DNA of 64,000 nt, taken from positions 27,319 through 91,318 of the forward strand of contig CAVXUH010000014.1 in the NCBI GenBank assembly GCA_963764885.1. The letters are read 5' to 3'. Both the position numbers and the translations under genes were made by a program. The notes beneath the pieces were generated by a model. The model ran no database searches, was not told the DNA's origin, and was given only the letters and a program-made list of their open reading frames with translations. Shown here one piece after another: positions 1 through 64,000 of this stretch. Origin of the DNA: Candidatus Aminicenantes bacterium (GTDB lineage: Bacteria > Acidobacteriota > Aminicenantia > Aminicenantales > UBA8522). Numbering within the stretch: the first letter of the stretch is position 1; each line of letters starts with the position of its first letter.

Positions 1-37
1 ACCGTCGCCGGGCGACGGCGATCAAAAGGAGGCAACG

Positions 38-526
38 ATGGAAACCGGGCCCGACTGGAAAAGGCTGTTCCGGACGGCGGTGTTCGTCCACGTGGCGGTC
101 GTCGCTGTCGTCTTTCTGTACGCGGTCATGCTGGAAGTCCTCAAAGCCAGGCTGCGGCCGATGCCCAGGCTCGCCGCCGGGCTGGATGTCCAGCTCCTGC
201 GCTACATTTTTTACGGGCTGGCGATCGGCGCGGTCATCGTCGTCCGGCTGGCCAACCGCGGCTTGCTCAGGGACCGTCCGGGCGAGCCCTACCCGGAGCT
301 GCTCCATCGCCTCAGCCGCGCCGGCATCCTCAGTTCGATCCTGTGCGAGGCGCCAGCCATGCTCGGTCTTGTGCTCGTGCTTCTGACGGGCGCCACCCGG
401 GATTTCTATTATCTTCTGTTCGTGTCGCTTGTCCTCGCATTCATGTATTTCCCCCGCCGCCGCACCTGGACGGAAATCCTCAGGGAGAGGTTCCCCCAGG
501 AAGGCAACCGGGCGGACGGGACCTGA
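38..526 (+). CDS. hypothetical small integral membrane protein
   Basis: 162-aa ORF with several hydrophobic helices. AAAAGGAGG Shine-Dalgarno 6-8 nt upstream of the ATG. A GC hairpin (CCGTCGCC..GGCGACGG) lies just upstream. No family recognised. Confidence 0.55.
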   Translation: METGPDWKRLFRTAVFVHVAVVAVVFLYAVMLEVLKARLRPMPRLAAGLDVQLLRYIFYGLAIGAVIVVRLANRGLLRDRPGEPYPELLHRLSRAGILSSILCEAPAMLGLVLVLLTGATRDFYYLLFVSLVLAFMYFPRRRTWTEILRERFPQEGNRADGT

Positions 527-604
527 GCATTTTCCGCGCCTCGGCAACTTTTTCCTGCGTCGTTTCGTCTATCCGGTTGAAATCCGAAGTGGAGGACTGA
601 CACG

Positions 605-1403
605 ATGAAGAAGGTTATTCCCGGCCTGATCTCGCTCATCTTTGCCGCGTTTTGCCTGGCGGGCTATCTCCCCGCCCAGCAAACAGAGGAGTTCGCCAAG
701 ACCCTCCCCCTGAGCGCCGGGGGAAGCTTCAAGCTCAGCAATGTCAACGGACAGGTCACGATCTCGACCTGGAAGGAAGCCAAGGTGGAGATCAGGGCCG
801 TCAAGAAAACCAGGAAAAGCGCCGATAACCTCGAGAAGGTGAAGATCGAGGTCACCGAGTCCGTCGACGCTGTGTCCGTGAAGACGGTCTACCCGAAGCA
901 CGAAAACACGGGCGTAACCGTGGACTACACGATCCAGGTGCCTGAGGGGGTCCGCCTCGAAAACGTGGAAACGGTCAACGGCAACGTCAACGTGACGGGC
1001 CCGTTCTCCGCAGCGTCGGCAGGGACGACCAACGGCAATGTCCGCGTCGAGAACGCGTCCGGCGACCTGAAGTTCGAGACGACCAACGGCGACATCGAAG
1101 CCGTGAACCTCGCCGGTCCGGTCGAGGTCGAGACGACCAACGGCGGCATCACACTTGATCTCAACGCCCTGAAAGGGGACATTCGGGCGGAGACAACGAA
1201 CGGCGGGATCACGGTGAAAATGGGCGGCGCAGGTCAACGCCGAGCTCGAGGCGGAAACGACGAACGGGAGCATCTCCGCCGATTTCCCGGTGACCGTCCA
1301 GGGGCTCATCAAGTCGAAGCACCACCTCCAGGGCCGGATCGGCACCGGCGGCCCGCGCCTGTCGCTGGGAACCGTAAACGGCTCGATCCGCCTGACCAGA
1401 TAG
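605..1403 (+). CDS. DUF4097-like beta-strand repeat protein (putative adhesin), secreted; reading frame shifts near 1226-1232
   Basis: GGAGG RBS before ATG 605 and an N-terminal signal peptide. Repeated VNGNVNV / ETTNGDI / ETTNGGIT motifs are typical of the DUF4097 family. The ORF-track ORF derails after ...ITVKMGG. The +1 frame continues QVNAELEAETTNGSISADFPVTVQGLIKSKHHLQGRIGTGGPRLSLGTVNGSIRLTR to a TAG at 1401-1403, consistent with a single-base indel. Confidence 0.7.
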
Positions 1404-1473
1404 TCATAAACTGATAGACTCGGCAGGCGCAAACTGATAGACTTGTCCAGGCCAACGTCCTGAGACAAGTCTT

Positions 1474-2928
1474 ATGATCATTAAATTCCTGGGTGCGGCG
1501 GGACAGGTCACCGGCTCATCCTACTATGTCGAAGCCGGCGGCACCCGTTTCCTTGTGGACTGCGGCCTGGTCCAGGAGCGAGAGCACCTCGAGCGGAACT
1601 GGAATCCGTTCCCGGTGGCGCCCGATTCCCTCGACGCTATCCTTCTGACCCACGTGCATATCGACCACTCCGGCCTCATTCCCAAGGTCGTTCGGGAGGG
1701 CTTCAAGAACAGCATTCTGACCACGCCGCCGAGCGTCGACCTCCTGCCGATCGTCCTCCGGGACTCCGCCAAGCTGCAGGAAGAGGACGCCGAGGCCAAG
1801 AAGAACCGCCACGAGAAGGAGGGGCGCCGGGGACCGCACCCCGAAGTCCCGCTCTACACCGTGGTCGAGGCCGAGGCCGCGCTGCGCCTGGTCAAGTCGG
1901 TCCGCTACGGCGAGAGCCTGGCCCTCAACGGCCGTGTCTCCGCGCGGCTCTACGACGCCGGGCACATCCTGGGATCGGCCATGATCGAGCTCTCGATCGA
2001 TGAGGGCGACGGCCGGCCTCTCAAGGTCATCTTCAGCGGGGACATGGGTCAGCGTGACCGGCCCCTGATCCACGACCCGTCGGTCTTCGACACGGCCGAT
2101 GCGGCCGTGATGGAATCGACCTACGGGGACAGGGAGCACGAGGACCCTGTCGGCCTCGAGGCCCGGCTCAGCCGCATCATCGAGAATACGGTCCTGGCGG
2201 GCGGCAACATCGTCGTCCCGGTCTTCGCCATCGAGCGCGCCCAGGAAATGATGTTTTATCTGAGCCGGCTCTACCGCGCAAACCGCATTCCCCGGATCCC
2301 CATCTTCCTCGACAGCCCGATGGCGACCGATGTCACCGAGGTCTTCCTCCGGCATTTTGATTCCCTGGACTCGGAGACACTCGAGCTCTTCCGGAGCGGC
2401 CGCTCGCCCTTCAATTTTCCCGGGCTCCGCTACGTCCGCACCCAGGAAGACTCGAAGTCGATCAACGCCCTGCCCGGCCCCTGCCTGATCATGGCCGGCG
2501 CCGGCATGTGCAACGGCGGCAGGATCAAGCACCACCTGGTTCACAATATCTCCCGGCCGGAGTCCACCATTCTCTTTGTCGGCTACCAGGCCGCCGGGAC
2601 GCTCGGCAGCCAGATCCTGGAGAAACCGGAGACGGTGCGGATCTTCGGCGAGCACCATCCCGTCCGGGCCCGGATCGAGCAGATCCACAGCTTTTCGGCT
2701 CACGCCGGCCGGAGCGGTCTGCTCCGCTGGCTCGGGCACTTCCGGCCGCCTTTGCCCCGGGTCTTCCTGACCCACGGCGAGCCCGCCACCCTCCAGTCGC
2801 TGGCCGGGACTCTCCGCCAGGAGCGGGGCTTCCGCGTCGACGTGCCCGCCTACGGCGAGACGGCGACGGTTCTGCTTCAGGGGACGCCGTCGGCCCCCGG
2901 CCGGGCCCGGCCCGGGCAAATTTCTTGA
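1474..2928 (+). CDS. MBL-fold metallo-hydrolase of the beta-CASP (RNA-metabolising, RNase J/CPSF-like) family
   Basis: 484-aa ORF with the HVHIDHSG (HxHxDH) motif near the N-terminus. It has Lactamase_B, beta-CASP and an RNA-specificity-like C-terminal layout (GEHHP...SAHAG...THGEP). The large minus-strand ORF 1516..2931 is a GC shadow. Confidence 0.8.
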   Translation: MIIKFLGAAGQVTGSSYYVEAGGTRFLVDCGLVQEREHLERNWNPFPVAPDSLDAILLTHVHIDHSGLIPKVVREGFKNSILTTPPSVDLLPIVLRDSAKLQEEDAEAKKNRHEKEGRRGPHPEVPLYTVVEAEAALRLVKSVRYGESLALNGRVSARLYDAGHILGSAMIELSIDEGDGRPLKVIFSGDMGQRDRPLIHDPSVFDTADAAVMESTYGDREHEDPVGLEARLSRIIENTVLAGGNIVVPVFAIERAQEMMFYLSRLYRANRIPRIPIFLDSPMATDVTEVFLRHFDSLDSETLELFRSGRSPFNFPGLRYVRTQEDSKSINALPGPCLIMAGAGMCNGGRIKHHLVHNISRPESTILFVGYQAAGTLGSQILEKPETVRIFGEHHPVRARIEQIHSFSAHAGRSGLLRWLGHFRPPLPRVFLTHGEPATLQSLAGTLRQERGFRVDVPAYGETATVLLQGTPSAPGRARPGQIS

Positions 2929-2952
2929 CAATGTCGGGGATTCTGTTTTAAT
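2925..2952 (+). promoter_or_regulatory. sigma70-like promoter (TTGACA, 16-nt spacer, TTTAAT) overlapping the stop of the upstream gene
   Basis: The -35 TTGACA (2925-2930) contains the MBL-gene TGA. The -10 TTTAAT (2947-2952) follows after a 16-nt spacer. The predicted TSS is ~2959, so the ATG at 2951 cannot be the start codon of the next gene. Confidence 0.45.
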
Positions 2953-2992
2953 GAAATTTCGGCGATCGACCCAGGCTGCAATAAATCAGACA

Positions 2993-4279
2993 ATGATGAA
3001 AAACTCGGTCCGGCCCCCGGGGCCGGAAAAGCGGATCGCGATCAGCCGCCGCGGGCGGGCCGGCGTCTTTCTCGGGGCCGCCGCCCTGGGCCTGGCCGGA
3101 GCCGCCGCCGTTTTCGGACCCCCGGCCTGCCGCAAAGCCGCCGCCACGCACACTATCAGGAAAGAAAAGATCGAGATCGTCCGGGTGGCGCGGGGGATCT
3201 TCTCGGAGCCCATCTCGGTCAACGGGAAGATCCTGCCGGTCAATATCGTCTACCTCGACGCCATGGAGGGCGGCCGCGTGGAGCAGATCTACGCCGAGGC
3301 CGGCTCGATGGTCAAGAGGGGCGACAAGATCCTCCAGCTTGCCAACAGCAACCTCCTCATGGACATCATGTGGCGCGAGTCCGAGCTCTTCCAGGCCAGC
3401 AATAACATGCGGAACACCCGCCTGTCCATGGAACAGTTCAAGCTCCAGCTTAACCAGCAGCTCTCCGACATCGAGAACAAGCTCCAGCAGCAAAGCCGCG
3501 TTTATGAGCGGTACAAGGAGCTGGACAAGGACAGCCTGATCTCGCGCCATCAATACGAGATCGCCAAGGACCAGTACGATTACCTCGTCAAGCAGAAGGA
3601 GCTGACGGTCGAGAGCCAGAAGAGCGAGCTCAAATTCCGGCAGGCGCAGCTCCAGGCCCTGGAGGAATCCCTGACCCGGATGCAGGCCAACCTGGACATC
3701 GTCAAGCAGAGGCAGGAAAACCTCACCCTGGTCGCGCCGGTTTCGGGCCAGCTGACCTCGCTGACGGCCGAGGTGGGAGAGTCCATCTCCCAGGGGACCC
3801 GGCTGGGTCAGATCGATCAATGGGACGGTTTCAAGGTCAAGGCCAGCATCGATGAGAGCTTCATAGCCCAGATCAAGCCCAAGGATGCGGGCGACTTCGA
3901 GTTCGCGGGACAGACCTACAAGGTGGATGTCAAGAAGATCTACCCCGAGGTCAAGGACGGCAAGTTCGAGGTGGATTTCGAGTTCATGGGCGAGCATCCG
4001 CCCGGCCTGAAACGCGGCCAGACGCTCCACATCAGGCTGACGGCGGTCGATCCGGCCGACTCGCTCCTCCTCCGGCGCGGCGACTTCATGTACGCGACGG
4101 AGGGGAAATGGGCCTACGTCCTGGAAGAGGACAATAAATCCGCGCTCAAGCGGAGGATCCAGATCGGCCGCCAGACCCCCGATGTCCTGGAAGTCATCGA
4201 GGGGCTGCGCGAGGGGGAGAGCGTCGTGACCTCGTCCTACGAGGGCTTCGAGAAGAGTGACCGCCTCATCCTCAAATAG
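2993..4279 (+). CDS. HlyD-family periplasmic adaptor (membrane fusion protein) with a long coiled-coil hairpin
   Basis: N-terminal TM anchor AGVFLGAAALGLAGAAAVFG, a biotinyl/lipoyl-like beta domain, and a long coiled-coil segment (MEQFKLQLNQQLSDIENKLQQQ...KQKELTVESQKSELKFRQAQLQALEESLTRMQANLDIVKQRQENL) followed by a beta-barrel domain. The start is taken at ATG 2993/2996, downstream of the predicted TSS. Confidence 0.8.
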   Translation: MMKNSVRPPGPEKRIAISRRGRAGVFLGAAALGLAGAAAVFGPPACRKAAATHTIRKEKIEIVRVARGIFSEPISVNGKILPVNIVYLDAMEGGRVEQIYAEAGSMVKRGDKILQLANSNLLMDIMWRESELFQASNNMRNTRLSMEQFKLQLNQQLSDIENKLQQQSRVYERYKELDKDSLISRHQYEIAKDQYDYLVKQKELTVESQKSELKFRQAQLQALEESLTRMQANLDIVKQRQENLTLVAPVSGQLTSLTAEVGESISQGTRLGQIDQWDGFKVKASIDESFIAQIKPKDAGDFEFAGQTYKVDVKKIYPEVKDGKFEVDFEFMGEHPPGLKRGQTLHIRLTAVDPADSLLLRRGDFMYATEGKWAYVLEEDNKSALKRRIQIGRQTPDVLEVIEGLREGESVVTSSYEGFEKSDRLILK

Positions 4280-4333
4280 CCGGCCAGCCGCCGGCGCAAC
4301 ACTCCGAAAGTGAGCCGTCCGAGGAGGTTCTCC

Positions 4334-5893
4334 ATGTCGAGAAGACTGATCATCGGCCTGACGGCCGTGGGGATCGCCGCCCTCTCACCGGCCGCGGCCC
4401 AGCAGACCAGCAAGTCCCTTTCACTCCGGGACTGCATCCTCGTCGCCCTCAGGAACAACCTGGGCGTCCACGTCGCCGTCCTGAGCCCGGACCTGGCGGA
4501 AGCGAACCTTGCTTGGGCCAGGGAAAAGTTCCTGCCGCGCCTGGCGTTCGGCTACAATAACCAGAGGACAAGCTCGGCCTCGTATTCCTGGATCGATGCC
4601 GCCGGCAGCGTCAACACCCGGTACAACGATCTCTCGGCGTCCGTTTCCCAGGCGATCCCGACCGGGGGCAGCGTGTCGGCATCGCTGAGCGGATACAAGA
4701 GCCAATCCAACCTCAAATTCCAGACCATCAACCCCCGCTATGGCAGCACCCTGAGCCTCAGCCTGAGCCAGCCCCTGCTCAGGAATTTCGGCCCGAAGAT
4801 GAGCCGGCGAGACATCCTCATCTCGCAGAACAACCGGGACATATCGGAGGGCCAGCTCCAGGCCGTCCTGCTCGAGACCATCTACGACGTCGAGCAGTCC
4901 TACTGGAACCTTATCTATGCCATCGAGAACCTGTCGGTCAAAAAGCAGTCGCTGGACCTGGCCAGGGACCTGGTGTCGAAAAACAGGCGCGAGGTGGAGA
5001 TCGGCATGGTGGCCCCGATCGAGCTCCTGAGCGCCGAAGCCGAAGTGGCCACCCGGGAGGCCGACATCCTCCAGGCTGAGGTCGCCGTCGCCAACAGCGA
5101 GGACGCGCTCAAGACCGTCATCAACATCGCTGCCGAGGAAGGCGGCGGGCTCGTCACCATCGTGCCGTCCGACAAACCCAGCCAGGAACGGCGGACGGTC
5201 AGCGTCGAGGAGGCCCTCCAGGCGGCGGTCAACAACCGCCCCGACCTGCAGGTGACGAGGATCAGCCTAAAAAACAAGGAACTCAACGTGGCTTATGCCA
5301 GGAACCAGGTCCTTCCCGACTTGAATCTTGTCGCTTCCTATTGGAGCCCCGGCCTCTCGGGAACACAGCTTCTCTACCTCAACAACGACCCGCTGACCGA
5401 TACCGTCATCGGCACCCTGCCCTCGGGGGCCGGGGCGGCACTCAGCCGGGCCCTCGGCCTCAAATACAATAACTGGGCGGTCGGCGTCCAGCTCAACCTT
5501 CCGGTGGCCAGCCTGCTGACCCGGTCGCAGTTCGAGGCGTCGAGGATCAGCTACGAGCAGTCGCTGGCCGACCTGGCCGATCTCGAGCAGCGCATCTTCC
5601 TGGAGATCCGGACCGCGGTCCGGGCGGTCGAAACCGACTTCAAGCGGGTCATGGCCTACAAGGCCGCCCGCGAGCTCGCCGAAAGCAAGCTGACGGCCGA
5701 GGTGAAGAAGCTCACGGTCGGCCTGACGACAAACTACGTTGTCCTCCAGTATCAGCGCGACCTGGCCGATGCCAAGACGGCCGAGCTGCGGGCGATCATC
5801 GAGTACAACCTGGCGCTGGCCTATCTCGACAAGTCCCTGGGGACGAGCCTCCTCAGCAAGAGCATCGAGTTCGCGCCGTTCCGGACTTCCTAG
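4334..5893 (+). CDS. TolC-family outer-membrane efflux channel
   Basis: GAGGAGG RBS 7 nt before ATG 4334, then a signal peptide. Two tandem OEP repeats with TolC-like spacing: SLSLRDCILVALRNNLGV...; SVEEALQAAVNNRPDLQVTRISLKNKELNVAYARNQVLPDLNL. Confidence 0.85.
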   Translation: MSRRLIIGLTAVGIAALSPAAAQQTSKSLSLRDCILVALRNNLGVHVAVLSPDLAEANLAWAREKFLPRLAFGYNNQRTSSASYSWIDAAGSVNTRYNDLSASVSQAIPTGGSVSASLSGYKSQSNLKFQTINPRYGSTLSLSLSQPLLRNFGPKMSRRDILISQNNRDISEGQLQAVLLETIYDVEQSYWNLIYAIENLSVKKQSLDLARDLVSKNRREVEIGMVAPIELLSAEAEVATREADILQAEVAVANSEDALKTVINIAAEEGGGLVTIVPSDKPSQERRTVSVEEALQAAVNNRPDLQVTRISLKNKELNVAYARNQVLPDLNLVASYWSPGLSGTQLLYLNNDPLTDTVIGTLPSGAGAALSRALGLKYNNWAVGVQLNLPVASLLTRSQFEASRISYEQSLADLADLEQRIFLEIRTAVRAVETDFKRVMAYKAARELAESKLTAEVKKLTVGLTTNYVVLQYQRDLADAKTAELRAIIEYNLALAYLDKSLGTSLLSKSIEFAPFRTS

Positions 5894-8052
5894 CCCCGGA
5901 TTTCAACCTCGTAGATCGACCAGAAGTACTCGGGGCTGCCCGAGGTCAGGACGATCCGGATGAACCGGGCGGGTCGGCGGGAAAAGACGATCCCGTAGGA
6001 GATGTCGTTGGCCCGAAGGTACTCGCGGATGGGAAGAAGCGGGGTTTCGAGGCGGACGGCTTCGGTCCAAGTCAGCCCGTCCGAGGACACTTCCACCCGG
6101 CAGCCGCGCGGGTAGTCGAACAGGCTCGGCCCGAGCTTGAGGCGCAGGCCGGAGACGTTCCGCACTTTCCCAAGATCCAGGAGGAACTCGTCGCCGGGCT
6201 TCTGAAACTCGGTGCTCCAGCGCGTTTTCATATCCCCGTCAACGGCGCGCGGGGCGAACTCGTTGTGGACGCTTGCCCGGGCCTGCCAGCCCGTCGCCCG
6301 GGAGGTGGCATCCTGGAGAGGCGCGCCCGGCGAAGGCTCGCGCGGGGTCGGCGTCGGCGAAAATTCGTACACCACATCATCGCCCAGCCGGCCCGCCTCG
6401 CGCACCGTCGTGGCCAGGCGGGCAAGCTCCGAGGCCAGGAGGCTGCGCGATTCCGCGGTGAATTCGGCCTCGTGGACAACGAGGTAGCGGACGCCGAGAT
6501 CGGCGGCGTCCTGGATGTTCTGCGCCACGGGAGCCTCCCGCCAGCGTCGAAGCAACTCATCATAAACCGGCGGGAAGAACCCGCTGTAGCCGTTCACCAG
6601 GTTGTGCCAATGGACGGTCGAGTAGTAAACACGCGGGCATTCGACAAGCCCGATCCCGAACCTGGGCGGGGGCAGTGGTATCTCCAGTACGGCGCCGTCG
6701 TTGTGCTGGGCGGCCAGCCACCGGTAGACTTCGGGGACGTTCCCGCCCGGGGGGAAATCCTCCAGGGGAATGGGGAAGGAGGCATACTCGGCCAGGATCA
6801 GGAGCGGCAAAAGGCACGAGATCAAGACCCGGCCTTTTCCCCGGAACTTGGCGATGAGCTGGCGGGAGCCGAAAGCCGCCAGCACGGAGAGTCCGAACAT
6901 GACGAAAATATGGAACCGAGCGGGGACGCGCAACCCGTTAAACCCGGGCAGGAATCTGTAGAGAAGGATGTACGGGCCGTTCGGACCGAAGGTAAAAAGA
7001 AAAGCGAGGAGCGTGATCGTGCCGTAAATCATGGCCATGACGGGTGGGGACGGTTCTGGCCTTGGGGACGTTCCCCACGCCGGGGAACGTCCCCAACGGG
7101 GAGCGCGCCGGTTCGCTGCCAGGGAAACGAACCCGGCCGCTGCCAGGAGAATGGCCAGTGCCCCGGGGAAAAGGTGCTTTTCCGGAGTCTGAAAGCGCGC
7201 TGTGAGACCGCCGTAGGCGCGGTTGAAGGGCGGGGCCGCCAGAAAACTTGTCAGGCTGGCAGGCGTACCGACATTCCGGAAAAAGCCCATATCCCTTCCC
7301 ACCCTGACATATTGATAGGCGAACGGCCCGGCCAGAAAGAGGATGATCGCGGCGGCCGCCAGCATGTCCCGCCAGAATCGCCGGTCCAGGATTTTCCTCT
7401 GCGCGACCGCCATATACAGGATAATGAGGCCGGCGAAAAAAGCCAGGTAAAGGGCGTAATAGCCGTTGGCAAGCGCCTGAAGGCCCGCCGCCAGCGCAAA
7501 AAAGATAATCTCGCGGGGCCGGCCGGTCTCGAAATAGCGATGGATAAAGAGAAAGGCCAGCGGGATCCCCGCCGCCGTGACGATCTGAATGTGGACGAAA
7601 TGGGAAAACATGAACGGCGAGAAAGCGAAGATGATCCCCGCCACGACCGCGGCGAAACGGCTTCCTGTCAGATGGCGCGCCAACGCATACATCCCCAGCG
7701 CCGATGTCAGGTAGGCCAGGAGGAGCATGATGTTGTGGGCGAGCAGCGGGTTCGAGGAGAATACCCGGATGGGAAGCGATGCCAACGATTGCGTAAAAAG
7801 GTGCTCCGAATAGGCCAGGGTCCGCCCGTTCGGGAAGAAGATATTGGCGTCGAAATAATGAGCAACGTCCAAGCGGGTCATCTCCCGGACGTTCCAGGAC
7901 ATGATCCAGGACGTCAGCAGGCCGTCCCCCAGGTCCCTTACGCCCGTGCCGAGCCGGAGAACCAGCGGGTACGTCATGACGAGAGTCACGAGAAGGAAGA
8001 GCGCCGGCACGGTCAGCCGCGAACTCATCGATTTCTTAGGGCGTATCGGCAT
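5890..8052 (-). CDS. GT-C-fold membrane glycosyltransferase-like protein (GT39/ArnT/PMT-like polytopic N-half) fused to a C-terminal F5/8 type C (discoidin) carbohydrate-binding domain
   Basis: 720-aa ORF with ~12 predicted TM helices in the N-terminal 430 aa. The soluble C-terminus ends in a discoidin-like domain (NEFAPRAVDGDMKTRWST...LRLKLGPS...WSIYEVEIRG). The start is ATG 8052 or 8028 (uncertain). The gene overlaps the tolC-like stop by 4 nt convergently. Confidence 0.6.
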   Translation of the reverse strand: MPIRPKKSMSSRLTVPALFLLVTLVMTYPLVLRLGTGVRDLGDGLLTSWIMSWNVREMTRLDVAHYFDANIFFPNGRTLAYSEHLFTQSLASLPIRVFSSNPLLAHNIMLLLAYLTSALGMYALARHLTGSRFAAVVAGIIFAFSPFMFSHFVHIQIVTAAGIPLAFLFIHRYFETGRPREIIFFALAAGLQALANGYYALYLAFFAGLIILYMAVAQRKILDRRFWRDMLAAAAIILFLAGPFAYQYVRVGRDMGFFRNVGTPASLTSFLAAPPFNRAYGGLTARFQTPEKHLFPGALAILLAAAGFVSLAANRRAPRWGRSPAWGTSPRPEPSPPVMAMIYGTITLLAFLFTFGPNGPYILLYRFLPGFNGLRVPARFHIFVMFGLSVLAAFGSRQLIAKFRGKGRVLISCLLPLLILAEYASFPIPLEDFPPGGNVPEVYRWLAAQHNDGAVLEIPLPPPRFGIGLVECPRVYYSTVHWHNLVNGYSGFFPPVYDELLRRWREAPVAQNIQDAADLGVRYLVVHEAEFTAESRSLLASELARLATTVREAGRLGDDVVYEFSPTPTPREPSPGAPLQDATSRATGWQARASVHNEFAPRAVDGDMKTRWSTEFQKPGDEFLLDLGKVRNVSGLRLKLGPSLFDYPRGCRVEVSSDGLTWTEAVRLETPLLPIREYLRANDISYGIVFSRRPARFIRIVLTSGSPEYFWSIYEVEIRG
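7062..7096. repeat. 35-bp perfect inverted repeat (15-bp arms TTGGGGACGTTCCCC / GGGGAACGTCCCCAA, 5-nt spacer) embedded in-frame in a CDS
   Basis: Read directly: TTGGGGACGTTCCCC ACGCC GGGGAACGTCCCCAA. It lies inside the GT-C gene, in a Pro/Ser/Trp-rich inter-helix loop (..GRSPAWGTSPRPEPSPP..). Confidence 0.8.
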
Positions 8053-8083
8053 GGGGATTGTCGAACCCCGGCATCCCCCGAAT

Positions 8084-9559
8084 TCAATAGAATTCGCTAA
8101 GGTCGGGCAAGTCGCGGAACCCGGCTTTGCCCGCCTCGCGGCACATGATCTCCTTGAGCTCCTTGCGGATGGACCTTCGGGGCAGGTTCTCGACCGCCGG
8201 CTGGAGAAGCCGGGCGGCCTCTTCGCTGGCTCTCTCGGCGATCGTCTTTTTCCCGAGCGTGACCCAGCCGTCGTAAGTCTCGCGGTCGGTAACCTTCGGG
8301 AATGTGTGCTCGGCGCGATACCATTTCCTGGTGTGGGGCATCGTCAGGAACTGGCTCCCCGGCTCGAACCCCTCGAACAGGCCCAGGGCCAGGGGCTCGT
8401 CCCGCTGCGCGATGCCCTGGACCAGCCGGTAGGCCATGCCGCAGATTTCGTTGTCGATCACCAGCTTTTCCAGGCTCTGGGCGCTCTCGTAATCGAGCAT
8501 GCCCGGACCGGATACGATATTGACCCCCGCCAGGGCGGCAAGGACGGCGCCCATCCCGGTCTCAAAACCGGCTTGCGCGTCGTTGATCTTGGCGTCGCTC
8601 AGCGCCATGTAGGCGTGGGTCGGCAGCCCCAGCGACTTGCCGATCTGGACGTAGGCGGCGTCGATCATCATGGTCTCGATGGCGCCCATCGGGGTCGTGC
8701 CGTGGCGCATGTCGAAACTGGAGGGTGAGCCGCCGAAGATGACGGGAGCGCCCTTTTTGGCCAGCTGGGCGATGACAACTCCTGACAGGTTTTCCGCGAC
8801 GTGCTGGACGAGGGTGCCGGCGATCGTCACCGGCGAAGTCGCTCCGGTCATGCCCATTGAGATGAGCTCGGAAGGGACGCCCGCCCGGGCCGCGTCGATC
8901 AGCGACTGGGCCGTCAGGTTGCTCCACTTCAGGGGTGGGGAGGGGCAGGCGTCGAATACGGCCAGCGGCTTGTCCGCCAGCCGCTCGGCACCGCCGCGGA
9001 CAGCGGCCAGCATCTCGAGCATCGGCCGGAAGCCCTCGACCCGGAATGTCCCGGTGATGACCGGCTTGCTCGAAAAATGAAGCGCGAGGTAAAGGCGATA
9101 TATGTCCGCGATCTCGTCGGGGACATCCGAGCTGACCAGTCCGGTGCTCTGGAAGTGGAGATGGGGGAGGGCGTCGCTGAGCCGGACGAACCTCACAACA
9201 TCGGCGGTCACGGCCTTTCTGTGGGCCTGGACCGCGTGGTCAAGGAGGCTCACCGCCGCCGAGCCCGGGTCGAAATGGACCTCGTCCCGGCCGACGACGA
9301 ACCGCTGCCTTCCCGAGCGGTCATAGAGCCGGAAGACGGCGGGCGCCGCCGACACGCAATCATCGACCAGGTCGCCTTTGAGGAAGGCTCTCTTGCCCGT
9401 CCGGTCGATCTTCTGTCCGGCGCTCCACAAAAGCTCCATGGCCTCGGCGTTCTCGACGAACACCCCCTGTTTTTCAAGCAGGGCCAGGGCCTCGCCGACG
9501 ATCTTCTGGACGAAACGCTTGGTCAGCAGCTCGACCTTGGGTCGTCTGGGTTTGATCAT
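8084..9559 (-). CDS. MttB-superfamily (trimethylamine methyltransferase-like, non-pyrrolysine) substrate:corrinoid methyltransferase
   Basis: 491 aa from ATG 9559 with a GAAGGGG RBS. Strong MttB-family signatures along the whole length: ...LSDAKINDAQAGFETGMGAVLAALAGVNIVSGPGMLDYESAQSLEKLVIDNEICGM... There is no in-frame amber codon, so it is a non-Pyl member like the betaine/carnitine-type MtgB/MtcB/MtpB enzymes. Confidence 0.85.
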   Translation of the reverse strand: MIKPRRPKVELLTKRFVQKIVGEALALLEKQGVFVENAEAMELLWSAGQKIDRTGKRAFLKGDLVDDCVSAAPAVFRLYDRSGRQRFVVGRDEVHFDPGSAAVSLLDHAVQAHRKAVTADVVRFVRLSDALPHLHFQSTGLVSSDVPDEIADIYRLYLALHFSSKPVITGTFRVEGFRPMLEMLAAVRGGAERLADKPLAVFDACPSPPLKWSNLTAQSLIDAARAGVPSELISMGMTGATSPVTIAGTLVQHVAENLSGVVIAQLAKKGAPVIFGGSPSSFDMRHGTTPMGAIETMMIDAAYVQIGKSLGLPTHAYMALSDAKINDAQAGFETGMGAVLAALAGVNIVSGPGMLDYESAQSLEKLVIDNEICGMAYRLVQGIAQRDEPLALGLFEGFEPGSQFLTMPHTRKWYRAEHTFPKVTDRETYDGWVTLGKKTIAERASEEAARLLQPAVENLPRRSIRKELKEIMCREAGKAGFRDLPDLSEFY

Positions 9560-9579
9560 GGTGATTCCCCTTCTCCGGC

Positions 9580-10230
9580 CTATTTCCCGATGAGCGCGAG
9601 GGCCAGCCTGACCGCGGCCGGCGCGTTCTCGGCGTAGCCGTCGGCCCCGATCTCGGAGGCCCACCTCTGGGTGACGGGGGCGCCGCCCACCAGGATTTTG
9701 AAGCGCCCGGCCAGGTCCCGGGCTTTGAGAAGCTCCATGAACTTCTTCTGATTCAGCATCGTCGTCGTCAGCAGCGCCGAGAGGCAGATGAAGTCGGCTC
9801 CGGTCTCTTCGGCCTTTTCGATGAAACGCTCGAGCTTGACGTCGGCCCCCAGGTCCTGGACGTCGAACCCGTGGGCCTGCATCATCGAAGCCACGAGATT
9901 CTTGCCGATATCGTGGATGTCGCCCTCGATCGTCCCGATGACCACCCGCCCCTTAACGGGCGCGTCGAGGTGGGCCTTTTTAAGCTCGGGCTGCAGGACC
10001 GTCATGGCCGCCTTCATGCCCTCGGCCGAGCTGATGAGCTCGGGCAGAAAGTATTCTCCCTTTTCCCAGAGCTCACCCACTTTCTGAAGACCGGGGATGT
10101 AGCCTTTCTCGATCACTTCGAGGAGGTCGAGTCCGCCGGCGACGGCCTGTTCGGCCAGCGACCGGGCGTCCTCCTTCCGGCCGTCGATGATGGCCTGGGC
10201 CATCTTCGCCATCATGTCCGATGTGCTCAT
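9580..10230 (-). CDS. cobalamin-binding corrinoid protein (MtbC/MttC-like)
   Basis: 216 aa from ATG 10230. N-terminal B12-binding-cap helical domain, then a Rossmann B12-binding domain carrying the DxHxxG motif (GTIEGDIHDIGKNLV). It lies 20 nt upstream of the mttB-like gene. Confidence 0.85.
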   Translation of the reverse strand: MSTSDMMAKMAQAIIDGRKEDARSLAEQAVAGGLDLLEVIEKGYIPGLQKVGELWEKGEYFLPELISSAEGMKAAMTVLQPELKKAHLDAPVKGRVVIGTIEGDIHDIGKNLVASMMQAHGFDVQDLGADVKLERFIEKAEETGADFICLSALLTTTMLNQKKFMELLKARDLAGRFKILVGGAPVTQRWASEIGADGYAENAPAAVRLALALIGK

Positions 10231-10264
10231 CAGCGCTCCTTTCCCGCCCCCGGCCCGGCCGGCG

Positions 10265-12028
10265 TCAGGTCCATGGTCCGAACTCGAGAGCGTCGATAAA
10301 TTGGTCCTGGAATCCCGGGTCCGAGGCCAGCGAGGTGAAACGTACCCTCTCAACCAGGGCCTCGATCCTTTCCCGCTCGCCCTTGGACTGGAGCAGCAGC
10401 CGGGCCCCCGCCAAGGATGAATTCCCGATGAAGACTAGCTTTTCAGGGTCGATGCTGGGCAGCAACCCCAGGGCCAGGCTGTTGGGGATATTGAGGTAGC
10501 TGCCGAAAGCGCCGGCGATAAAGATGCCGCTGAGGTCGCCGGCGGTCAAACCGTTTTGGGCGAGCAGGATCCTCACGCCGGACTTGATGGCGGCGCAGGC
10601 GAGCTGGAGCTGCCGGATGTCGTCCTGGGCCAGCGTCAGGGTGCCCGAAACCCGGATTTTCTTGTCCGCGTTCCGGACGGCCCCTCCGGGCGAGATTTCC
10701 CCGCGGGCCAGGGCGATGGCTGCGAGATCGATCAGTCCCGTCCCGCAGACGCCCGTTTCCGCCTGTCCCCCGATGACGGCGAGCTCGATCGTCCCGAGGC
10801 CCCCGGCCGCCCGATAGACTGCCCCCGGCAGGGCGGGCATGCCGCAGCTGATGTTCATGCCTTCGAACGCCGGTCCGGCCGCGGTCGAGGTCGTAATCAG
10901 TTCACCCCCCGCCTTGAGCACGAGTTCGCCGTTTGTCCCCAGGTCGATGAGCAGGAAATGCCCTTCGTTCCCGGCCATCCGGGAGGCCAGCAGGCCGGAG
11001 GAAATGTCGCCGCCGACAAAGCTCCCGATGTTGGGGGAAAAATAGACCGGAGCGCGAGGGTTGACCGCCAGCCCGGCCTCGGCGGCCGGGCTGACCGGGG
11101 CCCGAGAAAAGACCGCATGGTAGGGTGCCGTGGCCAGGGTGTCGACGGGGACCCCCAGGAGAAGATGCGACATGACGGTGTTCCCTGAGATCACGGCCTC
11201 GCGGACGGATTCCGGCCGCGCCCCGTTCCGATCGAGCAGGCGCCCGATCATCCCGTTCAAGTCCCCCAGGACGAGGCCCCTGAGCTCGGCCGCCTTCCCC
11301 GGATTCCCATAGGCGTAAGTGATCCGAGATATGACATCGGCCCCGCGCCGGACCTGGCTGTTGAGGGCCGCTTCGGTGTCGACGGTTCTTCCCGTATCCA
11401 GATCCAGGAGATCCATGACCAGGGTCGTCGTGCCCACATCCACGGCCAGGCCGAAGTTCCGGTCGAGGGCGCTCCCGGGCTCCACGGCGATGACCCGGCT
11501 GTCGAAATGGACCGCCACGGTCACGCGGGAATCGCCTTTTTCGACGGCCCCAGGCAATTCCTTGAGCAGGCCGGCCGATATCGTCAAGCCTTTGAGCCCG
11601 AGACCGTCTGTGAGCAGGTCGAACAGGGATCGCGGGGAGGAGATGCTAGGCTGCGCCAGCTCGAGCTCGTAGAGCCTGACGGCCGGGTCGGGAGTCACGA
11701 CCGAACGGGGGATTTCGGGCAAGATAGGGACGGGCCGGACGGTAAAGGCGGCCGGGACGTTGATCTCCAGGTCGCCCGCCACCGTGAACTGGCAGGCCAG
11801 CCGGAAGTTCTCTCCCAGGCTTTTCTGCAGGATCCAGGCCGCCTCTTTCCTGCCGGATGGGGGAAGCCTGCCGCTGAGCACCTCGACGAAACATTTGCCG
11901 CAGAGGCCCCGGCGGTCGCAGTAGACGCTTATGGGGATCCCCGCCGCCTGTAGCCTATCCGAAAGCCGGTCTCCGTCCTCGGCCCGGATTTCGAGGTCGT
12001 GGGAGGGAACCTTGATCGTCCGGCTCAT
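10265..12028 (-). CDS. RamA-like ATP-dependent reductive activase of corrinoid proteins ([2Fe-2S] ferredoxin domain + ASKHA/DUF4445 domain)
   Basis: 587 aa. N-terminal plant-type 2Fe-2S ferredoxin fold with the Cys cluster (CDRRGLCGKCFVEV...C). The remaining ~480 aa match the ASKHA-fold corrinoid activation domain (COG3894). It sits immediately upstream of the corrinoid protein. Confidence 0.8.
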   Translation of the reverse strand: MSRTIKVPSHDLEIRAEDGDRLSDRLQAAGIPISVYCDRRGLCGKCFVEVLSGRLPPSGRKEAAWILQKSLGENFRLACQFTVAGDLEINVPAAFTVRPVPILPEIPRSVVTPDPAVRLYELELAQPSISSPRSLFDLLTDGLGLKGLTISAGLLKELPGAVEKGDSRVTVAVHFDSRVIAVEPGSALDRNFGLAVDVGTTTLVMDLLDLDTGRTVDTEAALNSQVRRGADVISRITYAYGNPGKAAELRGLVLGDLNGMIGRLLDRNGARPESVREAVISGNTVMSHLLLGVPVDTLATAPYHAVFSRAPVSPAAEAGLAVNPRAPVYFSPNIGSFVGGDISSGLLASRMAGNEGHFLLIDLGTNGELVLKAGGELITTSTAAGPAFEGMNISCGMPALPGAVYRAAGGLGTIELAVIGGQAETGVCGTGLIDLAAIALARGEISPGGAVRNADKKIRVSGTLTLAQDDIRQLQLACAAIKSGVRILLAQNGLTAGDLSGIFIAGAFGSYLNIPNSLALGLLPSIDPEKLVFIGNSSLAGARLLLQSKGERERIEALVERVRFTSLASDPGFQDQFIDALEFGPWT

Positions 12029-12110
12029 GAGTTGAAAACCAGGTATAGGTTATATGTTTCGCTCCTGCTTGGGAAGCGAAATTTTCATCAATGTCAGCGG
12101 CTCTGATAGA

Positions 12111-12785
12111 ATGAATCTCGGGAAAATAGGGATGAGCGCAGGAAACAAGAGCCGGCCCGGGCGGTGGTATTGGCGGGAAGTCCTCTACGATGTGGTCCTG
12201 GAGCGCCCCCTCACCGGCATCCGCAAGGCGGTCAGCGAGTTCGTGAAGGAGGCCGGCCTTTTTCCCCTGATCGATATCTGCTGCGGTCCGGGGAACCAGC
12301 TGGGCCGGCTGGCCGCGGCGGGTCGCGGGACGGGCTCAATGTCAGTGGGCCTGGACATCGACTTCAAGGCGCTGCGCTATGCCGCCGCGCGACGGCCGGC
12401 GGCCTCCTTTGTCTGCGGCGACGCGACAAACCCTCCCTTCCGGCCGGGCGCCTTCAAAGGGGCGCTCCTGTCTTTTGCCCTGCATGAGCAGGAACCGGAC
12501 ATCAGACGCCGGATCCTCGGGGCGGCCCGGGAAGCTCTCGCGCCCGGGGGCCGCCTCGTCCTGGTCGATTTCGAGGTCCCGTGGAACTCCGCTGCGCGCC
12601 TGGCTTACGCTTACACCTCGGTCATCGAACGGCTCGCGGGCAGGGACCACCTCCGGCGGAACCGCGATTTCTTCCGGCGGGGGGGCCTCCGGGCGCTTCT
12701 CGCCGAAAACGACTTCAAAGAGATCCGGCGGCGCGACGTCGCTGCCGGCACCTGCTCCATCGTCGTCGCGGAACCAGGGACTTAG
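12111..12785 (+). CDS. class I SAM-dependent methyltransferase
   Basis: SAM-binding motif I (DICCGPGNQ) and post-I acidic residue (GLDID), with typical Methyltransf_11/25 spacing. The start at ATG 12111 is uncertain (alternatively 12132). Divergent from the ramA-like gene across an AT-richer intergenic region. Confidence 0.7.
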   Translation: MNLGKIGMSAGNKSRPGRWYWREVLYDVVLERPLTGIRKAVSEFVKEAGLFPLIDICCGPGNQLGRLAAAGRGTGSMSVGLDIDFKALRYAAARRPAASFVCGDATNPPFRPGAFKGALLSFALHEQEPDIRRRILGAAREALAPGGRLVLVDFEVPWNSAARLAYAYTSVIERLAGRDHLRRNRDFFRRGGLRALLAENDFKEIRRRDVAAGTCSIVVAEPGT

Positions 12786-12851
12786 CCGGATTCATTTCTG
12801 TTGCACAGGAAGCCGAGATTTCAGTATGTTATCCTTATCGAGAGGAGAAGG

Positions 12852-14634
12852 CATGCGAGAGACGATCCCCCAACACTTTATCCACCTCACGGATTCCTTC
12901 AAGAAGCCGGCCCTGTTCCTCTATAAGAAAGACGGCCGCTACACGCCCGTGTCGACCGACGAGGTCCGCCGGACCGTCACCCGCATTGCCCTGGGACTCC
13001 GGGACCTGGGGGTCCGCCGTGAAGATAAAGTTGTCCTGCTGGCCGAGAACGGCCCGTGGTGGGTGATGGCCGATTATGCGATCACCAGCCTGGGAGCGGT
13101 CACCGTCCCGATCTACACCTCGCTCGTGCCCGACCAGATCAAGTACATCATTAACGACTCCGACGCCAAGCTGGTCCTCGTTTCCGATAAGGAGCTCTGG
13201 GGCAAGGTCGCGCTCGTCAAGGACGGCCTGCCCGGGGTCCGCCATTTCGTGACCTTCGAGGCGGCCCCTCCGGAGCCCGGCGTCCTGACGCTGGCCCGGA
13301 TCGAGGAGCAGGGCGCGAAGGTCGACCGCGAGAACCCCTCGCTCTTTGTCCAGACAGCGGTGTCTGTCCTGCCGGAGGACGTCGCCTCGATCATCTACAC
13401 CTCGGGCACGACCGGCGTCCCCAAGGGCGTGATGCTCACCCACGCCAATTTCGTCAGCAACATCGAGACCCTGGCCTCGATCATCGAGTTCGGCCCCTCC
13501 GACATCGACCTCTCGTTCCTGCCGCTCTCTCACGTCCTGGAGCGCCTGGGAACGGTGGCCTTTCTATCGCGCGGCGTGACCATGGCCTACGCGGAGAGCG
13601 TCGAGACGGTCGCCGAGAACCTCATCGAGGTCAAGCCGACGATGATGATCAGCGTGCCGCGGCTGTTCGAGAAGATCTACGTCCGGGTCATGGATACGAT
13701 CCTCGGCGGCTCCTTCCTGAAAAAGAAGATCTTCCACTGGGCGCTGGGCGTTGGCCGGGAATGCGGCAACCGCCGCCTCGGCAACCGGCCGGTCCCGGCC
13801 TCCCTCGAGCGCCGGCTGCGCCTCGCCCACAAGCTCGTATTCTCCAAGATCCTGGAGAAAACGGGCGGCCGCGTCCGGTTCTTCGTCTCGGGCGGCGCGC
13901 CCCTGGCCAAGGACATCGCCGAGTTCTTTTACGCGCTCGGCCTGGTCGTTCTGGAGGGATACGGGCTGACCGAGACGTCGCCGGTCATCGCCGTCAACAC
14001 CTTCGCCAACCTGAGGTTCGGCACCGTGGGCAAACCGCTGCCCTGCATGGACGTCAAGATCTTTCCCGACGGGGAGATCGTCGTCAAGGGACCAAACGTG
14101 ATGAAAGGATACTACAAGAAGCCGGAAGAGACCCGGGAGGTCCTGGTCGACGGCTGGCTCCACACAGGCGATATCGGCTACCTGGACGTCGACGGGTTCC
14201 TGGTCATCACCGACAGGAAGAAAGACCTGATCGTGACCTCGGGCGGGAAGAACGTCGCTCCCCAGCCGATCGAAAACCTGGTCAAGCAGAGCCCCTACAT
14301 CCTGAACGCTATCGTGCTGGGGAGCCGCCGCAAGTTCGTCTCGGCCCTCGTTGTACCGGACTTCGAGAAGCTCGAGGACTACGCCAAGGGCCGCGGGATT
14401 TCCTACGTCAACCGCCGGGACCTCATCCAGAACGAGGCCATCCTGCGCTTTCTCGAGGCCGAGGTGGACCGCAGCACGCCGAACCTCGCTCCCTACGAAA
14501 AGATAAAAAAGATCGCTCTCCTCGAACGCGATTTCGACATCGAAAAAGGCGAGATCACGCCCACACTCAAGGTCAGGCGAAACATCGTCGAGGAGAAGTT
14601 CAAGGATGTCATCGATTCGATCTACAGGGAATGA
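12852..14634 (+). CDS. long-chain-fatty-acid--CoA ligase (AMP-dependent synthetase/ligase, FadD-like)
   Basis: GAGGAGAAGG RBS before ATG 12852. AMP-binding core motifs IIYTSGTTGVPKGVMLTH and GYGLTE are present, with a C-terminal ...TPTLKVRRNIVEEKF. The upstream part of ORF-track 12379..14634 is GC read-through. Confidence 0.9.
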
Positions 14635-14681
14635 ACAGGCGGCCCTGCCGGAGCCGCGCCCGTGCTGGAAAAGGAGACCCG

Positions 14682-15663
14682 ATGACCCCGCCCGTCCCGC
14701 TGAGGAAGTTAGGCAAGTCCGACCTCGAAGTCTCTCCGATCGGCCTCGGCTGCTGGCAGTTTTCCCAGGGCAAAGGGCTGGTCGGCGCCTATTGGGCGAA
14801 GATCACTCAAACGGAGATCGCGGAAATCGTCCGGATCAGCCTCGAAGGCGGCCTCAACTGGTTCGACACGGCCGAGTCCTACGGCGGCGGCCAATCGGAG
14901 CGGGAGCTGGCGCGGGCGCTCGGTTCCCTCGGGGTCAGGCCCCGGGATGTTCTCGTCGCCACCAAGTGGCGGCCTTTCCTGCGGACGGCCCGGTCGATCC
15001 TGGGCACGATCGACGCCCGGATTGCCGCGCTCGGCGGTTATCCCATCGCCCTCCACCAGATCCACCAGCCGTACTCGCTGTCCTCAGTCCGGGCCCAGAT
15101 GAACGCCATGGCCGACCTCGTCGAGGCCGGCAAGATCGGTCATGTCGGGGTGAGCAATTTTTCGGCGAAGAAGATGCGCACTGGCGCACACGGAGCTTGG
15201 CCGTCGCGGCATTGCCCTGGTGTCGAACCAGGTCCGGTACAGCCTGCTCGACCGGAGGATCGAGAAAAACGGCATCCTCGAGACGGCCCGTGAGCTCGGG
15301 GTCTCGATCATCAGCTATTCACCGCTCGCCCAGGGCCTCCTGACCGGCAAGTTCCACGAACAGCCCGGGCTCGTTCGGTCGAAACCGGGATACAGGAAGT
15401 ACCTGAAGGCCTTCCGGCCTGCGGGCCTGGAAGCGACCTTCCCTCTGATCAAGGCCGTCCGCGAGCAGGCCGGGAAATACGGACGGACGCCGGGCCAGGT
15501 CGCCCTCAACTGGCTGATCAATGTTCATGGCGATCTGGTCGTCGCCATCCCCGGGGCGATGCGCGCGACGCAGGCCCGGGAGAACGCCGGCGCCCTAAGT
15601 TTCAGCCTGTCCAGGGAAGACATCGATTTCCTGGGCTGCGTCTCGGCGGGTATCAAGTCCTAG
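14682..15663 (+). CDS. aldo/keto reductase; frame shifts near 15175-15195
   Basis: AAGGAGA RBS before ATG 14682. AKR motifs are present (GLGCWQF, FDTAESYGGG, KIGHVGVSNF). After ..NFSAKKMR the frame derails. The +1 frame continues ..AHTELGRRGIALVSNQVRYSLLDRRIE..ISYSPLAQGLLTGK.. to the stop at 15663, consistent with a single-base indel. Confidence 0.8.
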
Positions 15664-15908
15664 GGCCGCAGGATCGGCCGCGGTACCAGGATGCCCACGG
15701 GTTATAGTATCGCGGCTGGCGGTGCAACATTAAGGACGCCCAAGTTCCGCTCGAGAGCCACCCGCTCGTTTGGCGGGGATCTCGGGGTGCGTCCGCCGGT
15801 CGATCGATACGAGATCACGATCCCCAGATGGGACGCCCGCGGTTTACGGAAGACATCCGTGGAGGATGCCGAAAGGGGAAGTAAAAAAGACGGGGGACAC
15901 GAACGCGA

Positions 15909-15946
15909 TCAAAAACCCCGTTCGGGCCCCCGCTTGGTTTTTTTTG
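15909..15946. terminator. bidirectional intrinsic terminator (A-tract, GC hairpin, T-tract) between convergent genes
   Basis: AAAAACC-CCGTTCGGGCCCCCGCTT-GGTTTTTTTT. The flanking A5CC and GGT8 are mutually complementary and there is an internal CCCG-TT-CGGG stem. It lies between the AKR stop (15663) and the RRM gene stop (15973). Confidence 0.6.
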
Positions 15947-15972
15947 TTAGAGAACCGACTCTAGTCGCGCGC

Positions 15973-16272
15973 TCAGTACCGGCGACCGGCGCCGAAGCCG
16001 CCGCCGCCGCCGCTGCCGCCGCGGTTTTCCGTGCGGGGACGGGCTTCATTGACCGTGATAGTCCGGCCCTTCAGGCTCTTGCCGTTCAGACCGGCGATGA
16101 CCGCTTTGGCCTCGGCCGGGTTCGGCATCTCGACGAACCCGAAACCGCGCGACTCGTTCGAGAACTTGTCCTTGATGATGGACACCGAGCCAACTTCGCC
16201 GAAAGCCTGGAAGGCTTCGCGCAGGTCGGACTCAGTCAGGTCTCGAGAAAGGTTGCCAACGTAGATATTCAT
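15973..16272 (-). CDS. RRM-type (RNP-1/RNP-2) glycine-rich RNA-binding protein
   Basis: 99 aa. RNP-2 NIYVGNL and RNP-1 RGFGFVEM motifs, with a C-terminal Gly-rich tail GGSGGGGGFGAGRRY. AAGGAGAG RBS upstream of the ATG. Confidence 0.9.
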   Translation of the reverse strand: MNIYVGNLSRDLTESDLREAFQAFGEVGSVSIIKDKFSNESRGFGFVEMPNPAEAKAVIAGLNGKSLKGRTITVNEARPRTENRGGSGGGGGFGAGRRY

Positions 16273-16363
16273 ACGACTCTCCTTAAAGATTTTGAACTAA
16301 TAAAGGAGAGGTAGGTGACCGGTGAGGGACGTTGCCCCGTCCTTTACTTAATTCTTCAAGGTC

Positions 16364-16401
16364 ATTATAGCACAACTTCTGAAAAATAAAGGCATTGTCA
16401 A
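16364..16401 (-). promoter_or_regulatory. extended -10 promoter (TGTGCTATAAT) plus TTGACA element upstream of the RRM gene, with a ~100-nt structured 5' leader
   Basis: The minus strand reads TTGACAatgcctttatttttcagaagttgTGcTATAATgacc. The TGn-TATAAT element is unambiguous. The TTGACA is 26 nt upstream, too far for a canonical -35. The leader contains an aGGACGgggcaaCGTCCct hairpin. Confidence 0.5.
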
Positions 16402-16432
16402 GAAAATAATTTAAAACGAGGCGAGGCGGAAT

Positions 16433-16843
16433 TCACTGGGCTTCCAATCGATGCCCGGCGCCGGCGAGCGTTTCGACCGCAACGGACAGCAACTCGTCCT
16501 TGACGAGGACATAATCCGTGTCGAAGGTCGAGACGGCAAAGATATTGACGCGCGCCTCAGCCAGGGGGGACGCCAGCGAGGCCAGCACTCCGATGAGCGA
16601 AAGGTCGAGGGGGCCTTCGACTTTGATGACGCGCCAGCCGCGGTCGCACTTTACGGTTTCAGGCACGGCGGACTCGAGGGCGACGATCGACAGCTCTTCG
16701 GCGGTCCGCGAGATCGAGACGAATTCGCCGGCCGCCCGCCCAGGCGGGGCGGGGGAGGCCGGCGCCCAAGGGGGAATCGCATCGCGGACGTCGAGGCGGC
16801 AAATGGCGTATCTTCCGGGAAGCACGGACAGCGTCAGGTTCAT
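16433..16843 (-). CDS. ACT-domain-containing protein (tandem ACT-like, amino-acid-binding regulatory fold)
   Basis: 137 aa from ATG 16843 with a GGAGAAG RBS. Sequence runs MNLTLSVLPGRYAICRL...RVIKVEGPLDLSLIGVLASLASPLAEARVNIFAVSTFDTDYVLV, typical of small ACT_7/ACT_9-type proteins. Confidence 0.6.
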   Translation of the reverse strand: MNLTLSVLPGRYAICRLDVRDAIPPWAPASPAPPGRAAGEFVSISRTAEELSIVALESAVPETVKCDRGWRVIKVEGPLDLSLIGVLASLASPLAEARVNIFAVSTFDTDYVLVKDELLSVAVETLAGAGHRLEAQ

Positions 16844-16940
16844 GGACTTCTCCTTCGCCGGGCCACCTGGCTGAGCCGCCGGCTCTGAAAATCGCGCGTC
16901 TCCATGTCCTCTTGCGCGTACTGCGATTCCCTGAATCACG

Positions 16941-17457
16941 TCATCGGCCCGCCAGGTCAAGCCGCATCCTATAGCGGTTGGCGACGCTTTCCGGATTTAG
17001 GCCGGCGGCCAGCGCGTCCTGGCGAAGCCTCTCGCGCAGAGCGCCGCTGATGGCGGACTCCCTGTCCTTTTGAACTAAGACAAAGCCCAATCGCTCCCAG
17101 AATCGTCTGCCGGCCGCACCGGAAAGAGCGTAGAGCGCCGGGAGCTCTTCATAGGCGTTCACCTCGATCGAAGTCCAGCCTCGCTCCGTCGCCCAACGGA
17201 CCAGTTCGCCGAGCCAGGCGGGTCGCCAGGCCTTTCCGCCGATAGCGGTCCGCAGCCTGCACTGGCGAGGCGATCATCAGGCGGTGGACGAACAAGGCCC
17301 TATCGCCCAGCGCTCCGAAAGATGGAGATTGGCGCGCGCCCATGTCATCCGCCGGCTCGGGGGCATCAATGTTACGCCTGTTGAGCGGTCCGCCGTGCAG
17401 ACACCGCCAAAGGCTGAAATCCTCCTTCATCGGCTCAACGAACAGCTCATCCGGCAT
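16941..17457 (-). CDS. GNAT-family N-acetyltransferase; frame shifts near 17200-17215
   Basis: Two adjacent ORF-track ORFs join into one GNAT. A-motif region ..ALFVHRLMIASPVQAADRYRRKGLATRL; after the shift ..LGELVRWATERGWTSIEVNAYEELPALYALSGAAGRRFWERLGFV.. Confidence 0.65.
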
Positions 17458-17463
17458 CGCGGC

Positions 17464-20400
17464 TCACTTCACGATTAAGATCCAGCCTTTGCCCGGCTCG
17501 ACGGGGATCGGGTCGCCCGGACGGAACGAGGCCGCCGGTTGAAAGTCGGCGATCGCCGGCGCCGTGATCTTCGCTTCGCCCGGGTTCAAGCCCAGTGCCG
17601 GCCAGTCGATGTCCAAGCGCGCTTCGATCTTGTCCTTGGACCAGCTCGCGATGGCCAGCATCGCACCGCCCTTTTTCACGTAGGCGGTGGCCAGAACGTC
17701 CGGATGGCCGGTCCTGACGGGGCAATTCAGCGACCAATACCCGAACATTGCCGCCTCGCCGATGCCGAATTCATCCCAGACCTTCCATAGCCGCGACGGG
17801 TCCTGGCCCGACCAGGGCAGCCGGTTCGTCATCCCGTAGACCATGCCCCGCCAGGGGTTCCCGCCGTCCTGGAGCATCTCGCCCATCAGCCCGAACGGGA
17901 TCCCCGAGATCTCGACGAGCCAGGTGTCGGGCGCGGAGCCGTAGTCGAAGTATTCCCCGAACCAGAGACGGTTGAGGTACGGGAAATGCTCCAGGTAGAG
18001 GTTGGCGCTCGAGGCGAACCCGTCGCGCGGGTTGAACTGGTTGGCCGAGTGGAGGTCGATGAGCGCGCCCGGCCGTCCCCGGTCGAGGATCTTGCGGACG
18101 CGCTTCATGGTCGTCCGGTCGAAGGCGACGTCGTCGATATAGAGGCCGTCGATCCCGACGTTCTTGACCAGCCAGTCGAGCCCCTCGAGGTAATAATTGT
18201 GCCAGCGGGACAGGCCGCTGTTGATGATGGCCGCGTCCTTGAGCTCGGGCACGAACCAGGCGGCGATATAGTCCGAGGCCAGGTGCTCCTGGAGCCAGGA
18301 GAACCCGCCGCCCGGGCCGGGGAAAAGATCTCGCCCCCCAGGCTGCGCAGCGCAAAGAGCTCCGCCGCCCGGTTCGAAAGCTCGCGGATCGTGTAGTAGA
18401 TCTTCACTTTCAGCCCGCGGGCGTGGGCCTCGTCGACGTAGGACTTCATATCGGCGGGCCGGAGGAAAGGATAGTTGATGTACGGGTTGATGTCCGTCGC
18501 GTGGTGGATATTGACCGTGTTCGCGCCGGTGCCGGCCGCTTCTGCCGCAGGCTTGAACGCATGGAAGAAGCGCGTAGCAAAATGGGCGCCTGGGTCGATC
18601 GGCTTAAAGGGGGTGAGGAGGAGGTTGAAGTTGAAGTGGAGCGGTTCGTGCGCCGGGATGCGCCGGGGGCCGCTCGAGGCCGTAAAAAGGACGGTCGAGG
18701 CGCTCGATTCCTCGACGGCGCAGATCCCCTCGCCGTTGTTCCACCAGGAGGGCGGCAGGTTGAGCGGCTTCGAGAGGTAGAAGTTCGTGTTGAGAGGCCG
18801 CGAATAGTTCTCGTCCCGAAGGCTGACCTGGAGGCCGCCGTTGACATCGCCCAGCCAGAGGGCGTCCTGGTTCTTGGTGCGGTCCCAGGCCCAGGCGAAT
18901 TCGGCCGGGCGGAGGCCTCCCTTGTGGCCCAGTCCCATCATGTAGCGGGCGGCGTCGCGGACGAGTGGGATCTCGAGCCGGATGTCGGAAACGTCGACCG
19001 CCGCCGCTGTCTCCACGCTGACCTTGAACTCGACAAACCCGTCAGACTCCATCCTGCCTTGGACATTGAGCGTGAACGGCCCGGACCGGCTCTCGGCACT
19101 CCAAGCGACGGCGCCGGGGGCCGGCTTCGTGAACTCGCATATCCCCGGCGCCGACGGAAGGTCATTTCCCTCGGCGTCCTGGACGATGAGTGCGACGGGG
19201 GAGGAGAGGAGCTCGCGCCCGGCGGTGCCGATGCCCGTCACCTCGGGCGTAAAGAAGCTCGTGATCCGGTCGGGCAGGCCGTTGCCGCCGACGGCCAGGT
19301 CGCGGCCGAGGCAGGAAACCGTCCGCCGGTCGACGCGGAGCGGCGTGTAGGGGGGGACGACGCCGTCGTCGAAGGCGATCCTGGAATCGAGCCAGCGGAG
19401 GCGCGACATGCGGGAGGGCTCGGAGTCGCCCGCGTCCGAGAGGATGCCGGCCTTGACGTCCAGCCGCAGCCTGATCCGGGCCTGGGGCAGCCCTTTGGGC
19501 CGGACCGTGATCGCGCCTTCGTAAATTCCGGGGGGCACTTCCTTCGGGACCTGGACGCCGCACCAGAGCGGCTGGACTTGGCCGAGCGGCACGGCACAAG
19601 CTTTGGCGAACGTCCGTCCATCCCAATCGACCCCGCCGGTATTGAAGGAACTCATGCCGGACGCGGGGATCGAGGGCGGACTGGTTGCGACAGGTCCGGA
19701 AGTCACAGCCGAAGGCATCGGCGCCGATCTCGTCGCAGGCTCTTTATCCCTTGAAGTCCTTGCGCCCGGGGGCTTGACGGCCGCTGCCGGTCGGATCAGA
19801 GCCATATCTTCGAACGCCACTTCGATGCCCTCGATGGCTTGCCGGCCGGCGAAAACGCCGATCTGAAAGGTGAAGTATTCTCCCCGGAGCGCTTCGCCGG
19901 CGAATTCGTTCCCCGGGCCGGCCTCGACCCAGCGAAGCGGCAAGTCGTCCTTCATCCGGACCGGAAAGCGGCGGCCCTCGGGGAACAGAAGATACGGCGC
20001 CCCGGGATGTTGGGAAACGAGCGCCGCGATCTCCTCGGCTGTGGCGACCACTTCCATGGGAAAGAAGCTGTTGAAATCGTCGATGGACTGGAACTCCACG
20101 ACCCGGGCCGGGGGCAACCCGGCCGCGTTCCCGGCGGTCCCCATGAATGGCGCCAGGCCCCATGTCTTGAGCCAGCCCTCGTCGGCCGTGAGCTCCATCA
20201 GGTCATAAGTGACGGTGGGATAGTGGGGACTGCCCTTCGAGGTGTTCGTCAGATAATAGAAATAATAATCTCCCGGCGCGGTCGACGGCTGGAAGACGAA
20301 ATCCCCGTATTCCCGGTTGAGGATGGTCGGGCAGACGTTCTTGACGCGCGCTCCGGTCGCCGCGTCGACGACCACCACGTTCTTCTTTTCCGGATTCGTG

Positions 20401-20657
20401 TCCCGGCGCCGCCAGGGGACCCGGGCGTAGACGGCATCGGCCTTGGCCTCGACCCGGACGACCGCCCGGTGGTTTCCGTACTTGGCGGCGTCCCAACTGC
20501 CCGTACCGTAACGTAATTCCTGAGCGGCCGGCGCCGACGATACGGCGAAAGCGGCGGCCGAAGAAGGAGCGCCCATCGGGGCCAGGCCGTAGACGGCGGC
20601 AAAGATGATCAGCATGGAGGACAGTGCTAACGGACTTTTTCGGACGACTCGGGCCAT
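17464..20657 (-). CDS. large secreted glycoside-hydrolase-like protein (GH123/DUF4091-like; family assignment tentative); frame shifts near 18300-18315
   Basis: ~1064 aa spanning ORF-track 18105..20657 plus 17464..18252. Signal peptide present. The C-terminal half is a TIM-barrel-like region (NTVNIHHATDINPYINYPF..; ..YIDDVAFDRTTMKRVRKIL..). The junction lies in a ttttccccggcccgggcggcggg homopolymer-rich run, where a 1-nt indel restores ..GGEIFPGPGGGFSWLQEHLASDYIAAWFVPELK.. A paralog lies at 23873-26158. Confidence 0.6.
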
Positions 20658-20765
20658 GCCTGCCTCCCGCCGCTATTCTAATATGAACGCACCCGTCGGG
20701 GAAACACCCCGCTCCTTATTGCCCAAAGGGCGCGCGCGGGATAAACTAATCCGGGAGTGAAGCCC

Positions 20766-22790
20766 ATGAAAAAGACTGCGAGTCCGGGGGCCGGCCGAGG
20801 CCTCGGGCTGTCGATTCTGGCCGCCGGTGCGCTGGTCAGCATCTCGGTCTCGATGCTGCCGGGCGATACCGGCGCCGACCGCTGGTACATCATCAAGATC
20901 GCCGGCAACCCGGCCGGCTATGTGCACGAGGTTGTTGAGGAGAAAGCGGCGCCCGAGGCCAAGGCGAAGTCGGCCCCCCAGGCCAAGACGGCACCCGCGC
21001 CGCGCCTGCTGGTCACGACATCCGACATGCGGCTCGTCCTCAACAGGCTGGGGAGCCGGATCGAGCTCCGTTTCCTTTCTTCGGCGGACGAGTCGGCCGA
21101 AGGCCGGCTTCTCCGGACCGAGTATGTCATGCTGGCGTCGAACCAGTCGACGAAATCCACGGCCGTCGTGGATGACGGGAAGATCGAAGTGACCAGCGAG
21201 GCCGCCGGCAAGGCCTACACGAACGTCCTGACGTTCACGGGCACGCTGTTCGGCCCGGAGGCCATCCGGCGAGGTTGCGCCCAGGCGCTCCGGAAACCCG
21301 GCGACCGGATCACCATCCAGACGTTTGTTCCCGAGGCCAATCTGGTGGGCAACCTGACGCGGGTTGTCCTCAGCCGGGATACCGTCATTCTCGAGGGCCG
21401 ACCCTTCCCGGCGGTCAAGGTCGAGGAGACCCTCGAGGGGATGCCCATCAAGCGCACAGGCTGGCTCGACCTCGACGGAAACCTCCTTAAGCAGGAGGAA
21501 CCCGGGCCGTTCGGGCTCATGGAGGTCGCGCGGGCGGAGAAGGATGCCGCCATGGCCGCGGCGGCCGGAGTGGAGCTTCCCGCCGAGATCTATCAGAAAT
21601 CGATCGTCCGGACGAATATCCGCCTGCCCCGGTATGCACCCATCGACCGCCTCAAGCTCAGGCTCACCCACCGGGACCCGGCGCTCGGCTGGCCCGATTT
21701 CAAGGGCGGAAACCAGACAGTCATCGAAAAGACGGAAAAACAGCTGGTCCTCGAGATGAGGCGCCCGGCCGCGCCGAAGGACCTGCGCTTTCCCGCGGCG
21801 GCGGCCGATGAGGCTACCCGGCAATATCTCGAGCCCAACGCCTATGTCCAGTCGGACGACGCGGAGATCCGCCAGCTCGCCCGGAAGCTGGCGGGCCGGG
21901 AAAAGGATGCTTTCCAGGCCGTCCTCGCCATGGAACGCTGGGTCGCGGAGCACATGACCTTCGACCTGGGGATCGTTTTTGCGCCGGCCGTCGAAGTCTT
22001 CCAGAGCCGGCGCGGGACATGCGTCGGCTATGCCACGATCCTGGCCACGCTGGCCCGGGCCGCCGGCGTTCCCTCTCGGGTGGCGATGGGGTACGTCTAT
22101 GCCCAGGGGATGTTCGGCGGCCACGCCTGGGCGGAGATCTTCTCCGGCAGGGAGTGGATCCCGGTTGACGCGGCCATCGTCAACGCCGGTGTGGCGGACG
22201 CTACGCACGTGAGGGTCATGGCGTCGTCCCTCGCCGGCGGGCCGGGGGAGATGAGCATCGGGCCGGCCCAGCAGATCTTCGGCCAGGTGGATATCTCCAT
22301 CCTGGAATACGATACGGATAAGAGGACGACGGTCGTGCCGCCGGACGCCAAGCCCTACACGGTCGAAGGGAACCGGTACGTCAACCCGTGGCTGAGCATC
22401 ACGCTGGCCAAGCCGCCGGATTTCGTCTTCGCCAAGCTCGACGCCATCTGGCCGGATCCGACGGTCGTGGGCCTGATGGGGCCGAACGGCGAAAAAGTCT
22501 CGCTCGAAGAGCAGCCCGTCTATCCCTGGGAGTCCGCCGGCAGGGCCGCGGCGGAGAGGGTACGCAGACTCGTACCCAAACCGAAGAGCGGTCAAAGCAG
22601 CCTGGGCGAAAGGCTGGCTGATCGATGGACTGAGGTGTTGCGGTCCACCGACGGCAGAACGGCAGCGGCGGCTTTCGCCAGGGACCAGGCCACGTGCGAT
22701 CTTTTGGTGTTGAAAGTCGAGGGCCCGGACGCGGAAAGGATCCTGCGCCAGATCGCCGAGAGCCTCCGGCTCGGCTCTCCTTATGACTGA
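20766..22790 (+). CDS. secreted transglutaminase-like (Cys-His-Asp papain-fold) domain protein
   Basis: GGGAG RBS before ATG 20766 and a signal peptide. The C-terminal half carries a transglutaminase-core motif around the catalytic Cys (FQSRRGTCVGYATILATLARAAGVPSRVAMGY) and a GGHAWAEI His motif. The minus-strand ORF 20673..22823 is a shadow. Confidence 0.75.
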   Translation: MKKTASPGAGRGLGLSILAAGALVSISVSMLPGDTGADRWYIIKIAGNPAGYVHEVVEEKAAPEAKAKSAPQAKTAPAPRLLVTTSDMRLVLNRLGSRIELRFLSSADESAEGRLLRTEYVMLASNQSTKSTAVVDDGKIEVTSEAAGKAYTNVLTFTGTLFGPEAIRRGCAQALRKPGDRITIQTFVPEANLVGNLTRVVLSRDTVILEGRPFPAVKVEETLEGMPIKRTGWLDLDGNLLKQEEPGPFGLMEVARAEKDAAMAAAAGVELPAEIYQKSIVRTNIRLPRYAPIDRLKLRLTHRDPALGWPDFKGGNQTVIEKTEKQLVLEMRRPAAPKDLRFPAAAADEATRQYLEPNAYVQSDDAEIRQLARKLAGREKDAFQAVLAMERWVAEHMTFDLGIVFAPAVEVFQSRRGTCVGYATILATLARAAGVPSRVAMGYVYAQGMFGGHAWAEIFSGREWIPVDAAIVNAGVADATHVRVMASSLAGGPGEMSIGPAQQIFGQVDISILEYDTDKRTTVVPPDAKPYTVEGNRYVNPWLSITLAKPPDFVFAKLDAIWPDPTVVGLMGPNGEKVSLEEQPVYPWESAGRAAAERVRRLVPKPKSGQSSLGERLADRWTEVLRSTDGRTAAAAFARDQATCDLLVLKVEGPDAERILRQIAESLRLGSPYD

Positions 22791-22969
22791 CACCACGCGC
22801 ACTATTCGAGGGACACTGACCACAATTTAGACAATGACAATTCGTGTCCCCCGATTTCCCGACGAGGTCGGGAGATCCGAGGCTTGACCGGCCAGCTCGA
22901 ATCGGAGTTAAATGAGCTCGCTCTCGCTGGATTGTGTCCCTTAATAGATCAAGGGGATCGGAATTCAAC

Positions 22970-23821
22970 ATGAAAAAAGCCGACGCACCTGAAAACAAAA
23001 CGCGCAGCAAGTTCATAAGGAGCGAGGGAGACCGGCTGAGGCGTGTCATCGTCTGCGCGCCGCGCCGGGAGTACTTCCGCGTGGACGATCTCGAGGCGCA
23101 CAATATCGAGGCCGCGGCGGACCCGCTCAAGGCGCGGCAACAGCACGCGGAGCTTCGGGCCGCGCTCCGGGAGGCGGGCGCTAGGGTCATCGACATCCCC
23201 GAGCTCGAAGGTCATCCGAACTCGGTCTTCGCCCGCGATGCCTGCCTGGTGACGCCCGCGGGCTATATCAAGCTCAGGATGGGCCTGCCGACGCGGCGCG
23301 GCGAAGAGGCCTGGCTGGCCGCGGCGGTCGAATCGCGAGGAGTCCCCTGCGCAGGGGCGATCGATCCGCCCGGGACCGTCGAGGGCGGGGATGTGATCCT
23401 GGCCGGCCGGGTCGCTTTTGTCGGGCAGTCGGCGAGGACCAATACGAACGGGGTGCGGCAGCTGTCCCGGCGGCTCGGGAAAATGGGTATCGAGACCCGG
23501 ACGCTCAGGCTGCCGGCCTCGCGCTTGCATATCGGCGGAGAGATGAGCCTCGCCGGACCGAACACCGTGCTCTGCTACCGGGGGCTGTTCCCCGGCGGTT
23601 TTTTTGAGGGATTCGAGGCCCTCGAGATCCCCGAGTCCGTCCAGGCGAGCCCCAATATCATCTCCCTCGGCCTGGGCCGGGTCATGGTCGAAAAAGATAA
23701 CGCGGCTGCGATCAAAGCTCTGGTCAAGGCCGGCTTCGCCGTCCGTGCCCTCGACCTCTCCGAGTTCGTCAAGGGCCGGGGCGGCCCGAGCTGCCTCATC
23801 ATGCCGCTGGAGCGCGGCTGA
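22970..23821 (+). CDS. dimethylarginine dimethylaminohydrolase (DDAH) / amidinotransferase-superfamily hydrolase
   Basis: 283 aa. Pentein fold with a C-terminal catalytic Cys in ..GRGGPSCLIMPLER, characteristic of the DDAH/arginine-deiminase superfamily. Confidence 0.75.
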   Translation: MKKADAPENKTRSKFIRSEGDRLRRVIVCAPRREYFRVDDLEAHNIEAAADPLKARQQHAELRAALREAGARVIDIPELEGHPNSVFARDACLVTPAGYIKLRMGLPTRRGEEAWLAAAVESRGVPCAGAIDPPGTVEGGDVILAGRVAFVGQSARTNTNGVRQLSRRLGKMGIETRTLRLPASRLHIGGEMSLAGPNTVLCYRGLFPGGFFEGFEALEIPESVQASPNIISLGLGRVMVEKDNAAAIKALVKAGFAVRALDLSEFVKGRGGPSCLIMPLERG

Positions 23822-23872
23822 GGCGGGGCGGACATTCCCCGGTTAAGGGAAACCGCGCGGAGGAGGCGCCCG

Positions 23873-26158
23873 ATGGGTAAAACATCCGGCCGGACAATCA
23901 TTATGCTATTATTTTGTTTATTATCAATTATTTACGCATGTATTGAGGGTTGGGCCCAGGGGCCATCGGGTCCTCCAGGACCGGGCTATCGCCTCTCCGT
24001 CGGTCCGGTGGCGAGCGTCTGGTGGGCCGAGGGGGTTTATAAGATTATGAGGACCGATCCCGTCCCGGATGCGCGGTCGACCGGCGTCACCCTGTTCGCC
24101 GCTCGGAACGAATATGAGCCTTTCATTCTTGTCCTCAGGCCGGAACGGAGGCTGGACAGGGTCCGGGTGGAATGCGGTCCGCTGGCCGGCCCCGGCGGCG
24201 CCGTTATCCCCTCATCGCGGGTCTCCGTCTGCCACGTCGGTTACGTCGAAGTGACGGTCCCGACCGACGCTGCGGGCGCGGCGGGCGAATGGCCCGACCC
24301 GCTGCCTCCCTGCGAAGGACCGTTTACGGCCGCCGCCGGGGAAAACCACCCTCTCTGGATAACGGTCTTCGTCCCCCCCGACGTCCCGGGCGGCGATTAC
24401 ACCGGCCAGGTCCGACTGACGGCCGGTCCCTGGCTGAGCGAGGTTTCCGTCACGCTCAGGGTCTGGGATTTCGGCCTGCCGCGGGAACCTCATCTCCGCT
24501 CGTCCTTCGGCACGTCCGCAGGCTTGATACGCCTCTACCATAACCTCGAGACCGGAGAAGAACTCGAACGGGTGGCGGACCTCTACTATCAAAATTTCCG
24601 CGACCATCGGCTGGCGCCCCGCGACCCCATGGAGCTCTACCCGATGCGCGTCAGCGTCAGGGGGGTGGGCTGGCGCGGCGGCGAGTTCAGCGGCGAGGCG
24701 CCGCATTCGGGAAAGCGCGCCATCAGGGCGGCCGATGATTCGGTGTCGGGCGACTGCGAGGTCACCTGCGAAAACCGCATCCCGGTCGCCGGGGGAACGC
24801 CCTATAAGCTGACGTGGTTTGCCAGGACGGCCGCCGCCGGCCAGAAATACACGGCGCTCATCCAAGGCTACGACGCCGAGGGCGGATTCGAGCCCGCCTG
24901 GAACCGGCTGGCGCTCGTCGAAGGGTCCACGGAGTGGAAAGAGGGCGTGATCGAGATCGCGGCCTTCGCACCCGAGGTCAGGTCGGTCAGCATTCATTTT
25001 TTCCCCACGTTCCGGGATGAGGCGGGAACGGCGACCGGCACCGCCTTCTTCGATGACGTCCGCTTCGGGCCGGCCGGCGACGGGGCGAACCTCCTCCGGG
25101 GCGGGGACATCGAGATGGATCCGTCCGGGATGTCGGTCGAAGTGGACTGGACCGATTTCGACCGTGGCGCCCGGCGCTGCCTCGACGAGTTGGGGTTCAA
25201 CGCCTTCGACCTGCGGCTCGAGGGCCTGGGTTCGGGCTCATTCTACAGCCGGAAGAAGGGCATTTTTGCGGGCTTCCCCCAGGGGACACCCGAGTACGAC
25301 AGCCTGATGGGCCGCTACCTGGCGCAGGTCGAGCGGCATCTGGAGCGAAATGGCTGGCTGGGCAAGGAGTACATCTATTGGTTCGACGAGCCCGACCCGA
25401 AGGATTATCCGTTCGTGCGGGAGGGGATGGTCGACATCAGGAAAGCGGCGCCCCGGCTGACGCGGTTCATCACCGAGCACCGGCCCGGCCCCGACATCAT
25501 GGACGTGAGCGAGGTCAGCTGCACGATCTTCGACCGCGTCGATCCGAAGACCGTGGCCGAGCTCGGCGCCCGAGGCCGCGAGTTCTGGTCATACCTCTGC
25601 ACAGGGCCCAAGGCGCCCTGGGTTACGCTGTTCATCGACCACCCCGCCGTGAACCTCCGGCTCTGGCCCTGGATGTCCTACAAGTTCGGGCTGAAGGGGA
25701 TCCTGGTCTGGGAGGCGATGTACTGGACGAGCGGCAACGTGTTTCCGGAGGACCGCCCGCAGAACCCGTGGTCGGACCCGATGTCCTACACGAGCGGGTA
25801 CGGGACGCCTTACGGCGAAGTCAAGTACTGGGGGAACGGCGACGGGCGGTTCATCTATCCTCCGAACAGGAACGTGGGCGAGGACAAAACGAAATACCTC
25901 GGCGGACCCGTCAACTCCGTGCGCTGGGAGATATTGAGGGAGGGCCTCGAGGATTACGAATATCTCCGGCTTCTCGAGCGGGCGGTCAAGAACGCGCCCA
26001 AGAAACATAAGGCCCTGGCCGCCCAGGGCAAACGGCTCCTCGACATCCCGCCCGCGCTGTTCGCGAGCAGCCGGGAATATACCAAAGACCCTCGGCTGAT
26101 CCTGGATTACCGGAAGCGGATCGGGGACATTCTGGCGGCGTTCTCGGCCGCCGAGTAA
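23873..26158 (+). CDS. secreted glycoside-hydrolase-like protein, paralog of 17464-20657 (GH123/DUF4091-like, tentative)
   Basis: GGAGGAGG RBS 7 nt before ATG 23873. The N-terminal signal-peptide region is encoded by an anomalously AT-rich stretch. Motifs are shared with the paralog (..VFVPPDVPGGDYTGQV.., ..WEILREGLEDYEYLRLL..). Confidence 0.6.
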   Translation: MGKTSGRTIIMLLFCLLSIIYACIEGWAQGPSGPPGPGYRLSVGPVASVWWAEGVYKIMRTDPVPDARSTGVTLFAARNEYEPFILVLRPERRLDRVRVECGPLAGPGGAVIPSSRVSVCHVGYVEVTVPTDAAGAAGEWPDPLPPCEGPFTAAAGENHPLWITVFVPPDVPGGDYTGQVRLTAGPWLSEVSVTLRVWDFGLPREPHLRSSFGTSAGLIRLYHNLETGEELERVADLYYQNFRDHRLAPRDPMELYPMRVSVRGVGWRGGEFSGEAPHSGKRAIRAADDSVSGDCEVTCENRIPVAGGTPYKLTWFARTAAAGQKYTALIQGYDAEGGFEPAWNRLALVEGSTEWKEGVIEIAAFAPEVRSVSIHFFPTFRDEAGTATGTAFFDDVRFGPAGDGANLLRGGDIEMDPSGMSVEVDWTDFDRGARRCLDELGFNAFDLRLEGLGSGSFYSRKKGIFAGFPQGTPEYDSLMGRYLAQVERHLERNGWLGKEYIYWFDEPDPKDYPFVREGMVDIRKAAPRLTRFITEHRPGPDIMDVSEVSCTIFDRVDPKTVAELGARGREFWSYLCTGPKAPWVTLFIDHPAVNLRLWPWMSYKFGLKGILVWEAMYWTSGNVFPEDRPQNPWSDPMSYTSGYGTPYGEVKYWGNGDGRFIYPPNRNVGEDKTKYLGGPVNSVRWEILREGLEDYEYLRLLERAVKNAPKKHKALAAQGKRLLDIPPALFASSREYTKDPRLILDYRKRIGDILAAFSAAE
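23917..23934 (+). repeat. AT-rich 18-mer TTTATTATCAATTATTTA (copy 1 of 2)
   Basis: Identical 18-nt AT-only string recurs at 29748-29765 in the same orientation. It is very unlikely by chance in a ~67% GC window. Confidence 0.8.
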
Positions 26159-26190
26159 GATGGGAAAAGCGGCGCTCCGGAGGTAAAGGC

Positions 26191-26832
26191 GTGAGGGCAG
26201 GGGAGGGTCATCTGGAAAAGCTGGACCCGGCTATCGAGAAGCTGGGAGTCAAGAAAATTTATCGGGCCGATACTTTTCTTTTTCACGCCAAGGACGAGGC
26301 CAAGGGGTTTTTCTATGTGAAGCAGGGAGGGGTTCGCGTCTTCAGGATGGACAAAGACGGCCGGGAGATGGAGATCGTCCGGCTCGGACCGGGGGATTTT
26401 TTCGGGGAGGCGGTAGCCATCGTCGGGGGCAGCTTTCCCGCCTATGCGAGGGCAACGGAAGAAACCAAAGTCATCTATTTCGACCGCCGGGAGATGCTGC
26501 TCAGCATCGGGCGGGACCCGGCGGCGGCGCGGTTCTTCCTGAAGCTCCTCGCCGGCAAGTGCCTCATCCTCAACGAGCGGATCGAGTCGTTGGGGCTGCT
26601 GAGCGTCCGGCAAAGACTCGCGCGGTATCTTCTCTCCTGCTGCGCCGGCGAGCCGAGCTGTCGGGTCGAACTCCAGACCAAGAAAGGCGACCTCGCCAGG
26701 CAGCTCGGCATCGTCAGCGAGACGCTGTCGCGGAACCTCAGGGAGTTGGAGGATGAAGGCCTGATCCAGGTCAAGGGAAGGAGCATCCGCGTCATGGACT
26801 GCCTCAGGCTGAAGCGAGAGCTACCCGAATAG
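26191..26832 (+). CDS. Crp/Fnr-family transcriptional regulator (cNMP-binding domain + C-terminal HTH)
   Basis: GGAGGTAAAGGC RBS before GTG 26191. cNMP-binding beta-roll (..GDFFGE..), a dimerisation helix, and a C-terminal HTH (ARQLGIVSETLSRNLRELEDEGLI). Confidence 0.85.
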   Translation: MRAGEGHLEKLDPAIEKLGVKKIYRADTFLFHAKDEAKGFFYVKQGGVRVFRMDKDGREMEIVRLGPGDFFGEAVAIVGGSFPAYARATEETKVIYFDRREMLLSIGRDPAAARFFLKLLAGKCLILNERIESLGLLSVRQRLARYLLSCCAGEPSCRVELQTKKGDLARQLGIVSETLSRNLRELEDEGLIQVKGRSIRVMDCLRLKRELPE

Positions 26833-26914
26833 GGGTGCCGCTCGCGGGGAGACTGAGGCCTCCTCGCGCCCCTTCCGACATATCCACCCGGGAGAGCGGT
26901 TGGCAGGCTGAATT

Positions 26915-26928
26915 TTGACCCGAGTCAA
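26915..26928 (+). promoter_or_regulatory. FNR/FixK-type box TTGAC-N4-GTCAA centred at -41.5 of a TATACT -10 (class II Crp/Fnr-dependent promoter)
   Basis: TTGACccgaGTCAA at 26915-26928. The -10 TATACT is at 26951-26956 and the predicted TSS ~26963 puts the box centre at -41.5. AGAGGAG RBS, then ATG 26989. Confidence 0.55.
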
Positions 26929-26988
26929 GGAACGGGCAAAGGCGTTGAGTTATACTAGCAAGAGGATATCAAGAGGAGTCGAAGGCCC

Positions 26989-27787
26989 ATGGCAAAAAGG
27001 AAGATCATCGAGATCGAAAGAGATCTATGCGACGGCTGCGGTCTGTGCACCACGGCCTGCGCCGAGGGCGCGCTGGCCCTGGATGAGGAGGGCAAGGCCG
27101 TGCTGGTCAGGGAAATCTACTGCGATGGACTGGGCGCCTGCCTGGATGTCTGTCCGACGGGCGCGCTCAAGATCGTCGAAAGGGAGGTCTCAGGCTACGA
27201 CCCGGCGGCGGCTTATCGTCACGTCTTGAAGACGCGGGGAGCCGACGCAGCGGCCAAGGTCCATGGCGCCGATGATCTGAAGGCAGGGGGAACACCGGCT
27301 GAAGGAAGGCCCGGCGAGCGCCAGCAAGGGCCCAACGGCCGCCGGTTCGCCCCAAGAGCCGTAAGTTCCGCCGGCCGGCAGCCTCTTGCCCGCGGTTGTC
27401 CCGGAAGCGCGGCCCGGGAGATACCGCGGGAGAAGTCGGAGGCGGGCGCCCCAACGGACCGTCTCCGGTGCCTCAGAGCTTCGCCAGTGGCCGATCCAGC
27501 TCCACTTCGTATCTCCCTACGCGCCCTATTTCAAGGAAGCGGATTTGCTGATCGCGGCCGACTGCACGGCCTTCTCGCTGGGCAGCTTCCATCAGGACCT
27601 GCTCAAGGGCAAGATGCTGGTCATCGCCTGCCCCAAGCTCGACGAGACCGAAGGTTACGTCGACAAGCTCTCGGAGATCGTCCGGGAGAATCGCCCCAAG
27701 TCCCTGACCGTCGCCATCATGACGGTTCCCTGCTGCTCCGGTCTGTTCAGGATGGTCGAAGAGGCCGTCCATCAGCTCGGGAGTTGA
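26989..27787 (+). CDS. 4Fe-4S dicluster ferredoxin-domain protein with a conserved C-terminal CxxC...PCC domain; frameshifted (at least 1-2 indels)
   Basis: N-terminus [60 protein letters not shown] (two Cx2Cx2Cx3CP-type motifs). The C-terminal part, in another frame (ORF-track 27386..27787), reads ..[49 protein letters not shown]...TVPCCSGL.. This matches a widespread anaerobe family of 4Fe-4S-dicluster proteins with a C-terminal Cys-rich domain (assigned by sequence similarity). Confidence 0.6.
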
Positions 27788-28149
27788 CCTGCCCGTCGAA
27801 AAGAGAGGTGATCCATATCGACGGCCGGTTCACGCGCACTGACGGCGCCGGCGTAGTGGCCGTACCGGCGCCAAGTCCGGGAACCGGACACTCATTGGCT
27901 TAGTTTACAGCGATCTGAGATCAGCGTAGATTCGAGCGGGACGACATTCGGGATAATGGATATTGCTATTTGAGAATTAAGCAGCATCAACCGTCGAGGG
28001 CAGGCTATACGGTCAATAGTCCAGGTCGGAAATTGTCGGGTTATCAAGAAATTCACGCCTCGTCGCGTGCCGAGATACTGCGGGAATACTACGATATCGC
28101 GGCATCAGAAGCGATTCACGCCCGGGATCCAGGGCCAATCGTCCGAGGA

Positions 28150-29545
28150 TCAACGCGGGACGGTGCGGCACCGCTCGAAGGCTCCAGCGTGTCCCGGCTC
28201 CGCTCGCTTTTTCCAGAAGAAATAGGCGGGCAGGCCGGCCAGGATCATGGCCAGGCCGAGCGCCGAGTTCCGGGGCTCGGACAACAGGCGGTTCATGAAT
28301 ACCGCCAGGTTCACTCCGATAAATATAATGGGCACGACCGGATAGCCCCAGGCCCGGTAGGGCCGCGGAATATCCGGGCGCCGGATCCGGAGCACGATCG
28401 ACCGCCGCTCCCGTGGCTGCGAAAAACAGCACGAGCGCGAAGATCACGTATTCGAAAAGGGCCTGGTAGGTTCCCGTCAAGCACAGAAATCCCGACCAGA
28501 CCGCCTGGGCGATGATGGCCCGGCCGGGCACATGGTAGCGCGGGTGGATCCGGCCCATCTTCTTGAAAAACAGCCCGTCTTCGGACATCGCATAGTAGAC
28601 CCGCGGGCCGTAAAGTATCGTCGCGCTCAGGCAGCCGAAGATCGAAGCCAGGATCGCCGCGGCGATCACCGAGCCCGATCGCCGTTCCGAACATGGTCGT
28701 TGCCGCCAGCTCTCCGATGCGGACGACCCCGCTCATGTCCGCGACTGGGACGGCGGCGAGATAGAGCGCATTCATCAATACGTAGACCGCCGTGACCGCC
28801 GCGGTCCCCAGGAACAGGCTCAAGGGAATCGTGGTCTGCGGCGTCTTGATCTCGCCGGCGGCGCAGTTCACCGAATACCAGCCGTCATAAGTCCAGAGCG
28901 CCGCAAAGATCGCCAGGCCGAAGGATGCCGAGAGACACGCCGCCGTCAAAACTCATGAGCGCGGCCGGGGTGGGGGAGACCGGCCTTTTTGCCCGAGGAG
29001 CCAGCCGGCGACCAGGAACACCACCAGGCCGCCGACCCGGATGACAGTGAACACGTTCTGGACCAGGATCCCACCGCGGATACCGAAATAATTGACCGCC
29101 GACAGCGCCGCGATCAGGACCAGGGCGACGACCTGGCCCCACGCTGATGGTGCACGGATAGCTCGCCGACCGGAATGCTCAGGATCGCGGCGCTGATTGC
29201 GAGAGCCCGGGCAGGAAATAGCCCAGGTATTCCGAAAATCCGACGGCCAGGGCCGCGATCCCACCTCCCATGATCATCCAGAAAAACGCCCAGCCGAACA
29301 GAAAGCCGGTCAAGTCGCCATAGGCCTCCTTGAGATACACGAACTGGCCGCCGGCCCGGGGAAACATGGCGCGCCAGCTCGCCGAAAGAAAGGGCGCCGA
29401 AAAGGGTGATCAGTCCGCCGGCCGCCCATACGAGAAGGACGGCACCCGGCGACCGCACGAGCTCGACGATGATGCCCGTCGTCATGAAGATGCCCGAGCC
29501 GATGACGCTCCCCATCACGAGGAGCGTCGCGTCCCAAAGAGTCAT
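28150..29545 (-). pseudogene. APC-superfamily amino-acid permease, reading frame broken at least 5-6 times (pseudogene or assembly indels)
   Basis: Consecutive minus-strand ORF-track ORFs (29114..29572, 29179..29367, 28953..29264, 28311..28949, 28013..28669, 28150..28395) together spell a ~12-TM APC permease: MTLWDATLLVMGSVIGSGIFMTTG.. / ..FPRAGGQFVYLKEAYGDLTGF.. / ..NYFGIRGG.. / ..GEIKTPQTTIPLSL.. / ..YGPRVYYAMSEDGLFF.. Confidence 0.6.
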
Positions 29546-29747
29546 GACGCGCTCGAAGCCCGGGCTTCTCATTCATTCCTAGCACCGTCCAAGTTTTCGC
29601 GATTATAAAGGAACTCCTGCGCAAGTTCAAATTCACGCTCGCATCGATGAGACCTACGGCGTTCTCTTCAGACCGTTCTTTATTCCTGACGCCATTTTTC
29701 AAACCGCCAACATCATCCGTCCCGGAGAAAATTAGCTTTATATCTTT

Positions 29748-29765
29748 TTTATTATCAATTATTTA
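29748..29765 (+). repeat. AT-rich 18-mer TTTATTATCAATTATTTA (copy 2 of 2)
   Basis: Identical to 23917-23934. It lies in the AT-rich parA upstream region, immediately 5' of a TATAAT hexamer and the 20-bp palindrome. Confidence 0.8.
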
Positions 29766-29768
29766 TAT

Positions 29769-29788
29769 AATGTCGGCATGCCGACATT
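29769..29788. promoter_or_regulatory. perfect 20-bp palindrome AATGTCGGCATGCCGACATT overlapping a TATAAT hexamer, ~145 nt upstream of parA (candidate operator or centromere-like site)
   Basis: Read directly: tatAATGTCGGCATGCCGACATTctc, with the TATAAT at 29766-29771. It is not the canonical parS (TGTTNCACGTGAAACA). Confidence 0.5.
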
Positions 29789-29931
29789 CTCAGACTCCGA
29801 CACCCGTCACGTTTCTTTTATTCTTTACTTTGCCCGGCGCGTTGCCCCCGTCTGCACCTTGCGCCTCTTCCATCGATCAGAAGTCCCGTTCGATATTTTT
29901 TCTTGCATTTTACTTTTTCCTCCATTATCCT

Positions 29932-30740
29932 ATGTTCCATTCTCGGAACGCGACCGACGCCTTGGAGGATTCGTTGATCATCGCGATCACCAATCAAAAG
30001 GGCGGAGTGGGGAAGACCACGACGGCCCTCAATGTCTCCGCAGGCCTGGCCTTGATGGGCTACCGGATGCTCCTCATCGATACCGACCCCCAGGCTCATA
30101 GCAGCAGCTCCTGTCTTAACGATTCGTCCGCCTATGCCAAGTCCCTCTACGATATTCTCGTCCACCCCCAGGACAGCATCGAGACCATCATCGCCAAGTC
30201 CACCATACCCGGCCTCGATGTCGCCGTCTCGAGGATCTCCATGGCCAAGCTCGAGCCGGCGCTCCTCGGCGAGATCGACGGCCACTATCGTCTGAAGGAT
30301 ATCATCCAGCCGATCCTGCCGAAATACGATCACATCGTGATCGATACGCCGCCGACCCTCGGCCTGATCACCATGAATTCACTTGTCGCCGCTACCCATA
30401 TTCTGATCCCCATCCAATCCTCCTTCCTGTGCCTGGAGGGCACGGACGATCTCCTCGAAACGATCGACAAGGTCAAGCGGGTCGCCAACCCGCAGCTTCA
30501 GCTCCTCGGGCATCCTGATCACCCTCCACGACAAGCGCACCAACATCTCGCGGGACGTCGTCAAGAGAATCCGCAAGGTCTTCGGCGACCTCGTTTTCAA
30601 GACCCTGATCTCGAAAAGCGTCAAGCTCGAGGAGAGCCCGGCTTATAAGGAATCCATCTTCACATACGCTCCCGAATCCGTCGGAGCCGTTCCAGTACCG
30701 GAAAATCGCCGAGGAGATAATCGAACGTGCTAAAAACTAA
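29932..30740 (+). CDS. parA: ParA/Soj-family partitioning ATPase; two frameshifts near the 3' end (~30510, ~30680)
   Basis: Deviant Walker A IIAITNQKGGVGKTTTALNVSAGLA, ..LLIDTDPQAHSS.., ..IVIDTPPTLG.. The ORF-track frame derails at ..QLQLLG. Shifted frames give ..ILITLHDKRTNISRDVVKRIRKVFGDLVFKTLISKSVKLEESPAYKESIFTYAPES.. and then ..[14 protein letters not shown] with TAA at ~30738-30740. The first shift is at a ctcGGGcat G-run. Confidence 0.8.
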
Positions 30741-31564
30741 ACGATCCGGCCTGCCCGATACGCTCGTCATGCGCCACGACGATCACTTCGTCGACCTGAT
30801 TTCGGCCCGGATCACCGGCCCCGACCATCCGCATGATCCCGCTCGACCGCATCGACCCCAATCCCCAGCAGGCCCGGAGCGAACTCGGCAACATCGAGGA
30901 GCTCATGTCCTCGATCAAGTCCAAGGGTGTCCTCGAGCCGATTCTCGTCCGCCCCGGAACGACCGGTACGAGATCATCGCCGGTGAGCGACGCTATGTCG
31001 CCTCGAAGCGCGTCGGCCTCAAGGAGATCCCCGCCATCGAGATGCACGTCAAGGATAACGAGGCCCTGGAGATGGCGCTCATCGAAAACGTCCAGCGCAA
31101 GGACCTGGGCGTCTTCGAGGAGGCCGACGGGCTCAAGGCTCTGATCGATATCTACGGCTATAACCACAACCAGCTCGCCGAAAAGATCGGCAAGGCCCGC
31201 TCGACGATCACCGAGATCATCAACGTCGCGCAGATCCCCAAGCGGCTGCGCGAGCCTCTGCGCCGAATATGACATCACGAGCCGTAGCATGCTCATCGAG
31301 ATCGCCAAGCTCGATAAGGAAGAGGACATGGAGAAGCTGATCACGCAGATCAGCCAGCGCGGCCTCCGCCGCGAGGATACCCGCGAGCTGTCCAAGAAGC
31401 TCAAGGGCAAGCAGAGACACACCCGGCCGTTCATTTTCAGCTATTCGCCGGCCGCCAACGATTATTATCATCTCCGCCTGGAATTCAAGAAGCACTCGGT
31501 CGACAACACCGAGATCATCCAGGTTCTCGAAGAGATCATCACCCGCCTTAAATCCAAACGCTGA
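30727..31564 (+). CDS. parB: ParB/Spo0J-family partitioning protein; at least 3 frameshifts
   Basis: GTG 30727 overlaps the parA end. ORF-track 30727..31272, 30833..31144 and 31289..31564 join as ..[40 protein letters not shown] / ..[52 protein letters not shown].. / ..[12 protein letters not shown]...RLKSKR*. The ParB box II GERRxRA motif is present. Confidence 0.8.
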
Positions 31565-32642
31565 CAAGACGCCGGCCGCGGCGCGAAGGGCAGGGGCCTT
31601 AACCTTGCCCCTCTCCGTAAAAAGTACTTAGTTGACATAATATCTGTTATGCGACGCATATCGCGGCGCCTCCCATATCAGGCTTCCTATCAGGTGCTTG
31701 GAGTAATTCACAGGCTGTGGATATCCCGACTGCCCTGGTTTTGGGCAATTGTGGATATCCGCCGTCCGTCGGCATATCCTGGGAGGCTCAATGTCGGCGC
31801 TCCGCCCGGCGACGACGATCCGTTCACCATCAACGCCCCCCATCAATCGAGCGTTCTACCGCCTGCGGGGCGAGCGTTCCTGCGGCAACAAATCCAATTC
31901 TGGCGTGCATGGCCGTCAGAGGGCTGCGCGGGGATTACGCGGTCGATGGCGGCGGCCCCGCCCATATGAGTTGCCGGATTCATGTCAAGGGTCTCTCGGC
32001 CGCGTCATCAGCCAGGCCCCGGCGCCCACTTTCGATCTCCCCGCCGCGTGGGCACCGGGAAGTAGCTTCGGCAGAGGCCCCTGATCTGAGCCCCGGGGGG
32101 CCTCCTTGCGCTCTGTGTCACAATTGGAGCCGACGACAATACGCTCTGAATAAAGGCGCCTGCCAGGCAGGGCATTCCCCCGGCCCGCCTATCTATCGGG
32201 CCCCCTCCCCTGCCGAATACCGCCAAAACGGGCCCCTTATGGGGCTCCCAGCCAGAAACGGCTGTTTTTTTACGGGAACCACGGCCAGCCCCCTTGGCGG
32301 GCACGGGGCGGAATACCGATACGGGAACACATCCGGCTGTCTTAAGCCCCTGTGTGCGAGACTTTGGGCTCTAAAGAGCGTGAATTCTCAGGGTTGAGTC
32401 CCCCTCTGACAGCCGATTTCCGGCCACGCCGGAGCGAAACAGTAGGACTTTTGTGCTCGCAGAGCCATTTTTCCGGACGCTAAACCCCGAATTGCGGCTC
32501 CTTGGGAGCCGCATCAAGCGCCCTAATCGCATAAAGGATGCCTCGCGCGCAGAGATCAGCCCGGATTGTCGGGGCAGGAATTTAAAAAAAGGCGTAGAGG
32601 ATGAATCCCGGTCGACGGCAGTCCGTGATCCGGGACGGGGCC
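31565..32642. other. ~1.08-kb gene-free GC-rich region between convergent parB and rho; candidate non-coding RNA locus or decayed gene
   Basis: No ORF in any frame resembles a protein; the listed ORFs are low-complexity GC artefacts. The region contains a TTGACA hexamer at 31632-37, several strong hairpins, and a terminator-like element at 32232-32271. Confidence 0.4.
32232..32271 (+). terminator. intrinsic-terminator-like element: GCCCC-TTAT-GGGGC hairpin, then CAGCC-AGAAAC-GGCTG hairpin followed by T7
   Basis: acgGGCCCCttatGGGGCtccCAGCCagaaacGGCTGTTTTTTTacggg on the plus strand. No annotated plus-strand gene ends here, which implies an unannotated plus-strand transcript within the gap. Confidence 0.45.
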
Positions 32643-33926
32643 TTATATGCCCTTGCTCATCGCGCCGAGGAAATCGGCATTGGTCTTGGTCTTGGAGATC
32701 TTGTCGACCAAAAGCTCCATCGCCTCGACCTCGGAGAGCTGGCTCAGGACCTTTCTCAGGATCCAGATCCGGTTGAGGTTCTGCTCGTCGATCAGAAGCT
32801 CCTCTTTCCGGGTGCCCGAGCGGTTGATGTCGATCGCCGGGAACAGCCGCTTATCGACCAGCCGCCGGTCGAGGTTGATCTCCATATTGCCCGTGCCCTT
32901 GAACTCCTCGAAGATGACGTCGTCCATCCGGCTGCCCGTGTCGACGAGGGCCGTGGCCATGATCGTCAGGCTGCCGCCCTCTTCGATCTTTCCGGGCCGA
33001 GCCGAAGAACTTCTTGGGCTTGTTGAGCGCGTTGGCGTCGATGCCGCCCGACAGCACCTTGCCCGAGGGCGGAATGATGGCGTTGTGGGCCCGCGCCAGC
33101 CGGGTCACGCTGTCGAGCAGGATGACGACGTCGCGCTTGATCTCGACCAGCCGCTTGGCCTTCTCGAGGACGATGTTCGCCACCTGGGCGTTCCTGGCGG
33201 GCGGCTCGTCGAAGGTCGAGGCCACGACCTCGCCGTTGACGCTCCTCTGGAAGTCCGTGACCTCCTCGGGCCGCTCGGCAACGAGGAGGACGATCAGGAA
33301 GCACTCGGGGTGGTTCTTCTCGATCGGACTTGGCGATCGTCTTCAGCAGGGTCGTCTTGCCGGCCCGGGGCGGCGACACGATCAGGCCTCTCTGCCCCTT
33401 GCCGATGGGCGTCAGCAGGTCCATGATCCGGGCGTTCATGTTCTTCTGGTTGCCGTCCTCGAGGACGAACTTCTCGAAGGGATAGAGCGGGCGTCAGGTG
33501 TTCGAAGTGGACGTTCCGCCGCATGTCCTGGAGGACATCGGGGTGGGTCATGTTGATGGCTTCGATCTTGATCAGGGCGAAATACTTTTCGCCGTTCTTG
33601 GGCGGGCGGACGATGCCGGAAATGGTGTCGCCTGTCCGGAGCTGGAACTTGCGGATCTGGGAGGGGGATACATAGATATCGTCCTGGCTGGGAAGATAGC
33701 TGAACTCGGGGGCCCGGAGGAACCCGAACCCGTCCTCGAGCGTCTCCAGGACGCCCTCCGAGAACAGCAAACCGCTTTTCTTGGCCTGGGCTTCGAGGAC
33801 CTTGAAGATCAGGTCGTGCTTGTTGGACTGCTCGATCTCCTCGTCCTCGACGCCCGCCTGGCCGGCGATTTTCTGGAGCTCCTTGAGGTCCTTTTCCTCC
33901 AGTTCGATCAGGCTGTACTCTTTCAT
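32643..33926 (-). CDS. rho: transcription termination factor Rho; at least 3 frameshifts
   Basis: AGGAGA RBS before ATG 33926. N-terminus [67 protein letters not shown].. (OB/CSD domain). Walker A ..[18 protein letters not shown].. lies in a second frame. The C-terminus ..[51 protein letters not shown].. is from ORF-track 32643..32960. Confidence 0.85.
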
Positions 33927-34111
33927 CCTTGAATCTCCTACGTACGTTCTCGTTTCTTCAGCCGGCGCCGCTGCTGGGCGCGGGCCGTCACGCGTTCGGT
34001 CGCTCATCGTTGATTCTCGGTCGTCTGGTCATTTCGTCACCTTTTCGCGGGCCCCGGCCGGTTCGCCGCGCGCGGCGCGGGGCCGGCCGGGCCCAAATTT
34101 ATTTTCGGTTT

Positions 34112-36547
34112 TCAATGGGTCAGAGGAGGCTCGCCCGGTCCGCCGCCCTCCCCTTCCCCGGGAGCGAGATCCGGCGAGATCGTCGGCTTCTCCTTGGGGG
34201 GTTTCGGCGGCAATTCCCTGGTCAGGGCGATCTTCAGGACATCGTCCATGTTCTCCACCAGGTGGATCTTCAGCTCCTGCTTGATGACCTTGGGAATATC
34301 CTTCAGGTCCGCCCTGTTGTCCAGGGGGACGATGGCTTCGCGGATGCCTTCGCGGTGGGCCGCCAGGAGCTTTTCCTTGATCCCACCGACCGGCAGGACC
34401 CTGCCCCGGAGCGTGATTTCGCCCGTCATCGCCACCTTCCGGTTGACCGGGATCTCCGTCAGCAGGGAGATGATCGCCGTGGCGATGGTGATGCCCGCGG
34501 ACGGCCCCTCCTTGGGCGTGGCCCCTTCCGGGACATGGATATGGATATCGAAGTTCTTGTGCAGGTCCCGGGCGATGTTGAGCTCGAAGATCTTGCCCCG
34601 GACGTAGCTGAAGGCGGCCTGGGCCGATTCCTGCATGATCTCGCCCAGCTGTCCCGTCAGGGTGAAAATCCCCTTGCCGTGGATCTTGGTCGCCTCGAAG
34701 GTCAGGAGCTCGCCGCCGAACTCGGTCCAGGCCATGCCGAGGGAGGCGCCGATCTCCTCGTTCTTGTCGATCAATGAGCGCCGGAACTTGGCGATGCCGA
34801 GATAGCCCTCGAGGTTCTTCGGGGTGACCCGCTCGCTGTGCTCCTTGCCCTTGTCGACGACCCGCTTGACCAGCTTCCGGCAGACGGACGTGATCTCCCG
34901 CTCCAGGTTGCGCACGCCGGCTTCCCGGGTGTATTCGCGGATGATCTTCTGCATGGCCGGGTCGGTGATCCTCAGGTTGTTGACCTTGAGGCCGTGGGCT
35001 TTCATCTGCCTCGGCAGCAGGAACCGTTTGGCGATCTGGAGCTTCTCGTCCTCGGTGTAGCCCGGCAGCCGGATGACCTCCATGCGGTCGACGAGCGGAC
35101 GGGGAATCGGGTCCAGCATGTTGGCCGTCACGATGAACATGACCTGGGAGAGGTCAAAATCGGTATCGATGTAGTGGTCGAGGAAAGCGTTGTTCTGGTC
35201 GGGGTCGAGGACCTCCATCAGGGCCGAGGCCGGGTCGCCGCGGAAGTCCATGCTCATCTTGTCGACTTCGTCGAGCAGGAAGACCGGGTTTCTCGTGCCG
35301 GCCCGTTTGATCATCTGGATGATCCGCCCCGGATAGGCGCCGATGTAGGTTCGTCGGTGCCCCCGGACCTCGGCCTCATCCCTGACCCCGCCGAGCGACA
35401 GCCGGACGAACTTCCGGCCCGTCGCCCTGGCGATCGACCGGCCGAGCGAGGATTTGCCCACGCCCGGAGGGCCGATGAGCCCCAGGATGACCCCCTTGGG
35501 GTCCCTGACGAGCTGCCGGATGGAGAGGTATTCGATGATCCTCTCCTTGATCTTTTCCAGCCCGAAGTGGTCCTCGTCCAGGATCCTGGCCGCGGATTTG
35601 AGGTCGCGCTTTTCCCGGGATTTCTTGTTCCAGGGAAGGGAGATCAGCCAGTCGAGGTAATTCCGGCAGACCGTCGCCTCGGCGGACATCGGCGGCATGG
35701 TCTCGAGACGCTCGATCTCCTTATTCGCCTTGTCCTGGGCGTCGGGGGGCATGCCGGCCTTCTTCACCTTCTGGCGCAGCTCCTCGATCTCGTTGGGCTG
35801 GTCCTCCTTCCGGCCGAAATTGGCGCCGGCCGGAAAGATGTTGGGCCGGGCGTCCTTGCCGGGGACCTTCTGCCGTTCGCCCTTGGGCCCCTCCCGCCTC
35901 AGCCGCGAATGGATCTTAAGTATTTCATTTTCAAGGAGATAGTTAAGGCGCCGGACCCTCTCGAGGGTATTGATGGTCTCGAGCAGGTTCTGCTTTTCCT
36001 CGAGGGGAAGGTAGAGATGGGAGGAGATGATGTCGGTGATCCGCTCGGTCGTCGTGTCGCGGAGCGCCGGGATGATCGACTCGATATTGGCGTTCTGGTT
36101 GAGCTTCAGGTAGTCCTCGAAGAGGGCGAGCACGCGCTTCAGGAGGTCCTTGGTCTCGGGACTCTGGTCCTCGATCTCCTTGATGACCTTGGCCAGGACC
36201 TGGTAATAGGGAAAAGTGCTCAGGTACTCGATGACCCGGGCGCGCTTCTTCGCCTCGACGATGACCTTGACGTTCTTGTCGTCCGACTTGACCGTCCGGA
36301 TGACCTTGGCCGTCACGCCCAGGGAATAGATGTCCTTGGGGGTCGGGTTGTTCATGGAGGCGTCCATCTGGGCCGCCAGGAAAATGAGCTTGTCCCGCTC
36401 CAGCGCCTTGTCCAGGGCCTGGATGGAGGATTCGCGGCCGATGATGAACGGCACGAGCGTCGACGGGAAGATCACCAGGTCCCGCAACGGAATGAGCGGG
36501 ATGTTGCGGATCATCTCGGCGTTGCTGTTGGGGTCTTGGCTGCTCAT
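34112..36547 (-). CDS. lon: ATP-dependent Lon protease
   Basis: 811 aa, intact. Lon N-domain, AAA+ Walker A GPPGVGKSS, and a protease domain with the catalytic Ser in ..PKEGPSAGIT.. and KLLAAHREGI. A GGGAGAA RBS sits inside the clpX 3' end and the stop/start gap is 1 nt. Confidence 0.95.
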   Translation of the reverse strand: MSSQDPNSNAEMIRNIPLIPLRDLVIFPSTLVPFIIGRESSIQALDKALERDKLIFLAAQMDASMNNPTPKDIYSLGVTAKVIRTVKSDDKNVKVIVEAKKRARVIEYLSTFPYYQVLAKVIKEIEDQSPETKDLLKRVLALFEDYLKLNQNANIESIIPALRDTTTERITDIISSHLYLPLEEKQNLLETINTLERVRRLNYLLENEILKIHSRLRREGPKGERQKVPGKDARPNIFPAGANFGRKEDQPNEIEELRQKVKKAGMPPDAQDKANKEIERLETMPPMSAEATVCRNYLDWLISLPWNKKSREKRDLKSAARILDEDHFGLEKIKERIIEYLSIRQLVRDPKGVILGLIGPPGVGKSSLGRSIARATGRKFVRLSLGGVRDEAEVRGHRRTYIGAYPGRIIQMIKRAGTRNPVFLLDEVDKMSMDFRGDPASALMEVLDPDQNNAFLDHYIDTDFDLSQVMFIVTANMLDPIPRPLVDRMEVIRLPGYTEDEKLQIAKRFLLPRQMKAHGLKVNNLRITDPAMQKIIREYTREAGVRNLEREITSVCRKLVKRVVDKGKEHSERVTPKNLEGYLGIAKFRRSLIDKNEEIGASLGMAWTEFGGELLTFEATKIHGKGIFTLTGQLGEIMQESAQAAFSYVRGKIFELNIARDLHKNFDIHIHVPEGATPKEGPSAGITIATAIISLLTEIPVNRKVAMTGEITLRGRVLPVGGIKEKLLAAHREGIREAIVPLDNRADLKDIPKVIKQELKIHLVENMDDVLKIALTRELPPKPPKEKPTISPDLAPGEGEGGGPGEPPLTH

Positions 36548-36548
36548 C

Positions 36549-37808
<1,260 letters not shown>

Positions 37809-37858
37809 TGTCGTTTTCAGCTATCCCAGAATCTCGGCTCGCCCCCACGGGCGAGCGT

Positions 37859-38456
37859 TCAGGCCTTGGCATCTTTCCGGGAGACGATGATCTCGTCGAC
37901 CAGGCCATAATCCTTCGCCTCAGCGGAGGTCATGATGAAGTCCCGCTCGATGTCGGCCTGGATCTTATCTTTCGGCTGGCCGGTGTGCCGGGCAAGGATA
38001 TCGTTGAGCGCCTCCCGGATGCGTAGTATCTCTTTCGCCTGGATGGCGATGTCCGAAGCCTGCCCCTGATAGCCGCCGCTCGGCTGGTGGAGAACGACCC
38101 GGGAGTTCGGCAGGCGAATACCGCTTTCCCGGGCGCCCGGCCGCCAGCAGAACGGCCGCCATGCTGGCGGCCTGGCCGACGCAGATGGTGGCGACATCGG
38201 ACTTGATGAACTGCATGGTGTCGTAGATGGCGATCCCCGCGGTGATGCTCCCCCCGGGGGAATTGATATACAGCGAGATCTCCTTTTTCGGGTTCTCCGC
38301 CTCGAGGTAGAGAAGCTGGGCGATCACCGCGTTGGCCATCTCGTCATTGATCTCGGACCCTATGAAGATAATGTTGTCCTTGAGCAGGCGGGAATAGATA
38401 TCGTAGGCGCGTTCACTGCGGCCGTCCTGCTCGACGACATAGGGGATTAAAGCCAT
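37859..38456 (-). CDS. clpP: ATP-dependent Clp protease proteolytic subunit ClpP; single-base frameshift near 38118-38125
   Basis: ..[50 protein letters not shown] | [30 protein letters not shown].. The active-site Ser in GQAASM and His in HQP are present. The junction shows one extra base (tattcgCctgccgaac). Confidence 0.9.
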
Positions 38457-38468
38457 GAAAAGTACCTT

Positions 38469-39743
38469 TTATGATACAGCGTTTTCGAGCAGGAAGTCAA
38501 TGGTTTTCCGGGTCAGGAGGGCCACCCGGATGTCGTCCCTCCTCCCCTCTTCGTTGATGCGGGTGACCAGCTGCGCCAGGGGGACGCCGTTTCTCTTAGC
38601 CATTTCCTTGATCTCCTCCTCGACGTCTTCGTCGCTCACGCTGAGCCGTTCCCGGTCGGCGATCCTCTGGAGGATGAGGCCCCGCTTGATGTTCTGGGCC
38701 GCCTGCTCCCGGGCCCGCTTTCTGAGCTCTTCGATCTGCGGCGCGGTCAGGCCGCCCTTAAGCGATTCCGCCCAGCTCCTGAGGATCGATTGGGCTTCCG
38801 CTTCGACCAGGGATTCCGGAAGGTCCAGGGTGACCTGTTCGGCCAGCTTCCGGACGGCGGCCTCGCCCCGTTCGCGCCGGGCGGCCTCCTCCTTGGCCTT
38901 CTCCAGCTCGCCGCGGACCTTGACCCGGAGCCCCGTCAGGCTGTCGAACTCGCCCAGATCCTTGGCCCACTCATCCGTCATCTCCGGGATCTTCTTTTCT
39001 TTGATGGAGATGACCTTGATCTCGTACTCGATCTCCCGACCCGCCATCTTCTTCTGGGTATGGTCGGGAGGGTAGGCGATCGCGAACCGCCTCGTCTCCC
39101 GCGGCTTGAGCCCGATCAGGCTGTCGTTCAGGTTCTTCTCGTTGTCGGCGTGCCCGGCCAGCACCAGGTTCTTTTCCGTGGGAAGGAAGCGCTTGGTCTT
39201 CAGGTCCCGGCCCTTCCACTCGACGAGCGCGTAATCCCCATCCCGGACCCCCCTGTCCTCGACGGGGGCATACTCCGCGGACTTCTCCCGGAGCTCCCCG
39301 AGATAGCGGTCGACATCGGCCTCTTCGACCTGGACGGCGGCCTTCTCGACCTTGATCTTCTTGTAAGCCGGCACGTCGAACTCGGGGATGATCTCGACGA
39401 CGGCCTTGAACCGCAAGGGCTCTCCGGTCTGGAATTGGACATCGCGGATCATCGGCGTGCTGACCGGATTGATGCTCTCGGCCCGAAGGCTTTCTCTCAG
39501 CACACGGGGGGCCAGGCTCTCGATGACGGCCTCCCGGAGATCCTCGGCAAACAGCCTCTTGACCATGTCCCGGGGCGCCTTGCCCCGTCGGAAGCCGTCG
39601 AGCTTGGCCCGGGAGGCATAGTCATCCAGGACCTTCTCGAATTCCCGGGACGCCTCCTCGGCCGGCACCTCAACCTCCAGCTCGCGGCGGGACATGGCGG
39701 GTGCCGTAACGATTGTTTTTACCCCATCCGTTTTTTCTTCCAT
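38469..39743 (-). CDS. tig: trigger factor (ribosome-associated PPIase chaperone)
   Basis: 424 aa. N-terminal ribosome-binding domain with the GFRxGxxP signature (LDGFRRGKAPRDMV), an FKBP-like central domain, and a C-terminal arm domain. Confidence 0.95.
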   Translation of the reverse strand: MEEKTDGVKTIVTAPAMSRRELEVEVPAEEASREFEKVLDDYASRAKLDGFRRGKAPRDMVKRLFAEDLREAVIESLAPRVLRESLRAESINPVSTPMIRDVQFQTGEPLRFKAVVEIIPEFDVPAYKKIKVEKAAVQVEEADVDRYLGELREKSAEYAPVEDRGVRDGDYALVEWKGRDLKTKRFLPTEKNLVLAGHADNEKNLNDSLIGLKPRETRRFAIAYPPDHTQKKMAGREIEYEIKVISIKEKKIPEMTDEWAKDLGEFDSLTGLRVKVRGELEKAKEEAARRERGEAAVRKLAEQVTLDLPESLVEAEAQSILRSWAESLKGGLTAPQIEELRKRAREQAAQNIKRGLILQRIADRERLSVSDEDVEEEIKEMAKRNGVPLAQLVTRINEEGRRDDIRVALLTRKTIDFLLENAVS

Positions 39744-39848
39744 GACGTTATTCCTTTACACTCGCCCCGGATCCCGCTGCCCGTTCCGGCAAGTCTTCCC
39801 TGCTGAGGCAGGTTCCCGAGCAAGAAACCAGGAAGTCTCTGTTCAGTA

Positions 39849-39933
39849 TGGGCAGAGCGGGACTCGAACCCGCACTCCTTACGCAGGAACTAGGTCCTAA
39901 GCCTAGCGCGTCTGCCAGTTCCGCCACCTGCCC
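39849..39933 (-). tRNA. tRNA-Leu (anticodon UAG)
   Basis: Reverse complement folds as a class II tRNA: GGGCAGG-TG-GCG(GAACTGGCAGA)CGC-G-CTAGG(CTTAGGA)CCTAG-long variable arm TTCCTGCGTAAGGAGT-GCGGG(TTCGAGT)CCCGC-TCTGCCC-A. Anticodon TAG, 7-bp acceptor with one G-U pair, CCA not encoded. Boundaries +/-1. Confidence 0.9.
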
Positions 39934-40102
39934 CCGTATCTCCAGCCAAGCCGGCGGACCGGCCGTTCCCCCTGAAAGCCTGTTTTCCGCCCGTCAGCTT
40001 CGGGCTTCCGGGAACTTGAAGAAAGGATGCTTCCAGGTGCGGGAATAGACTCCTTTTTACCACATCGCTGGCCGGGCTGTCAAACAGCGGCCTGCCGAAC
40101 GA

Positions 40103-41932
40103 TTATCGCAGGAACTTCTTCAGCCGGTCGGCCAGGTCGGGATCGACGTTGACCAGCGATTTATAGACGTCGCGGGCGCTGAAGTTGTCCTTGAGGTTCA
40201 GGTAGGTGATGGCCAGGTTGTAGAGCGCCGCACCGTAGTCCGGGCGCAGCTCGACCGCCTTCTTCAGCGGCTCGAGAGCGGGCTCGAACTGCTTGAGCTG
40301 CATATGGCCGACGCCGATATTGAGCCAGGCGTCGGCGCTGTCGGGGACCAGCGCGACGTAGTTCTTAAAGGCGTCGATGGACTCCTTATAATTTTTTAAG
40401 AATGAATAACATAGCCCGATGTTGTAATAGGCCGCGTCGTAGTCGGATTTGACCTGCAGGGCCTGCTTGAAGGTCGCGATGGCCTCGTCATACCTCTTGA
40501 GTTTCTGGTACATGATGCCCAGATTGAAAACGGCGATCTCGCTCTTGGGGCTGAGCTCGATCACCTTTTTGGCGGCCTCGATGGCGTTTTCGTTGCGCCC
40601 GGCCTCGTCGTACATCTTGACGATCTGGCTGTAGTAAGTGGTCGCGTCCGCCTGGTTCAGCTCGGCCAGGCCCTTGAACGCCGCCTCGGCTTTCTCCAGC
40701 TGCCCGGCCTTCTGGTAGGCCTGAGCCAGGGTGTAATTGACCTTGATATCCTTGGGTTGCGCCTGGGCCGCCTGTTCAAGCGCCGCCACCGCCGGTTCGA
40801 ACTGGGCGAGCGCCAGGCGGTCTTCCCCGAGCTTGACGTAGCCCATCCAGGCGTTCTCGGGGTTGAGCTTCAGGAACCGTTCGTAGGCTTCGGCCGCTTT
40901 GGCGAAATCCTTCTGCTCGTCGTAGGCATTGCCGATCGTGAATAGGGCCTGCTTATTGGCGGCGTCGAGGGTGACGGCCTGTTCGAGCGCGGCGATCGAT
41001 TCGGGCCACTTCTGCATCCGGTAATAGATATCACCGAGCTGGAGATAGGCGACCGTCCGCTTCGGGTCGAGCGCGATGACTTTCTGGAAGGCAGCGACCG
41101 CGGCCGGATAATTCCTTTGCTTGGCATAGACCGAGGCCAGCATGGCCTGCGGCTCGACCTGAGAGGGATCGGCTTTGACGACCCGTTCCAGGAATTTGCC
41201 GGCGTTGGTCATGTCATCGACCAGGAAGGCGATCCGCCCGGCGAGAAAAGCCCCCTCGGGACCGGCCAGATAATCTTCCTTCGCCGCATCCTTGAAAGCG
41301 GTCAGCTTGCCGGCCCGGGACATGTCCTTCCAGGAATTCGCGCCGATGCCGATCCGGGAGGTCCGGTCCAGGACCAGCATGAGGCCGACGGCCTGGCCGT
41401 TCAGGTTCAGGATGGGCCCGCCGTTGAAACCCTCGGAAACGGACAGCGAGGTTTCCATCAGAGTCAGGCCCTCCGGCAGCTTGTGGAGGTTGCGGACGGT
41501 GCCTTCGCTGATGACGATATCGCCGGATTCATTGGCGCCGACGGCGAAAACCCTGGCGCCCTGGGCCAGCTCGTCGGAGTTGCCGATCGGCAGGGACGTA
41601 ACCTTGTTTTTCGGCTTGACGACGGCGGCGTCGATGGTCTTATTGACGGCGATCAGGCCGTCGATCTTGCCCTTCTTGCCCTTGGCGCTGACGCCCTCCA
41701 CCTCCGCGGCCTGGCCGATCAGGTGATAGCTGGTGATCAGGGCATCCTCGCTCAACCCGAAGGCCACGCCTTTGCCGACGAGCTCCTTGTTCCCTCCATA
41801 AACGAAAAGCGAGACCACGCCCTCCCGGCTCTGTTCCAGGATCCTGGCGGCGTCGTCCGTCTGGGAAAAGAGGCTCAAGCCGCAGATCAATAGGAAGGCG
41901 ACGAAAACCGGGCCGCGAAGTTTCATGCTCAT
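40103..41932 (-). CDS. secreted trypsin-like (S1C/DegP-type fold) serine protease domain fused to a long TPR-repeat array
   Basis: AAGGAGGAAAGAGG RBS before ATG 41932 and a signal peptide. N-terminal ~230 aa carry a chymotrypsin-fold motif (..GFNGGPILNLNGQAVGL..). Then ~11 TPR units (..AYLQLGDIYYRMQKWPESIAALEQAVTLD..). Confidence 0.75.
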   Translation of the reverse strand: MSMKLRGPVFVAFLLICGLSLFSQTDDAARILEQSREGVVSLFVYGGNKELVGKGVAFGLSEDALITSYHLIGQAAEVEGVSAKGKKGKIDGLIAVNKTIDAAVVKPKNKVTSLPIGNSDELAQGARVFAVGANESGDIVISEGTVRNLHKLPEGLTLMETSLSVSEGFNGGPILNLNGQAVGLMLVLDRTSRIGIGANSWKDMSRAGKLTAFKDAAKEDYLAGPEGAFLAGRIAFLVDDMTNAGKFLERVVKADPSQVEPQAMLASVYAKQRNYPAAVAAFQKVIALDPKRTVAYLQLGDIYYRMQKWPESIAALEQAVTLDAANKQALFTIGNAYDEQKDFAKAAEAYERFLKLNPENAWMGYVKLGEDRLALAQFEPAVAALEQAAQAQPKDIKVNYTLAQAYQKAGQLEKAEAAFKGLAELNQADATTYYSQIVKMYDEAGRNENAIEAAKKVIELSPKSEIAVFNLGIMYQKLKRYDEAIATFKQALQVKSDYDAAYYNIGLCYSFLKNYKESIDAFKNYVALVPDSADAWLNIGVGHMQLKQFEPALEPLKKAVELRPDYGAALYNLAITYLNLKDNFSARDVYKSLVNVDPDLADRLKKFLR

Positions 41933-42069
41933 CCTCTTTCCTCCTTGTCGTCCGGAATAGGACAAAACCAAATTTACATAGAGCGGATTCGCCTGTCAAA
42001 TAAAATCATTCGGGGGCAGGCCGGGAGCGGGTCACTCGAGGGCACGCCAGGCGAACCAAGGGAGGAAGG

Positions 42070-42098
42070 TTGACAATCGGCGACGGGTCGACTACGTT
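42070..42098 (+). promoter_or_regulatory. candidate sigma70-like promoter (TTGACA-17-TACGTT) giving a near-leaderless transcript for the GT87-like gene
   Basis: TTGACAatcggcgacgggtcgacTACGTTggaactccgATG. The -10 hexamer is weak and the spacing to the ATG is ~10 nt. Confidence 0.3.
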
Positions 42099-42107
42099 GG
42101 AACTCCG

Positions 42108-43265
42108 ATGGTGACAAACCCGAAAAAAACCCTGATTCTCCTCGCGCTGGCCCTTGCCCTGGCGGCCGCCTTCGAGCTCAGGGTCAAGGACGACATGGTG
42201 GATTTCTCGGTCAACTATCAGGCCGCCCAGCGCCTCAGGGATGGGGAGACACTCTACCGGGCATCGGACGGACACTATCAGTTCAAGTACATGCCGTTTT
42301 CTGCATTCCTTTATCTCCCCTTCAGCCTCCTCCCTCTGGGCACGGCCAAGGCGGCCTGGTACGTCGTCGTCGTCACGTCGACGGGCCTCGTTTTTTACCT
42401 GACACTCGGGCTTCTCCGGAGCGACCGAAGAAGATCGGTCCTCGCGGCGGCGGCCGCCGCCGTGGTCCTGGGGAGGTACTTTCTGCGTGAGATCGACCTC
42501 GGGCAGATCAATGCCCTGATGACGGCGTGCTGCTGTTCATGATCATGTCCTATGACTCGTGGCTGGGCCGGGCTCCGCAAGCCGGGGAGGGACGCGGCAC
42601 GGGCCTGTACTGGGGACTGGCGACCGCCCTGAAACCGTACGCGTTGATCTACCTCCCCTACTTCATCCTCAAAAAGAGATGGCCGGCCGTGGCCGGGGGC
42701 CTCGCCGTTTTCGGACTGGCCGTCCTCTCGCCCGCGTTTTTTTATGGCCTGAAAGGAAATATCCTCGTCCTCGGCGAGTGGCGGTCTACCCTGTCTGCCT
42801 CGACTCCCCGCCTCTATACCACCCAGGACAACATATCGCTCATGGGTTTTCTGAACAAGTGGACCGGGGAGGCCCGACCTGTCGCTCGGCCTTTATGTCG
42901 CTGCTCTCGCCGGCCTGGCCGGACTCGTCCTCATCCTGATCCGCTTGGGGCGAAGGTGCGAGCGGCCCCATCTCCTCGAGTGCTTTCTGCTCCTGGCCCT
43001 GATCCCCCTCGTCTCGCCGCTCGGCTGGGACTATACGATGCTATCGGCGGCGCCGGCGCTGATGCTCATCGTCAGCCGCCTGGACAAGTTCCCGCGCCCG
43101 GCCCGGATCTTCCTTTATGGCGATTTCGCCGTGATCGCTTGTTCTCTCTTCGACCTCATGGGAAGGGAGCTTTATGAGAGTTTCATGGCGTCATCTGTGA
43201 TCACCATCTGTTTTTTAATCATTATCGGCTACGTTGCCCACCTCCGCATCGGGGGCCATGCCTGA
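42108..43265 (+). CDS. GT87/DUF2029-family polytopic membrane glycosyltransferase (PimE/MptA-like mannosyltransferase fold); at least 2 frameshifts (~42535, ~42890)
   Basis: ORF-track 42108..42542, 42527..43177 and 42945..43265 join into one ~385-aa protein with ~10 TM helices and DUF2029-like motifs (..DFSVNYQAAQRLRDGETLY..YQFKYMPFSAFLYLPFSLLP.. / ..LKPYALIYLPYFILKKRW..). Confidence 0.65.
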
Positions 43266-43767
43266 GACGGCGGCCGCGGCGGTTTCCCCGGGACGGGGAA
43301 AGATCGTCCTGGTCTATGGCCTGACAGCCGCCGGGACTCTCGCCTGGCTGGCGGGCATTTTCCTGGCGCCCCTCCTGCGGAGCCGGGGAATCGGCGGTGC
43401 GGCCCTCGTCTACGCGCTCTACTCTCCCGTATGTCATCAGCTGCCGGCACGTTCGTTCATCGCCTGGGGCTTCCCGCTGGGCGTCTGCGCGCGATGCCTG
43501 GGCATTTATCTCGGGTTCGCCGCCGGCTTGGCGCTATATCCGGTTTGCCGGGGCTTCCGCCGGGTGCGACTCCCCGACGGTAAAATCTTCCTCGCATTTT
43601 CGGCCCCGATCGTCATCGATGCGGCCGGAGCCTTTCTGGGGATCTGGGAATCCTCCGGACCGGTCCGCCTGGCGCTCGGGCTGCTCTGGGGTTCGATCCT
43701 CCCCTATTATCTTGTGACCGGGTTCGCCGAGCTCAGCTTCCGGCGCCGGCCCGAACTTCCTCCTTGA
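43258..43767 (+). CDS. DUF2085-family membrane protein
   Basis: 4-TM protein with Cys pairs (..YSPVCHQLPARSF..GVCARCLGIYLG..) typical of DUF2085. The start is ambiguous (ATG 43258 or TTG 43234) and overlaps the preceding gene. Confidence 0.6.
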   Translation: MPETAAAAVSPGRGKIVLVYGLTAAGTLAWLAGIFLAPLLRSRGIGGAALVYALYSPVCHQLPARSFIAWGFPLGVCARCLGIYLGFAAGLALYPVCRGFRRVRLPDGKIFLAFSAPIVIDAAGAFLGIWESSGPVRLALGLLWGSILPYYLVTGFAELSFRRRPELPP

Positions 43768-43821
43768 ATTGAGGGCCGACTCCCCTTAGAATAGGTGGAC
43801 ATCGAGAACAAAGGAGAACCC

Positions 43822-44331
43822 ATGGCCGAGCCACACCCGAGCCCGTTCGTGCCCGCCCTTGTCGGAGGTGTCGCCGCCGGCGTGTTGAGCTCGCTCCCGC
43901 TGCTGAGCTGTTTCTGCTGCCTCTGGATCATCGGCGGGGCCATGCTCGCCGCCAACATCTATGCCAAGAACTCCACGGTCTCCTTGACCCCGGGGGACGG
44001 CGCCATTGTCGGCATCTTCTCGGGCATGGCCGCGGCCGTCGCCGCCTCGCTCGTCAATCTGGCCTTTCAGCCGATGAACAGGGACGTCGCCCGGAGGGTC
44101 GCCGACCAGATGTCCCAGTTGTTCCCGAACATGGGTCCCGAATGGGATTCCGTCCTCAGGGCCTCCTCCCAGGGAACCTCGCCGGCCATCTTTCTTTTGA
44201 GCCTTCTGGTCCAAGCCGCGGTCTTCGCCGTCTTCGGCGCCTTGGGGGGGGTCATCGGCGCGTCGCTCTTCGGCAGAAAAACGCCGCCCCCGCTACCGGG
44301 AGGGCCGGCCGCGCCAGGGAGCGAGACATGA
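43822..44331 (+). CDS. hypothetical integral membrane protein
   Basis: AAAGGAGAACCC RBS before ATG 43822. ~4 TM helices and a Pro-rich C-terminal tail. Stop overlaps the next start (ATGA). Confidence 0.55.
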   Translation: MAEPHPSPFVPALVGGVAAGVLSSLPLLSCFCCLWIIGGAMLAANIYAKNSTVSLTPGDGAIVGIFSGMAAAVAASLVNLAFQPMNRDVARRVADQMSQLFPNMGPEWDSVLRASSQGTSPAIFLLSLLVQAAVFAVFGALGGVIGASLFGRKTPPPLPGGPAAPGSET

Positions 44332-45263
44332 AGCGGCTCAAAACCCAGGTGATCGTCAACCCCGAGTCCAACAGGGGCCGGACAAGGGGCCGCTGGAAGG
44401 AAATCAAAGAGGCGCTCCGCAGCCAGATCCGAGAGTTCAGGTACGAATTCACCGAGAAGCCACTGCAGGCCATCGAGATCTCCCGGGAGGCGGTCCGGAG
44501 CGGTCACGACCTGATCATCGGCGTGGGCGGCGACGGGACCATGAATGAGATCGCCAACGGATTTTTCGAGGACCGCCGGATCATCAACCCCGATTCGGCG
44601 CTGGGGATCCTGCCCTCGGGCACGGGCAGCGACTTGACCAAGAGCCTGGGGATCCCGGGGCGGCTGAAAGACGCCCTCAAGGTGATCACCGAAGCCCCGT
44701 CCGCGGCCATGGACGTCGGCCGGGTCAGCTTCCGGGACAATTCCGGCAGCGAAACCGAGCGGCTGTTCCTGAATGTGTCGGATTTCGGGGTGGGGGGCGA
44801 GGTCGTCAAGCGGGTCAACGACCGGCGGCTTCAGAGGAAGGCTTCCTCTTACGTCCGGTGCCTGGTCTCGGCGATGGTGAACTATCGCAGCCGGCGGATC
44901 CGCATCCGGGTCGACGGCCGCGAGCTCCCCGAAGACGAATACCTTATCGGCGCCATCGCCAACGGCCGGATCTTCGGGAAGGGAATGAAGATTGCGCCAG
45001 AGGCCAGGCTGGACGATGGACTGCTCGACCTCGTCCTCGTCAAGAGCATGAAGTTCTTCGAGTTCTGCCGGCACGGCTGGAAGATCTTCACGGGGACCCA
45101 TCTCTCCCATCCGAAGATCTCGCTCGTCCGGGGCCGGACGGTCGAGGCCCTGGCCGTCGAGGAAGGGAACGTGCTCCTCGAGCTCGACGGAGAACAGCTG
45201 GGCCGCCTGCCGGCGAAATTCGAGATACTCCCCCGCAGCCTGCGAATCAAGGGGTACCTCTAG
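44328..45263 (+). CDS. diacylglycerol-kinase-catalytic-domain lipid kinase (YegS/DgkA/sphingosine-kinase-like)
   Basis: GGGAG RBS before ATG 44328. DAGK_cat signature ..DLIIGVGGDGTMNEIANG.. and the C-terminal beta-sandwich region. Confidence 0.8.
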   Translation: MKRLKTQVIVNPESNRGRTRGRWKEIKEALRSQIREFRYEFTEKPLQAIEISREAVRSGHDLIIGVGGDGTMNEIANGFFEDRRIINPDSALGILPSGTGSDLTKSLGIPGRLKDALKVITEAPSAAMDVGRVSFRDNSGSETERLFLNVSDFGVGGEVVKRVNDRRLQRKASSYVRCLVSAMVNYRSRRIRIRVDGRELPEDEYLIGAIANGRIFGKGMKIAPEARLDDGLLDLVLVKSMKFFEFCRHGWKIFTGTHLSHPKISLVRGRTVEALAVEEGNVLLELDGEQLGRLPAKFEILPRSLRIKGYL

Positions 45264-45270
45264 CCCCGGC

Positions 45271-45870
45271 CTAATTCTTGCCGGCCTGATAATTCACGAC
45301 GTAAAAAGGGTCGTTCGTCAGGACGAGCCGCCCGTCGGCCGTCCTGAACTTCTGGATCGCCGGGGCCATCGGAATGGTGCTCTTCGGATAATCGGCCATC
45401 ACCCGCCGGATATATTCGCGCGTTTCGGGATAGGGCGGGACTCCACCGAATTTTGAGATGGCGTTCTGGCCGGCGTTGTAGGCGGCCAAGACGAACTTGG
45501 TGTTGTTGTTAAAGAGTTTGCACAGGTCCTTGAGGTACCTGACGCCGCCCATGATGTTGTCCTCGGGGTCAAACCTGTCCCGGACGCCGTACTGGGTCGC
45601 CGTGTCCGGCATGAGCTGCATCAGCCCCGCCGCGCCCTTGACGGAAAGGGCCCGGCAGTCATAATCCGATTCGGCCTTGATGATCGAGTGGATGAGGTCC
45701 GCGGGAACCTTGAACTTGGATGAGTAGGTCTTTATGATCGGGTCGTAGAGTTTTCTGGCGTCATCCCTGGCGGCCGCCCGCGCCGGCGGCAGGCCGGCCA
45801 GCAGAGCCGCGGCCGCGACTCCGGCCAGGACAAAAGACTTCAATCGGATCATTTCCGGGGCCTCCGGCAC
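45271..45870 (-). CDS. lytic transglycosylase (SLT-domain) with signal peptide
   Basis: Catalytic-Glu context ..IIKAESDYDCRALSVKGAAGLMQLMPDTA.. and ..AAYNAGQNAISKFGGVP.. typical of the family-1 SLT domain. Confidence 0.85.
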   Translation of the reverse strand: MPEAPEMIRLKSFVLAGVAAAALLAGLPPARAAARDDARKLYDPIIKTYSSKFKVPADLIHSIIKAESDYDCRALSVKGAAGLMQLMPDTATQYGVRDRFDPEDNIMGGVRYLKDLCKLFNNNTKFVLAAYNAGQNAISKFGGVPPYPETREYIRRVMADYPKSTIPMAPAIQKFRTADGRLVLTNDPFYVVNYQAGKN

Positions 45871-45932
45871 CTATCCGCCACCCATTCTGCCTGAAAACTC
45901 GCGCCTTTGGCAATCACCCTTTCGGGTGATTT

Positions 45933-48575
45933 TTAAGCGAGCTTCTCAACGATAGAATAGCTGTTTTCCAGGGCTTCATCAAGCCGGCCGGCCAATTTTC
46001 CCCCGGCTTGGGCGAAATCGGCCCGCCCGCCCCCTCCCCCGCCGATGATGGGGGCGATCTCCCGAATGAGGCTGTCGGCCCGCAGGCGCCGGGCAAGGTC
46101 GGCCGTGACGGAGGCCACGATCAGCGCTTTTCCGTCATGGCCGACGCTGCCGAGGACCACCACTCCCGAGCCCAGCTTCTGCTTGAGGGTGTCCGCCGCG
46201 TTCCGCAGCTCCTCGATGGTCAGCCCCTCGAGGCGCTGGACGTGGACGGCCATGCCCTTCACCAACCGGGCGCGCTCCCGTCCGCCGGCGCGTGTCTCGA
46301 GGACGGCCACCTTTTGTCTGAGGGTCTTGATCTCTTTTTCGGCGTCCCCGAGCTGGCCCTTGAGCTTGTCGACGTGCTGGAGGATCTCTTTTCTCGGGCT
46401 GGCCAGGAGCCCCTGGAGGCCGGCGAGCAGGTCCTCCGTCTCCTGGGCATGCCGCAGCGCCTCCTCGCCGGTGACGGCCTCCACCCGGCGCATGCCGGCA
46501 GCGATGCTGGATTCGGAAAGGATCTTGAACAACCCGATCTCGCCCGTCGCGTGGACGTGGACGCCGCCGCAGAGCTCTTTGCTGAACTCGCCGACGACTA
46601 CCATCCGGACCCGTTCGCCGTACTTTTCTTCGAAGATCGCCATGGCGCCCGCGCTCAAGCCCTCCTCGAGGGACATGACCCGGGTGTCGACGTGCAGGTT
46701 TTCCCGGATCTTGCCGTTCACCAGGCTCTCGATCCGGCGGATCTCCTCGCGGCCGAGCGGCGAAAAATGGGTGAAATCGAACCTCAGCCGCTCCGCCGAG
46801 ACGAGCGATCCGGATTGCTTGACGTGGTCGCCAAGCGTCTGGCGCAGGGCGGCGTGAAGAAGGTGGGTAGCCGTGTGGTTGCCCGCCACCGCCCGCCGCC
46901 GGGCGGGGTCGACGGCCGCCTCGACATGGTCGCCCACGCTGAGCTCCCCGAGGGTGACCTCGACGTCGTGGACGGTGAGCTCGGGGACGGGATGGAAAGC
47001 GCTCCGGACGGTCGCCGAGAACCGGGACGACCAGAGGCGGCCCGCATCCCCGACCTGACCTCCGGCCTCGGCGTAAAAAGGCGTCACGTCCAGGACGACC
47101 AGCCCCGGCTCGCCGGCGCCGAGAGATTGAACGGGCTGGCGGTCTTTGATGATGGCCAGGACCTCGGCGCCTTCGACACGATCCGTCTCGTAGCCTTTGT
47201 AGACGACCCGGAACTTCTTGAGTCCTTCGAAGACCTTCTTCTCCGCAAGCTGGGCCTCGCCCTTCCACGAGGACCGGGCCCGTTCCTTCTGTTTCTCGAG
47301 CTCGCCCTGAAAACCGGCCTCATCCACGTCCAAGCCGTGCTCACGGGCCAGCTCCATCGACAGGTCCAGGGGAAAGCCGAAGGTGTCATAGAGCTTGAAG
47401 AGCCCCGGGCCGGCGAGCAGCCGCTGCCCCGACTGCCGCGCCTCCTCGACATACTCCTGGAAATACCGCAGCCCGGAAGACAGGGTCGAGGCGAACCGCT
47501 CCTCCTCCGACAGGCAGAGCCGGGCGATGTAGTCGATCGAATCCAGGAGCTCCGGGTAGGCGCCCTTCATGTTGTCGGCGACCACGCCGACGAGCTGATG
47601 GAGGAAGGGCTTCTCGATCCCCAGGGAGTTGCCGTGGCGGAAGGCGCGGCGGATGAGCCGCCGCAGCACGTACCCCCGGCCGTCGTTCGAAGGCATGATG
47701 CCGTCGCCGATCAGAAAGGTCACGGCGCGGACATGGTCGGCGATGATCCGGACCGAGGTGTCGCCCGGTTCCTCCTCCGGGTATTCCCGCTTGGCGAGAT
47801 CGGAGATCCGGTCGATAAGCGGGCGGAAAAGGTCGGTTTCGAAGTTGCTTTTTTTCTGTTGCAGCGCGGCGGCCGCCCGCTCGAGGCCCATGCCCGTGTC
47901 GATCGAGGGGGACGGCAGGGGGTTGAGCCGGCCGCTCTCGTCCTGGAAATACTGCATGAAGACGAGATTCCAAAGCTCGACGAACCTGTCGCTCCCTTTC
48001 TCGATAAGCACGTAGGGGTCGCCCTCTTCGAGGCCGGGAACGCTGTCGTAGTGGAGCTCGGAGCACGGGCCGCAGGGGCCCGTTTCGCCCATCGCCCAGA
48101 AATTATCCTTCTTCCCGTAGCGGAAGATCCGGTCAGCCGGCAGGCCGATCTCCTCGCTCCAGATCCGGAAGGCCTCGTCATCCTCTTCATAGATGGTGGC
48201 GTAAAGCCTCTCCTGGGGGAGCCGGAAGACGCCGGTGACGAGCTCCCAGGCGAAGCCGATCGCTTCCCGCTTGAAGTAATCGCCGAAAGAGAAGTTCCCG
48301 AGCATCTCGAAAAAGGTGTGGTGCTTGGACGTCCGGCCGACCTGCTCAAGGTCGTTGTGCTTGCCCGAGACCCGCAGGCACTTCTGGACCGTGGTCGCCC
48401 GCTTGTAGCTCCGCCGCTCGAGGCCCAGGAAGATGTTCTTGAACTGGTTCATTCCGGCGTTGGTGAAAAGAATGGTGGGGTCGTCCTTGGGCAGGAGCGA
48501 TGAGCTGGCGACGACCTTGTGGCCCCGCCCGGCGAAGAAGCCGAGGAAGGCTTCCCGGATCTCCTGGGCGTTCAT
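45933..48575 (-). CDS. alaS: alanine--tRNA ligase
   Basis: 881 aa from ATG 48575. N-terminus MNAQEIREAFLGFFAGRGHKVVASSSLLPKDDPTILFTNAGMNQFK.. (class II motif region), the editing-domain HxxxH/CxxxH zinc motif (..NHTATHLLHAAL.. ..CGGVHV..), and a C-terminal DHHA1-like domain. The extra 212 codons at the top of ORF-track 45933..49211 are read-through over pilT. The alaS start overlaps the pilT stop (ATGA). Confidence 0.95.
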   Translation of the reverse strand: MNAQEIREAFLGFFAGRGHKVVASSSLLPKDDPTILFTNAGMNQFKNIFLGLERRSYKRATTVQKCLRVSGKHNDLEQVGRTSKHHTFFEMLGNFSFGDYFKREAIGFAWELVTGVFRLPQERLYATIYEEDDEAFRIWSEEIGLPADRIFRYGKKDNFWAMGETGPCGPCSELHYDSVPGLEEGDPYVLIEKGSDRFVELWNLVFMQYFQDESGRLNPLPSPSIDTGMGLERAAAALQQKKSNFETDLFRPLIDRISDLAKREYPEEEPGDTSVRIIADHVRAVTFLIGDGIMPSNDGRGYVLRRLIRRAFRHGNSLGIEKPFLHQLVGVVADNMKGAYPELLDSIDYIARLCLSEEERFASTLSSGLRYFQEYVEEARQSGQRLLAGPGLFKLYDTFGFPLDLSMELAREHGLDVDEAGFQGELEKQKERARSSWKGEAQLAEKKVFEGLKKFRVVYKGYETDRVEGAEVLAIIKDRQPVQSLGAGEPGLVVLDVTPFYAEAGGQVGDAGRLWSSRFSATVRSAFHPVPELTVHDVEVTLGELSVGDHVEAAVDPARRRAVAGNHTATHLLHAALRQTLGDHVKQSGSLVSAERLRFDFTHFSPLGREEIRRIESLVNGKIRENLHVDTRVMSLEEGLSAGAMAIFEEKYGERVRMVVVGEFSKELCGGVHVHATGEIGLFKILSESSIAAGMRRVEAVTGEEALRHAQETEDLLAGLQGLLASPRKEILQHVDKLKGQLGDAEKEIKTLRQKVAVLETRAGGRERARLVKGMAVHVQRLEGLTIEELRNAADTLKQKLGSGVVVLGSVGHDGKALIVASVTADLARRLRADSLIREIAPIIGGGGGGRADFAQAGGKLAGRLDEALENSYSIVEKLA

Positions 48576-49732
48576 GAACTCTCGTCTTCGTCCTTCCCCT
48601 CGCCCTCCCGGTCCACCTTGCTCATATTCTGCTCCATCTCCTCGAGGGCCATGTCCAGAGTGGACTGGATGCCCATCACGCGGAGCTTGAAGTTGTCGGG
48701 GTTGGTCGAATACCGGAGCCCCTGCTCGAAGGAGATATAACCGTCGCGATAGAGCTGAAAGATCGACTGATCGAAGGTCTGCATGCCGTACTGGGAAACA
48801 CCGGCGGTGATGGCGTCCCGGATCTGGCCCGTCTTTTCCTTTTCCTGGATGCACTCCTGGATATAGGGCGTGCTGATCATGACCTCGACGGCGGGGACGC
48901 GGCCCTGGCCGTCCATCCGCGGGATCAGCCGCTGCGAGACGACCGCCTTGAGGATGCTGCCGAGCTGCAGCCGGACCTGCCGCTGGTGGTGCGGGGCGAA
49001 CACGGAGACGATACGGTTGATGCTCTCGGGAGCGTCGAGAGTGTGCAGGGTGCTGAAGACCAGATGGCCGGTTTCGGCGGCCAGGATGGCCGTCTCGACC
49101 GTGTCCAAGTCGCGCATTTCGCCCACCAGGATGACATCCGGGTCCTCGCGGAGGGTCGCCCTCAGCCCCCTGGAGAAACTCGACACATCCATCCCGACCT
49201 CTCTCTGGCAAATGGTGCTCTTCTTGTCCTTGTGGAGATACTCGATCGGGTCCTCGATGGTGATGATGTTCTCCCGGCGGTTGGTGTTGATGTGATCGAC
49301 CATGGCGGCCAGGCTGGTCGTCTTGCCGCTGCCGGTCGTGCCGGTGACCAGGACCAGGCCGCGCTGATACAGCGCGATCTTCTCCAGGGCTTCCGGGAGG
49401 AGCAGCTGGCGGATGGTCTTGACCTCCAGCGGGATGATCCGGAGGGCGATGGCCACCGAGCCGCGCTGCATGAAGATGCTGCCCCGGAAGCGCCCGAACC
49501 CGGGAAGGCTGTAGGCCAGGTCGATATCGAAATCCTCTTTCAGCTTGGATTTCTGAAAATCGGACATCAGCTGCTCGCCCAGCTCCTGGGTGTCGTTGGT
49601 GGTCAGCCGGGGAAACGACGTCAGCGGGATCAGCGTGCCGTGGACCCGGATGATGGGATGGTTGCCGGCCTTAAGGTGAAGGTCGGAGGAATCCCGTTCG
49701 ATCGCGATTTTCAAGAGTTCATCGATTTCCAT
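48572..49732 (-). CDS. pilT: type IV pilus retraction ATPase PilT (twitching motility)
   Basis: 386 aa from ATG 49732. Walker A GTTGSGKTT, Asp box, Walker B ..ILVGEMRD.., His box ..VFSTLHT.., and the PilT-specific C-terminal AIRNLIRE-like region (..QIRDAITAG..). Confidence 0.9.
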   Translation of the reverse strand: MEIDELLKIAIERDSSDLHLKAGNHPIIRVHGTLIPLTSFPRLTTNDTQELGEQLMSDFQKSKLKEDFDIDLAYSLPGFGRFRGSIFMQRGSVAIALRIIPLEVKTIRQLLLPEALEKIALYQRGLVLVTGTTGSGKTTSLAAMVDHINTNRRENIITIEDPIEYLHKDKKSTICQREVGMDVSSFSRGLRATLREDPDVILVGEMRDLDTVETAILAAETGHLVFSTLHTLDAPESINRIVSVFAPHHQRQVRLQLGSILKAVVSQRLIPRMDGQGRVPAVEVMISTPYIQECIQEKEKTGQIRDAITAGVSQYGMQTFDQSIFQLYRDGYISFEQGLRYSTNPDNFKLRVMGIQSTLDMALEEMEQNMSKVDREGEGKDEDESS

Positions 49733-49752
49733 GCTCGCCTCCCTTTGCCAGA

Positions 49753-50682
49753 TTAAAGATAAGTCAGCCAGCGGAAGGTGTCCTCCCGCTCGCCGTTGAT
49801 GGTGGCGAAAAACGCGTCCTGCAGCTTCTTGACGATCGGCCCCCGGCGGCCCGAGCCGATGACGATCCTGTCGACCGACCGGATCGGGGTGATCTCGGCC
49901 GCCGAGCCCGTGAAGAAGACCTCGTCGGCGACGTAAAGCATTTCCCGGGGGATTGTCTCCTCGACGAGCTTCATGCCCAGCTCCCGGATCAGGGTGATGA
50001 CCGAGTCCCGGGTGATCCCCGGCAGGACGGACGAGGAAAGGGGCGGCGTATAGACCGTCCCGTTTTGAGCGAGGAAGATATTCTCGCCGCTCCCCTCGCT
50101 GATGTGGCCGCGGATGTTGAGGGCGATGCCCTCGGCGTAGCCGTCCAGGATGGCTTCCATCTTGATGAGCTGGGAATTCATATAATTGGCCCCTGCCTTG
50201 GCCAGGGCCGGAAACGTGTTCGGCGCCATCCGCCACCAGGAGGAGACGCAGACGTCCACGCCGCCCTCCATGGCATCGTCCCCCAAGTACTTGCCCCAGT
50301 TCCAGACGAGGATGGCGCAGTCCACGGGGTTCGGGAAGGGGTCGACGCCGAGCATGCGGTAGCCGCGGTAGACGATCGGCCGAATATAGCAGGACCGCAG
50401 GCCGTTGGCCCGGACCGTCGCAAGCACCGCGGCGTTGAACTCGTCCATCGAATAGGGGACGTCCATGCGGTACATCTTGCAGGAATTGAACAGGCGCTTG
50501 GTGTGCGCCTCCAGGCGGAAGATGGCGGTTCCCCTGGGAGTGTCATAGGCCCGGAACCCCTCGAAGAGAGAGCTCCCGTAGTGGACCACGTGGGAGGCGA
50601 TGTGGATGTTGGCCTCGTTCCAGGGAACGAGCCGGCCGTTCATCCAGACTTTTGCGTTTTCATCGAACGGGCTCATGGTCAC
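49753..50682 (-). CDS. ilvE: branched-chain-amino-acid aminotransferase (PLP fold type IV)
   Basis: 309 aa. Conserved ..[14 protein letters not shown].. and catalytic Lys region ..[14 protein letters not shown].., and ..[14 protein letters not shown].. Confidence 0.9.
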
Positions 50683-50782
50683 CTCGCTGGAACGGACGGG
50701 AAGACGCCTCTTTCTCTCTGGAGCATATGAATTTTCATGTTATCGAAATCACCGGGCTAAGTCAAACCGGGCGCCTCCGGGG

Positions 50783-51721
50783 TCAGGCGGTCTCGCCGCA
50801 GTGCGGGCAGGTCCTGGACTTGAGGGGCAGCGGCCGCCGACAGTTCCAGCAGAATTCCTTCTTGGCCTGGTCCCGGGCCCGGATGCGGCTCATCATGTCC
50901 GCGATTTCCGGGAGCTTTTCGTCCCTCTTCTTCAGGGCGCCGAGGGCATGGATGAGCTCGGCGGGCTGGCGGTAGCGGTCCTCGACCTTTGAGGCCAGGC
51001 ACATCATGATAATTTCGTCGATTTCCCGGGGGATTTTTGAATTTCTGAGGCGAGGGGGCGTGATCTTACCCTGTTGGGCCCTCTCCAGGATCTTGAACGG
51101 GTCGGGGTCGAAGATCGGGGGACGGCCGGTGATCAGCTCGTAAAAAATGCAGCCGAGGGAGTAGATGTCCGACTGATAGCTGGCCTTGCCCAGGAACTGC
51201 TCGGGCGCCATATAGGGGGGGCTGCCGATGCGGGTGGAGGCGTAAGGAACGGTGTTCAGCCAGGCCGACGTCCCAAAATCCGTGATCTTGGCCATGCCCT
51301 CCTCTGAAACCATGATGTTGGAGGGCCGGAGGTCGCGGTGGATGATCTTGTTGTTATGGGCGTGCTCGACCCCTTGGGCGATCTGCCGGACCAGGTCGAC
51401 CGCTCGCGTCCAGTCGAGGGTCCCCTCCTTCTCCAGGACCTTTTCCAGGGTTTTGCCCTTGACGTACTCCATGACCATGAAGAAGATCCGGCTCTCTTTT
51501 TCAGCGGCGATCATCCGGACGATGTTGGGATGATTCAGAGCCGCCTGCAGCCGGGGCTCCTTCAGGAGCTTGTAGAGCTCCGCCGATTGCTTGTGCGGGA
51601 CCTTGATGGCCACCTTGATGTCCAGCCAGGTATCGCGCGCCAGGTAGACGGACCCGAACCCCCCGCTGCCCAGGGACCGGATGATCTCGTATTTGCCGAC
51701 CTTTTGGCCCTGAAGGAACAT
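50783..51721 (-). CDS. Hanks-type Ser/Thr protein kinase (cytoplasmic) with C-terminal C4 zinc ribbon
   Basis: Gly loop LGSGGFGSV, VAIK, catalytic loop HRDLRPSN, DFG, APE. The C-terminus reads ..FCWNCRRPLPLKSRTCPHCGE. No TM segment. Confidence 0.9.
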   Translation of the reverse strand: MFLQGQKVGKYEIIRSLGSGGFGSVYLARDTWLDIKVAIKVPHKQSAELYKLLKEPRLQAALNHPNIVRMIAAEKESRIFFMVMEYVKGKTLEKVLEKEGTLDWTRAVDLVRQIAQGVEHAHNNKIIHRDLRPSNIMVSEEGMAKITDFGTSAWLNTVPYASTRIGSPPYMAPEQFLGKASYQSDIYSLGCIFYELITGRPPIFDPDPFKILERAQQGKITPPRLRNSKIPREIDEIIMMCLASKVEDRYRQPAELIHALGALKKRDEKLPEIADMMSRIRARDQAKKEFCWNCRRPLPLKSRTCPHCGETA

Positions 51722-51722
51722 C

Positions 51723-52468
51723 TCAGCCCTTCCAGAAATGGGAGATCATGGCCAGGGCGGCGAGCGCCGCCGTCTCCGACCGCAGCGGCTTTTTCCCAAG
51801 GCTGACCGCCTCGAACCCCGCGGCCAGGCTCTCGGCCTCTTCCTCAGCCGTCCAGCCGCCCTCCGGCCCGACAGCCAGAAGAACAGTCTGGACTTCCGCG
51901 CTGTCGGTCCCCCCGGGCCCCCCGGGAGGATGTCTTTGAGGGCCGTCCCGCCGACTTCGGTGAGAATGAGCTTCCTGGCGGCCGGGCGGGCGCTCAGGAA
52001 AATGCGGAACGCGCTGGGCTCCTCGACCTCGGGAAGGGACGACCGGCGGCTCTGCTTGGCCGCTTCCCTGGCGATCTTTCGCCACCTCTCCATCCGCCCG
52101 CCCTCTCCCCCGCCCGCTTTGACGATCGCGCGGCTCGTGGCCAGCGGGATGATCGCGTCGACGCCGAGCTCGGTGGCCTTTTGTACGACCCAGTCCATCT
52201 TCTTGGATTTGAGAAGGGCCTGGCCGAGAACCAGCCGGACCGGCGTTTCTTCGGGGGGCACCTGGGCCAGGATCCTGAGAAGCGTTTCCGATTCTCGCAC
52301 TTCGATGATCTCCGCTTCGTAGGAGCTGCCGATCTCATCGACCAGCCAGACCTGTCGGCCGGGTTTCGCGCGAAGGACCTTGCTCAAGTGGTGATGTTCT
52401 TCGCCCTCCAGCCGGGCCAAGGGGAAGCGGAGGTTTTTTCGTTCGACCAGAAAACGCGTCGCTGTCAA
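51723..52468 (-). CDS. rsmE: 16S rRNA (uracil1498-N3)-methyltransferase RsmE; frameshift near 52030-52050
   Basis: Probable TTG start just after the dnaJ stop. PUA-like N-terminus ..RFLVERKNLRF..EEHHHLSKVLR.., then SPOUT domain ..LVLGQALLKSKKMDWVVQKATELGVD... The C-terminal ..VLLAVGPEGGWTAEEEA..AGF..VSLGKKPLRSETAALAALAMI.. is from another frame (ORF-track 51723..52085). Confidence 0.75.
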
Positions 52469-52476
52469 GGCGCTCT

Positions 52477-53607
52477 CTAGTGGATCACGTTCTTGATCTT
52501 GTCGATCAGGCTGCGGTCCGGTTCCTCCAGGTCCTCCCCCCGGAGGCCGGCCAGGCGCTGGAAGAGGGCTTTCTCCTCCTTGTTCAGGTTTTCGGGCGTT
52601 CTCAGGGCGACCCTCACAAAGAGGTCGCCCTTGCGGTGACTGCGAAGGTCCTTGATCCCGCGGCCCTTCAACCTGAAAACTTCCCCCGTCTGGGTTCCGG
52701 GCGGGATCTTCAGCCGGTCCGTCCGGCCGTCGAGACCCGGCACCTCGACCGTGGCGCCCAAGGCGGCTTGGGCAAACGAGATCGGGACCTCGCACAGGAG
52801 ATTCCCTTCTTGGCGCTCGAAAAGGGGGTGCTTGGCCACCCGGACGACGACGTACAGGTCTCCCCTTGGGCCCTGGGCATCGCCGGGCTCGCCCTCACCT
52901 TCCAAGCGAAGACGTGAGCCTTCGTCGACGCCGTCGGGGATCCGGATCTTCAGGCTGCGCTTCGCCTTGACCCGCCCGGACCCGCGGCACTCTTTGCAGG
53001 GCGAGGGGATGATTTCCCCTGAGCCCCGGCAATGGGAACAGGTGCGGGCGACGGTGAAGAACCCCTGCTGATAGCGGATCTGCCCCCGGCCCTGACACGT
53101 CGGGCAGGTCGTCTTGCGGGTCCCGGGCTCGACCCCGGAACCGCTGCAAACAGGACACGACTCGGCCCGGGCCAGGCTGACCTCCTTCTCGGCGCCGGCC
53201 GCCGCTTCCTCGAGCGAGATCTCGAGCTCGAGGGCCAGGTCGCGGCCGCGCTGGGGCCGGCCGCGGCGCCGCCGCTCCCGCGTGCCGAACATATCGCCGA
53301 ACCCGAAGAAGTTGCCCAGGATGTCCTCGAAATCCTCGAAAACGGAGGCGTTGAAACCCGAGAACCCGCTGAAGCCCTCGCCGCGCAGGCCCTCGTGTCC
53401 GAACCGGTCAAAGGTCGCCCGCTTCTCGCCGTCCCCGAGAACGCTGTAGGCTTCCGCGGCCTCCTTGAATTTGTCCTCGGATTCCTTGCTGCCCGGGTTC
53501 CGGTCCGGGTGGAATTTGAGCGCCAGCTGACGATAAGCCTGCTTGATCTCCTCCTGGGAAGCGCTCCGGGATACGCCCAGGACTTCGTAATAATCTCGCT
53601 TCGTCAT
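52477..53607 (-). CDS. dnaJ: molecular chaperone DnaJ
   Basis: J domain with HPD (..[12 protein letters not shown]..), a G/F-rich region, four CxxCxGxG zinc-finger repeats, and the C-terminal dimerisation domain. 376 aa, intact. The start overlaps the dnaK stop. Confidence 0.95.
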
Positions 53608-55184
53608 TTGGCCGTCGGGACCGTCCCCGGGCGGGTTTCCGATCTCTTGATGATGTCGTCGATCTCGCCCCTGGTCAATCCGGAGGAGGCGCGGATTTCG
53701 ACTTCCCGCTTCATCCCCGTGACGGCGTCATGGGCCGAAACCTTGAGAATTCCGTCCGCGTCGATCTCGAAGGTCACATCGATCTGGGGAACGCCGGCCG
53801 GGGCGGGCTGGATGCCCACGAGGTCGAACCGGCCGAGCGATTTGTTCTGGGAGGCGGCCGAACTCTCCCCCTGGAGGACGTGGATGGTGACCCGGACCTG
53901 ATTATTTTCGACCGTGGTGAAGGGCATGGTCTTTCTGGTCGGGATGGTCGCGTTGCGCTCGATGATCTCCTGAAAAGTATCGTTCTCGGTCTCGATCCCG
54001 AGGGAGTGCGAAGCCACGTCGAGAAGAACGACGAGCTCGCTTTTGTCGCCTTTCAGGATGGCCGACTGAATGGCGGCGCCCATGGCGACGATCTCGTCGG
54101 GATTGATGCCCTCGCACGGTTTCTTGTTGAAGAACTCGGCGATCGTCTGGCGGATGAGGGGCATCCGGGTCTGGCCGCCGACAAGGATGAGCTCTTGGAT
54201 ATCCTGCGGCTCCAGCCGGGCGTCGGACAGGGCGCGCTCGATGAGCGGGACGGTCTGCTTCACCAGGTCGCGGGTCAGATCCTCGAGCCGGCCGCGGGTG
54301 AGCTTGATGTTGATGTGCTTGGAGCCGGCCGGCGTGGACGAGATGAAGGGCAGGTTGATATCGCTTTCGAGAACGAACGATAGCTCCCGCTTCGCCCGCT
54401 CGGCCGCTTCCTTGATCCTCTGCAGGGCCAGCTTGTCCTGGAGGAGGTCGATGCCGTGGTCCTTCTTGAAGCCTTCGACGACCCAGTCGACGATCCGGTT
54501 GTCGAAATCCTCGCCGCCGAGGTAAGAATCGCCGCTCGTGGCCAGGACTTGGAGGACCGGGTCCTGGATCTCGAGCACGGTGATGTCGAACGTCCCGCCC
54601 CCCATGTCGAAGACGGCCACCTTGGCGTTGCTCCGGGCGTGCATCCCGTAGGCCAGGCTGGCCGCGGTCGGCTCGTTGATCACCCGCAGGACGTTGAGGC
54701 CGGCGATGGTGGCCGCATCCTTGGTGGCCTGCCGCTGATGGTCGTTGAAATGGGCGGGAACCGTGATCACCGCTTCGGTGACCGGCTCGCCGAAGTAGGA
54801 CTCGGCGCACTTCTTGAGGTAGCCCAGAATGATGCCGGAGATCTCCTGGGGCGTGATCGGCCGCGAGTCGACCAGGATGACCACGTCGCCGTTGGCCGCC
54901 GCGCCCAGTTCGTAGGGCATCTTTTTTCGCGCCTCGCGGATCTCTTCCGAATCGAACTTCCGCCCGATCAGCCGCTTGACCGCGAAAACGGTCTTATCGG
55001 GGTTGGTGATCGCCTGGCGAAGGGCGAGGTTGCCGACCAGCTGCTCCCCGCTCGAGGTGAAGCTGACCACGGAGGCCGTCGTGGTCTGGCCCTCGAGGTT
55101 GGGGATGACCACCGGCCGGTCGCCGTCCAGGAAGGCCATGCACGAGAATGTCGTGCCCAGGTCGATCCCGATCACCCGGCTCAT
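53604..55184 (-). CDS. dnaK: Hsp70 chaperone DnaK, naturally lacking the C-terminal alpha-helical lid (ends ~20 aa after the beta-sandwich SBD)
   Basis: 526 aa. A complete NBD ([11 protein letters not shown].., ..[13 protein letters not shown].., ..LVGGQTRMP..) and SBD-beta (..[14 protein letters not shown].., ..[18 protein letters not shown]..) are present. It ends ..[31 protein letters not shown]. The dnaJ ATG overlaps this stop, so no space for a lid exists. Confidence 0.85.
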
Positions 55185-55892
55185 TCCGGCTCACCTTTCT
55201 TGGGGACGAGGACCTTGACGAGCGCCGGCCGCAGCAGCCGGTCGTTGAGGCAATAGCCGCGCTGCAGCTCCTCGCGCTACTTCGGGCTCGGTGACGTCCG
55301 CCGACTCTTCCGTCAGGACGGCCTGCTGGACCGCAGGATCGAAAGCCTTGTCTTTGGTCTCGACGGGACGCACTCCCTTTTTTTTCAGCAGGTCGAGGTA
55401 CTGACGATGGATCATCTCCACGCCTTCCTGGAAACTCTTGCCGCTCGCCTCGTCGCGGTTCTGGAGCGCCCTTTCGAAGTTGTCCAGGACGCCCAGCAGC
55501 TCTTTCAGAAAATCGCCCAGTGCGTACTGGATGTAGTCCTGCCGGTCCCGGTCGAAGCGCTTCCGGAGGTTCTCCATCTCGGCGAGCTTTCTGAGGTACT
55601 TGTCCTGGAGCTCGTCCCGCTCGGCCCGGACGGTCTTGAGCTCCGCTTCCTTCTGCTTCAGCTTGCCCTTCAGCCGCCGGTCGCCCTCGCCGTGGGGCTT
55701 GCCGGAGGGTTTTTCGGACGGTTCCCGGGATTCCGCGCCGGCTGGCGGCTGTTCCTGTTCGAAGGGGACATATTCGACCTCGTCGCCCGGCTCTTCCAGC
55801 CCTTCGATATCCGCAGGCTCGTCCGGCTCGCCGGGCCCGCTGCCTTCCGGGGGGATCTTTTTCGTCTTGGGGTCTTCGTCGTCTGTTGCCAT
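55181..55892 (-). CDS. grpE: nucleotide exchange factor GrpE; frameshift near 55250-55270
   Basis: Acidic N-terminal tail, long helix ..KLKQKEAELKTVRAERDELQDKYLRKLAEMENLRKRFDRDRQD.., and beta-domain ..GVRPVETKDKAFDPAVQQAV... The last ~30 aa read correctly only in the shifted frame (..[30 protein letters not shown]), whose TGA overlaps the dnaK ATG. The start is taken at ATG 55892, overlapping the hrcA end. Confidence 0.8.
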
Positions 55893-55902
55893 CTTCAAGC
55901 CC

Positions 55903-56958
55903 TCACAAGGCCTCGCTGATCGTCTGGCTGAGCCGCTTGGCCACCTGGTCGACAAGAGGGATGATCCGCCGGTAGGGAATCCTCTTGGGGCCGATGATGC
56001 CCAGCGTGCCGAGCACCTGGTTGTTATAGCCGTAATGAGACAGCACCAGGGCGCAGTCCGCGGCGTCCGGCAGGTTCGTCTCGGCGCCGATCAGGACCTT
56101 GACCCGGTCGAGGCTGATGAAATCCGAGAGCAGCTTGGCGAGCTTGATCTTTTCCTCGAAATTCTCGAACAGGGACTTCAGATTTTCCATATTGAAGAGG
56201 TCCGGCTTGTCCAGGAAGCTGGCCGCTCCCTGGAGGAAGAGCTGGCCTTCCGTCTCTTCCCGGATCATGTAGTCGCGCAGCATGGACGTCAGCTTTTCCA
56301 TCTCGTTTTCATAGCTCTGCCGGTGCCTCGGCAGGTCCTGGACGAGGATATCACGGACCAGGCTCAGGTTCTGTCCGCGGAAGCGCTGGTTGATGTACTG
56401 GGAGGCGCGGTCGAGCTCCAGCTGGGTGAAGTGGTGGCGGGCGTCGACGATATCCGTGAGGACCAGGTTGAAGGTCGTCATCAGGATGATCATCACCCGC
56501 TCCTCCGAGATCTTGATCAGCCGGAGGTGATTGAAGTTGACCCTCGAGATGCGCGGCGAGATGACGAACCCCAGGTTGTCCGAGCGCTCGGCCAGGAGGT
56601 GGGATACCCTGTTGAGGAATGTCCCGAGATCGCCCTTCCTCAGGCCGAATTCCGGGGAGTCGAACATCGCCGAGGGACCGCTCGAAAAGATCGTCTCGTC
56701 GAGCAGGCTGTTGACGTAGAACCTCAGGCCGATGTCGGTGGGAACGCGCCCCGCCGAGGCGTGGGGCTGGGCGAGATAGCCCATCTCCTCGAGCTTGGCC
56801 ATGATGTTCCGAATGGTCGCCGGCGAGTCGGGAACGACTTTCTTCTGGACGATGAACCCCGAGCTCACGGGCTGGCCGAGCTTGAGGTATTGCTCGACGA
56901 TCGTGTCCAGAACGACCTTGTCTTTTTCGCGGAGAACCAGGTTCACAGACTTGGGCAT
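55903..56958 (-). CDS. hrcA: heat-inducible transcription repressor HrcA
   Basis: 351 aa from ATG 56958. N-terminal winged HTH (..LDTIVEQYLKLGQPVSSGFI...), and the HrcA C-terminal domain ..LVLSHYGYNNQVLGTLGIIGPKRIPYRRIIPLVDQVAKRLS... The first 58 codons of ORF-track 55903..57132 are read-through. Confidence 0.9.
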   Translation of the reverse strand: MPKSVNLVLREKDKVVLDTIVEQYLKLGQPVSSGFIVQKKVVPDSPATIRNIMAKLEEMGYLAQPHASAGRVPTDIGLRFYVNSLLDETIFSSGPSAMFDSPEFGLRKGDLGTFLNRVSHLLAERSDNLGFVISPRISRVNFNHLRLIKISEERVMIILMTTFNLVLTDIVDARHHFTQLELDRASQYINQRFRGQNLSLVRDILVQDLPRHRQSYENEMEKLTSMLRDYMIREETEGQLFLQGAASFLDKPDLFNMENLKSLFENFEEKIKLAKLLSDFISLDRVKVLIGAETNLPDAADCALVLSHYGYNNQVLGTLGIIGPKRIPYRRIIPLVDQVAKRLSQTISEAL

Positions 56959-57222
56959 GGCAAAAATTTTTATAGCATTAAAGGGAGAAAATTGCAACGC
57001 AGGGCAAGGACCAGGGCATTGGTTCCGGCCGCTGCCATCTCCACATACCTGCCCTCGCTCTGCTTTGTGCCGGAGGGCCAAGGAAGCAGCCCCCACATCG
57101 TGCCACCCTCGCATTGACGCCGGCAACATCACGGAACTGGAGATATCGTCTGCGACACTTGAGCCTCAGTGCCTTTTCCTGCCCTCCCTCAGATGGCCGG
57201 GGCAGGCAATAGGGGCGGGAAA

Positions 57223-58029
57223 TCAAAGGATGCGGAGGCCGGCGTAGCCGACGACGCTCTGATAGTCCCCGAGCGCGTCGCCGGAGGTCTGGTAACGGAC
57301 GAGCTCGGCGGCCCGGGCCCCCAGCTTCTTCGCGGCCAGGATGACCGCCGTCGTCGGCTGGAAGCCGCACATGCTGATATTCTTCTCCAGGACGACGTCA
57401 TAGAGCCCCCGGGCATCGAGCGCGAGCATCCTGTCGATGGCCAGGAAGTCGAGCTTCCTGGCCGTTTCCTGGCTCACGTAGTGGCTCATATCGGTGCTCG
57501 AGACCAGCAGTGCCCCGCCCTTGGATTGCCCGATGGCATCCGCCAGGGTGCCGGCCAGGCTCTCCAGGTCGGCGTAATCAGCGGCCGGAGAAACGCAAAT
57601 GGGGACGATCGAAAAGTCCTTCCTCAAGCACTGGAGAAAAGGCAGCTGAACCTCGAGGGAGTGCTCCGAGGCGTGGCCTACCGCGTCTTCCTCGACGAGG
57701 GGTGACCGCTCGAGGATGGCCCCGGCCAGCCCGGCGTCCACCGGCACTTCCCCGAGCGGCGTCTGCCAGCCTCCCTCGGCCATGATCCCGAACACGGCGC
57801 GGATCCCCCGGTGGCTCGGCCCCAGGATGATGACAACTCCGGGGATCTCCACCGAGGAATAGACCGCGCCGGCCACGCCTCCGGAAAAGATGAACCCCGC
57901 GTGGGGGGAGATGACCGCCAGCGCTTTCTTCTTTTTGGCCCTGGGGTCGACCATTCCCTCGACCATGGCCCTGAGCTCGTCGGCCTTCCTGGGATAGAAT
58001 TGCCCGGCCACCGCCGGCCTTCTCACCAT
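57223..58029 (-). CDS. AmmeMemoRadiSam system protein B (MEMO1-family)
   Basis: 268 aa. ..QFYP..LRAMVEG.. start, conserved His/Asp metal ligands (..ISPHAGF.., ..GPSHRG.., ..HSLEVQLPFL..), and ..SSTDMSHY.. Confidence 0.85.
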   Translation of the reverse strand: MVRRPAVAGQFYPRKADELRAMVEGMVDPRAKKKKALAVISPHAGFIFSGGVAGAVYSSVEIPGVVIILGPSHRGIRAVFGIMAEGGWQTPLGEVPVDAGLAGAILERSPLVEEDAVGHASEHSLEVQLPFLQCLRKDFSIVPICVSPAADYADLESLAGTLADAIGQSKGGALLVSSTDMSHYVSQETARKLDFLAIDRMLALDARGLYDVVLEKNISMCGFQPTTAVILAAKKLGARAAELVRYQTSGDALGDYQSVVGYAGLRIL

Positions 58030-58055
58030 GGGAGCCTCCTTCAGACCGCCGGCGA

Positions 58056-59375
58056 TCAGAGCGCCAGGCGCTTTTCCTTGAAAGCGATCCCGAGGTTCCC
58101 GAGCTCCTCCTGGATCGGCTTGTAGATATCCGGAAGCACGGGAATGTGGACGCCGGTCTCCTTGATCTTGCCCTCGAGGATCATCCGCGTGCCGATGGCG
58201 GCGGGCAGCCCGACCGTCCTGGCCATCGAAGAATCCCCGTGGGGGATGCCGTAATCGACGAGCGTGGAGATGATCTTTTCCCTACGGTTCCCGGGGTAGG
58301 CGGCGATGAACTCGTGCTGGAGGATGACCATGTCCCGTTCCCCGTCGGCATAGGAGAGCTTGTCGATCATGCGGGCGCCCAGGTTATCCAGGGCGGAGGC
58401 CTTCGGCACGGGCAGCGGGTCCTCGCCGAACAGACCCAGCCACTCGAGCCGGCGGAAGATGGCGAGGCCCGGATGGAGCCCCAGACGCTCGGAGACGACC
58501 TTTCTCAAGTCCCTGGAACGTGTCCCCAGGAGCTTCCTCAGGAGGCCGGCAAAGGTCATGCCCGTCCGGTCTTTTTCCTCCGGGTCCAGGACGCCGAGCC
58601 TAACCATGGTGCGGATCGTTTCGCACCAGCCCAGGTTCCTCAGCGTGCCGCGGAGGATCGTCTTCGTTTCGGGAACGCCATAGAGCTTGGCGTATTGAAC
58701 GGAATTCCGGTTGGGATAGCCTTCGAACACCCCCAGACCCTCGATCGTCCGGAGCTCGTAGCTTTCGAATAGCTTGTCCGCCGGGATCAGGACCTTTTTC
58801 CCGTCCATCAAGTACTCGGCAGAGTTCTTGCCGGCCAGCAGCACGCCGACCGGGCTCCAGGAGAACTTGTATCCGAACGGGTTGGTGTTGGCTTCGGGAG
58901 CGGGCAGGCCGCCGCAGAACGAAACGAAGCTCTTGAGCTTGCCGCCCCGATCGTGGATCTCGTCGATGATGCGCATCGCCTCCATGTGATCGATGCCCGG
59001 GTCGAGTCCGAGCTCGTTCAGGATGAGGACCCCGGCTTTTTTCGCCGCGCCGTCAAGCTTCTTCATCGCATCGCTGACGTAGGACGTGGTCACCATCGGT
59101 ATCTGCCGGGCGATGCACAGCTCGGCGACCTTGGGGTGGAAAGCGTACGGGACCAGGCTGATGGCGATGTCGGCCCGGGCGATCTCGTTTTTCAGCGCCT
59201 CATCGCTCTTCAGGTCGAGCTCTTTGGCCACGCCCCGGGGATGGCCTTCGATGAGCTTCTCGGCCTTGCTCACGGTCCGGCTGGCCACTTCGACCTGGAA
59301 ATCGGGCTGGTCGAGAAGATATCGCACCAGGGGCCGGGCCACGAGACCGGCTCCGAGGATCAGGACTTTCTTCAT
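58056..59375 (-). CDS. saccharopine dehydrogenase-like (SDH, NAD(P)-binding Rossmann + C-terminal Sacchrp_dh_C) protein
   Basis: GxGxxA at MKKVLILGAGLVARPLV. Sequence along the whole 439 aa matches homospermidine/saccharopine dehydrogenase family enzymes. Confidence 0.8.
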   Translation of the reverse strand: MKKVLILGAGLVARPLVRYLLDQPDFQVEVASRTVSKAEKLIEGHPRGVAKELDLKSDEALKNEIARADIAISLVPYAFHPKVAELCIARQIPMVTTSYVSDAMKKLDGAAKKAGVLILNELGLDPGIDHMEAMRIIDEIHDRGGKLKSFVSFCGGLPAPEANTNPFGYKFSWSPVGVLLAGKNSAEYLMDGKKVLIPADKLFESYELRTIEGLGVFEGYPNRNSVQYAKLYGVPETKTILRGTLRNLGWCETIRTMVRLGVLDPEEKDRTGMTFAGLLRKLLGTRSRDLRKVVSERLGLHPGLAIFRRLEWLGLFGEDPLPVPKASALDNLGARMIDKLSYADGERDMVILQHEFIAAYPGNRREKIISTLVDYGIPHGDSSMARTVGLPAAIGTRMILEGKIKETGVHIPVLPDIYKPIQEELGNLGIAFKEKRLAL

Positions 59376-59392
59376 CTTGCGCTCCTTTATGG

Positions 59393-60712
59393 TCAGCGGA
59401 CAAACTCCGCCATGTATTCATAATCCGGAGTGAACTCCCCGCGGTACAAAACAACGGCCTTCTTCAGGGGCGCTGGCAGCTCGAGCGCGGCGAACGCCTT
59501 GGAGAAATCGGCCGCGGCCAGGCCGGGAAGGAAGGGTCTCAAGACTTCGCTGAAGAAGACCGACGACTCGAGCGGGATCTCCGCGGGCAGGTTGTCGACG
59601 GCCAGGACAGCCGGGCCCCGGCCGCCGAAGCCGTCCCGGGCTTCATCGCTCTCCACGTCATAGGTAAAAACGGGGTCGCCGGGGCTCGAACAGCGGAGCG
59701 TGCATTCGATGCCGCCCTGGATATCGCAGGACAGGTCCCCGATCACCCGCAGGCGCGGCGCCGTGGGCCCCTTCCAGAGCTTCTTCAGGAACCTCTTGGT
59801 CACGAACCTGGGAAACCGGGGCGACCAGTAGATCGCGTTGACCAGGGCCGTCAGGTAAGGGACATATTTTTCCAGCACAGGTCGATAGCCCTCGGGCTGG
59901 TCCAAGTAATCTTTCAAGGAGAAGGAGCGGCCGCGGCCGACCGGCCTGACCATGTCCTCCTCGTGGAAGATGACCTTGTAGATCTTCCGGTCCGAATACT
60001 CCGGCTTCTTGAAAAGCCGGGAGAGCCGGGACGGAGGGACTTCCTCGAACGGAAGCAGGTCGAAGATCTCCTGCGCCCCCTGGGAGACGTGGCCGTAACC
60101 GGCGAAACCGAAGACGAGCGGCGCCAGCCCCTCCGGCAGTCCGAGCTCGTGGATCTTCCAGCCGACCCGCTCGATCTTCTCCCTGGCTTCGACCAGGCTG
60201 GCGTAACGGAGGGTTTGCCGGACAGATGATAAGGGCGTCTTCTTGCCCTCGTTGTCCAGGATCCTGCCCAGCGCCCAGAGAACATCGATCAGGCCGGCCT
60301 GACCGGCCTGGCGGCCGAAAAACACGAGTCGGCGGCCGTTCTCGTCGACGATGCGTTCGTAATCCAAAAGCGTCACCCGGCGCTCGATCATGCTCTTGAG
60401 CATGGGCATGTTCTGCGGCTGGCCTTTGATCGTGTGGGAAAAAAAGAGGTAGACGCGGCCGTCCAGGAAAAGATCGGCCGGGATCTCCTTGACGCCCAGG
60501 ATCACGGAGCAGGCCGAGAGGTCTTCGGACACCTGGGCCCCCTCGCGGCGATAGTCATCGTCGGTAAAGACGCGCCGGGGCGACGGCTGAACCCAGAGGT
60601 CGATCGGCAGGTCCCGGATGAGCTCGCGAACATGGGCGGGAATGAGGGGCGCCCGTCTTTCCCAGGCATTCTTGTCTTCCCGACGGATACCGATGACAGT
60701 TCTGCTGACCAT
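59393..60712 (-). CDS. AlaDH/PNT-domain protein of the lysine-ketoglutarate reductase (LKR / saccharopine dehydrogenase, L-lysine-forming) type
   Basis: 439 aa. N-terminal AlaDh_PNT_N (..IGIRREDKNAWERRAPLIP..), central NAD-binding domain, and C-terminal region matching the LOR/SDH bifunctional conserved domain. Immediately upstream of the SDH-like gene. Confidence 0.75.
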   Translation of the reverse strand: MVSRTVIGIRREDKNAWERRAPLIPAHVRELIRDLPIDLWVQPSPRRVFTDDDYRREGAQVSEDLSACSVILGVKEIPADLFLDGRVYLFFSHTIKGQPQNMPMLKSMIERRVTLLDYERIVDENGRRLVFFGRQAGQAGLIDVLWALGRILDNEGKKTPLSSVRQTLRYASLVEAREKIERVGWKIHELGLPEGLAPLVFGFAGYGHVSQGAQEIFDLLPFEEVPPSRLSRLFKKPEYSDRKIYKVIFHEEDMVRPVGRGRSFSLKDYLDQPEGYRPVLEKYVPYLTALVNAIYWSPRFPRFVTKRFLKKLWKGPTAPRLRVIGDLSCDIQGGIECTLRCSSPGDPVFTYDVESDEARDGFGGRGPAVLAVDNLPAEIPLESSVFFSEVLRPFLPGLAAADFSKAFAALELPAPLKKAVVLYRGEFTPDYEYMAEFVR

Positions 60713-61103
60713 GTTTTTGTTCCTTCAGGGAGGACAAAATTATGTCATAAACGGGCAGTCCGGTCAATTCTCCGGACGGGCGGGGAAAGCATCGCTTTTC
60801 ATGCGATCGTCGGGTTCGGGAATAGGGTCCTGTCACGGCGATGTCCGACCTTTTTCGCAGACGCTTACCGTATCCGAGTCCCCCATTGATTCCCAAGGGG
60901 GGAAGGGGGGATTAATACCTCGGATAAAAGTCTGGGACAGCGTCTGCGGAAGTCCGGAGAGGTGTCCCCGTCGCTGCGGGCGTTGCGGGACTGGCGCCGG
61001 GCCACCCTTCCCATGCCCCTGGGGTATCACCTAAAAAGGGATGCTTACAGCGACCTGAGAAGATTTGACTCCCCCGGCCGTTACTCCTATATTATTCGCG
61101 ACG

Positions 61104-62608
<1,505 letters not shown>

Positions 62609-62612
<4 letters not shown>

Positions 62613-62965
62613 GCCGGGCCCGCGAGCTCGGCGTCTCGGGCGAAGAAGCGGCCGCCCGCTTTCTCCAAAAGAAACGCTTCAAAATCGTCCGCCGCGGTTT
62701 CCGCTTCCACAGGGGGGAGATCGACATCATCGCCTACGACCGTGACACGCTGGTTTTTATCGAGGTCAAGACGCGCCAGAACCTCGAGTGCGGGCTGCCC
62801 GAAGAGGCCGTCACGCCGGCCAAGCAGGTCCAGATCCGGAAGGTCGCCGAAGCCTTCCTGGCGGTGAACCATCTCGAGAATGTCCCCTGCCGGTTCGACA
62901 TCCTGTCCCTGTTGCCCGACAGCGACGGGGGCTTCAGCGTCCGCCACATCCGCGATGCGTTCTGA
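62609..62965 (+). CDS. yraN: YraN-family (UPF0102) PD-(D/E)xK endonuclease-like protein
   Basis: 118 aa. ..GEIDIIAYD..LVFIEVKTR.. core. The start overlaps the cysS stop (ATGA). Confidence 0.85.
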
Positions 62966-62995
62966 TCATCGAGTCCGAGGCAAGGAGAGCTAGCG

Positions 62996-64000
62996 ATGAG
63001 GTTTTTCTTTCACAAGCCGACGGTCCTCGCGTGCGTGCTCGCTGTCTTGTGCTTGCCGGCGGCGGCCGCGTCCCAGCCCGTGCCCGCGCCCGAGGAATTC
63101 CTGGGGTTCAAGGTCGGGGCCGATTACCAGCTCGCTACCTACACTCAGGCGATCGCCTATTTCCGGAAGCTGGCCGAGAGCTCGGACAGGATCAAGCTGT
63201 TCGATATGGGAAAAACCACGATGGGGCAGGCCATGACCTATGCTGTCTTGTCGGCGCCGGAAAACCTGGCCCGGCTCGACCAGCTCAAGGACGCCGCCGC
63301 CCGGCTGTCGCGCGGCGAGGGTCTCCAGGCCGAGGAAGCCACCAAGCTCGCGGCCGAGGGCCGGGCCGTCGTCTACATCGACGGGGGTCTCCACGCCGAC
63401 GAGTGCGCGCCGGCCCAGCACAACATCCAGCTCGCCTACGACCTCGTTTCGGCCAAGGACCCGACCCTCTGCGCATCCTCAACGACGTCGTGCTCGTCCT
63501 CGTTTTCGCCAATCCGGACGGCATGAACATGCTGGCGGAATGGTACCGGCCCAACGTGGGGACGCCCTACGAGGTGTCCCCGATGCCCTGGCTCTACCAC
63601 AAGTACGCCGGCCACGACAACAACCGGGACTCCTACATCGCCAACCTCGTCGAGACCCGGAACCTGACCCGGCTCGTCCACCAGGAATGGCATCCGGTAG
63701 TCCTTTACAACCACCACCAAACGGCGCCCTTCCCCGCCCGGATCTGGATCCCGCCGAACGGCGAGCCGACCAACCCCAACGTCCACCCCCTCATCGTCCG
63801 CTGGCAGAACCTCATCGGCTCGGCCATGGGCGCCGCCTTCGACGCCGAGGGCAAGGAAGGCGCGATCTCGAGGATTGTCTTCGACACCTGGTACCCGGGC
63901 TATGTTTCCCAGGTCGTGGACTCCCACAACATCATCTCGATCATGACCGAGACTGCCCTCTACGAATTCGCCACGCCCCACTTCTACACCGTTCGCGATT
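62996..64000 (+). CDS. secreted M14-family zinc carboxypeptidase-like protein (partial at window end); frameshift near 63465-63480
   Basis: Signal peptide, then a zinc-binding HxxE (..GGLHADECAP..). After the shift it reads ..ILNDVVLVLVFANPDGMNMLAEWY...YHKYAGHDNNRDSY...HQEWHPVVLYNHHQTAPFPARIW.. The ORF runs off the 3' end of the window. Confidence 0.7.

Follow-up and report, generated by a model that had tools for sequence, protein, structure and literature searches.

Three genes on the minus strand of the window (the whole 64-kb stretch of Aminicenantes bacterium DNA analysed here), at positions 8084–9559, 9580–10230 and 10265–12028, are proposed to form one operon. Sequence comparisons support their assignment to a methyl-transfer system that depends on cobalamin, as its substrate-side methyltransferase, cognate corrinoid protein and reductive activase, and we consider it slightly better than an even bet (a probability of roughly 0.55) that this trio supplies the methyl-donor half of a split methionine synthase resembling MetH. 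In such a system the MttB-family TIM-barrel enzyme would bind a methylated donor and the Co(I) of the corrinoid protein would take the methyl group, after which the methyl-Co(III) protein would deliver it to an acceptor methyltransferase whose gene lies elsewhere in the genome, and the RACo-type activase would use ATP and a 2Fe–2S cluster to re-reduce corrinoid which had fallen to the inactive Co(II) state. The acceptor would be a stand-alone homocysteine S-methyltransferase (a homolog of the MetH Hcy-domain), the MttB barrel would take the place of the folate-binding barrel, and RACo would do the job of the MetH-type SAM-dependent activation protein of other lineages. A core module that includes both a homocysteine methyltransferase and an activation protein has already been hypothesised from genome context (Williams et al. 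2022, PMC9324843).

The first-pass annotation of the window had described the trio as a non-pyrrolysine MttB homolog, a corrinoid protein and an activase separated by gaps of 34 and 20 nt, and both the family profiles and the gene coordinates agree with this. The 491 aa product of 8084–9559 is predicted to be a methyl donor:corrinoid-protein Co-methyltransferase, and its membership of the MttB superfamily was borne out by PF06253 (MTTB), which it matches over residues 4–474 with 292.1 bits against a cutoff of 25. Its best matches in the PDB, found by phmmer over some 440 residues, are MtgB (2qne/9yce, E 8e-67, 33% identity) and MttB (7xcl, E 3e-56, 31% identity), and similarity to these structures implies a TIM-barrel fold, which we regard as predicted (the mean pLDDT of the AlphaFold2 model is 45). 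A pyrrolysine-type MttB can be ruled out, as the score of 391.9 bits with TIGR02369 falls under the equivalog cutoff of 525, and the site of the pyrrolysine UAG of true mttB genes is occupied by a CUG codon (8600–8602, minus strand): Pyl334 of the solved 7xcl structure aligns with Leu320 of the window protein, and the UAG with which the Rfam PYLIS_3 model opens falls on the same CUG (8602–8600). No in-frame UAG had been missed earlier, with the stop-to-stop reading frame running from 8084 to 9664 without an internal stop, and among 88 orthologs the residue at this position is leucine in 79 and methionine in nine.

The corrinoid protein (9580–10230, minus strand, 216 aa) is made up of a cap domain and a Rossmann B12-binding domain (PF02607, B12-binding_2, 79.5 bits; PF02310, B12-binding, 101.3 bits), with the DxHxxG motif present as GDIHDIG in the translation. 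It belongs to the TIGR02370 family (230.7 bits, cutoff 215.3) and scores 224 bits with the MtgC model NF047995, under the cutoff of 310. RamA carries a C-terminal 2x[4Fe–4S] ferredoxin domain. The activase (10265–12028, minus strand, 587 aa) had been taken for a RamA-type protein, and this has to be revised: the only Fe–S domain found is the N-terminal PF00111, TIGR04270 scores 137.7 bits against 500, and the architecture is that of RACo, the ATP-dependent reductive activase of corrinoid proteins. An N-terminal [2Fe–2S] ferredoxin domain (PF00111, Fer2) is followed by a linker (PF17650, RACo_linker), a middle domain (PF17651, Raco_middle) and an ASKHA ATPase domain (PF14574, RACo_C_ter), all above their Pfam cutoffs, and the phosphate motifs DVGTTT and DLGTNGE can be read in the translation.

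No pterin-binding (PF00809) or URO-D-type methyltransferase was found in a Pfam scan of 38 open reading frames of the window, nor was a pterin-binding gene recovered from it by tblastn with two pterin-binding proteins, which upholds the earlier observation that the window has no corrinoid:THF methyltransferase. Homologs of the homocysteine methyltransferase (PF02574) and of the PF02965 activation protein are also absent from the 64 kb. An unlinked acceptor gene is not unusual, as mtgB, mtgC and mtgD are scattered in Ruegeria pomeroyi (PMC12478193). Immediately downstream of the trio, after a gap of 31 nt, lies the gene for a membrane protein (5890–8052) which had been annotated as GT-C/discoidin; the assignment of an F5/8 type C (discoidin) domain is well supported, but that of GT-C is sub-threshold (PF10131, 18.4 bits, cutoff 26.4). 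An APC-family permease gene, broken by frameshifts, is found at 28204–29578 on the minus strand, where the permease of locus L079 (PF13520, 192 bits) aligns by tblastn in five segments in different frames (E 2e-75). As this gene is the ortholog of the permease which directly precedes RACo–(HcyMT)–Corr–MttB in other Aminicenantes (HcyMT, homocysteine methyltransferase; Corr, corrinoid protein), it is perhaps a former or unlinked transporter of the trio system.

Species-representative genomes yielded at least 549 matched stretches with a relative of the window MttB homolog, most of them from Aminicenantes, and 44 of the best 80 loci carry the name Aminicenantes or Acidobacteriota. Among 76 non-redundant orthologous loci, a corrinoid protein gene adjoins the MttB ortholog in 60, RACo is a neighbour in 29–34, and a MetH-activation-like protein (PF02965, about 200 aa, with an RFSPGYG motif) is a neighbour in 33. 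A stand-alone PF02574 homocysteine S-methyltransferase with the zinc motifs GSNC and GGCCGT is present within 10 kb in 18 of these loci, and within four genes in 12, whereas a pterin-binding gene is present in none of the 76 (and 85 loci of the MttB clade, L001–L085, some of which are redundant, likewise have none within 10 kb). In the 46 well-flanked loci the two activators are complementary, with RACo alone in 17, the activation protein alone in 17, both in three and neither in nine (Fisher p = 9e-4, with loci counted as independent despite their kinship). Judging from these relatives, the comparative data point to homocysteine as a methyl sink other than THF, via genes which are absent from the window. 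The low frequency of the homocysteine methyltransferase, within 10 kb in only those 18 loci, counts against homocysteine as the acceptor, as does its absence, with that of the activation protein, from the 64 kb of the window; the same family also occurs without MttB, after acs clusters, with the permease only and with housekeeping genes, and so may be a general methionine-synthesis module which is only sometimes co-located.

A reverse search, in which loci were collected starting from the homocysteine methyltransferase, recovered permease–RACo–HcyMT–Corr–MttB operons with MttB proteins 63–67% identical to that of the window, and, in more distant lineages, the order Corr–HcyMT–activation protein–MttB with MttB proteins of 45–53% identity; these distant proteins are a biased sample, having been found via the homocysteine methyltransferase. 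The window RACo shares 44–53% identity with the RACos of the permease-containing operons, which in turn share only 30–34% with an acs-cluster RACo (L028). In three further loci (L121, L127 and L164) a pterin-binding protein (PF00809) comes next after a homocysteine methyltransferase of the same family, which is how a conventional split MetH is arranged. A neighbour-joining (NJ) analysis placed the window clade and the distant MttB proteins linked to homocysteine methyltransferases in one monophyletic group in 50 of 50 bootstraps, with MtgB, pyrrolysine-type MttB and the Aminicenantes paralogs outside it.

The characterised non-pyrrolysine members of the MttB superfamily are all quaternary-amine methyltransferases (PMC13080624), and the trio might accordingly be expected to demethylate a betaine-type osmolyte in an MtgBCA-like catabolic pathway, with an unlinked MtgA/MtqA-type pterin-binding methyltransferase passing the methyl group to tetrahydrofolate for energy and carbon. 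In favour of this are the rank of MtgB as the best PDB match, the fact that acceptor genes can be unlinked, and the position of some orthologs beside a Wood–Ljungdahl cluster or transporters. In MtgB, however, glycine betaine is contacted by Y97, R312, H348 and F356. Activity dropped severely on substitution at each of these sites (R312L and H348E had almost none, and the conservative exchanges Y97F and F356Y were tolerated), and R312 is also kept in MtcB, MtpB, MthB and MtyB, which between them act on carnitine, proline betaine, phosphocholine and gamma-butyrobetaine (PMC13080624). None of the four is retained in the window protein, where they align with Ser100, His315, Ser350 and Glu358, and this set is specific to the clade: S100, H315 and S350 are invariant in all 88 orthologs and E358 is found in 81. 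On these grounds the methyl donor is probably not glycine betaine. Given also the distance from MtgB in sequence and in the tree, and the 0 of 85 loci with a pterin-binding gene within 10 kb against 18 with a homocysteine methyltransferase, we consider betaine catabolism unlikely. The substrate itself cannot be told from sequence, as the first-pass annotation had already acknowledged, but the APC permease which is part of the operon in several loci suggests that the donor, probably a non-betaine methylated compound, is imported.

About ten orthologous loci lie at the end of a Wood–Ljungdahl acs cluster in the order CooS–AcsB–CooC–AcsD–AcsC–RACo–HcyMT–(methyltransferase)–Corr–MttB, with no AcsE-like pterin-binding gene in the fetched flank, and a flow of methyl groups to CFeSP or THF would fit these loci just as well. 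We nonetheless regard it as quite improbable that the methylated corrinoid protein of the window exchanges methyl groups with CFeSP/acetyl-CoA synthase, into or out of the Wood–Ljungdahl pathway, instead of with homocysteine, as no acs genes are found near the trio in the window or in its close relatives, the acs-linked RACos of other Aminicenantes are a different paralog (31–34% identical to the window RACo), and the permease–RACo–HcyMT–Corr–MttB operons occur without acs genes. The lack of AcsE in the fetched flanks of the acs-linked loci, the loss of betaine-binding residues and what looks like a one-for-one exchange of MetH modules, in which the Hcy, B12 and activation components are present and MttB stands at the place of the pterin domain, could also mean that methyl-tetrahydrofolate or another pterin is bound by the MttB barrel, which would then stand in for the MetH/AcsE pterin-binding domain without being homologous to it. 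Pterin binding is known for no MttB-family member, the organisms of PMC9324843 also encode a normal MetH, and the operonic permease suggests an imported donor, and of all the readings considered here we find this the least probable.

The genes divergent from the trio bear on a further reading, in which they are functional partners that set another substrate or methyl sink. They encode a class I SAM-dependent methyltransferase (12132–12785, plus strand, alternative start 12054; PF13649, PF08241), an AMP-binding ligase (about 12826–14634) and an AKR (14682–15663), the three types of protein identified earlier, although a single inserted nucleotide near 15181 breaks the AKR reading frame, and the bidirectional terminator said to end this operon could not be found: a consensus scan gave none just past 15663, and the sequence there shows no clear hairpin with a run of Ts after it. 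In L001, L002/3 and L006 the block has been kept beside the trio, but it co-occurs only at MttB identities of at least 74%, is missing from the other 70 or so orthologous loci, and persists in part in L166, where RACo adjoins the methyltransferase and ligase without corrinoid–MttB genes, and so it looks like lineage synteny. Only the SAM methyltransferase recurs in other loci, where a homolog (37% identity, E 2e-41) divergently adjoins a corrinoid gene in L038 and L048 and is near one in L041, but a 41%-identical relative in L167 has no adjoining corrinoid genes. The weak match of the window methyltransferase to NCBIfam model NF043040 for CpaM, the corrinoid protein-associated methyltransferase (40.1 bits, 38–55 bits in its relatives), is far under the cutoff of 180 and resembles generic UbiE-type matches, and CpaM was rejected as its identity. 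Compared with the L079-type arrangement, the block also looks like part of an insertion of about 16 kb that separates the permease from RACo. A functional partnership is thus very improbable, and these genes appear to be neighbours by synteny, with the association of the SAM methyltransferase itself uncertain. The suggestion that this linkage signals a different substrate or sink has therefore lost its footing in the block, which is limited to close relatives, although a sink other than THF is suggested by genes outside the window.

Returning to the split methionine synthase, we tentatively extend this reading to the whole clade, though we would not give the extended form even odds: it may represent the donor module of a methionine synthase that depends on cobalamin and not on folate, in which His315 and Glu358 replace the Arg/aromatic pocket of the betaine enzymes, the imported donor is not a carboxylated or phosphorylated betaine (examples would be a sulfonium compound, an amino acid bearing a methyl group or a simple methylamine), and ATP-driven RACo or the MetH-type SAM-dependent activation protein serve as interchangeable repair systems. 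In a bolder form of this reading, methyl-THF itself would be the ligand of the barrel. Metagenomic studies routinely label non-pyrrolysine MttB homologs as MtgB and read them as glycine betaine use (e.g. PMC6081815). The clade, which lacks the glycine betaine site, has members in hundreds of Aminicenantes species genomes and accounts for thousands of metagenomic proteins, so that for this major lineage of sediments and the subsurface such labels are probably mistaken. If the clade does feed homocysteine, it would provide another way of making methionine, extend the MttB superfamily to a new class of substrate, and exemplify the exchange of two non-homologous corrinoid repair systems within one operon. 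The window itself contributes just one further, incomplete, member to the clade.

Several known systems resemble the trio in part. The MtgB/MtgC/MtgA system of Desulfitobacterium hafniense (2QNE, 9YCE) also combines a non-pyrrolysine MttB-superfamily enzyme, with leucine at the pyrrolysine position, and a cognate corrinoid protein, and needs a COG3894-type reductive activase, but the window protein differs at 33% identity and with S/H/S/E for Y97/R312/H348/F356, and the ortholog loci have a homocysteine S-methyltransferase as the partner in relatives and no adjoining MtgA-type pterin-binding gene. Pyrrolysine-type MttB (7XCL) is of the same superfamily with a loop of equal length around residues 345–365, and the coding sequence downstream of the CUG even reaches the PYLIS_3 gathering score (40.5 vs 38 bits), but the window gene is set apart by its Leu320 codon, the lack of UAG, the TIGR02369 score and 31% identity. 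RACo, the activator of the Carboxydothermus CoFeSP, and AcsV share the four-domain architecture of the window activase, which differs in scoring 373.8 bits with the AcsV model NF040756, under 800, in its low identity to the Aminicenantes acs-cluster RACos and, as its adjacency suggests, in serving a small corrinoid protein and not CFeSP. The split methionine synthase/MtgBCDE system of Ruegeria pomeroyi and Phaeobacter inhibens (PMC12478193) is similar in having a stand-alone corrinoid protein common to an MttB-family donor enzyme and a stand-alone homocysteine-binding module, a RamA-like activase and dispersed genes; it differs in that glycine betaine is the donor, the methyl group is proposed to pass via the pterin-binding MtgD and THF, the corrinoid protein is of a different lineage and the hosts are aerobic Alphaproteobacteria. 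Compared here by gene order and tree, the cluster described from Electryoneota and diverse bacteria (PMC9324843), a module hypothesised from genomes, also pairs a corrinoid protein with an MttB clade that is distinct from both MtgB and MttB, and the same four-gene arrangement occurs among orthologs of the window gene, with the window itself differing in having RACo instead of the homocysteine methyltransferase and PF02965 protein.

The three minus-strand genes were identified correctly at family level in the first-pass annotation, and their spacing, with gaps of 34 and 20 nt within the trio and 31 nt to the next gene, is borne out by the coordinates. The MttB homolog (8084–9559, minus strand, 491 amino acids) is placed in the MttB superfamily by its match to the PF06253 MTTB profile (292 bits), and the earlier reading of it as a non-pyrrolysine enzyme was sound: the ORF has no internal stop, and Leu320, encoded by a CUG codon at 8602–8600, aligns with Pyl334 of the pyrrolysine trimethylamine methyltransferase (Pyl-MttB, PDB 7xcl). 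The corrinoid protein (9580–10230, minus strand, 216 amino acids) has B12-binding_2 and B12-binding domains and passes the cutoff of the TIGR02370 'methyltransferase cognate corrinoid protein' model (230.7 bits vs 215.3). The activase (10265–12028, minus strand, 587 amino acids) had been described as RamA-type, a model against which it scores 137.7 bits for a cutoff of 500, and its domains (Fer2, RACo_linker, Raco_middle and RACo_C_ter) give it instead the architecture of RACo/AcsV, with the 2Fe-2S domain at the N terminus. For the membrane protein located 3' of the trio (5890–8052, minus strand), previously called GT-C/discoidin, the F5/8 type C (discoidin) domain is solid and the GT-C part is weakly based on a sub-threshold PF10131 match. 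The window was also said to lack a corrinoid:THF methyltransferase, and here a Pfam scan of 38 window ORFs found no pterin-binding or URO-D-type methyltransferase, while tblastn with two pterin-binding proteins as queries found no pterin-binding gene in the window.

It should be noted that the Rfam PYLIS_3 model, which represents the pyrrolysine insertion sequence of mttB, matches the window at 8503–8602 on the minus strand (40.5 bits vs a gathering score of 38), and that this match begins exactly at the CUG codon standing in place of UAG. We rejected it as a genuine pyrrolysine insertion element on account of this codon, the few model pairs, and the way in which the match tracks conserved codons; it looks like conserved coding sequence and not an RNA element. 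PYLIS_3 also matches three distant non-pyrrolysine homologs from other loci (L143 11137–11236, L146 11057–11156 and L149 11039–11138), and the model is thus able to fire on genes without pyrrolysine.

The MttB homolog is a core, vertically conserved gene in the Aminicenantes and not part of an island as first suggested. Its 90%-identity cluster contains OGD22321.1 from Candidatus Aminicenantes bacterium RBG_16_63_16, and in a protein search more than 7,000 entries matched at E ≤ 1e-30. The best 120 are full-length and 66–90% identical, with the named ones being Aminicenantes MAGs. When one genome per species was scanned, at least 549 stretches proved to encode relatives, and the top 80 share 60–90% identity; 44 of the 80 are named as Aminicenantes or Acidobacteriota and the remainder come mostly from generically labelled MAGs with syntenic flanks.

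The closest PDB matches by phmmer are the Desulfitobacterium hafniense glycine betaine methyltransferase MtgB (229 bits) and the pyrrolysine MttB (194 bits), with 33% and 31% identity, respectively, in a MAFFT alignment, and the TIGR02369 score is below the cutoff (391.9 bits vs 525). AlphaFold2 modelling from 15 aligned sequences gave a mean pLDDT of 45. In MtgB, Y97 and F356 make cation-pi contacts to glycine betaine and R312 and H348 contact the carboxylate, activity is severely impaired by substitutions at each of the four positions, and the enzymes acting on carnitine, proline betaine, phosphocholine and gamma-butyrobetaine share a conserved R312 (a 2026 study, PMC13080624). The window protein has Ser100, His315, Ser350 and Glu358 at the positions of Y97, R312, H348 and F356, and amongst 88 orthologs of at least 58% identity the two serines and the histidine are invariant (88/88) and the glutamate is found in 81. 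Judged by sequence, the MttB homolog is not an MtgB, since all four glycine-betaine contact positions are replaced, and it lacks the acid-binding arginine of every characterised quaternary-amine member. The conserved His/Glu pair suggests a ligand of another kind.

We clustered the ORFs of 76 non-redundant orthologous loci, taking in at most 10 kb of flank to either side. A corrinoid gene adjoins MttB in 60 loci, a RACo gene is a neighbour in 29–34, and an APC-family permease in 8–11. A PF02965 MetH activation-domain protein of about 200 amino acids (30.8–40.9 bits, with an RFSPGYG motif) is encoded between the corrinoid and MttB genes or just after them in 33/76 loci, and a stand-alone 295-amino acid PF02574 homocysteine S-methyltransferase (HcyMT; 220.8 bits, with the zinc motifs GSNC and GGCCGT intact) is found in the flanks of 18 and within four genes in 12. 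A pterin-binding gene was found in 0/76 of these loci. In about ten (L017, L024, L028, L033, L034, L039, L044, L046, L069 and L074) the corrinoid–MttB pair closes a Wood-Ljungdahl (acs) cluster at its 3' end in the order CooS-AcsB-CooC-AcsD-AcsC-RACo-HcyMT-Corr-MttB, where Corr is the corrinoid protein, and the 10 kb fetched upstream of them contain no AcsE-like pterin-binding gene.

L028 has a class I SAM methyltransferase gene between those of HcyMT and the corrinoid protein (8344–9150; the same place is occupied in L046 and L069) with no homology to the window methyltransferase by tblastn. In this Aminicenantes-type locus and in the same two others, the non-pyrrolysine MttB ortholog precedes a full pyrrolysine system (L028 11509–18279) consisting of the pylS C-terminal domain (TIGR02367, 336.8 bits), a second corrinoid protein, pylB, pylC, pylD, tRNA-Pyl (CUA) and a dimethylamine methyltransferase gene whose reading frame contains a TAG. 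A second MttB paralog, 30% identical, is found 5 kb from the ortholog in L004/L012 (1–4558; CP070825.1) accompanied by a SNF-family transporter, a PF02965-like protein and a corrinoid protein of its own. More than one MttB system with a MetH-type activation protein, indeed several, are present in the Aminicenantes.

The reverse test, in which an HcyMT alignment was used to scan metagenome contigs, recovered permease-RACo-HcyMT-Corr-MttB operons with MttB proteins 63–67% identical to the window protein and RACo proteins sharing 44–53% identity with the window RACo and 30–34% with that of an acs cluster (L028). In more distant lineages (MttB 45–53% identical) the order is Corr-HcyMT-activation protein-MttB or HcyMT-MttB-activation protein. 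These distant HcyMT-linked MttBs group with the window clade in 50/50 bootstraps of an NJ tree, with the only outgroups used, MtgB, Pyl-MttB and the Aminicenantes paralogs, falling outside this group. HcyMT itself is a module for homocysteine methylation in general and is not tied to MttB, because the family is also seen with a permease alone, in housekeeping contexts, and after acs clusters where it follows RACo though MttB is absent (L109, L111 and L112). In L121, L127 and L164 it is followed by a PF00809 pterin-binding protein (93.7 bits), and in L164 then by a corrinoid gene, which is the ordinary split-MetH layout.

An alternative is that the trio serves a different methyl sink or substrate reflected in the divergent plus-strand operon, which the first-pass annotation had singled out as a point of interest. 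Its first gene, starting at 12054 or 12132 and ending at 12785, encodes a class I SAM methyltransferase; it is followed by genes for a FadD11-like AMP-binding ligase (~12826–14634) and an aldo/keto reductase (AKR; 14682–15663), the latter with its reading frame broken by a single extra base near 15181 that splits it over two frames; it is intact (326 amino acids) in the relatives L001 and L002. The bidirectional terminator said to end the operon was not detected just after 15663. The three genes stand beside the trio only in the closest relatives (L001, L002/3 and L006, MttB identity at least 74%), and L166 keeps the OEP and RACo genes and the divergent methyltransferase–ligase pair with corrinoid–MttB and the membrane protein missing, so that the linkage is most likely synteny. 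A frameshifted ortholog of the operon-linked permease is located at 28204–29578 adjoining ParA and ParB, and because a ParB-ParA-permease block leads straight into RACo-(HcyMT)-Corr-MttB in L079, L081 and L086, the ~16 kb between permease and RACo, including the divergent operon, looks like a rearrangement. Of the three genes, only that of the methyltransferase is seen again elsewhere: L038 and L048 have a 37%-identical homolog (E 2e-41) divergently adjacent to the corrinoid gene, and in L041 it is nearby. Corrinoid genes are not adjacent to a 41%-identical homolog, the score against the CpaM model of NCBIfam falls far short of the cutoff, and a search of the literature on CpaM found nothing relevant. 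A functional link to the trio is unlikely for the ligase and AKR, and open but weak for the methyltransferase.

The permease, ParA and ParB (28204–31555) each align to their orthologs piecewise in different frames, in a region of lower G+C (~0.595; the window is ~63%). That the partition genes are themselves frameshifted suggests indel sequencing errors rather than decay. Other window genes also look truncated, such as those for CysS (61338–62612) and Hsp70 (53604–55184), and the sole tRNA gene found by Rfam is at 39849–39933 on the minus strand. Transglutaminase-like and DDAH/arginine deiminase-family genes are located at 20757–23821 on the plus strand, 9–12 kb from the trio, and are found directly beside it, with a PEBP gene, in L005 and L010. 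DDAH-type enzymes release methylamines from methylarginines; DDAH (22934–23821) was set aside as a substrate supplier, the case for it being one of proximity and of synteny in these two loci.

Returning to the HcyMT-linked clade, the most economical reading of the partner genes is that MttB would take a methyl group from a non-folate donor to methylate the corrinoid protein, from which HcyMT would discharge it to give methionine. We infer the homocysteine sink and an imported donor; the family assignments and context statistics were obtained directly. The window would then hold the donor half together with a repair enzyme, with the acceptor gene located elsewhere, which would not be unusual because mtgB, mtgC and mtgD are dispersed in the Ruegeria genome (PMC12478193). 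Of 46 well-flanked loci drawn from L001–L085, all around MttB-clade genes, 17 have RACo only, 17 the PF02965 protein only, three both and nine neither (Fisher p = 9e-4, uncorrected for relatedness), suggesting that the two may be alternative, interchangeable corrinoid reactivation systems and that the window lineage relies on RACo.

We found no biochemical work on this MttB clade in the literature, and elsewhere non-pyrrolysine MttB homologs are simply equated with MtgB (PMC6081815). The interest of the clade is that it is a very common MttB lineage, so far uncharacterised, with an altered pocket and MetH-type partners; the window holds an incomplete example of it, and it has already been noticed once. 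Williams et al. (2022; PMC9324843) described a cluster in Ca. Electryoneota and 'diverse bacteria' in which a non-pyrrolysine homolog of MtgB/MttB is accompanied by a homocysteine S-methyltransferase, a corrinoid protein and an activation protein, placed the homolog in an uncharacterised clade closer to MttB than MtgB, and hypothesised a corrinoid-dependent route to methionine with an unknown donor. Our context analysis independently arrives at the same hypothesis, the two being likened by gene arrangement and not by sequence, and adds the Aminicenantes, the RACo-containing variant and the active-site signature. In comparison with MetH, the HcyMT domain, the B12 domain with its cap, the activation domain and the MttB barrel would together correspond to a MetH in which the folate-binding barrel has been swapped for MttB.

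Follow-up and report, generated by a model that had tools for sequence, protein, structure and literature searches.

The stretch of DNA analysed here (64 kb, hereafter the window) carries a block in which the TGase, ADI, GH123b, crp, Fer4, permease, parA and parB genes follow one another, an order that is common to more than 20 Aminicenantes loci. The features of this block that are relevant to the present study are listed in Table 1. The GH123b gene is preceded by the SD sequence GGAGGAGG (positions 23859-23866, 6 nt 5' of the ATG). An in-frame ORF that runs into parA (29647-30648) is peculiar to the window and is not conserved. The original prediction had described a broken permease gene between the two repeats studied below; the interruption of this gene is probably an assembly artefact, because parB, rho and GH123a are likewise broken by 1-nt indels in the window and are intact in the relatives.

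Table 1. Positions in the window of the repeat copies and of neighbouring features
Feature	Position	Strand	Basis or remark
GH123b, GH family 123 catalytic-domain protein, 761 aa	23873..26158	+	Pfam PF13320 (GH123_cat), E = 6e-24
Predicted Sec signal peptide of GH123b, MGKTSGRTIIMLLFCLLSIIYACIEGWAQG	23873..23962	+	n/h/c-region layout
c1 conserved block, ~26 nt (T-rich 8 nt + 18-mer)	23909..23934	+	alignment, column consensus
Copy 1, core of c1	23917..23934	+	in frame, (TG)T TTA TTA TCA ATT ATT TA(C), C-L-L-S-I-I-Y
Permease promoter-like site (divergent), TTGAAC-17-TATAAT	29602..29630	-	conserved block distinct from c2
c2 conserved block, ~26 nt	29740..29765	+	near-fixed spacing to palindrome
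Copy 2, core of c2, non-coding	29748..29765	+	stops in the equivalent frame in most relatives
Perfect 20-bp palindrome AATGTCGGCATGCCGACATT, 16-bp core TGTCGGCATGCCGACA	29769..29788	.	candidate non-canonical parS
parA promoter-like block, TTGCAT-17-TATCCT	29903..29931	+	alignment; conserved; read from sequence
parA, TTG start, SD GGAGGA at 29964-29969	29974..30648	+	sequence and alignment of relatives

The 18-mer TTTATTATCAATTATTTA has exactly two exact matches in the window, copy 1 and copy 2, both on the + strand, and a search allowing up to three mismatches still returned these two copies only. The original prediction had reported an AT-only 18-mer present twice in direct orientation and had considered its chance recurrence negligible. 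Both direct copies were recovered, and none of 100 dinucleotide shuffles yielded a match; however, the string is 17/18 A/T and not AT-only, as position 9 is a C, and this C9 is among the most strongly conserved positions of the element. In the window, the GC content of which is 63%, no AT-rich patch is longer than these two stretches. As had been proposed, copy 1 lies within the first ~25 codons of the GH-like gene, where it spans codons 15-21 (CLLSIIY) in frame. Copy 2 was correctly placed just 5' of a TATAAT and the palindrome, but the TATAAT is not kept in relatives. The ungapped similarity between the copies reaches upstream to cover 52 nt (73%), the extension itself matching at 20/34 positions. 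As copy-1/copy-2 pairs taken across different genomes reach a maximum of 21/34, this extension is no better than cross-genome pairs and provides therefore no evidence for a longer duplication.

In the syntenic loci, both copies of the motif recur at these positions and with this orientation. Consensus sequences derived separately from the c1 and the c2 sites, the window's own copies being left out, were identical: TTTATTATCAATAACTTA. The consensus of the entire element consists of 8 T-rich nucleotides followed by TTTATTATCAATAACTTA, with a high information content at ATCAA and at T17, positions 12-15 being the least conserved. When ~270 kb of clade DNA was scanned on both strands with a position weight matrix, only c1 and c2 reached scores of at least 22 bits, all of them on the + strand. 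c1 is gone from two loci, L173 and L177, without visible consequence. Taken together, these results show that a single, orientation-specific cis-element of ~26 bp has been conserved in two orthologous copies, c1 and c2. The identity of the two copies within a genome (14.09/18) is close to that across genomes (13.89/18; permutation p = 0.30). Gene conversion or antisense pairing, suggested by an early impression of covariation in the window, L001 and L082, was discarded, since this impression vanished with 11 genomes (the same p = 0.30). There is no concerted evolution, and the 18/18 identity seen here is therefore a coincidence of two near-consensus sites, which agree at the four variable positions, and not a recent duplication; the probability that draws from the two site profiles agree at all 18 positions is 0.005.

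At the 5' end of the GH123b orthologues, the c1 block is the only strongly conserved island of DNA in the alignment. Within it, the Leu codons are invariably TTA (24/24), compared with 8/756 (1.1%) in the remainder of the gene, and the Ser codons invariably TCA (14/14), compared with 34/519 (6.6%). Where GH123b homologues are encoded elsewhere, in a different genomic context, their signal peptides are ordinary and GC-rich. c1 persists as intergenic DNA after the loss of GH123b: L176, which is the sister of the GH123b-bearing L112 in the ParA+ParB tree, has no GH123b gene and retains TTTATTATCAATAATTTA in its ADI-crp spacer of ~80 nt, with the best score found (36.7 bits), and in L169 c1 persists within a decayed GH123b remnant. 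Copy 1, which provides the LLSIIY codons, is selected as DNA, at the nucleotide level. This constraint freezes the synonymous sites of TTA TTA TCA, and the peptide LLSI.Y is therefore fixed in an otherwise fast-evolving signal peptide. These results demonstrate that c1 is written over the codons for the hydrophobic core of the GH123b signal peptide, signal peptides being the one type of coding sequence in which a T-rich site is tolerated.

c2 is one of just four conserved blocks in the otherwise free-evolving permease/parA spacer. Beside it, the 14-bp core of the palindrome, GTCGGCATGCCGAC, is unchanged in 19/19 loci, at a distance from c2 of 6 nt in the window, 7 nt in most relatives and 5 nt in L173. 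The conserved parA promoter-like block lies ~140 nt downstream of copy 2, and its spacing to c2 and the palindrome varies among genomes. As shown by these comparisons, c2 and the invariant 20-bp palindrome constitute one unit, separate from both promoters. A leader peptide or ORF at copy 2 was rejected, as the equivalent frame carries stops in most genomes.

Three origins of the repeat had been put forward in the original prediction. A dispersed repeat finds no support, neither the 64-kb window nor ~270 kb of related loci yielding further copies. Direct repeats left by insertion or recombination are not supported either, as the gene order is ancestral to the clade and no indel is bounded by the repeat; the synteny comparison that had been proposed showed that relatives with the same gene order also carry the repeat. 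The third, a shared site for a regulator or a nucleoid protein, is the sole survivor, in agreement with the orthologous positions, the common consensus and orientation, and the nucleotide-level selection. The DnaA-box-like core to which attention had been drawn fared less well: the window contains 4 DnaA boxes for 3.7 expected, and boxes resembling TTATCCACA (up to one mismatch) form no cluster, none being located within 400 nt of either copy.

In Proteobacteria, IHF sites follow the consensus WATCAANNNNTTR, an example being the H' site of lambda attP, TTATCAATTTGTTG. Both copies of the window match this proteobacterial consensus at 13/13 positions, and these are the only two strict matches in the 64 kb, for 0.25 expected. 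In 344 kb of clade DNA, strict matches were found 13 times at c1, 6 times at c2 and 3 times elsewhere, that is, at 13/16 c1 and 6/19 c2 sites, most c2 sites being one mismatch short. Conservation is confined to the ATCAA and TTR blocks, and the 4-nt gap between them, which corresponds to the Ns of WATCAANNNNTTR, is free. Because its conserved and variable columns fit the IHF consensus, our best guess is that the element may serve as a conserved cis-acting site at which an IHF/HU-type (DNABII) nucleoid-associated protein binds and bends the DNA, an assignment that we propose tentatively. The bend that such a protein would introduce at c2 would fall beside the palindrome, the putative ParB loading site (parS) of the lineage, and this arrangement would be reminiscent of plasmid P1, in which parS contains an IHF site; in the P1/P7 centromere parS, the IHF site lies between ParB boxes. 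The bend at c1 would fall at the ADI/GH123b(/crp) junction; the role of a bend inside a coding region is not obvious. No DNABII (IHF/HU) gene was found within the window or the relatives' loci examined. Sigma-54 promoters, as possible partners of IHF, are represented by 9 matches for 16 expected, none of them nearby, and no other classical IHF partner was found near the copies.

We examined the palindrome as a candidate non-canonical parS, and it may be an unusual chromosome-partition site: as for parS, its core is 16 bp long, near parAB, conserved and present in 1-2 copies. The canonical parS TGTTNCACGTGAAACA, at up to three mismatches, is absent from the window and from all parAB-carrying loci of the clade that were examined. 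The ParB encoded here is of the chromosomal Spo0J type (TIGR00180), and its recognition helix is atypical yet clade-invariant. In the ParB/Noc specificity code, R173 reads G1 of the site and R201 reads C6, and ParB and Noc both keep N178 and R204 (PMC7383237). The ParB of the window has R173 and, as in Noc, R201, although the alignment at position 201 is gapped by one of three templates, and the palindrome has G1 and C6. This ParB also carries E178 and L204, the substitutions N178E and R204L being unprecedented in the ParB/Noc alignment of PMC7383237; the assignment of positions 201 and 204 rests on the alignment that is gapped by 1/3 templates. Half-sites of the palindrome are not enriched in the window, and a scan of viral contigs returned one match, coding and unrelated. 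An intrinsic terminator was rejected, as the palindrome has no U-tract. Literature searches retrieved no paper containing the palindrome string and nothing relevant on Aminicenantes signal peptides. A wider model, which we regard as rather unlikely, would make TGTCGGCATGCCGACA the non-canonical chromosomal parS of a re-specified Aminicenantes ParB (R173, I179, R184, R201, E178, L204) and the AT-rich element an accessory DNA-bending site of the centromere, as IHF provides for P1 parS; the second copy, 1.4-6 kb off, would delimit the partition complex, or the ParB sliding zone, on its other side, dictating the codons of the signal peptide and outliving the gene.

We asked whether the element might instead be the operator of a sequence-specific transcription factor (FNR/CRP-type or another helix-turn-helix protein) that controls both parAB and the GH123b/crp block. 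The copies flank a crp/fnr gene whose product has an FNR-like E..SR helix, several c1 sites read TTGTT-TATT-ATCAA (9/10 to the FNR box), the c2 site of L161 is a perfect TTGAT-TATT-ATCAA, and c1 of L176 is located ~50 nt 5' of the crp start codon. However, conservation does not extend to the left half-site: position 1 is T in 78% of the sites, and the G is missing from most c2 sites. The element is also asymmetric, as the TTA at 16-18 has no mirror partner. Moreover, the local Crp has a clear target of its own, TTGAC-N4-GTCAA, centred at -41.5 upstream of the Fer4 gene, a box that accompanies crp in every locus that has this gene; L001 and L166 have neither crp nor the box, yet they keep c1 and c2. 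Because of these two loci and the separate FNR box, the local Crp/Fnr was rejected as the binder, and a conserved dyad TTGAT-N4-ATCAA co-occurring with its regulator, as defines an FNR/CRP box, was not found. An operator of this kind is thus doubtful.

The element might also be the core of a promoter, with TATTAT as its -10-like hexamer and AT-rich DNA as its upstream element; under this reading, c2 would be a second parA promoter, the transcript of which starts at the palindrome (operator or 5' hairpin), and c1 an internal promoter for crp-Fer4. In almost all copies positions 3-8 read TATTAT, TATTTT, TAATAT or TATAAT, with T1, A2 and T6 invariant, the c1 site of L176 lies ~50 nt 5' of the crp ATG, and the palindrome would form a 5' hairpin of -12 kcal/mol (z = -2.9). 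We nevertheless consider a promoter quite unlikely: the + strand has no conserved -35 or extended -10 TG and the - strand no conserved partner hexamer, so that the pair of conserved -35 and -10 hexamers 16-18 nt apart that characterizes sigma-70 promoters was not found, and the strongest conservation (C9, A10 and T17) falls outside any promoter hexamer. In addition, parA has its distinct conserved promoter-like block downstream, and a transcript starting at c1 would yield a GH123b mRNA without a start codon. An antisense promoter, TTGATA-16-CATAAT at copy 1, was rejected, as it is specific to the window and absent at copy 2 and in relatives.

That the element acts as RNA, through pausing at rare codons (TTA TTA), as an AU-rich sequence bound by an RNA-binding protein or as the target of an sRNA, common to the GH123b mRNA and a parA leader, appears improbable. 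It would account for the strict + strand orientation, c1 is certainly transcribed and no other Leu codon in these genes is nearly as rare as TTA. However, c2 is untranslated and lies upstream of the parA promoter-like block and downstream of the divergent promoter, and therefore no obvious + strand transcript covers c2 in most genomes; Rfam returned no match above noise (sub-threshold rseX, E = 0.34), and the within-genome covariation that pairing partners would give is absent. Even less plausible is the absence of any shared function, in which case the AT-richness of c1 would simply be that of a signal peptide and c2 would be an intergenic AT-rich patch unrelated to it, or both would have been left by an ancient local duplication. 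Signal peptides and 5' coding regions of high A/T content are frequent, hydrophobic residues are encoded by T-rich DNA, and there are just two copies per locus, but the two sets have an identical 18-nt consensus in genomes that share only 60-80% identity in their GH123b proteins, the synonymous sites of c1 are frozen, c1 outlives complete gene loss and c2 is among only four conserved blocks of its spacer. Finally, insertion direct repeats or att-like sites around a mobile or excisable 5.8-kb segment are scarcely credible: the copies are in direct orientation and the content between them varies, GH123b, crp and permease each missing in some genomes, but the segment and its surroundings contain neither an integrase nor a transposase, the composition of the segment is not deviant, the losses are piecemeal deletions (e.g., the GH123b remnant of L169) and not precise excisions, the empty-site product (a hybrid copy joining ADI to the palindrome) was seen in none of ~25 loci, and the flanking gene order is ancestral.

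These results bear on three questions. With regard to overlapping codes, c1 is a clear case from nature of a signal in the DNA that is written over signal-peptide codons. With regard to segregation, the palindrome and the atypical, clade-invariant helix of ParB point to a candidate main-chromosome parS that departs from a near-universal sequence, and the G1/C6 combination of the palindrome is that predicted by the published ParB/Noc specificity code. With regard to annotation, the exact repetition of an AT-rich sequence does not necessarily imply mobility when the genome is GC-rich, a question settled here by comparative synteny.

The core of the palindrome, TGTCGGCATGCCGACA, resembles canonical parS and the Noc site NBS (PMC7383237) in its 16-bp length, perfect symmetry, outer TGT...ACA and location beside parAB; however, the central ten bases differ, only the outer TGT/ACA being common. 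The putative bending site resembles proteobacterial IHF sites in that it has an AT-rich 5' flank, is asymmetric, orientation-specific and ~26-30 bp long, and its conserved and variable columns follow the IHF consensus across 35 Aminicenantes sites. It differs in that its 5' flank is a T-tract, whereas that of lambda H' is an A-tract, in that one Aminicenantes copy lies inside codons, with no att site, sigma-54 promoter or origin adjoining, and in its host, an uncultured Aminicenantes lineage. As in P1/P7 parS, an element matching the IHF consensus lies 5-7 bp from a putative ParB-binding palindrome beside parA; in contrast to P1, the ParB is of the Spo0J type, the bend site flanks a single palindrome instead of separating two arms, and c1 has no palindrome. 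Lastly, c1 freezes synonymous sites as do other dual-use codons, in which protein sites are embedded in coding sequence; however, whereas this can rarely be demonstrated elsewhere, the constraint on c1 demonstrably outlives the gene, as seen in L176.

The 18-mer pair is a genuine, non-random feature of the window, a piece of the chromosome of an uncultured Aminicenantes bacterium. Aminicenantes MAGs supply the top protein matches of the window; a GH123 (glycoside hydrolase family 123) protein of 100% identity was found on a 106-kb NCBI/ENA contig. The genes are ordered GH123a (−), transglutaminase-like, ADI/DDAH-like, GH123b, crp/fnr and Fer4 (a 4Fe-4S protein gene), followed by an amino-acid permease gene (−), parA, parB, rho (−), lon (−) and clpX (−). 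No third 18-mer site is present in the window even at 3 mismatches, 100 shuffled controls gave 0 matches, and nowhere else in this 63%-GC sequence is an AT-rich patch as long as at the two sites. The original prediction of two direct copies was thus correct, but the string is not AT-only as had been stated, position 9 being a C. Copy 1 does lie in the early codons of GH123b, in frame (codons 15–21, CLLSIIY), and copy 2 between the permease gene and parA, which diverge from a 400-nt spacer. The order in which copy 2 is followed by a TATAAT and a palindrome also held; however, the TATAAT is not conserved in relatives.

Features of the window and of the aligned permease/parA spacers
Feature	Position	Strand	Remark
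18-mer TTTATTATCAATTATTTA, copy 1	23917-23934	+	exact match
18-mer TTTATTATCAATTATTTA, copy 2	29748-29765	+	exact match
GH123b	23873-26158	+	holds copy 1
FNR-type box TTGACCCGAGTCAA (TTGAC-N4-GTCAA)	26915-26928		upstream of Fer4
Fer4 -10 hexamer TATACT	26951-26956		Fer4 ATG at 26989
Palindrome AATGTCGGCATGCCGACATT	29769-29788		20 bp, invariant, beside parAB
parB indels	30819-30823, ~30950, ~31254		versus intact orthologues
Indel-split rho	32.6-34.0 kb		
Indel-split permease	28.0-29.6 kb		
Indel-split GH123a	17.4-20.7 kb		
Spacer block: permease promoter-like TTGAAC-17-TATAAT		−	alignment and scan
Spacer block: AT element + AATGTCGGCATGCCGACATT			alignment
Spacer block: parA promoter-like TTGCAT-17-TATCCT			alignment
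Spacer block: parA SD sequence + TTG start			alignment

Synteny was compared across about 25 related loci, collected from species-representative genomes, metagenomes and exact-protein look-ups. The order TGase-ADI-GH123b-crp-Fer4-permease-parA-parB-rho-lon (TGase, transglutaminase-like; ADI, ADI/DDAH-like) is common to the clade, whose GH123b proteins are 60–80% identical to that of the window. Relatives that span both syntenic places carry close variants of the 18-mer there, i.e., in the GH123b signal peptide (c1) and 5–7 nt upstream of GTCGGCATGCCGAC before parA (c2); c1 is gone from the loci L173 and L177, and the element is therefore not indispensable. When a weight matrix of the sites was run on both strands of ~270 kb of clade DNA, only c1 and c2 scored at least 22 bits, always on the + strand, and the suggestion of an unclassified dispersed repeat was rejected on this basis. 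The proposal of direct repeats left by insertion or recombination fails as well, as the gene order is clade-wide, both sites are kept, and no integrase or transposase is present in or near the segment. The pair very probably represents a conserved, orientation-specific DNA element occupying two syntenic sites.

The 18/18 identity seen in the window does not reflect recent duplication or conversion. The consensus sequences of the c1 and c2 sets, calculated apart and with the window left out, are the same (TTTATTATCAATAACTTA). The probability that one draw from the c1 profile and one from the c2 profile agree at each of the 18 positions is 0.005, which places the window in the upper tail of two sites independently near one consensus. 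An early impression that the copies co-vary within genomes failed a permutation test (c1/c2 identity of 14.09/18 within genomes versus 13.89/18 across genomes; p = 0.30, 11 genomes). Without gaps, copies 1 and 2 remain alike over another 34 nt on the upstream side (73% over 52 nt in all), but this extension (20/34 in the window) is equalled by copies from different genomes (pairs of up to 21/34) and hence carries no weight.

Copy 1 is selected as DNA. Its peptide lies inside a plausible Sec signal peptide, 3' of a strong Shine-Dalgarno sequence, and LLSI[ST]Y ends otherwise unrelated signal peptides in many GH123b orthologues, a peptide that is shared because the constraint is at the nucleotide level. 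Within the motif, Leu is encoded by TTA in 24/24 cases and Ser by TCA in 14/14; elsewhere in these genes (GC3 ~0.8), TTA accounts for 8 of 756 Leu codons and TCA for 34 of 519 Ser codons. The c1 motif is the sole conserved DNA island in the GH123b 5' region, at variable distances from the start codon and from the mature protein, and in other Aminicenantes, where GH123b homologues occupy different genomic contexts, the signal peptides are ordinary and GC-rich. The decisive case is the locus L176 (GCA_964558915.1), which has no GH123b yet keeps TTTATTATCAATAATTTA, the top-scoring copy of all, in the ~80-nt spacer between ADI and crp. A ParA+ParB tree places L176 and the GH123b-bearing L112 as sisters, so that the absence of the gene in L176 is a secondary loss. 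The L169 locus retains c1 in a GH123b remnant (5630–5975) with large internal deletions. Loss of GH123b occurred more than once in the clade, independently in several lineages (L169, L173, L176 and L177), and L176 retains nothing of the gene except the AT-rich element.

Copy 2 is non-coding, and c2 contains stop codons in the c1 frame in most genomes. Alignment of 15 permease/parA spacers revealed four conserved blocks amid freely evolving DNA of variable length. The AT element and the palindrome survive without the permease gene in L112 and L176, and are kept in L177 despite a wholly different upstream neighbourhood, which indicates that this module belongs to the par locus. In the window genome only, an ORF with an ATG start (29647–30648) crosses copy 2 and the palindrome and continues in frame into parA, reading ...ISFLLSIIYIMSACRH... 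in the codon phase of copy 1; this ORF is probably fortuitous, since relatives have stops across it.

In the window, parB, rho, the permease gene and GH123a are interrupted by 1-nt indels, some of them in C-runs, whereas the orthologues in relatives are intact. The rho and parB genes are normally essential. These indels are probably long-read assembly errors, and the permease described as broken is therefore likely an artefact and not a pseudogene. Assembly errors may also be behind the copy 2-palindrome spacing of 6 nt instead of 7 nt.

We then considered the identity of the AT element. The IHF consensus, WATCAANNNNTTR, was derived from Proteobacteria. The strict form of this proteobacterial consensus matches the window at the two copies only, versus 0.25 matches expected, and 344 kb of clade DNA contain 13 matches at c1, 6 at c2 (copy 2 is often one mismatch away) and 3 elsewhere. 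Column conservation of the element mirrors the consensus, with hardly any variation at ATCAA and T17 and the most at the four positions in between, and the AT-rich 5' flank and the asymmetry are also IHF-site-like. By sequence, an IHF site is thus the best match. No DNABII gene was found in any fetched DNA. The proposal of a shared nucleoid-protein binding site is supported as to its kind, and the best-supported mechanism is that the element may be bound by an IHF/HU-type nucleoid-associated protein that bends DNA.

Other identities were rejected. For a sigma-70 promoter, a -10-like TATTAT is conserved but a -35 is conserved on neither strand; an antisense promoter-like match at copy 1 occurs in this genome only, and no sigma-54 promoter was found near the element. 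The FNR reading was rejected for want of conservation in the left half-site. Crp from this locus is not a convincing binder, as it has its own box elsewhere and the loci L001 and L166 keep c1 and c2 without crp or box. The DnaA-box-like core was dismissed, DnaA boxes not being enriched, and an Rfam search of the element returned nothing.

The FNR-type box before Fer4 is present in every locus with an adjacent crp/fnr and absent in L001 and L166. The TATACT hexamer predicts a start ~41.5 nt downstream of the centre of the box, and the Fer4 promoter is likely of the class II Crp/Fnr-activated type.

Beside c2, GTCGGCATGCCGAC is identical in 19/19 loci. A second copy of the palindrome is located between the converging Fer4/permease 3' ends in L001 (13148), L081 (6366), L082 (13844), L162 (12580) and L166 (10555). 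We found no paper containing the palindrome string. 3' of parB are two GTGGATAT repeats (31716–31724 and 31750–31758, 34 nt apart), DnaA-box-like (8/9) on the − strand; near them are the palindrome half-sites GTCGGCAT and AATGTCGGC (31768–31775 and 31790–31799) and an AT-rich patch (31618–31650).

The neighbouring parB encodes a genuine member of the ParB/Spo0J family (TIGR00180, 144 bits) with GERRY and ENLQR motifs. No canonical parS with up to 3 mismatches is present in the window or in any parAB-bearing clade locus. The ParB recognition region is atypical: ten residues followed by [IV]NVARIP...SRS[TM]LI replace GKSRSxVANxLRLLxLP...GHARALL, and the 120 closest Aminicenantes ParBs share this region with occasional single substitutions only. 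In Caulobacter numbering, R173 is kept, with N178E, T179I, A184R, G201R and R204L, positions 201–204 being gapped in 1/3 template alignments. According to Jalal et al. (PMC7383237), guanine 1 of the parS half-site is read by R173 and cytosine 6 by R201, the Noc state; R...R variants that carry a permissive basic residue favour a hybrid G1/C6 site. The palindrome half-site, T-G-T-C-G-G-C-A, contains both G1 and C6, as the ParB/Noc code predicts for R173 and R201, which makes the 16-bp core a credible candidate for a non-canonical chromosomal parS. If this is true, copy 2 would be a bend site directly next to the place where ParB loads. The putative bend site beside the palindrome is reminiscent of P1 parS, which contains an IHF site.

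Follow-up and report, generated by a model that had tools for sequence, protein, structure and literature searches.

A conserved palindrome upstream of parA as a putative non-canonical parS for a divergent ParB subfamily in Acidobacteriota

The spacer upstream of parA in the 64-kb stretch of Candidatus Aminicenantes DNA analysed here (referred to below as the window) contains a perfect 20-bp palindrome, AATGTCGGCATGCCGACATT (29769-29788, no strand assigned), which is probably a lineage-specific, non-canonical parS serving the divergent ParB encoded next to it, judging from its sequence and conservation. This ParB belongs to a subfamily that we call type 2. Comparison of related loci revealed that the site is conserved, that it is placed upstream of parA or inside parB, that it co-occurs with the type-2 ParB, and that selection acts on the DNA and not on the protein.

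The palindrome was read exactly where an earlier note on this DNA had placed it, in the spacer between parA and a divergent, frame-broken amino-acid permease gene on the minus strand, and Pfam searches bore out the identity of both flanking genes. As that note had also claimed, the spacer (29575-29931) is the AT-richest part of the window, with a GC content of 0.44 (29651-29950) versus 0.63 overall, and the window lacks canonical parS, TGTTNCACGTGAAACA finding no match there even at three mismatches. No other perfect palindrome in the window is as long as AATGTCGGCATGCCGACATT, which occurs only once in the 64 kb even when three mismatches are allowed; its 16-bp core, TGTCGGC-AT-GCCGACA (29771-29786), is centred 196 nt 5' of the parA start. 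When the window was shuffled by a first-order Markov (dinucleotide-frequency) model, 17% of the shuffles contained a perfect palindrome of 20 bp or more. The length of AATGTCGGCATGCCGACATT is therefore not significant in itself, and the case for a real site rests on its conservation.

Such conservation proved to be extensive. In the first six relatives (L001-L006) the site lies upstream of parA within a spacer that has otherwise diverged, and the comparison of orthologous parA upstream regions, which the earlier note had suggested as a check, found the palindrome core TGTCGGCnnGCCGACA kept in all 27 Aminicenantes-type loci that have upstream sequence, always 61-184 nt 5' of the parA start. Eleven of the 27 come from a sample picked by ParB alone, using ParB peptide patterns; they are all of its Aminicenantes-like loci for which 900 nt or more of upstream sequence is available, and every one has the site (10 exact, one with a single mismatch). 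Shuffles gave no exact site. The site accompanies parAB, not the gene on its other side: in one relative (L004), which is devoid of the permease, it is nonetheless found in front of parA. No Aminicenantes-type locus contains canonical parS; none was found within 10 kb on either side of parAB in L004-L006, nor, at up to two mismatches, in 492 kb of type-2 parB loci.

The two genes downstream of the site are parA and parB. The parA gene (29974-30740, plus strand, stop codon at 30738-30740) encodes a Soj-type ATPase (Pfam AAA_31, 5.4e-52); its TTG start at 29974 follows a Shine-Dalgarno sequence, GGAGGA (29964-29969, plus strand), and the N-terminus of the product, IIAITNQKGGVGKTT, aligns with those of the orthologues. 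Compared with L002, parA carries single-base insertions at about 30508 and 30689 that break its frame and probably reflect errors of assembly. The type-2 parB gene (30727-31564, plus strand), likewise broken by indels relative to L002 at about 30819, 30952 and 31251, encodes the Pfam domains ParB_N and HTH_ParB, and its L002 orthologue scores 151.6 bits against NCBIfam TIGR00180, for which the cutoff is 58.45. The window ParB has the GERR and ENLQR motifs of the CTPase domain, and the corresponding columns (E106, N107 and R110 for the latter motif) are invariant in our alignment A1. A ParB with an HTH and a CTPase domain, accompanied by a ParA partner, as is typical of parS systems, is thus found right beside the palindrome.

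The part of this protein that would read DNA is where it departs from canonical ParB. The window protein has the recognition helix GKARSTITE and, in place of xGHARALL, the sequence TSRSTLI. The general signature, GK(S/A)Rxx(I/V)(T/S)E plus (K/R)SxLL, replaces GKxRSxVAN and GHARALL and was found in all 57 motif-adjacent ParBs, as well as in 80 of the 80 type-2 ParBs of an unbiased set. When residues were mapped to Caulobacter numbering through 1vz0, the type-2 ParB was seen to keep R173 and to carry Q162H, N178E, R204L and a change of G201 to Arg in the window and to Lys in other classes, so that four parS-contact residues are altered. In canonical ParB, Q162, N178 and R204 are conserved, G201 is absolutely conserved among orthologues, and R173 reads guanine 1, while R201 of Noc reads cytosine 6 (Jalal et al. 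2020, PMC7383237). The half-site of the new motif, T0-G1-T2-C3-G4-G5-C6-N7, has both a guanine at position 1 and a cytosine at position 6, which fit the retained R173 and the basic residue 201. The type-2 ParB is a distinct subfamily, widespread in Acidobacteriota and found in some Cloacimonadota and Binatia MAGs as well, and its parAB genes are here set among chromosomal housekeeping genes, namely rho, lon, clpXP, tig, dnaK and alaS.

Scanning of species-representative genomes for exact matches to ATGTCGGCNNGCCGACAT returned at least 120 stretches, and 91 of those listed are labelled Acidobacteriota. Among the 124 sites listed, 43 are internal to parB, most of them with their centre 496-506 nt from the parB start, and another 16 lie 60-165 nt upstream of parA, placing 59 of the 124 within or next to parAB, as expected of a parS. 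The parB-internal location, about 497 nt from the parB start, is characteristic of the Acidobacteriota classes other than Aminicenantes. In the unbiased set, all 17 intragenic copies share the codons TGT CGG CTG GCC GAC ATT. Coding constraint was considered as the cause and rejected: L197 encodes the same peptide, CRLADI, through TGC CGG CTG GCG GAT ATC and has the motif upstream of parA instead, and L201 similarly encodes the same or a similar peptide by other codons with no intragenic motif. Invariant codons in the intragenic copies and other codons in these two loci show selection on DNA, not on protein. More than 100 genomes show no change, compensatory or otherwise, in either 7-nt arm of the motif; variation is confined to the 2 nt at its centre, and the full consensus spans 20 bp (AATG...CATT).

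The number of copies varies among lineages. The window has one copy, and neither dnaA nor rsmG was found among the large ORFs scanned in its 64 kb, two observations that weigh against the parS reading; other lineages have several. Clustering of the kind expected of a centromere is seen in L135, L082, L048, L121 and L046, where sites are tandem or paired; in L035 the motif adjoins a group of five canonical parS sites, and a parS-like palindrome lies near it in L075 (at 58 nt) and in L070. In Terriglobia, multiple copies are spread over dispersed intergenic loci. The earlier note had reasoned that occurrence at many unrelated loci would make the palindrome a generic repeat; dispersed copies do exist in Terriglobia, yet the repeat interpretation does not follow, since these genomes encode the same type-2 ParB, and the combination of a multi-copy motif with this ParB subtype points to parS-like behaviour. 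The suggestion of a centromere-like site distinct from canonical parS has gained strong support from the comparison, in that the site tracks parAB across the phylum, the ParB residues are altered and canonical parS is missing.

The same survey turned up several arrangements that would also fit binding of the palindrome by some other Acidobacteriota DNA-binding protein, such as a par-operon regulator or a factor organizing the origin or the nucleoid. In L035, two copies of the motif flank not type-2 parAB but a canonical rsmG-parA-parB locus, to which the five canonical parS sites belong. In Acidoferrales, no motif was found up to 10 kb on either side of type-2 parAB, yet dispersed intergenic copies exist; in one MAG contig they are found at 0.55, 0.89 and 2.99 Mb, and this span of about 2.4 Mb exceeds that of a classic parS cluster and counts against the parS reading. 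A DnaA-box-like sequence, TTTTCCACA, directly adjoins the site at three loci from Terriglobia, and in Aminicenantes a conserved IHF-like block (described below) lies next to it, which suggests that other factors act there. A different binder nevertheless appears rather unlikely. The fixed position inside type-2 parB, shared by several classes, and the alternative placement in L197 recall the way in which canonical parS is located in spo0J/parB, and the invariance of the motif across the phylum is paralleled by that of the altered recognition residues of type-2 ParB, whose R173 and K/R201 agree with G1 and C6. Moreover, clustering of neighbouring genes revealed that only parA, parB and two parB-adjacent genes co-occur with the site.

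Another possibility is that the palindrome acts on transcription directly. The earlier note had pointed to a TATAAT hexamer (29766-29771, plus strand), part of the A/T-rich left flank, and had suggested that the palindrome could be an operator overlapping the -10 and serving in autorepression of the par operon; such an operator would block RNA polymerase at the parA promoter. Such an operator-over-promoter arrangement is known from plasmid par operons, and the hexamer does share 3 nt with the left arm of the palindrome. However, it has no -35 partner, the promoter scan called no plus-strand promoter there, and TATAAT is absent from the orthologous spacers, where the aligned positions read TTATCAG, TTAAATC, TTAATGC, ATAATTC and TTAACTA; the hexamer is peculiar to the window and probably fortuitous. 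A candidate sigma-70-like parA promoter, which conservation and consensus place instead at 29903-29931 on the plus strand, consists of a -35 element TTGCAT (29903-29908), a 17-nt spacer and a -10 element TATCCT (29926-29931). The block tttcTTGCAt-17-TATyCT is present in most relatives, with its -10 ending at a fixed 30-43 nt 5' of the parA start, and the gap between it and the palindrome is variable (114 nt in the window, 14-114 nt across relatives). The palindrome thus overlaps no functional, conserved core promoter element; in the clade of the window its centre lies about 150-160 nt 5' of the inferred parA transcription start, and in other classes it is parB itself that contains the site. 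In many relatives it lies 14-25 nt upstream of the parA -35, where some effect on the promoter is conceivable, but the autorepression proposal as it was made is not supported by the comparison and we give it very little credence. On the other side of the spacer, a candidate permease promoter, TTGAAC-17-TATAAT (29602-29630, minus strand, 10/12 matches in the promoter scan), is also kept in L003; it is a feature of the neighbouring gene and lies outside the par element.

The inverted repeat might also work as RNA, in the form of a terminator or attenuator hairpin, or belong to a replication origin located in the AT-rich spacer. It can indeed form a hairpin with 8 bp in the stem and 4 nt in the loop (-9.9 kcal/mol, z = -2.6), the Terriglobia copies have an AAAA-stem-TTTT layout resembling a bidirectional terminator, and the AT-richest spacer of the window adjoins parAB. 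But in the window no T-run follows the hairpin and the terminator scan called none there, covariation is missing from the arms in spite of the more than 100 genomes compared, and the parB-internal copies cannot be terminators. No known RNA element was detected in the spacer at the Rfam gathering threshold; the Rfam matches in the window are one tRNA and PYLIS, both located elsewhere. An origin in the spacer was rejected, as it contains no DnaA box at up to one mismatch and the local GC skew changes from plus to minus, opposite to what is seen at an origin. We therefore assign next to no probability to this group of explanations. A pair of DnaA-like boxes was seen downstream of parB, conserved only in L002.

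A further alternative comes from the sequence of the core itself. The published consensus for the operator of CooA, which controls the coo operons of Rhodospirillum and Desulfovibrio, is TGTCGGCnnGCCGACA (Rodionov et al. 2004, PMC545781), and the core of the palindrome is identical to it at all 14 of the 14 specified positions. It could accordingly be an operator for a CooA-like, CO-sensing factor of the CRP/FNR family with either parAB or the divergent permease as its target. Two genes upstream lies a syntenic Crp-family gene (26191-26832), and outside Acidobacteriota the same 18-mer occurs in CooA-like contexts: upstream of a CooM-like subunit (L117), beside hypA (L054) and next to a Crp regulator whose recognition helix reads RQTVTS (L065). 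The local Crp protein, however, is closest to DNR and matches CooA structures only at 3.8e-7, and its helix, SETLSR, is of the E--SR type of FNR and DNR, unlike the RQT helix found beside a genuine CooA-like site; it was for this reason rejected as the binder. No CO dehydrogenase or coo hydrogenase was found among the large ORFs scanned in the window, so neither a CooA-type regulator nor a coo operon accompanies the site at this locus. In most Acidobacteriota classes the site occupies a fixed codon position inside the parB coding sequence, which is no place for an activator site, sites away from parAB have no recurring neighbour gene, and the site lies far from both flanking promoters, at distances that vary (about -150 to -180 in the window). 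CooA, moreover, is not a ParB-family protein. Regulation by a CooA-like factor is thus very unlikely here, and we read the identity of the two sequences as convergence.

The putative parS of Aminicenantes appears to have a companion. A block, TATCAATTATTTA (29753-29765, plus strand), is an exact fit to WATCAANNNNTTR, which we take to be the consensus for IHF and on which its likeness to an IHF site is based. It ends 3 nt short of the palindrome, on the side distal to parA, and is preceded by an A/T tract (about 29736-29752). The block is present at no more than one mismatch in 16 of the 26 relatives (7 exact), and in all but one of these 16 the gap between its end and the palindrome is 3-6 nt; the corresponding numbers were a mean of 2.0 (0.09 exact) for shuffled flanks and 0-1 for the right flank. 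With a consensus match, an adjoining A/T tract, enrichment and a fixed position in relatives, it can be regarded as a predicted IHF site.

Comparison with known partition systems brings out both similarities and differences. Canonical parS, TGTTNCACGTGAAACA, is also a 16-bp palindrome with no central spacer, has the same outer TGT...ACA, is likewise found inside parB or next to parAB and is sometimes multi-copy or clustered; yet only 6 of the 16 bases are identical, with half-site positions 3-7 differing, and the motif described here does not conform to its consensus. Similarly, canonical and type-2 ParB share ParB_N, HTH_ParB, GERR and ENLQR, and the best structural relative of the latter is Thermus thermophilus Spo0J (3.1e-36 by sequence), but four parS-contact residues have changed, G201 among them. 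In Terriglobia (L035) canonical ParABS coexists with the new motif. Another parallel is offered by Noc, the ParB paralogue of Firmicutes that binds NBS, TATTTCCCGGGAAATA: it, too, is a ParB-family protein with a switched specificity, in which a basic residue 201 is paired with C6 of the half-site (PMC7383237). The dispersal of NBS sites is also reminiscent of the new motif in Terriglobia. Noc, however, has Q173 with A1, whereas type-2 ParB keeps R173 with G1; N178 and R204, conserved in ParB and Noc alike, are both changed in type-2 ParB; the type-2 parB, unlike noc, is in an operon with its own parA; and its score against the NCBIfam model for Noc (161.5 bits) is far below the cutoff of 315.

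ParABS systems with their own parS are also known from secondary replicons and plasmids, including ParAB2/parS2 of Vibrio chromosome 2, the Burkholderia replicons, P1 ParB-parS and RK2 KorB-OB. They resemble the present system in combining a divergent ParB with a non-canonical palindrome next to the operon, and such orthogonal systems can coexist in one cell. In P1 parS an IHF site adjoins the centromere, as the IHF-like block does here, and ParB-family proteins, for example KorB, can regulate promoters from upstream sites. The differences are that type-2 parAB has a chromosomal housekeeping context and its site is conserved across the phylum rather than being replicon-specific, and that the KorB structure is a much weaker match to type-2 ParB (5.7e-11).

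We infer from these comparisons that type-2 ParB is the protein that binds the palindrome, and the steps after binding can be sketched by analogy with canonical ParABS. ParB dimers would bind the 16-bp core TGTCGGCnnGCCGACA, ParB would then close as a CTP-dependent clamp and slide to the flanking DNA, and the resulting partition complex would be moved by ParA. In Aminicenantes, where a single-copy site lies upstream of the parA promoter, ParB loading could in addition modulate parAB transcription; autoregulation by ParB from such an upstream site, which does not overlap the core promoter, is possible.

Chromosomal parS is usually taken to be near-universal, and both parS finders and models of ParB specificity assume TGTTNCACGTGAAACA. 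Our literature search found nothing tying this motif or a non-canonical parS to Acidobacteria, although an earlier description may exist. As a tentative proposal, which we would rate somewhat below even, Acidobacteriota and a few neighbouring lineages may have a second, orthogonal "centromere code", in which a ParB clade that departed from an otherwise invariant set of parS contacts (E178, K/R201 and L204, with R173 kept) has co-evolved with a 16-20-bp parS, (A)ATGTCGGCnnGCCGACAT(T). In Aminicenantes, this parA-upstream site beside an IHF-like block would possibly be the sole chromosomal centromere, and in Terriglobia it would share the chromosome with a canonical ParABS, the two kinds of site being co-localized. 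If so, this would be a natural specificity switch on the scale of a phylum, of a kind worked out to date only for ParB and Noc, and would provide a natural test of the ParB/Noc rules that relate residues to bases (R173 to G1 and basic residue 201 to C6). As this 16-mer serves in other phyla as the operator of CooA, caution is advisable in regulon prediction. The apparent presence in Terriglobia of two ParABS systems with co-localized sites raises the question of how one chromosome is shared by two partition systems. An alternative parS of this breadth would also account for the lack of canonical parS near parAB in Aminicenantes and related classes, and would supply a simple marker for centromere regions in the many genomes of uncultured Acidobacteriota.

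The palindrome AATGTCGGCATGCCGACATT (29769-29788) lies between a minus-strand amino-acid permease gene, which ends at 29572, and the plus-strand parA, whose TTG start codon at 29974 is preceded by a GGAGGA Shine-Dalgarno sequence. The earlier note had placed it in the AT-richest part of the window, overlapping a TATAAT box, with no canonical parS in the window. All of this holds: TATAAT (29766-29771) shares 3 nt with the left arm, the GC content of the spacer is 0.44 against 0.63 overall, and canonical parS is absent from the window at up to 3 mismatches. No other perfect palindrome in the window is as long, and this one is single there, even allowing 3 mismatches; however, 17% of first-order Markov shuffles of the window hold a perfect palindrome 20 bp or more in length, so its length alone is no proof of function. 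An extra CCGACA half-site (29797-29802), 8 nt 3' of the right edge and within a direct repeat CATTCTCAGACTCCGAC, is not kept in L002 or L003 (L numbers denote loci fetched from other genomes). The nearest named ParA homologues belong to Candidatus Aminicenantes, Acidobacteriota. A comparison of relatives' parA upstream regions, suggested in the same note, found the palindrome kept in all six loci fetched via ParA orthologues (77-96% identity) despite the diverged spacer, the sole changes being the central CATG to CACG in L004 and the last base in L005. L004 lacks the permease, parA being preceded by a plus-strand Fer4 gene, and still has the palindrome, so the site tracks parA and not the divergent gene. 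With all fetched loci pooled, it lies 61-184 nt 5' of the parA start in 27/27 Aminicenantes-type loci with upstream sequence.

The same link was seen in a sample chosen without the motif, namely 80 metagenome loci fetched only by peptide patterns of type-2 ParB, an Acidobacteriota subfamily with altered parS-contact residues. The 16-bp core of the palindrome, TGTCGGC-AT-GCCGACA, precedes parA in all 11 Aminicenantes-like loci that extend 900 nt or more upstream (10 exact, one with 1 mismatch), twice in L135 (73 nt apart), and an exact copy is centred at +497 inside parB in 17 more distant loci; the rest of the set has no motif within ±4 kb. Shuffled sequences gave 0 exact sites, and no canonical parS at up to 2 mismatches occurs across 492 kb of these loci. 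All 17 intragenic copies use the same codons, TGT CGG CTG GCC GAC ATT, for CRLADI. L197 encodes CRLADI as TGC CGG CTG GCG GAT ATC and so has no intragenic motif, carrying it 5' of parA instead, and L201 has CRQADI, other codons and no motif. This codon use indicates that the site is movable and that the constraint follows the DNA; selection at the intragenic site thus acts on the DNA, not the protein.

An exact scan of species-representative genomes for ATGTCGGCNNGCCGACAT returned at least 120 stretches, at least 91 of those listed being labelled Acidobacteriota; Aminicenantes, Thermoanaerobaculia, Blastocatellia, Terriglobia, Vicinamibacteria and Holophagales are represented among the matches listed. 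Of the 124 sites listed, 43 fall within parB (most have their centre 496-506 nt past the start of the gene; a few sit at the 3' end), 16 are 60-165 nt upstream of parA, 4 are elsewhere near parAB, and 61 have no parAB within the 8-kb block. ParB and ParA are the largest two neighbour-protein families among the matches listed, and sites away from parAB have no recurring neighbour gene there. Of the listed Acidobacteriota sites of this last kind, 36 had enough sequence before the block end for an assessment; 34 of them are intergenic, and their flanks are mostly low in GC. Two MAGs labelled as outside the phylum, L048 (Cloacimonadota, two motif copies) and L062 (Binatia), encode a type-2 ParB with the TE and K-R signature and carry the motif inside parB; possible explanations are horizontal transfer, mis-binning and a system that is more widely distributed.

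The change in DNA is matched by a change in ParB. GK(S/A)Rxx(I/V)(T/S)E and (K/R)SxLL are present in 57/57 motif-adjacent ParBs among the matches listed and in 80/80 of the unbiased set, where canonical ParBs have GKxRSxVAN and GHARALL. Mapped through the best structural relative by sequence, Thermus thermophilus Spo0J (1vz0, 3.1e-36), and numbered as in Caulobacter ParB, the contact residues read Q162H, N178E, G201R/K and R204L, with G170, K171 and R173 kept. R173 is known to contact guanine 1, and R201 of Noc cytosine 6 (Jalal et al., PMC7383237); G201 is described there as invariant across ParB orthologues. Numbered in register with parS, the new half-site reads T0 G1 T2 C3 G4 G5 C6 N7, so that G1 is retained together with R173 and C6 is present together with a basic residue 201. 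The CTPase motifs (GERR, E106, N107, R110) are invariant; in NCBIfam the sole assignment is to the generic ParB/RepB/Spo0J domain, the Noc model falling well short of its cutoff. The most economical reading of these sequence comparisons is that the palindrome would serve a divergent ParB, type-2, as its cognate parS. The centromere-like, non-canonical site proposed earlier is thus supported by the phylum-wide parAB link, the altered contact residues and the absence of canonical parS. Specific tests contradicted the terminator and origin readings.

The main residual rival is another factor, linked to par loci, that binds the palindrome, and it draws on Terriglobia. In L035 (Acidoferrales MAG, contig CAWBVH010000048.1), a classic rsmG-parA-parB locus (1789-4500) encodes a canonical ParB (RGLGRGLGALI, TVAN, GHGRALL), and 5' of parA it has five canonical parS sites (2499-2795). 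The new motif occurs twice beside them: the copy at 2020 falls inside rsmG, where it encodes C-R-L-A-D-I as part of the SAM-binding motif, and the copy at 2436 is at the rsmG 3' end. Sites are also dispersed in Acidoferrales. A parS-like palindrome lies 58 nt from the motif in L075, a near-canonical parS 1.3 kb 3' of type-2 parB in L070, and one contig has motif copies at about 0.55, 0.89 and 2.99 Mb. The type-2 ParBs without a nearby site are, by source names, from Acidiferrales and Acidiferrum, whose type-2 parB loci have no motif within ±10 kb. L035 implies that Terriglobia have two ParAB systems whose sites can co-localise; at order level, both systems are then apparently present in Terriglobia, where the new sites are scattered and in some cases lie close to canonical parS. 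Orthologous intergenic Terriglobia copies (L027 3752, L040 6995, L089 1856; L007, L020, L084, L123) have extended flanks in common: one set has the DnaA-box-like TTTTCCACAGGGG directly against the motif, another has TTAAAGTAAAAC after it, and many copies read AAAA-motif-TTTT, like bidirectional terminators.

The core also agrees with the CooA operator consensus at 14/14 specified positions (Rodionov et al. 2004, PMC545781). Specific tests nevertheless speak against a CooA operator here: the window's Crp-family protein is closest to DNR, with recognition helix SETLSR, unlike the CooA-type regulator of L065 (Desulfotruncus; RQTVTS helix, CooA-1 match 1.5e-17), and a scan of the window's large ORFs turned up no coo genes. 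We treat the agreement as convergence. Identical 18-mers outside Acidobacteriota adjoin that RQTVTS-helix regulator (L065 5172-7430), a CooM-like hydrogenase subunit (L117 1129-4286) and hypA (L054 2513-3233), and are likely genuine CooA-type operators using the same DNA word.

The other earlier proposal, an operator overlapping the parA -10, was not borne out. TATAAT has no -35 partner and is not kept, orthologues showing TTATCAG, TTAAATC, TTAATGC and similar at the equivalent position, while a conserved putative promoter, tttcTTGCAt-17-TATyCT, whose -10 ends at a steady 30-43 nt 5' of the start codon, is predicted further 3', at 29903-29931. The right edge of the palindrome is 14-25 nt from the -35 in many relatives (site centre near -60) and 104-114 nt in the window, L001 and L002 (near -150 to -160). 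On the side away from parA, the palindrome adjoins an IHF-like block, TATCAATTATTTA (29753-29765), behind an A/T tract. The block recurs in the left flank with at most 1 mismatch in 16/26 loci, against a mean of 2.0 in shuffled flanks, and exactly in 7/26, against 0.09; the right flank has 0 exact matches, and 1 (plus strand) and 2 (minus strand) loci with at most 1 mismatch. The gap between the end of the block and the palindrome is 3-6 nt in 15 of the 16 loci with a match.

The permease, Fer4 protein, parA, parB and rho genes at about 27000-34000 are frame-broken. Five single-base indels in parA-parB relative to the intact, syntenic L002, most at short G/C runs, look like local assembly or sequencing errors, not gene decay; corrected by L002, parA spans 29974-30740 and parB 30727-31564, both on the plus strand. 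A DNR/FNR-like Crp-family regulator (26191-26832, plus), two genes upstream, and a Fer4/AF_0155-type protein (26989-27903, plus) are syntenic with parAB in L002 and L004-L006, all the long relatives. The unusually long gap of ~1 kb (31565-32642) between the convergent parB and rho holds two DnaA-box-like 9-mers, TGTGGATAT, 34 nt apart (31716-31724 and 31750-31758); the pair recurs with equal spacing in L002 (4745, 4779), is absent in L004-L006 and is too little for calling an origin. Elsewhere, an uninterrupted 526-aa MttB-superfamily methyltransferase (8084-9664, minus; Pfam MTTB 4.7e-88), near a RACo corrinoid activase gene (10265-12028, minus), contains a marginal Rfam PYLIS_3 match (8503-8602, minus; 40.5 bits, threshold 38); as no stop codon interrupts its frame, the protein is probably an MttB homologue of the non-pyrrolysine kind.

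Our literature search, which covered earlier parS surveys in part, found neither this motif as parS nor a non-canonical parS in Acidobacteria. Aminicenantes would have a single parS 5' of the parA promoter, adjoining the IHF-like element, where the partition complex would form upon ParB loading, which might in addition adjust the transcription of parAB. The palindrome is relevant to the field of ParB-parS specificity, and is directly testable by binding assays.
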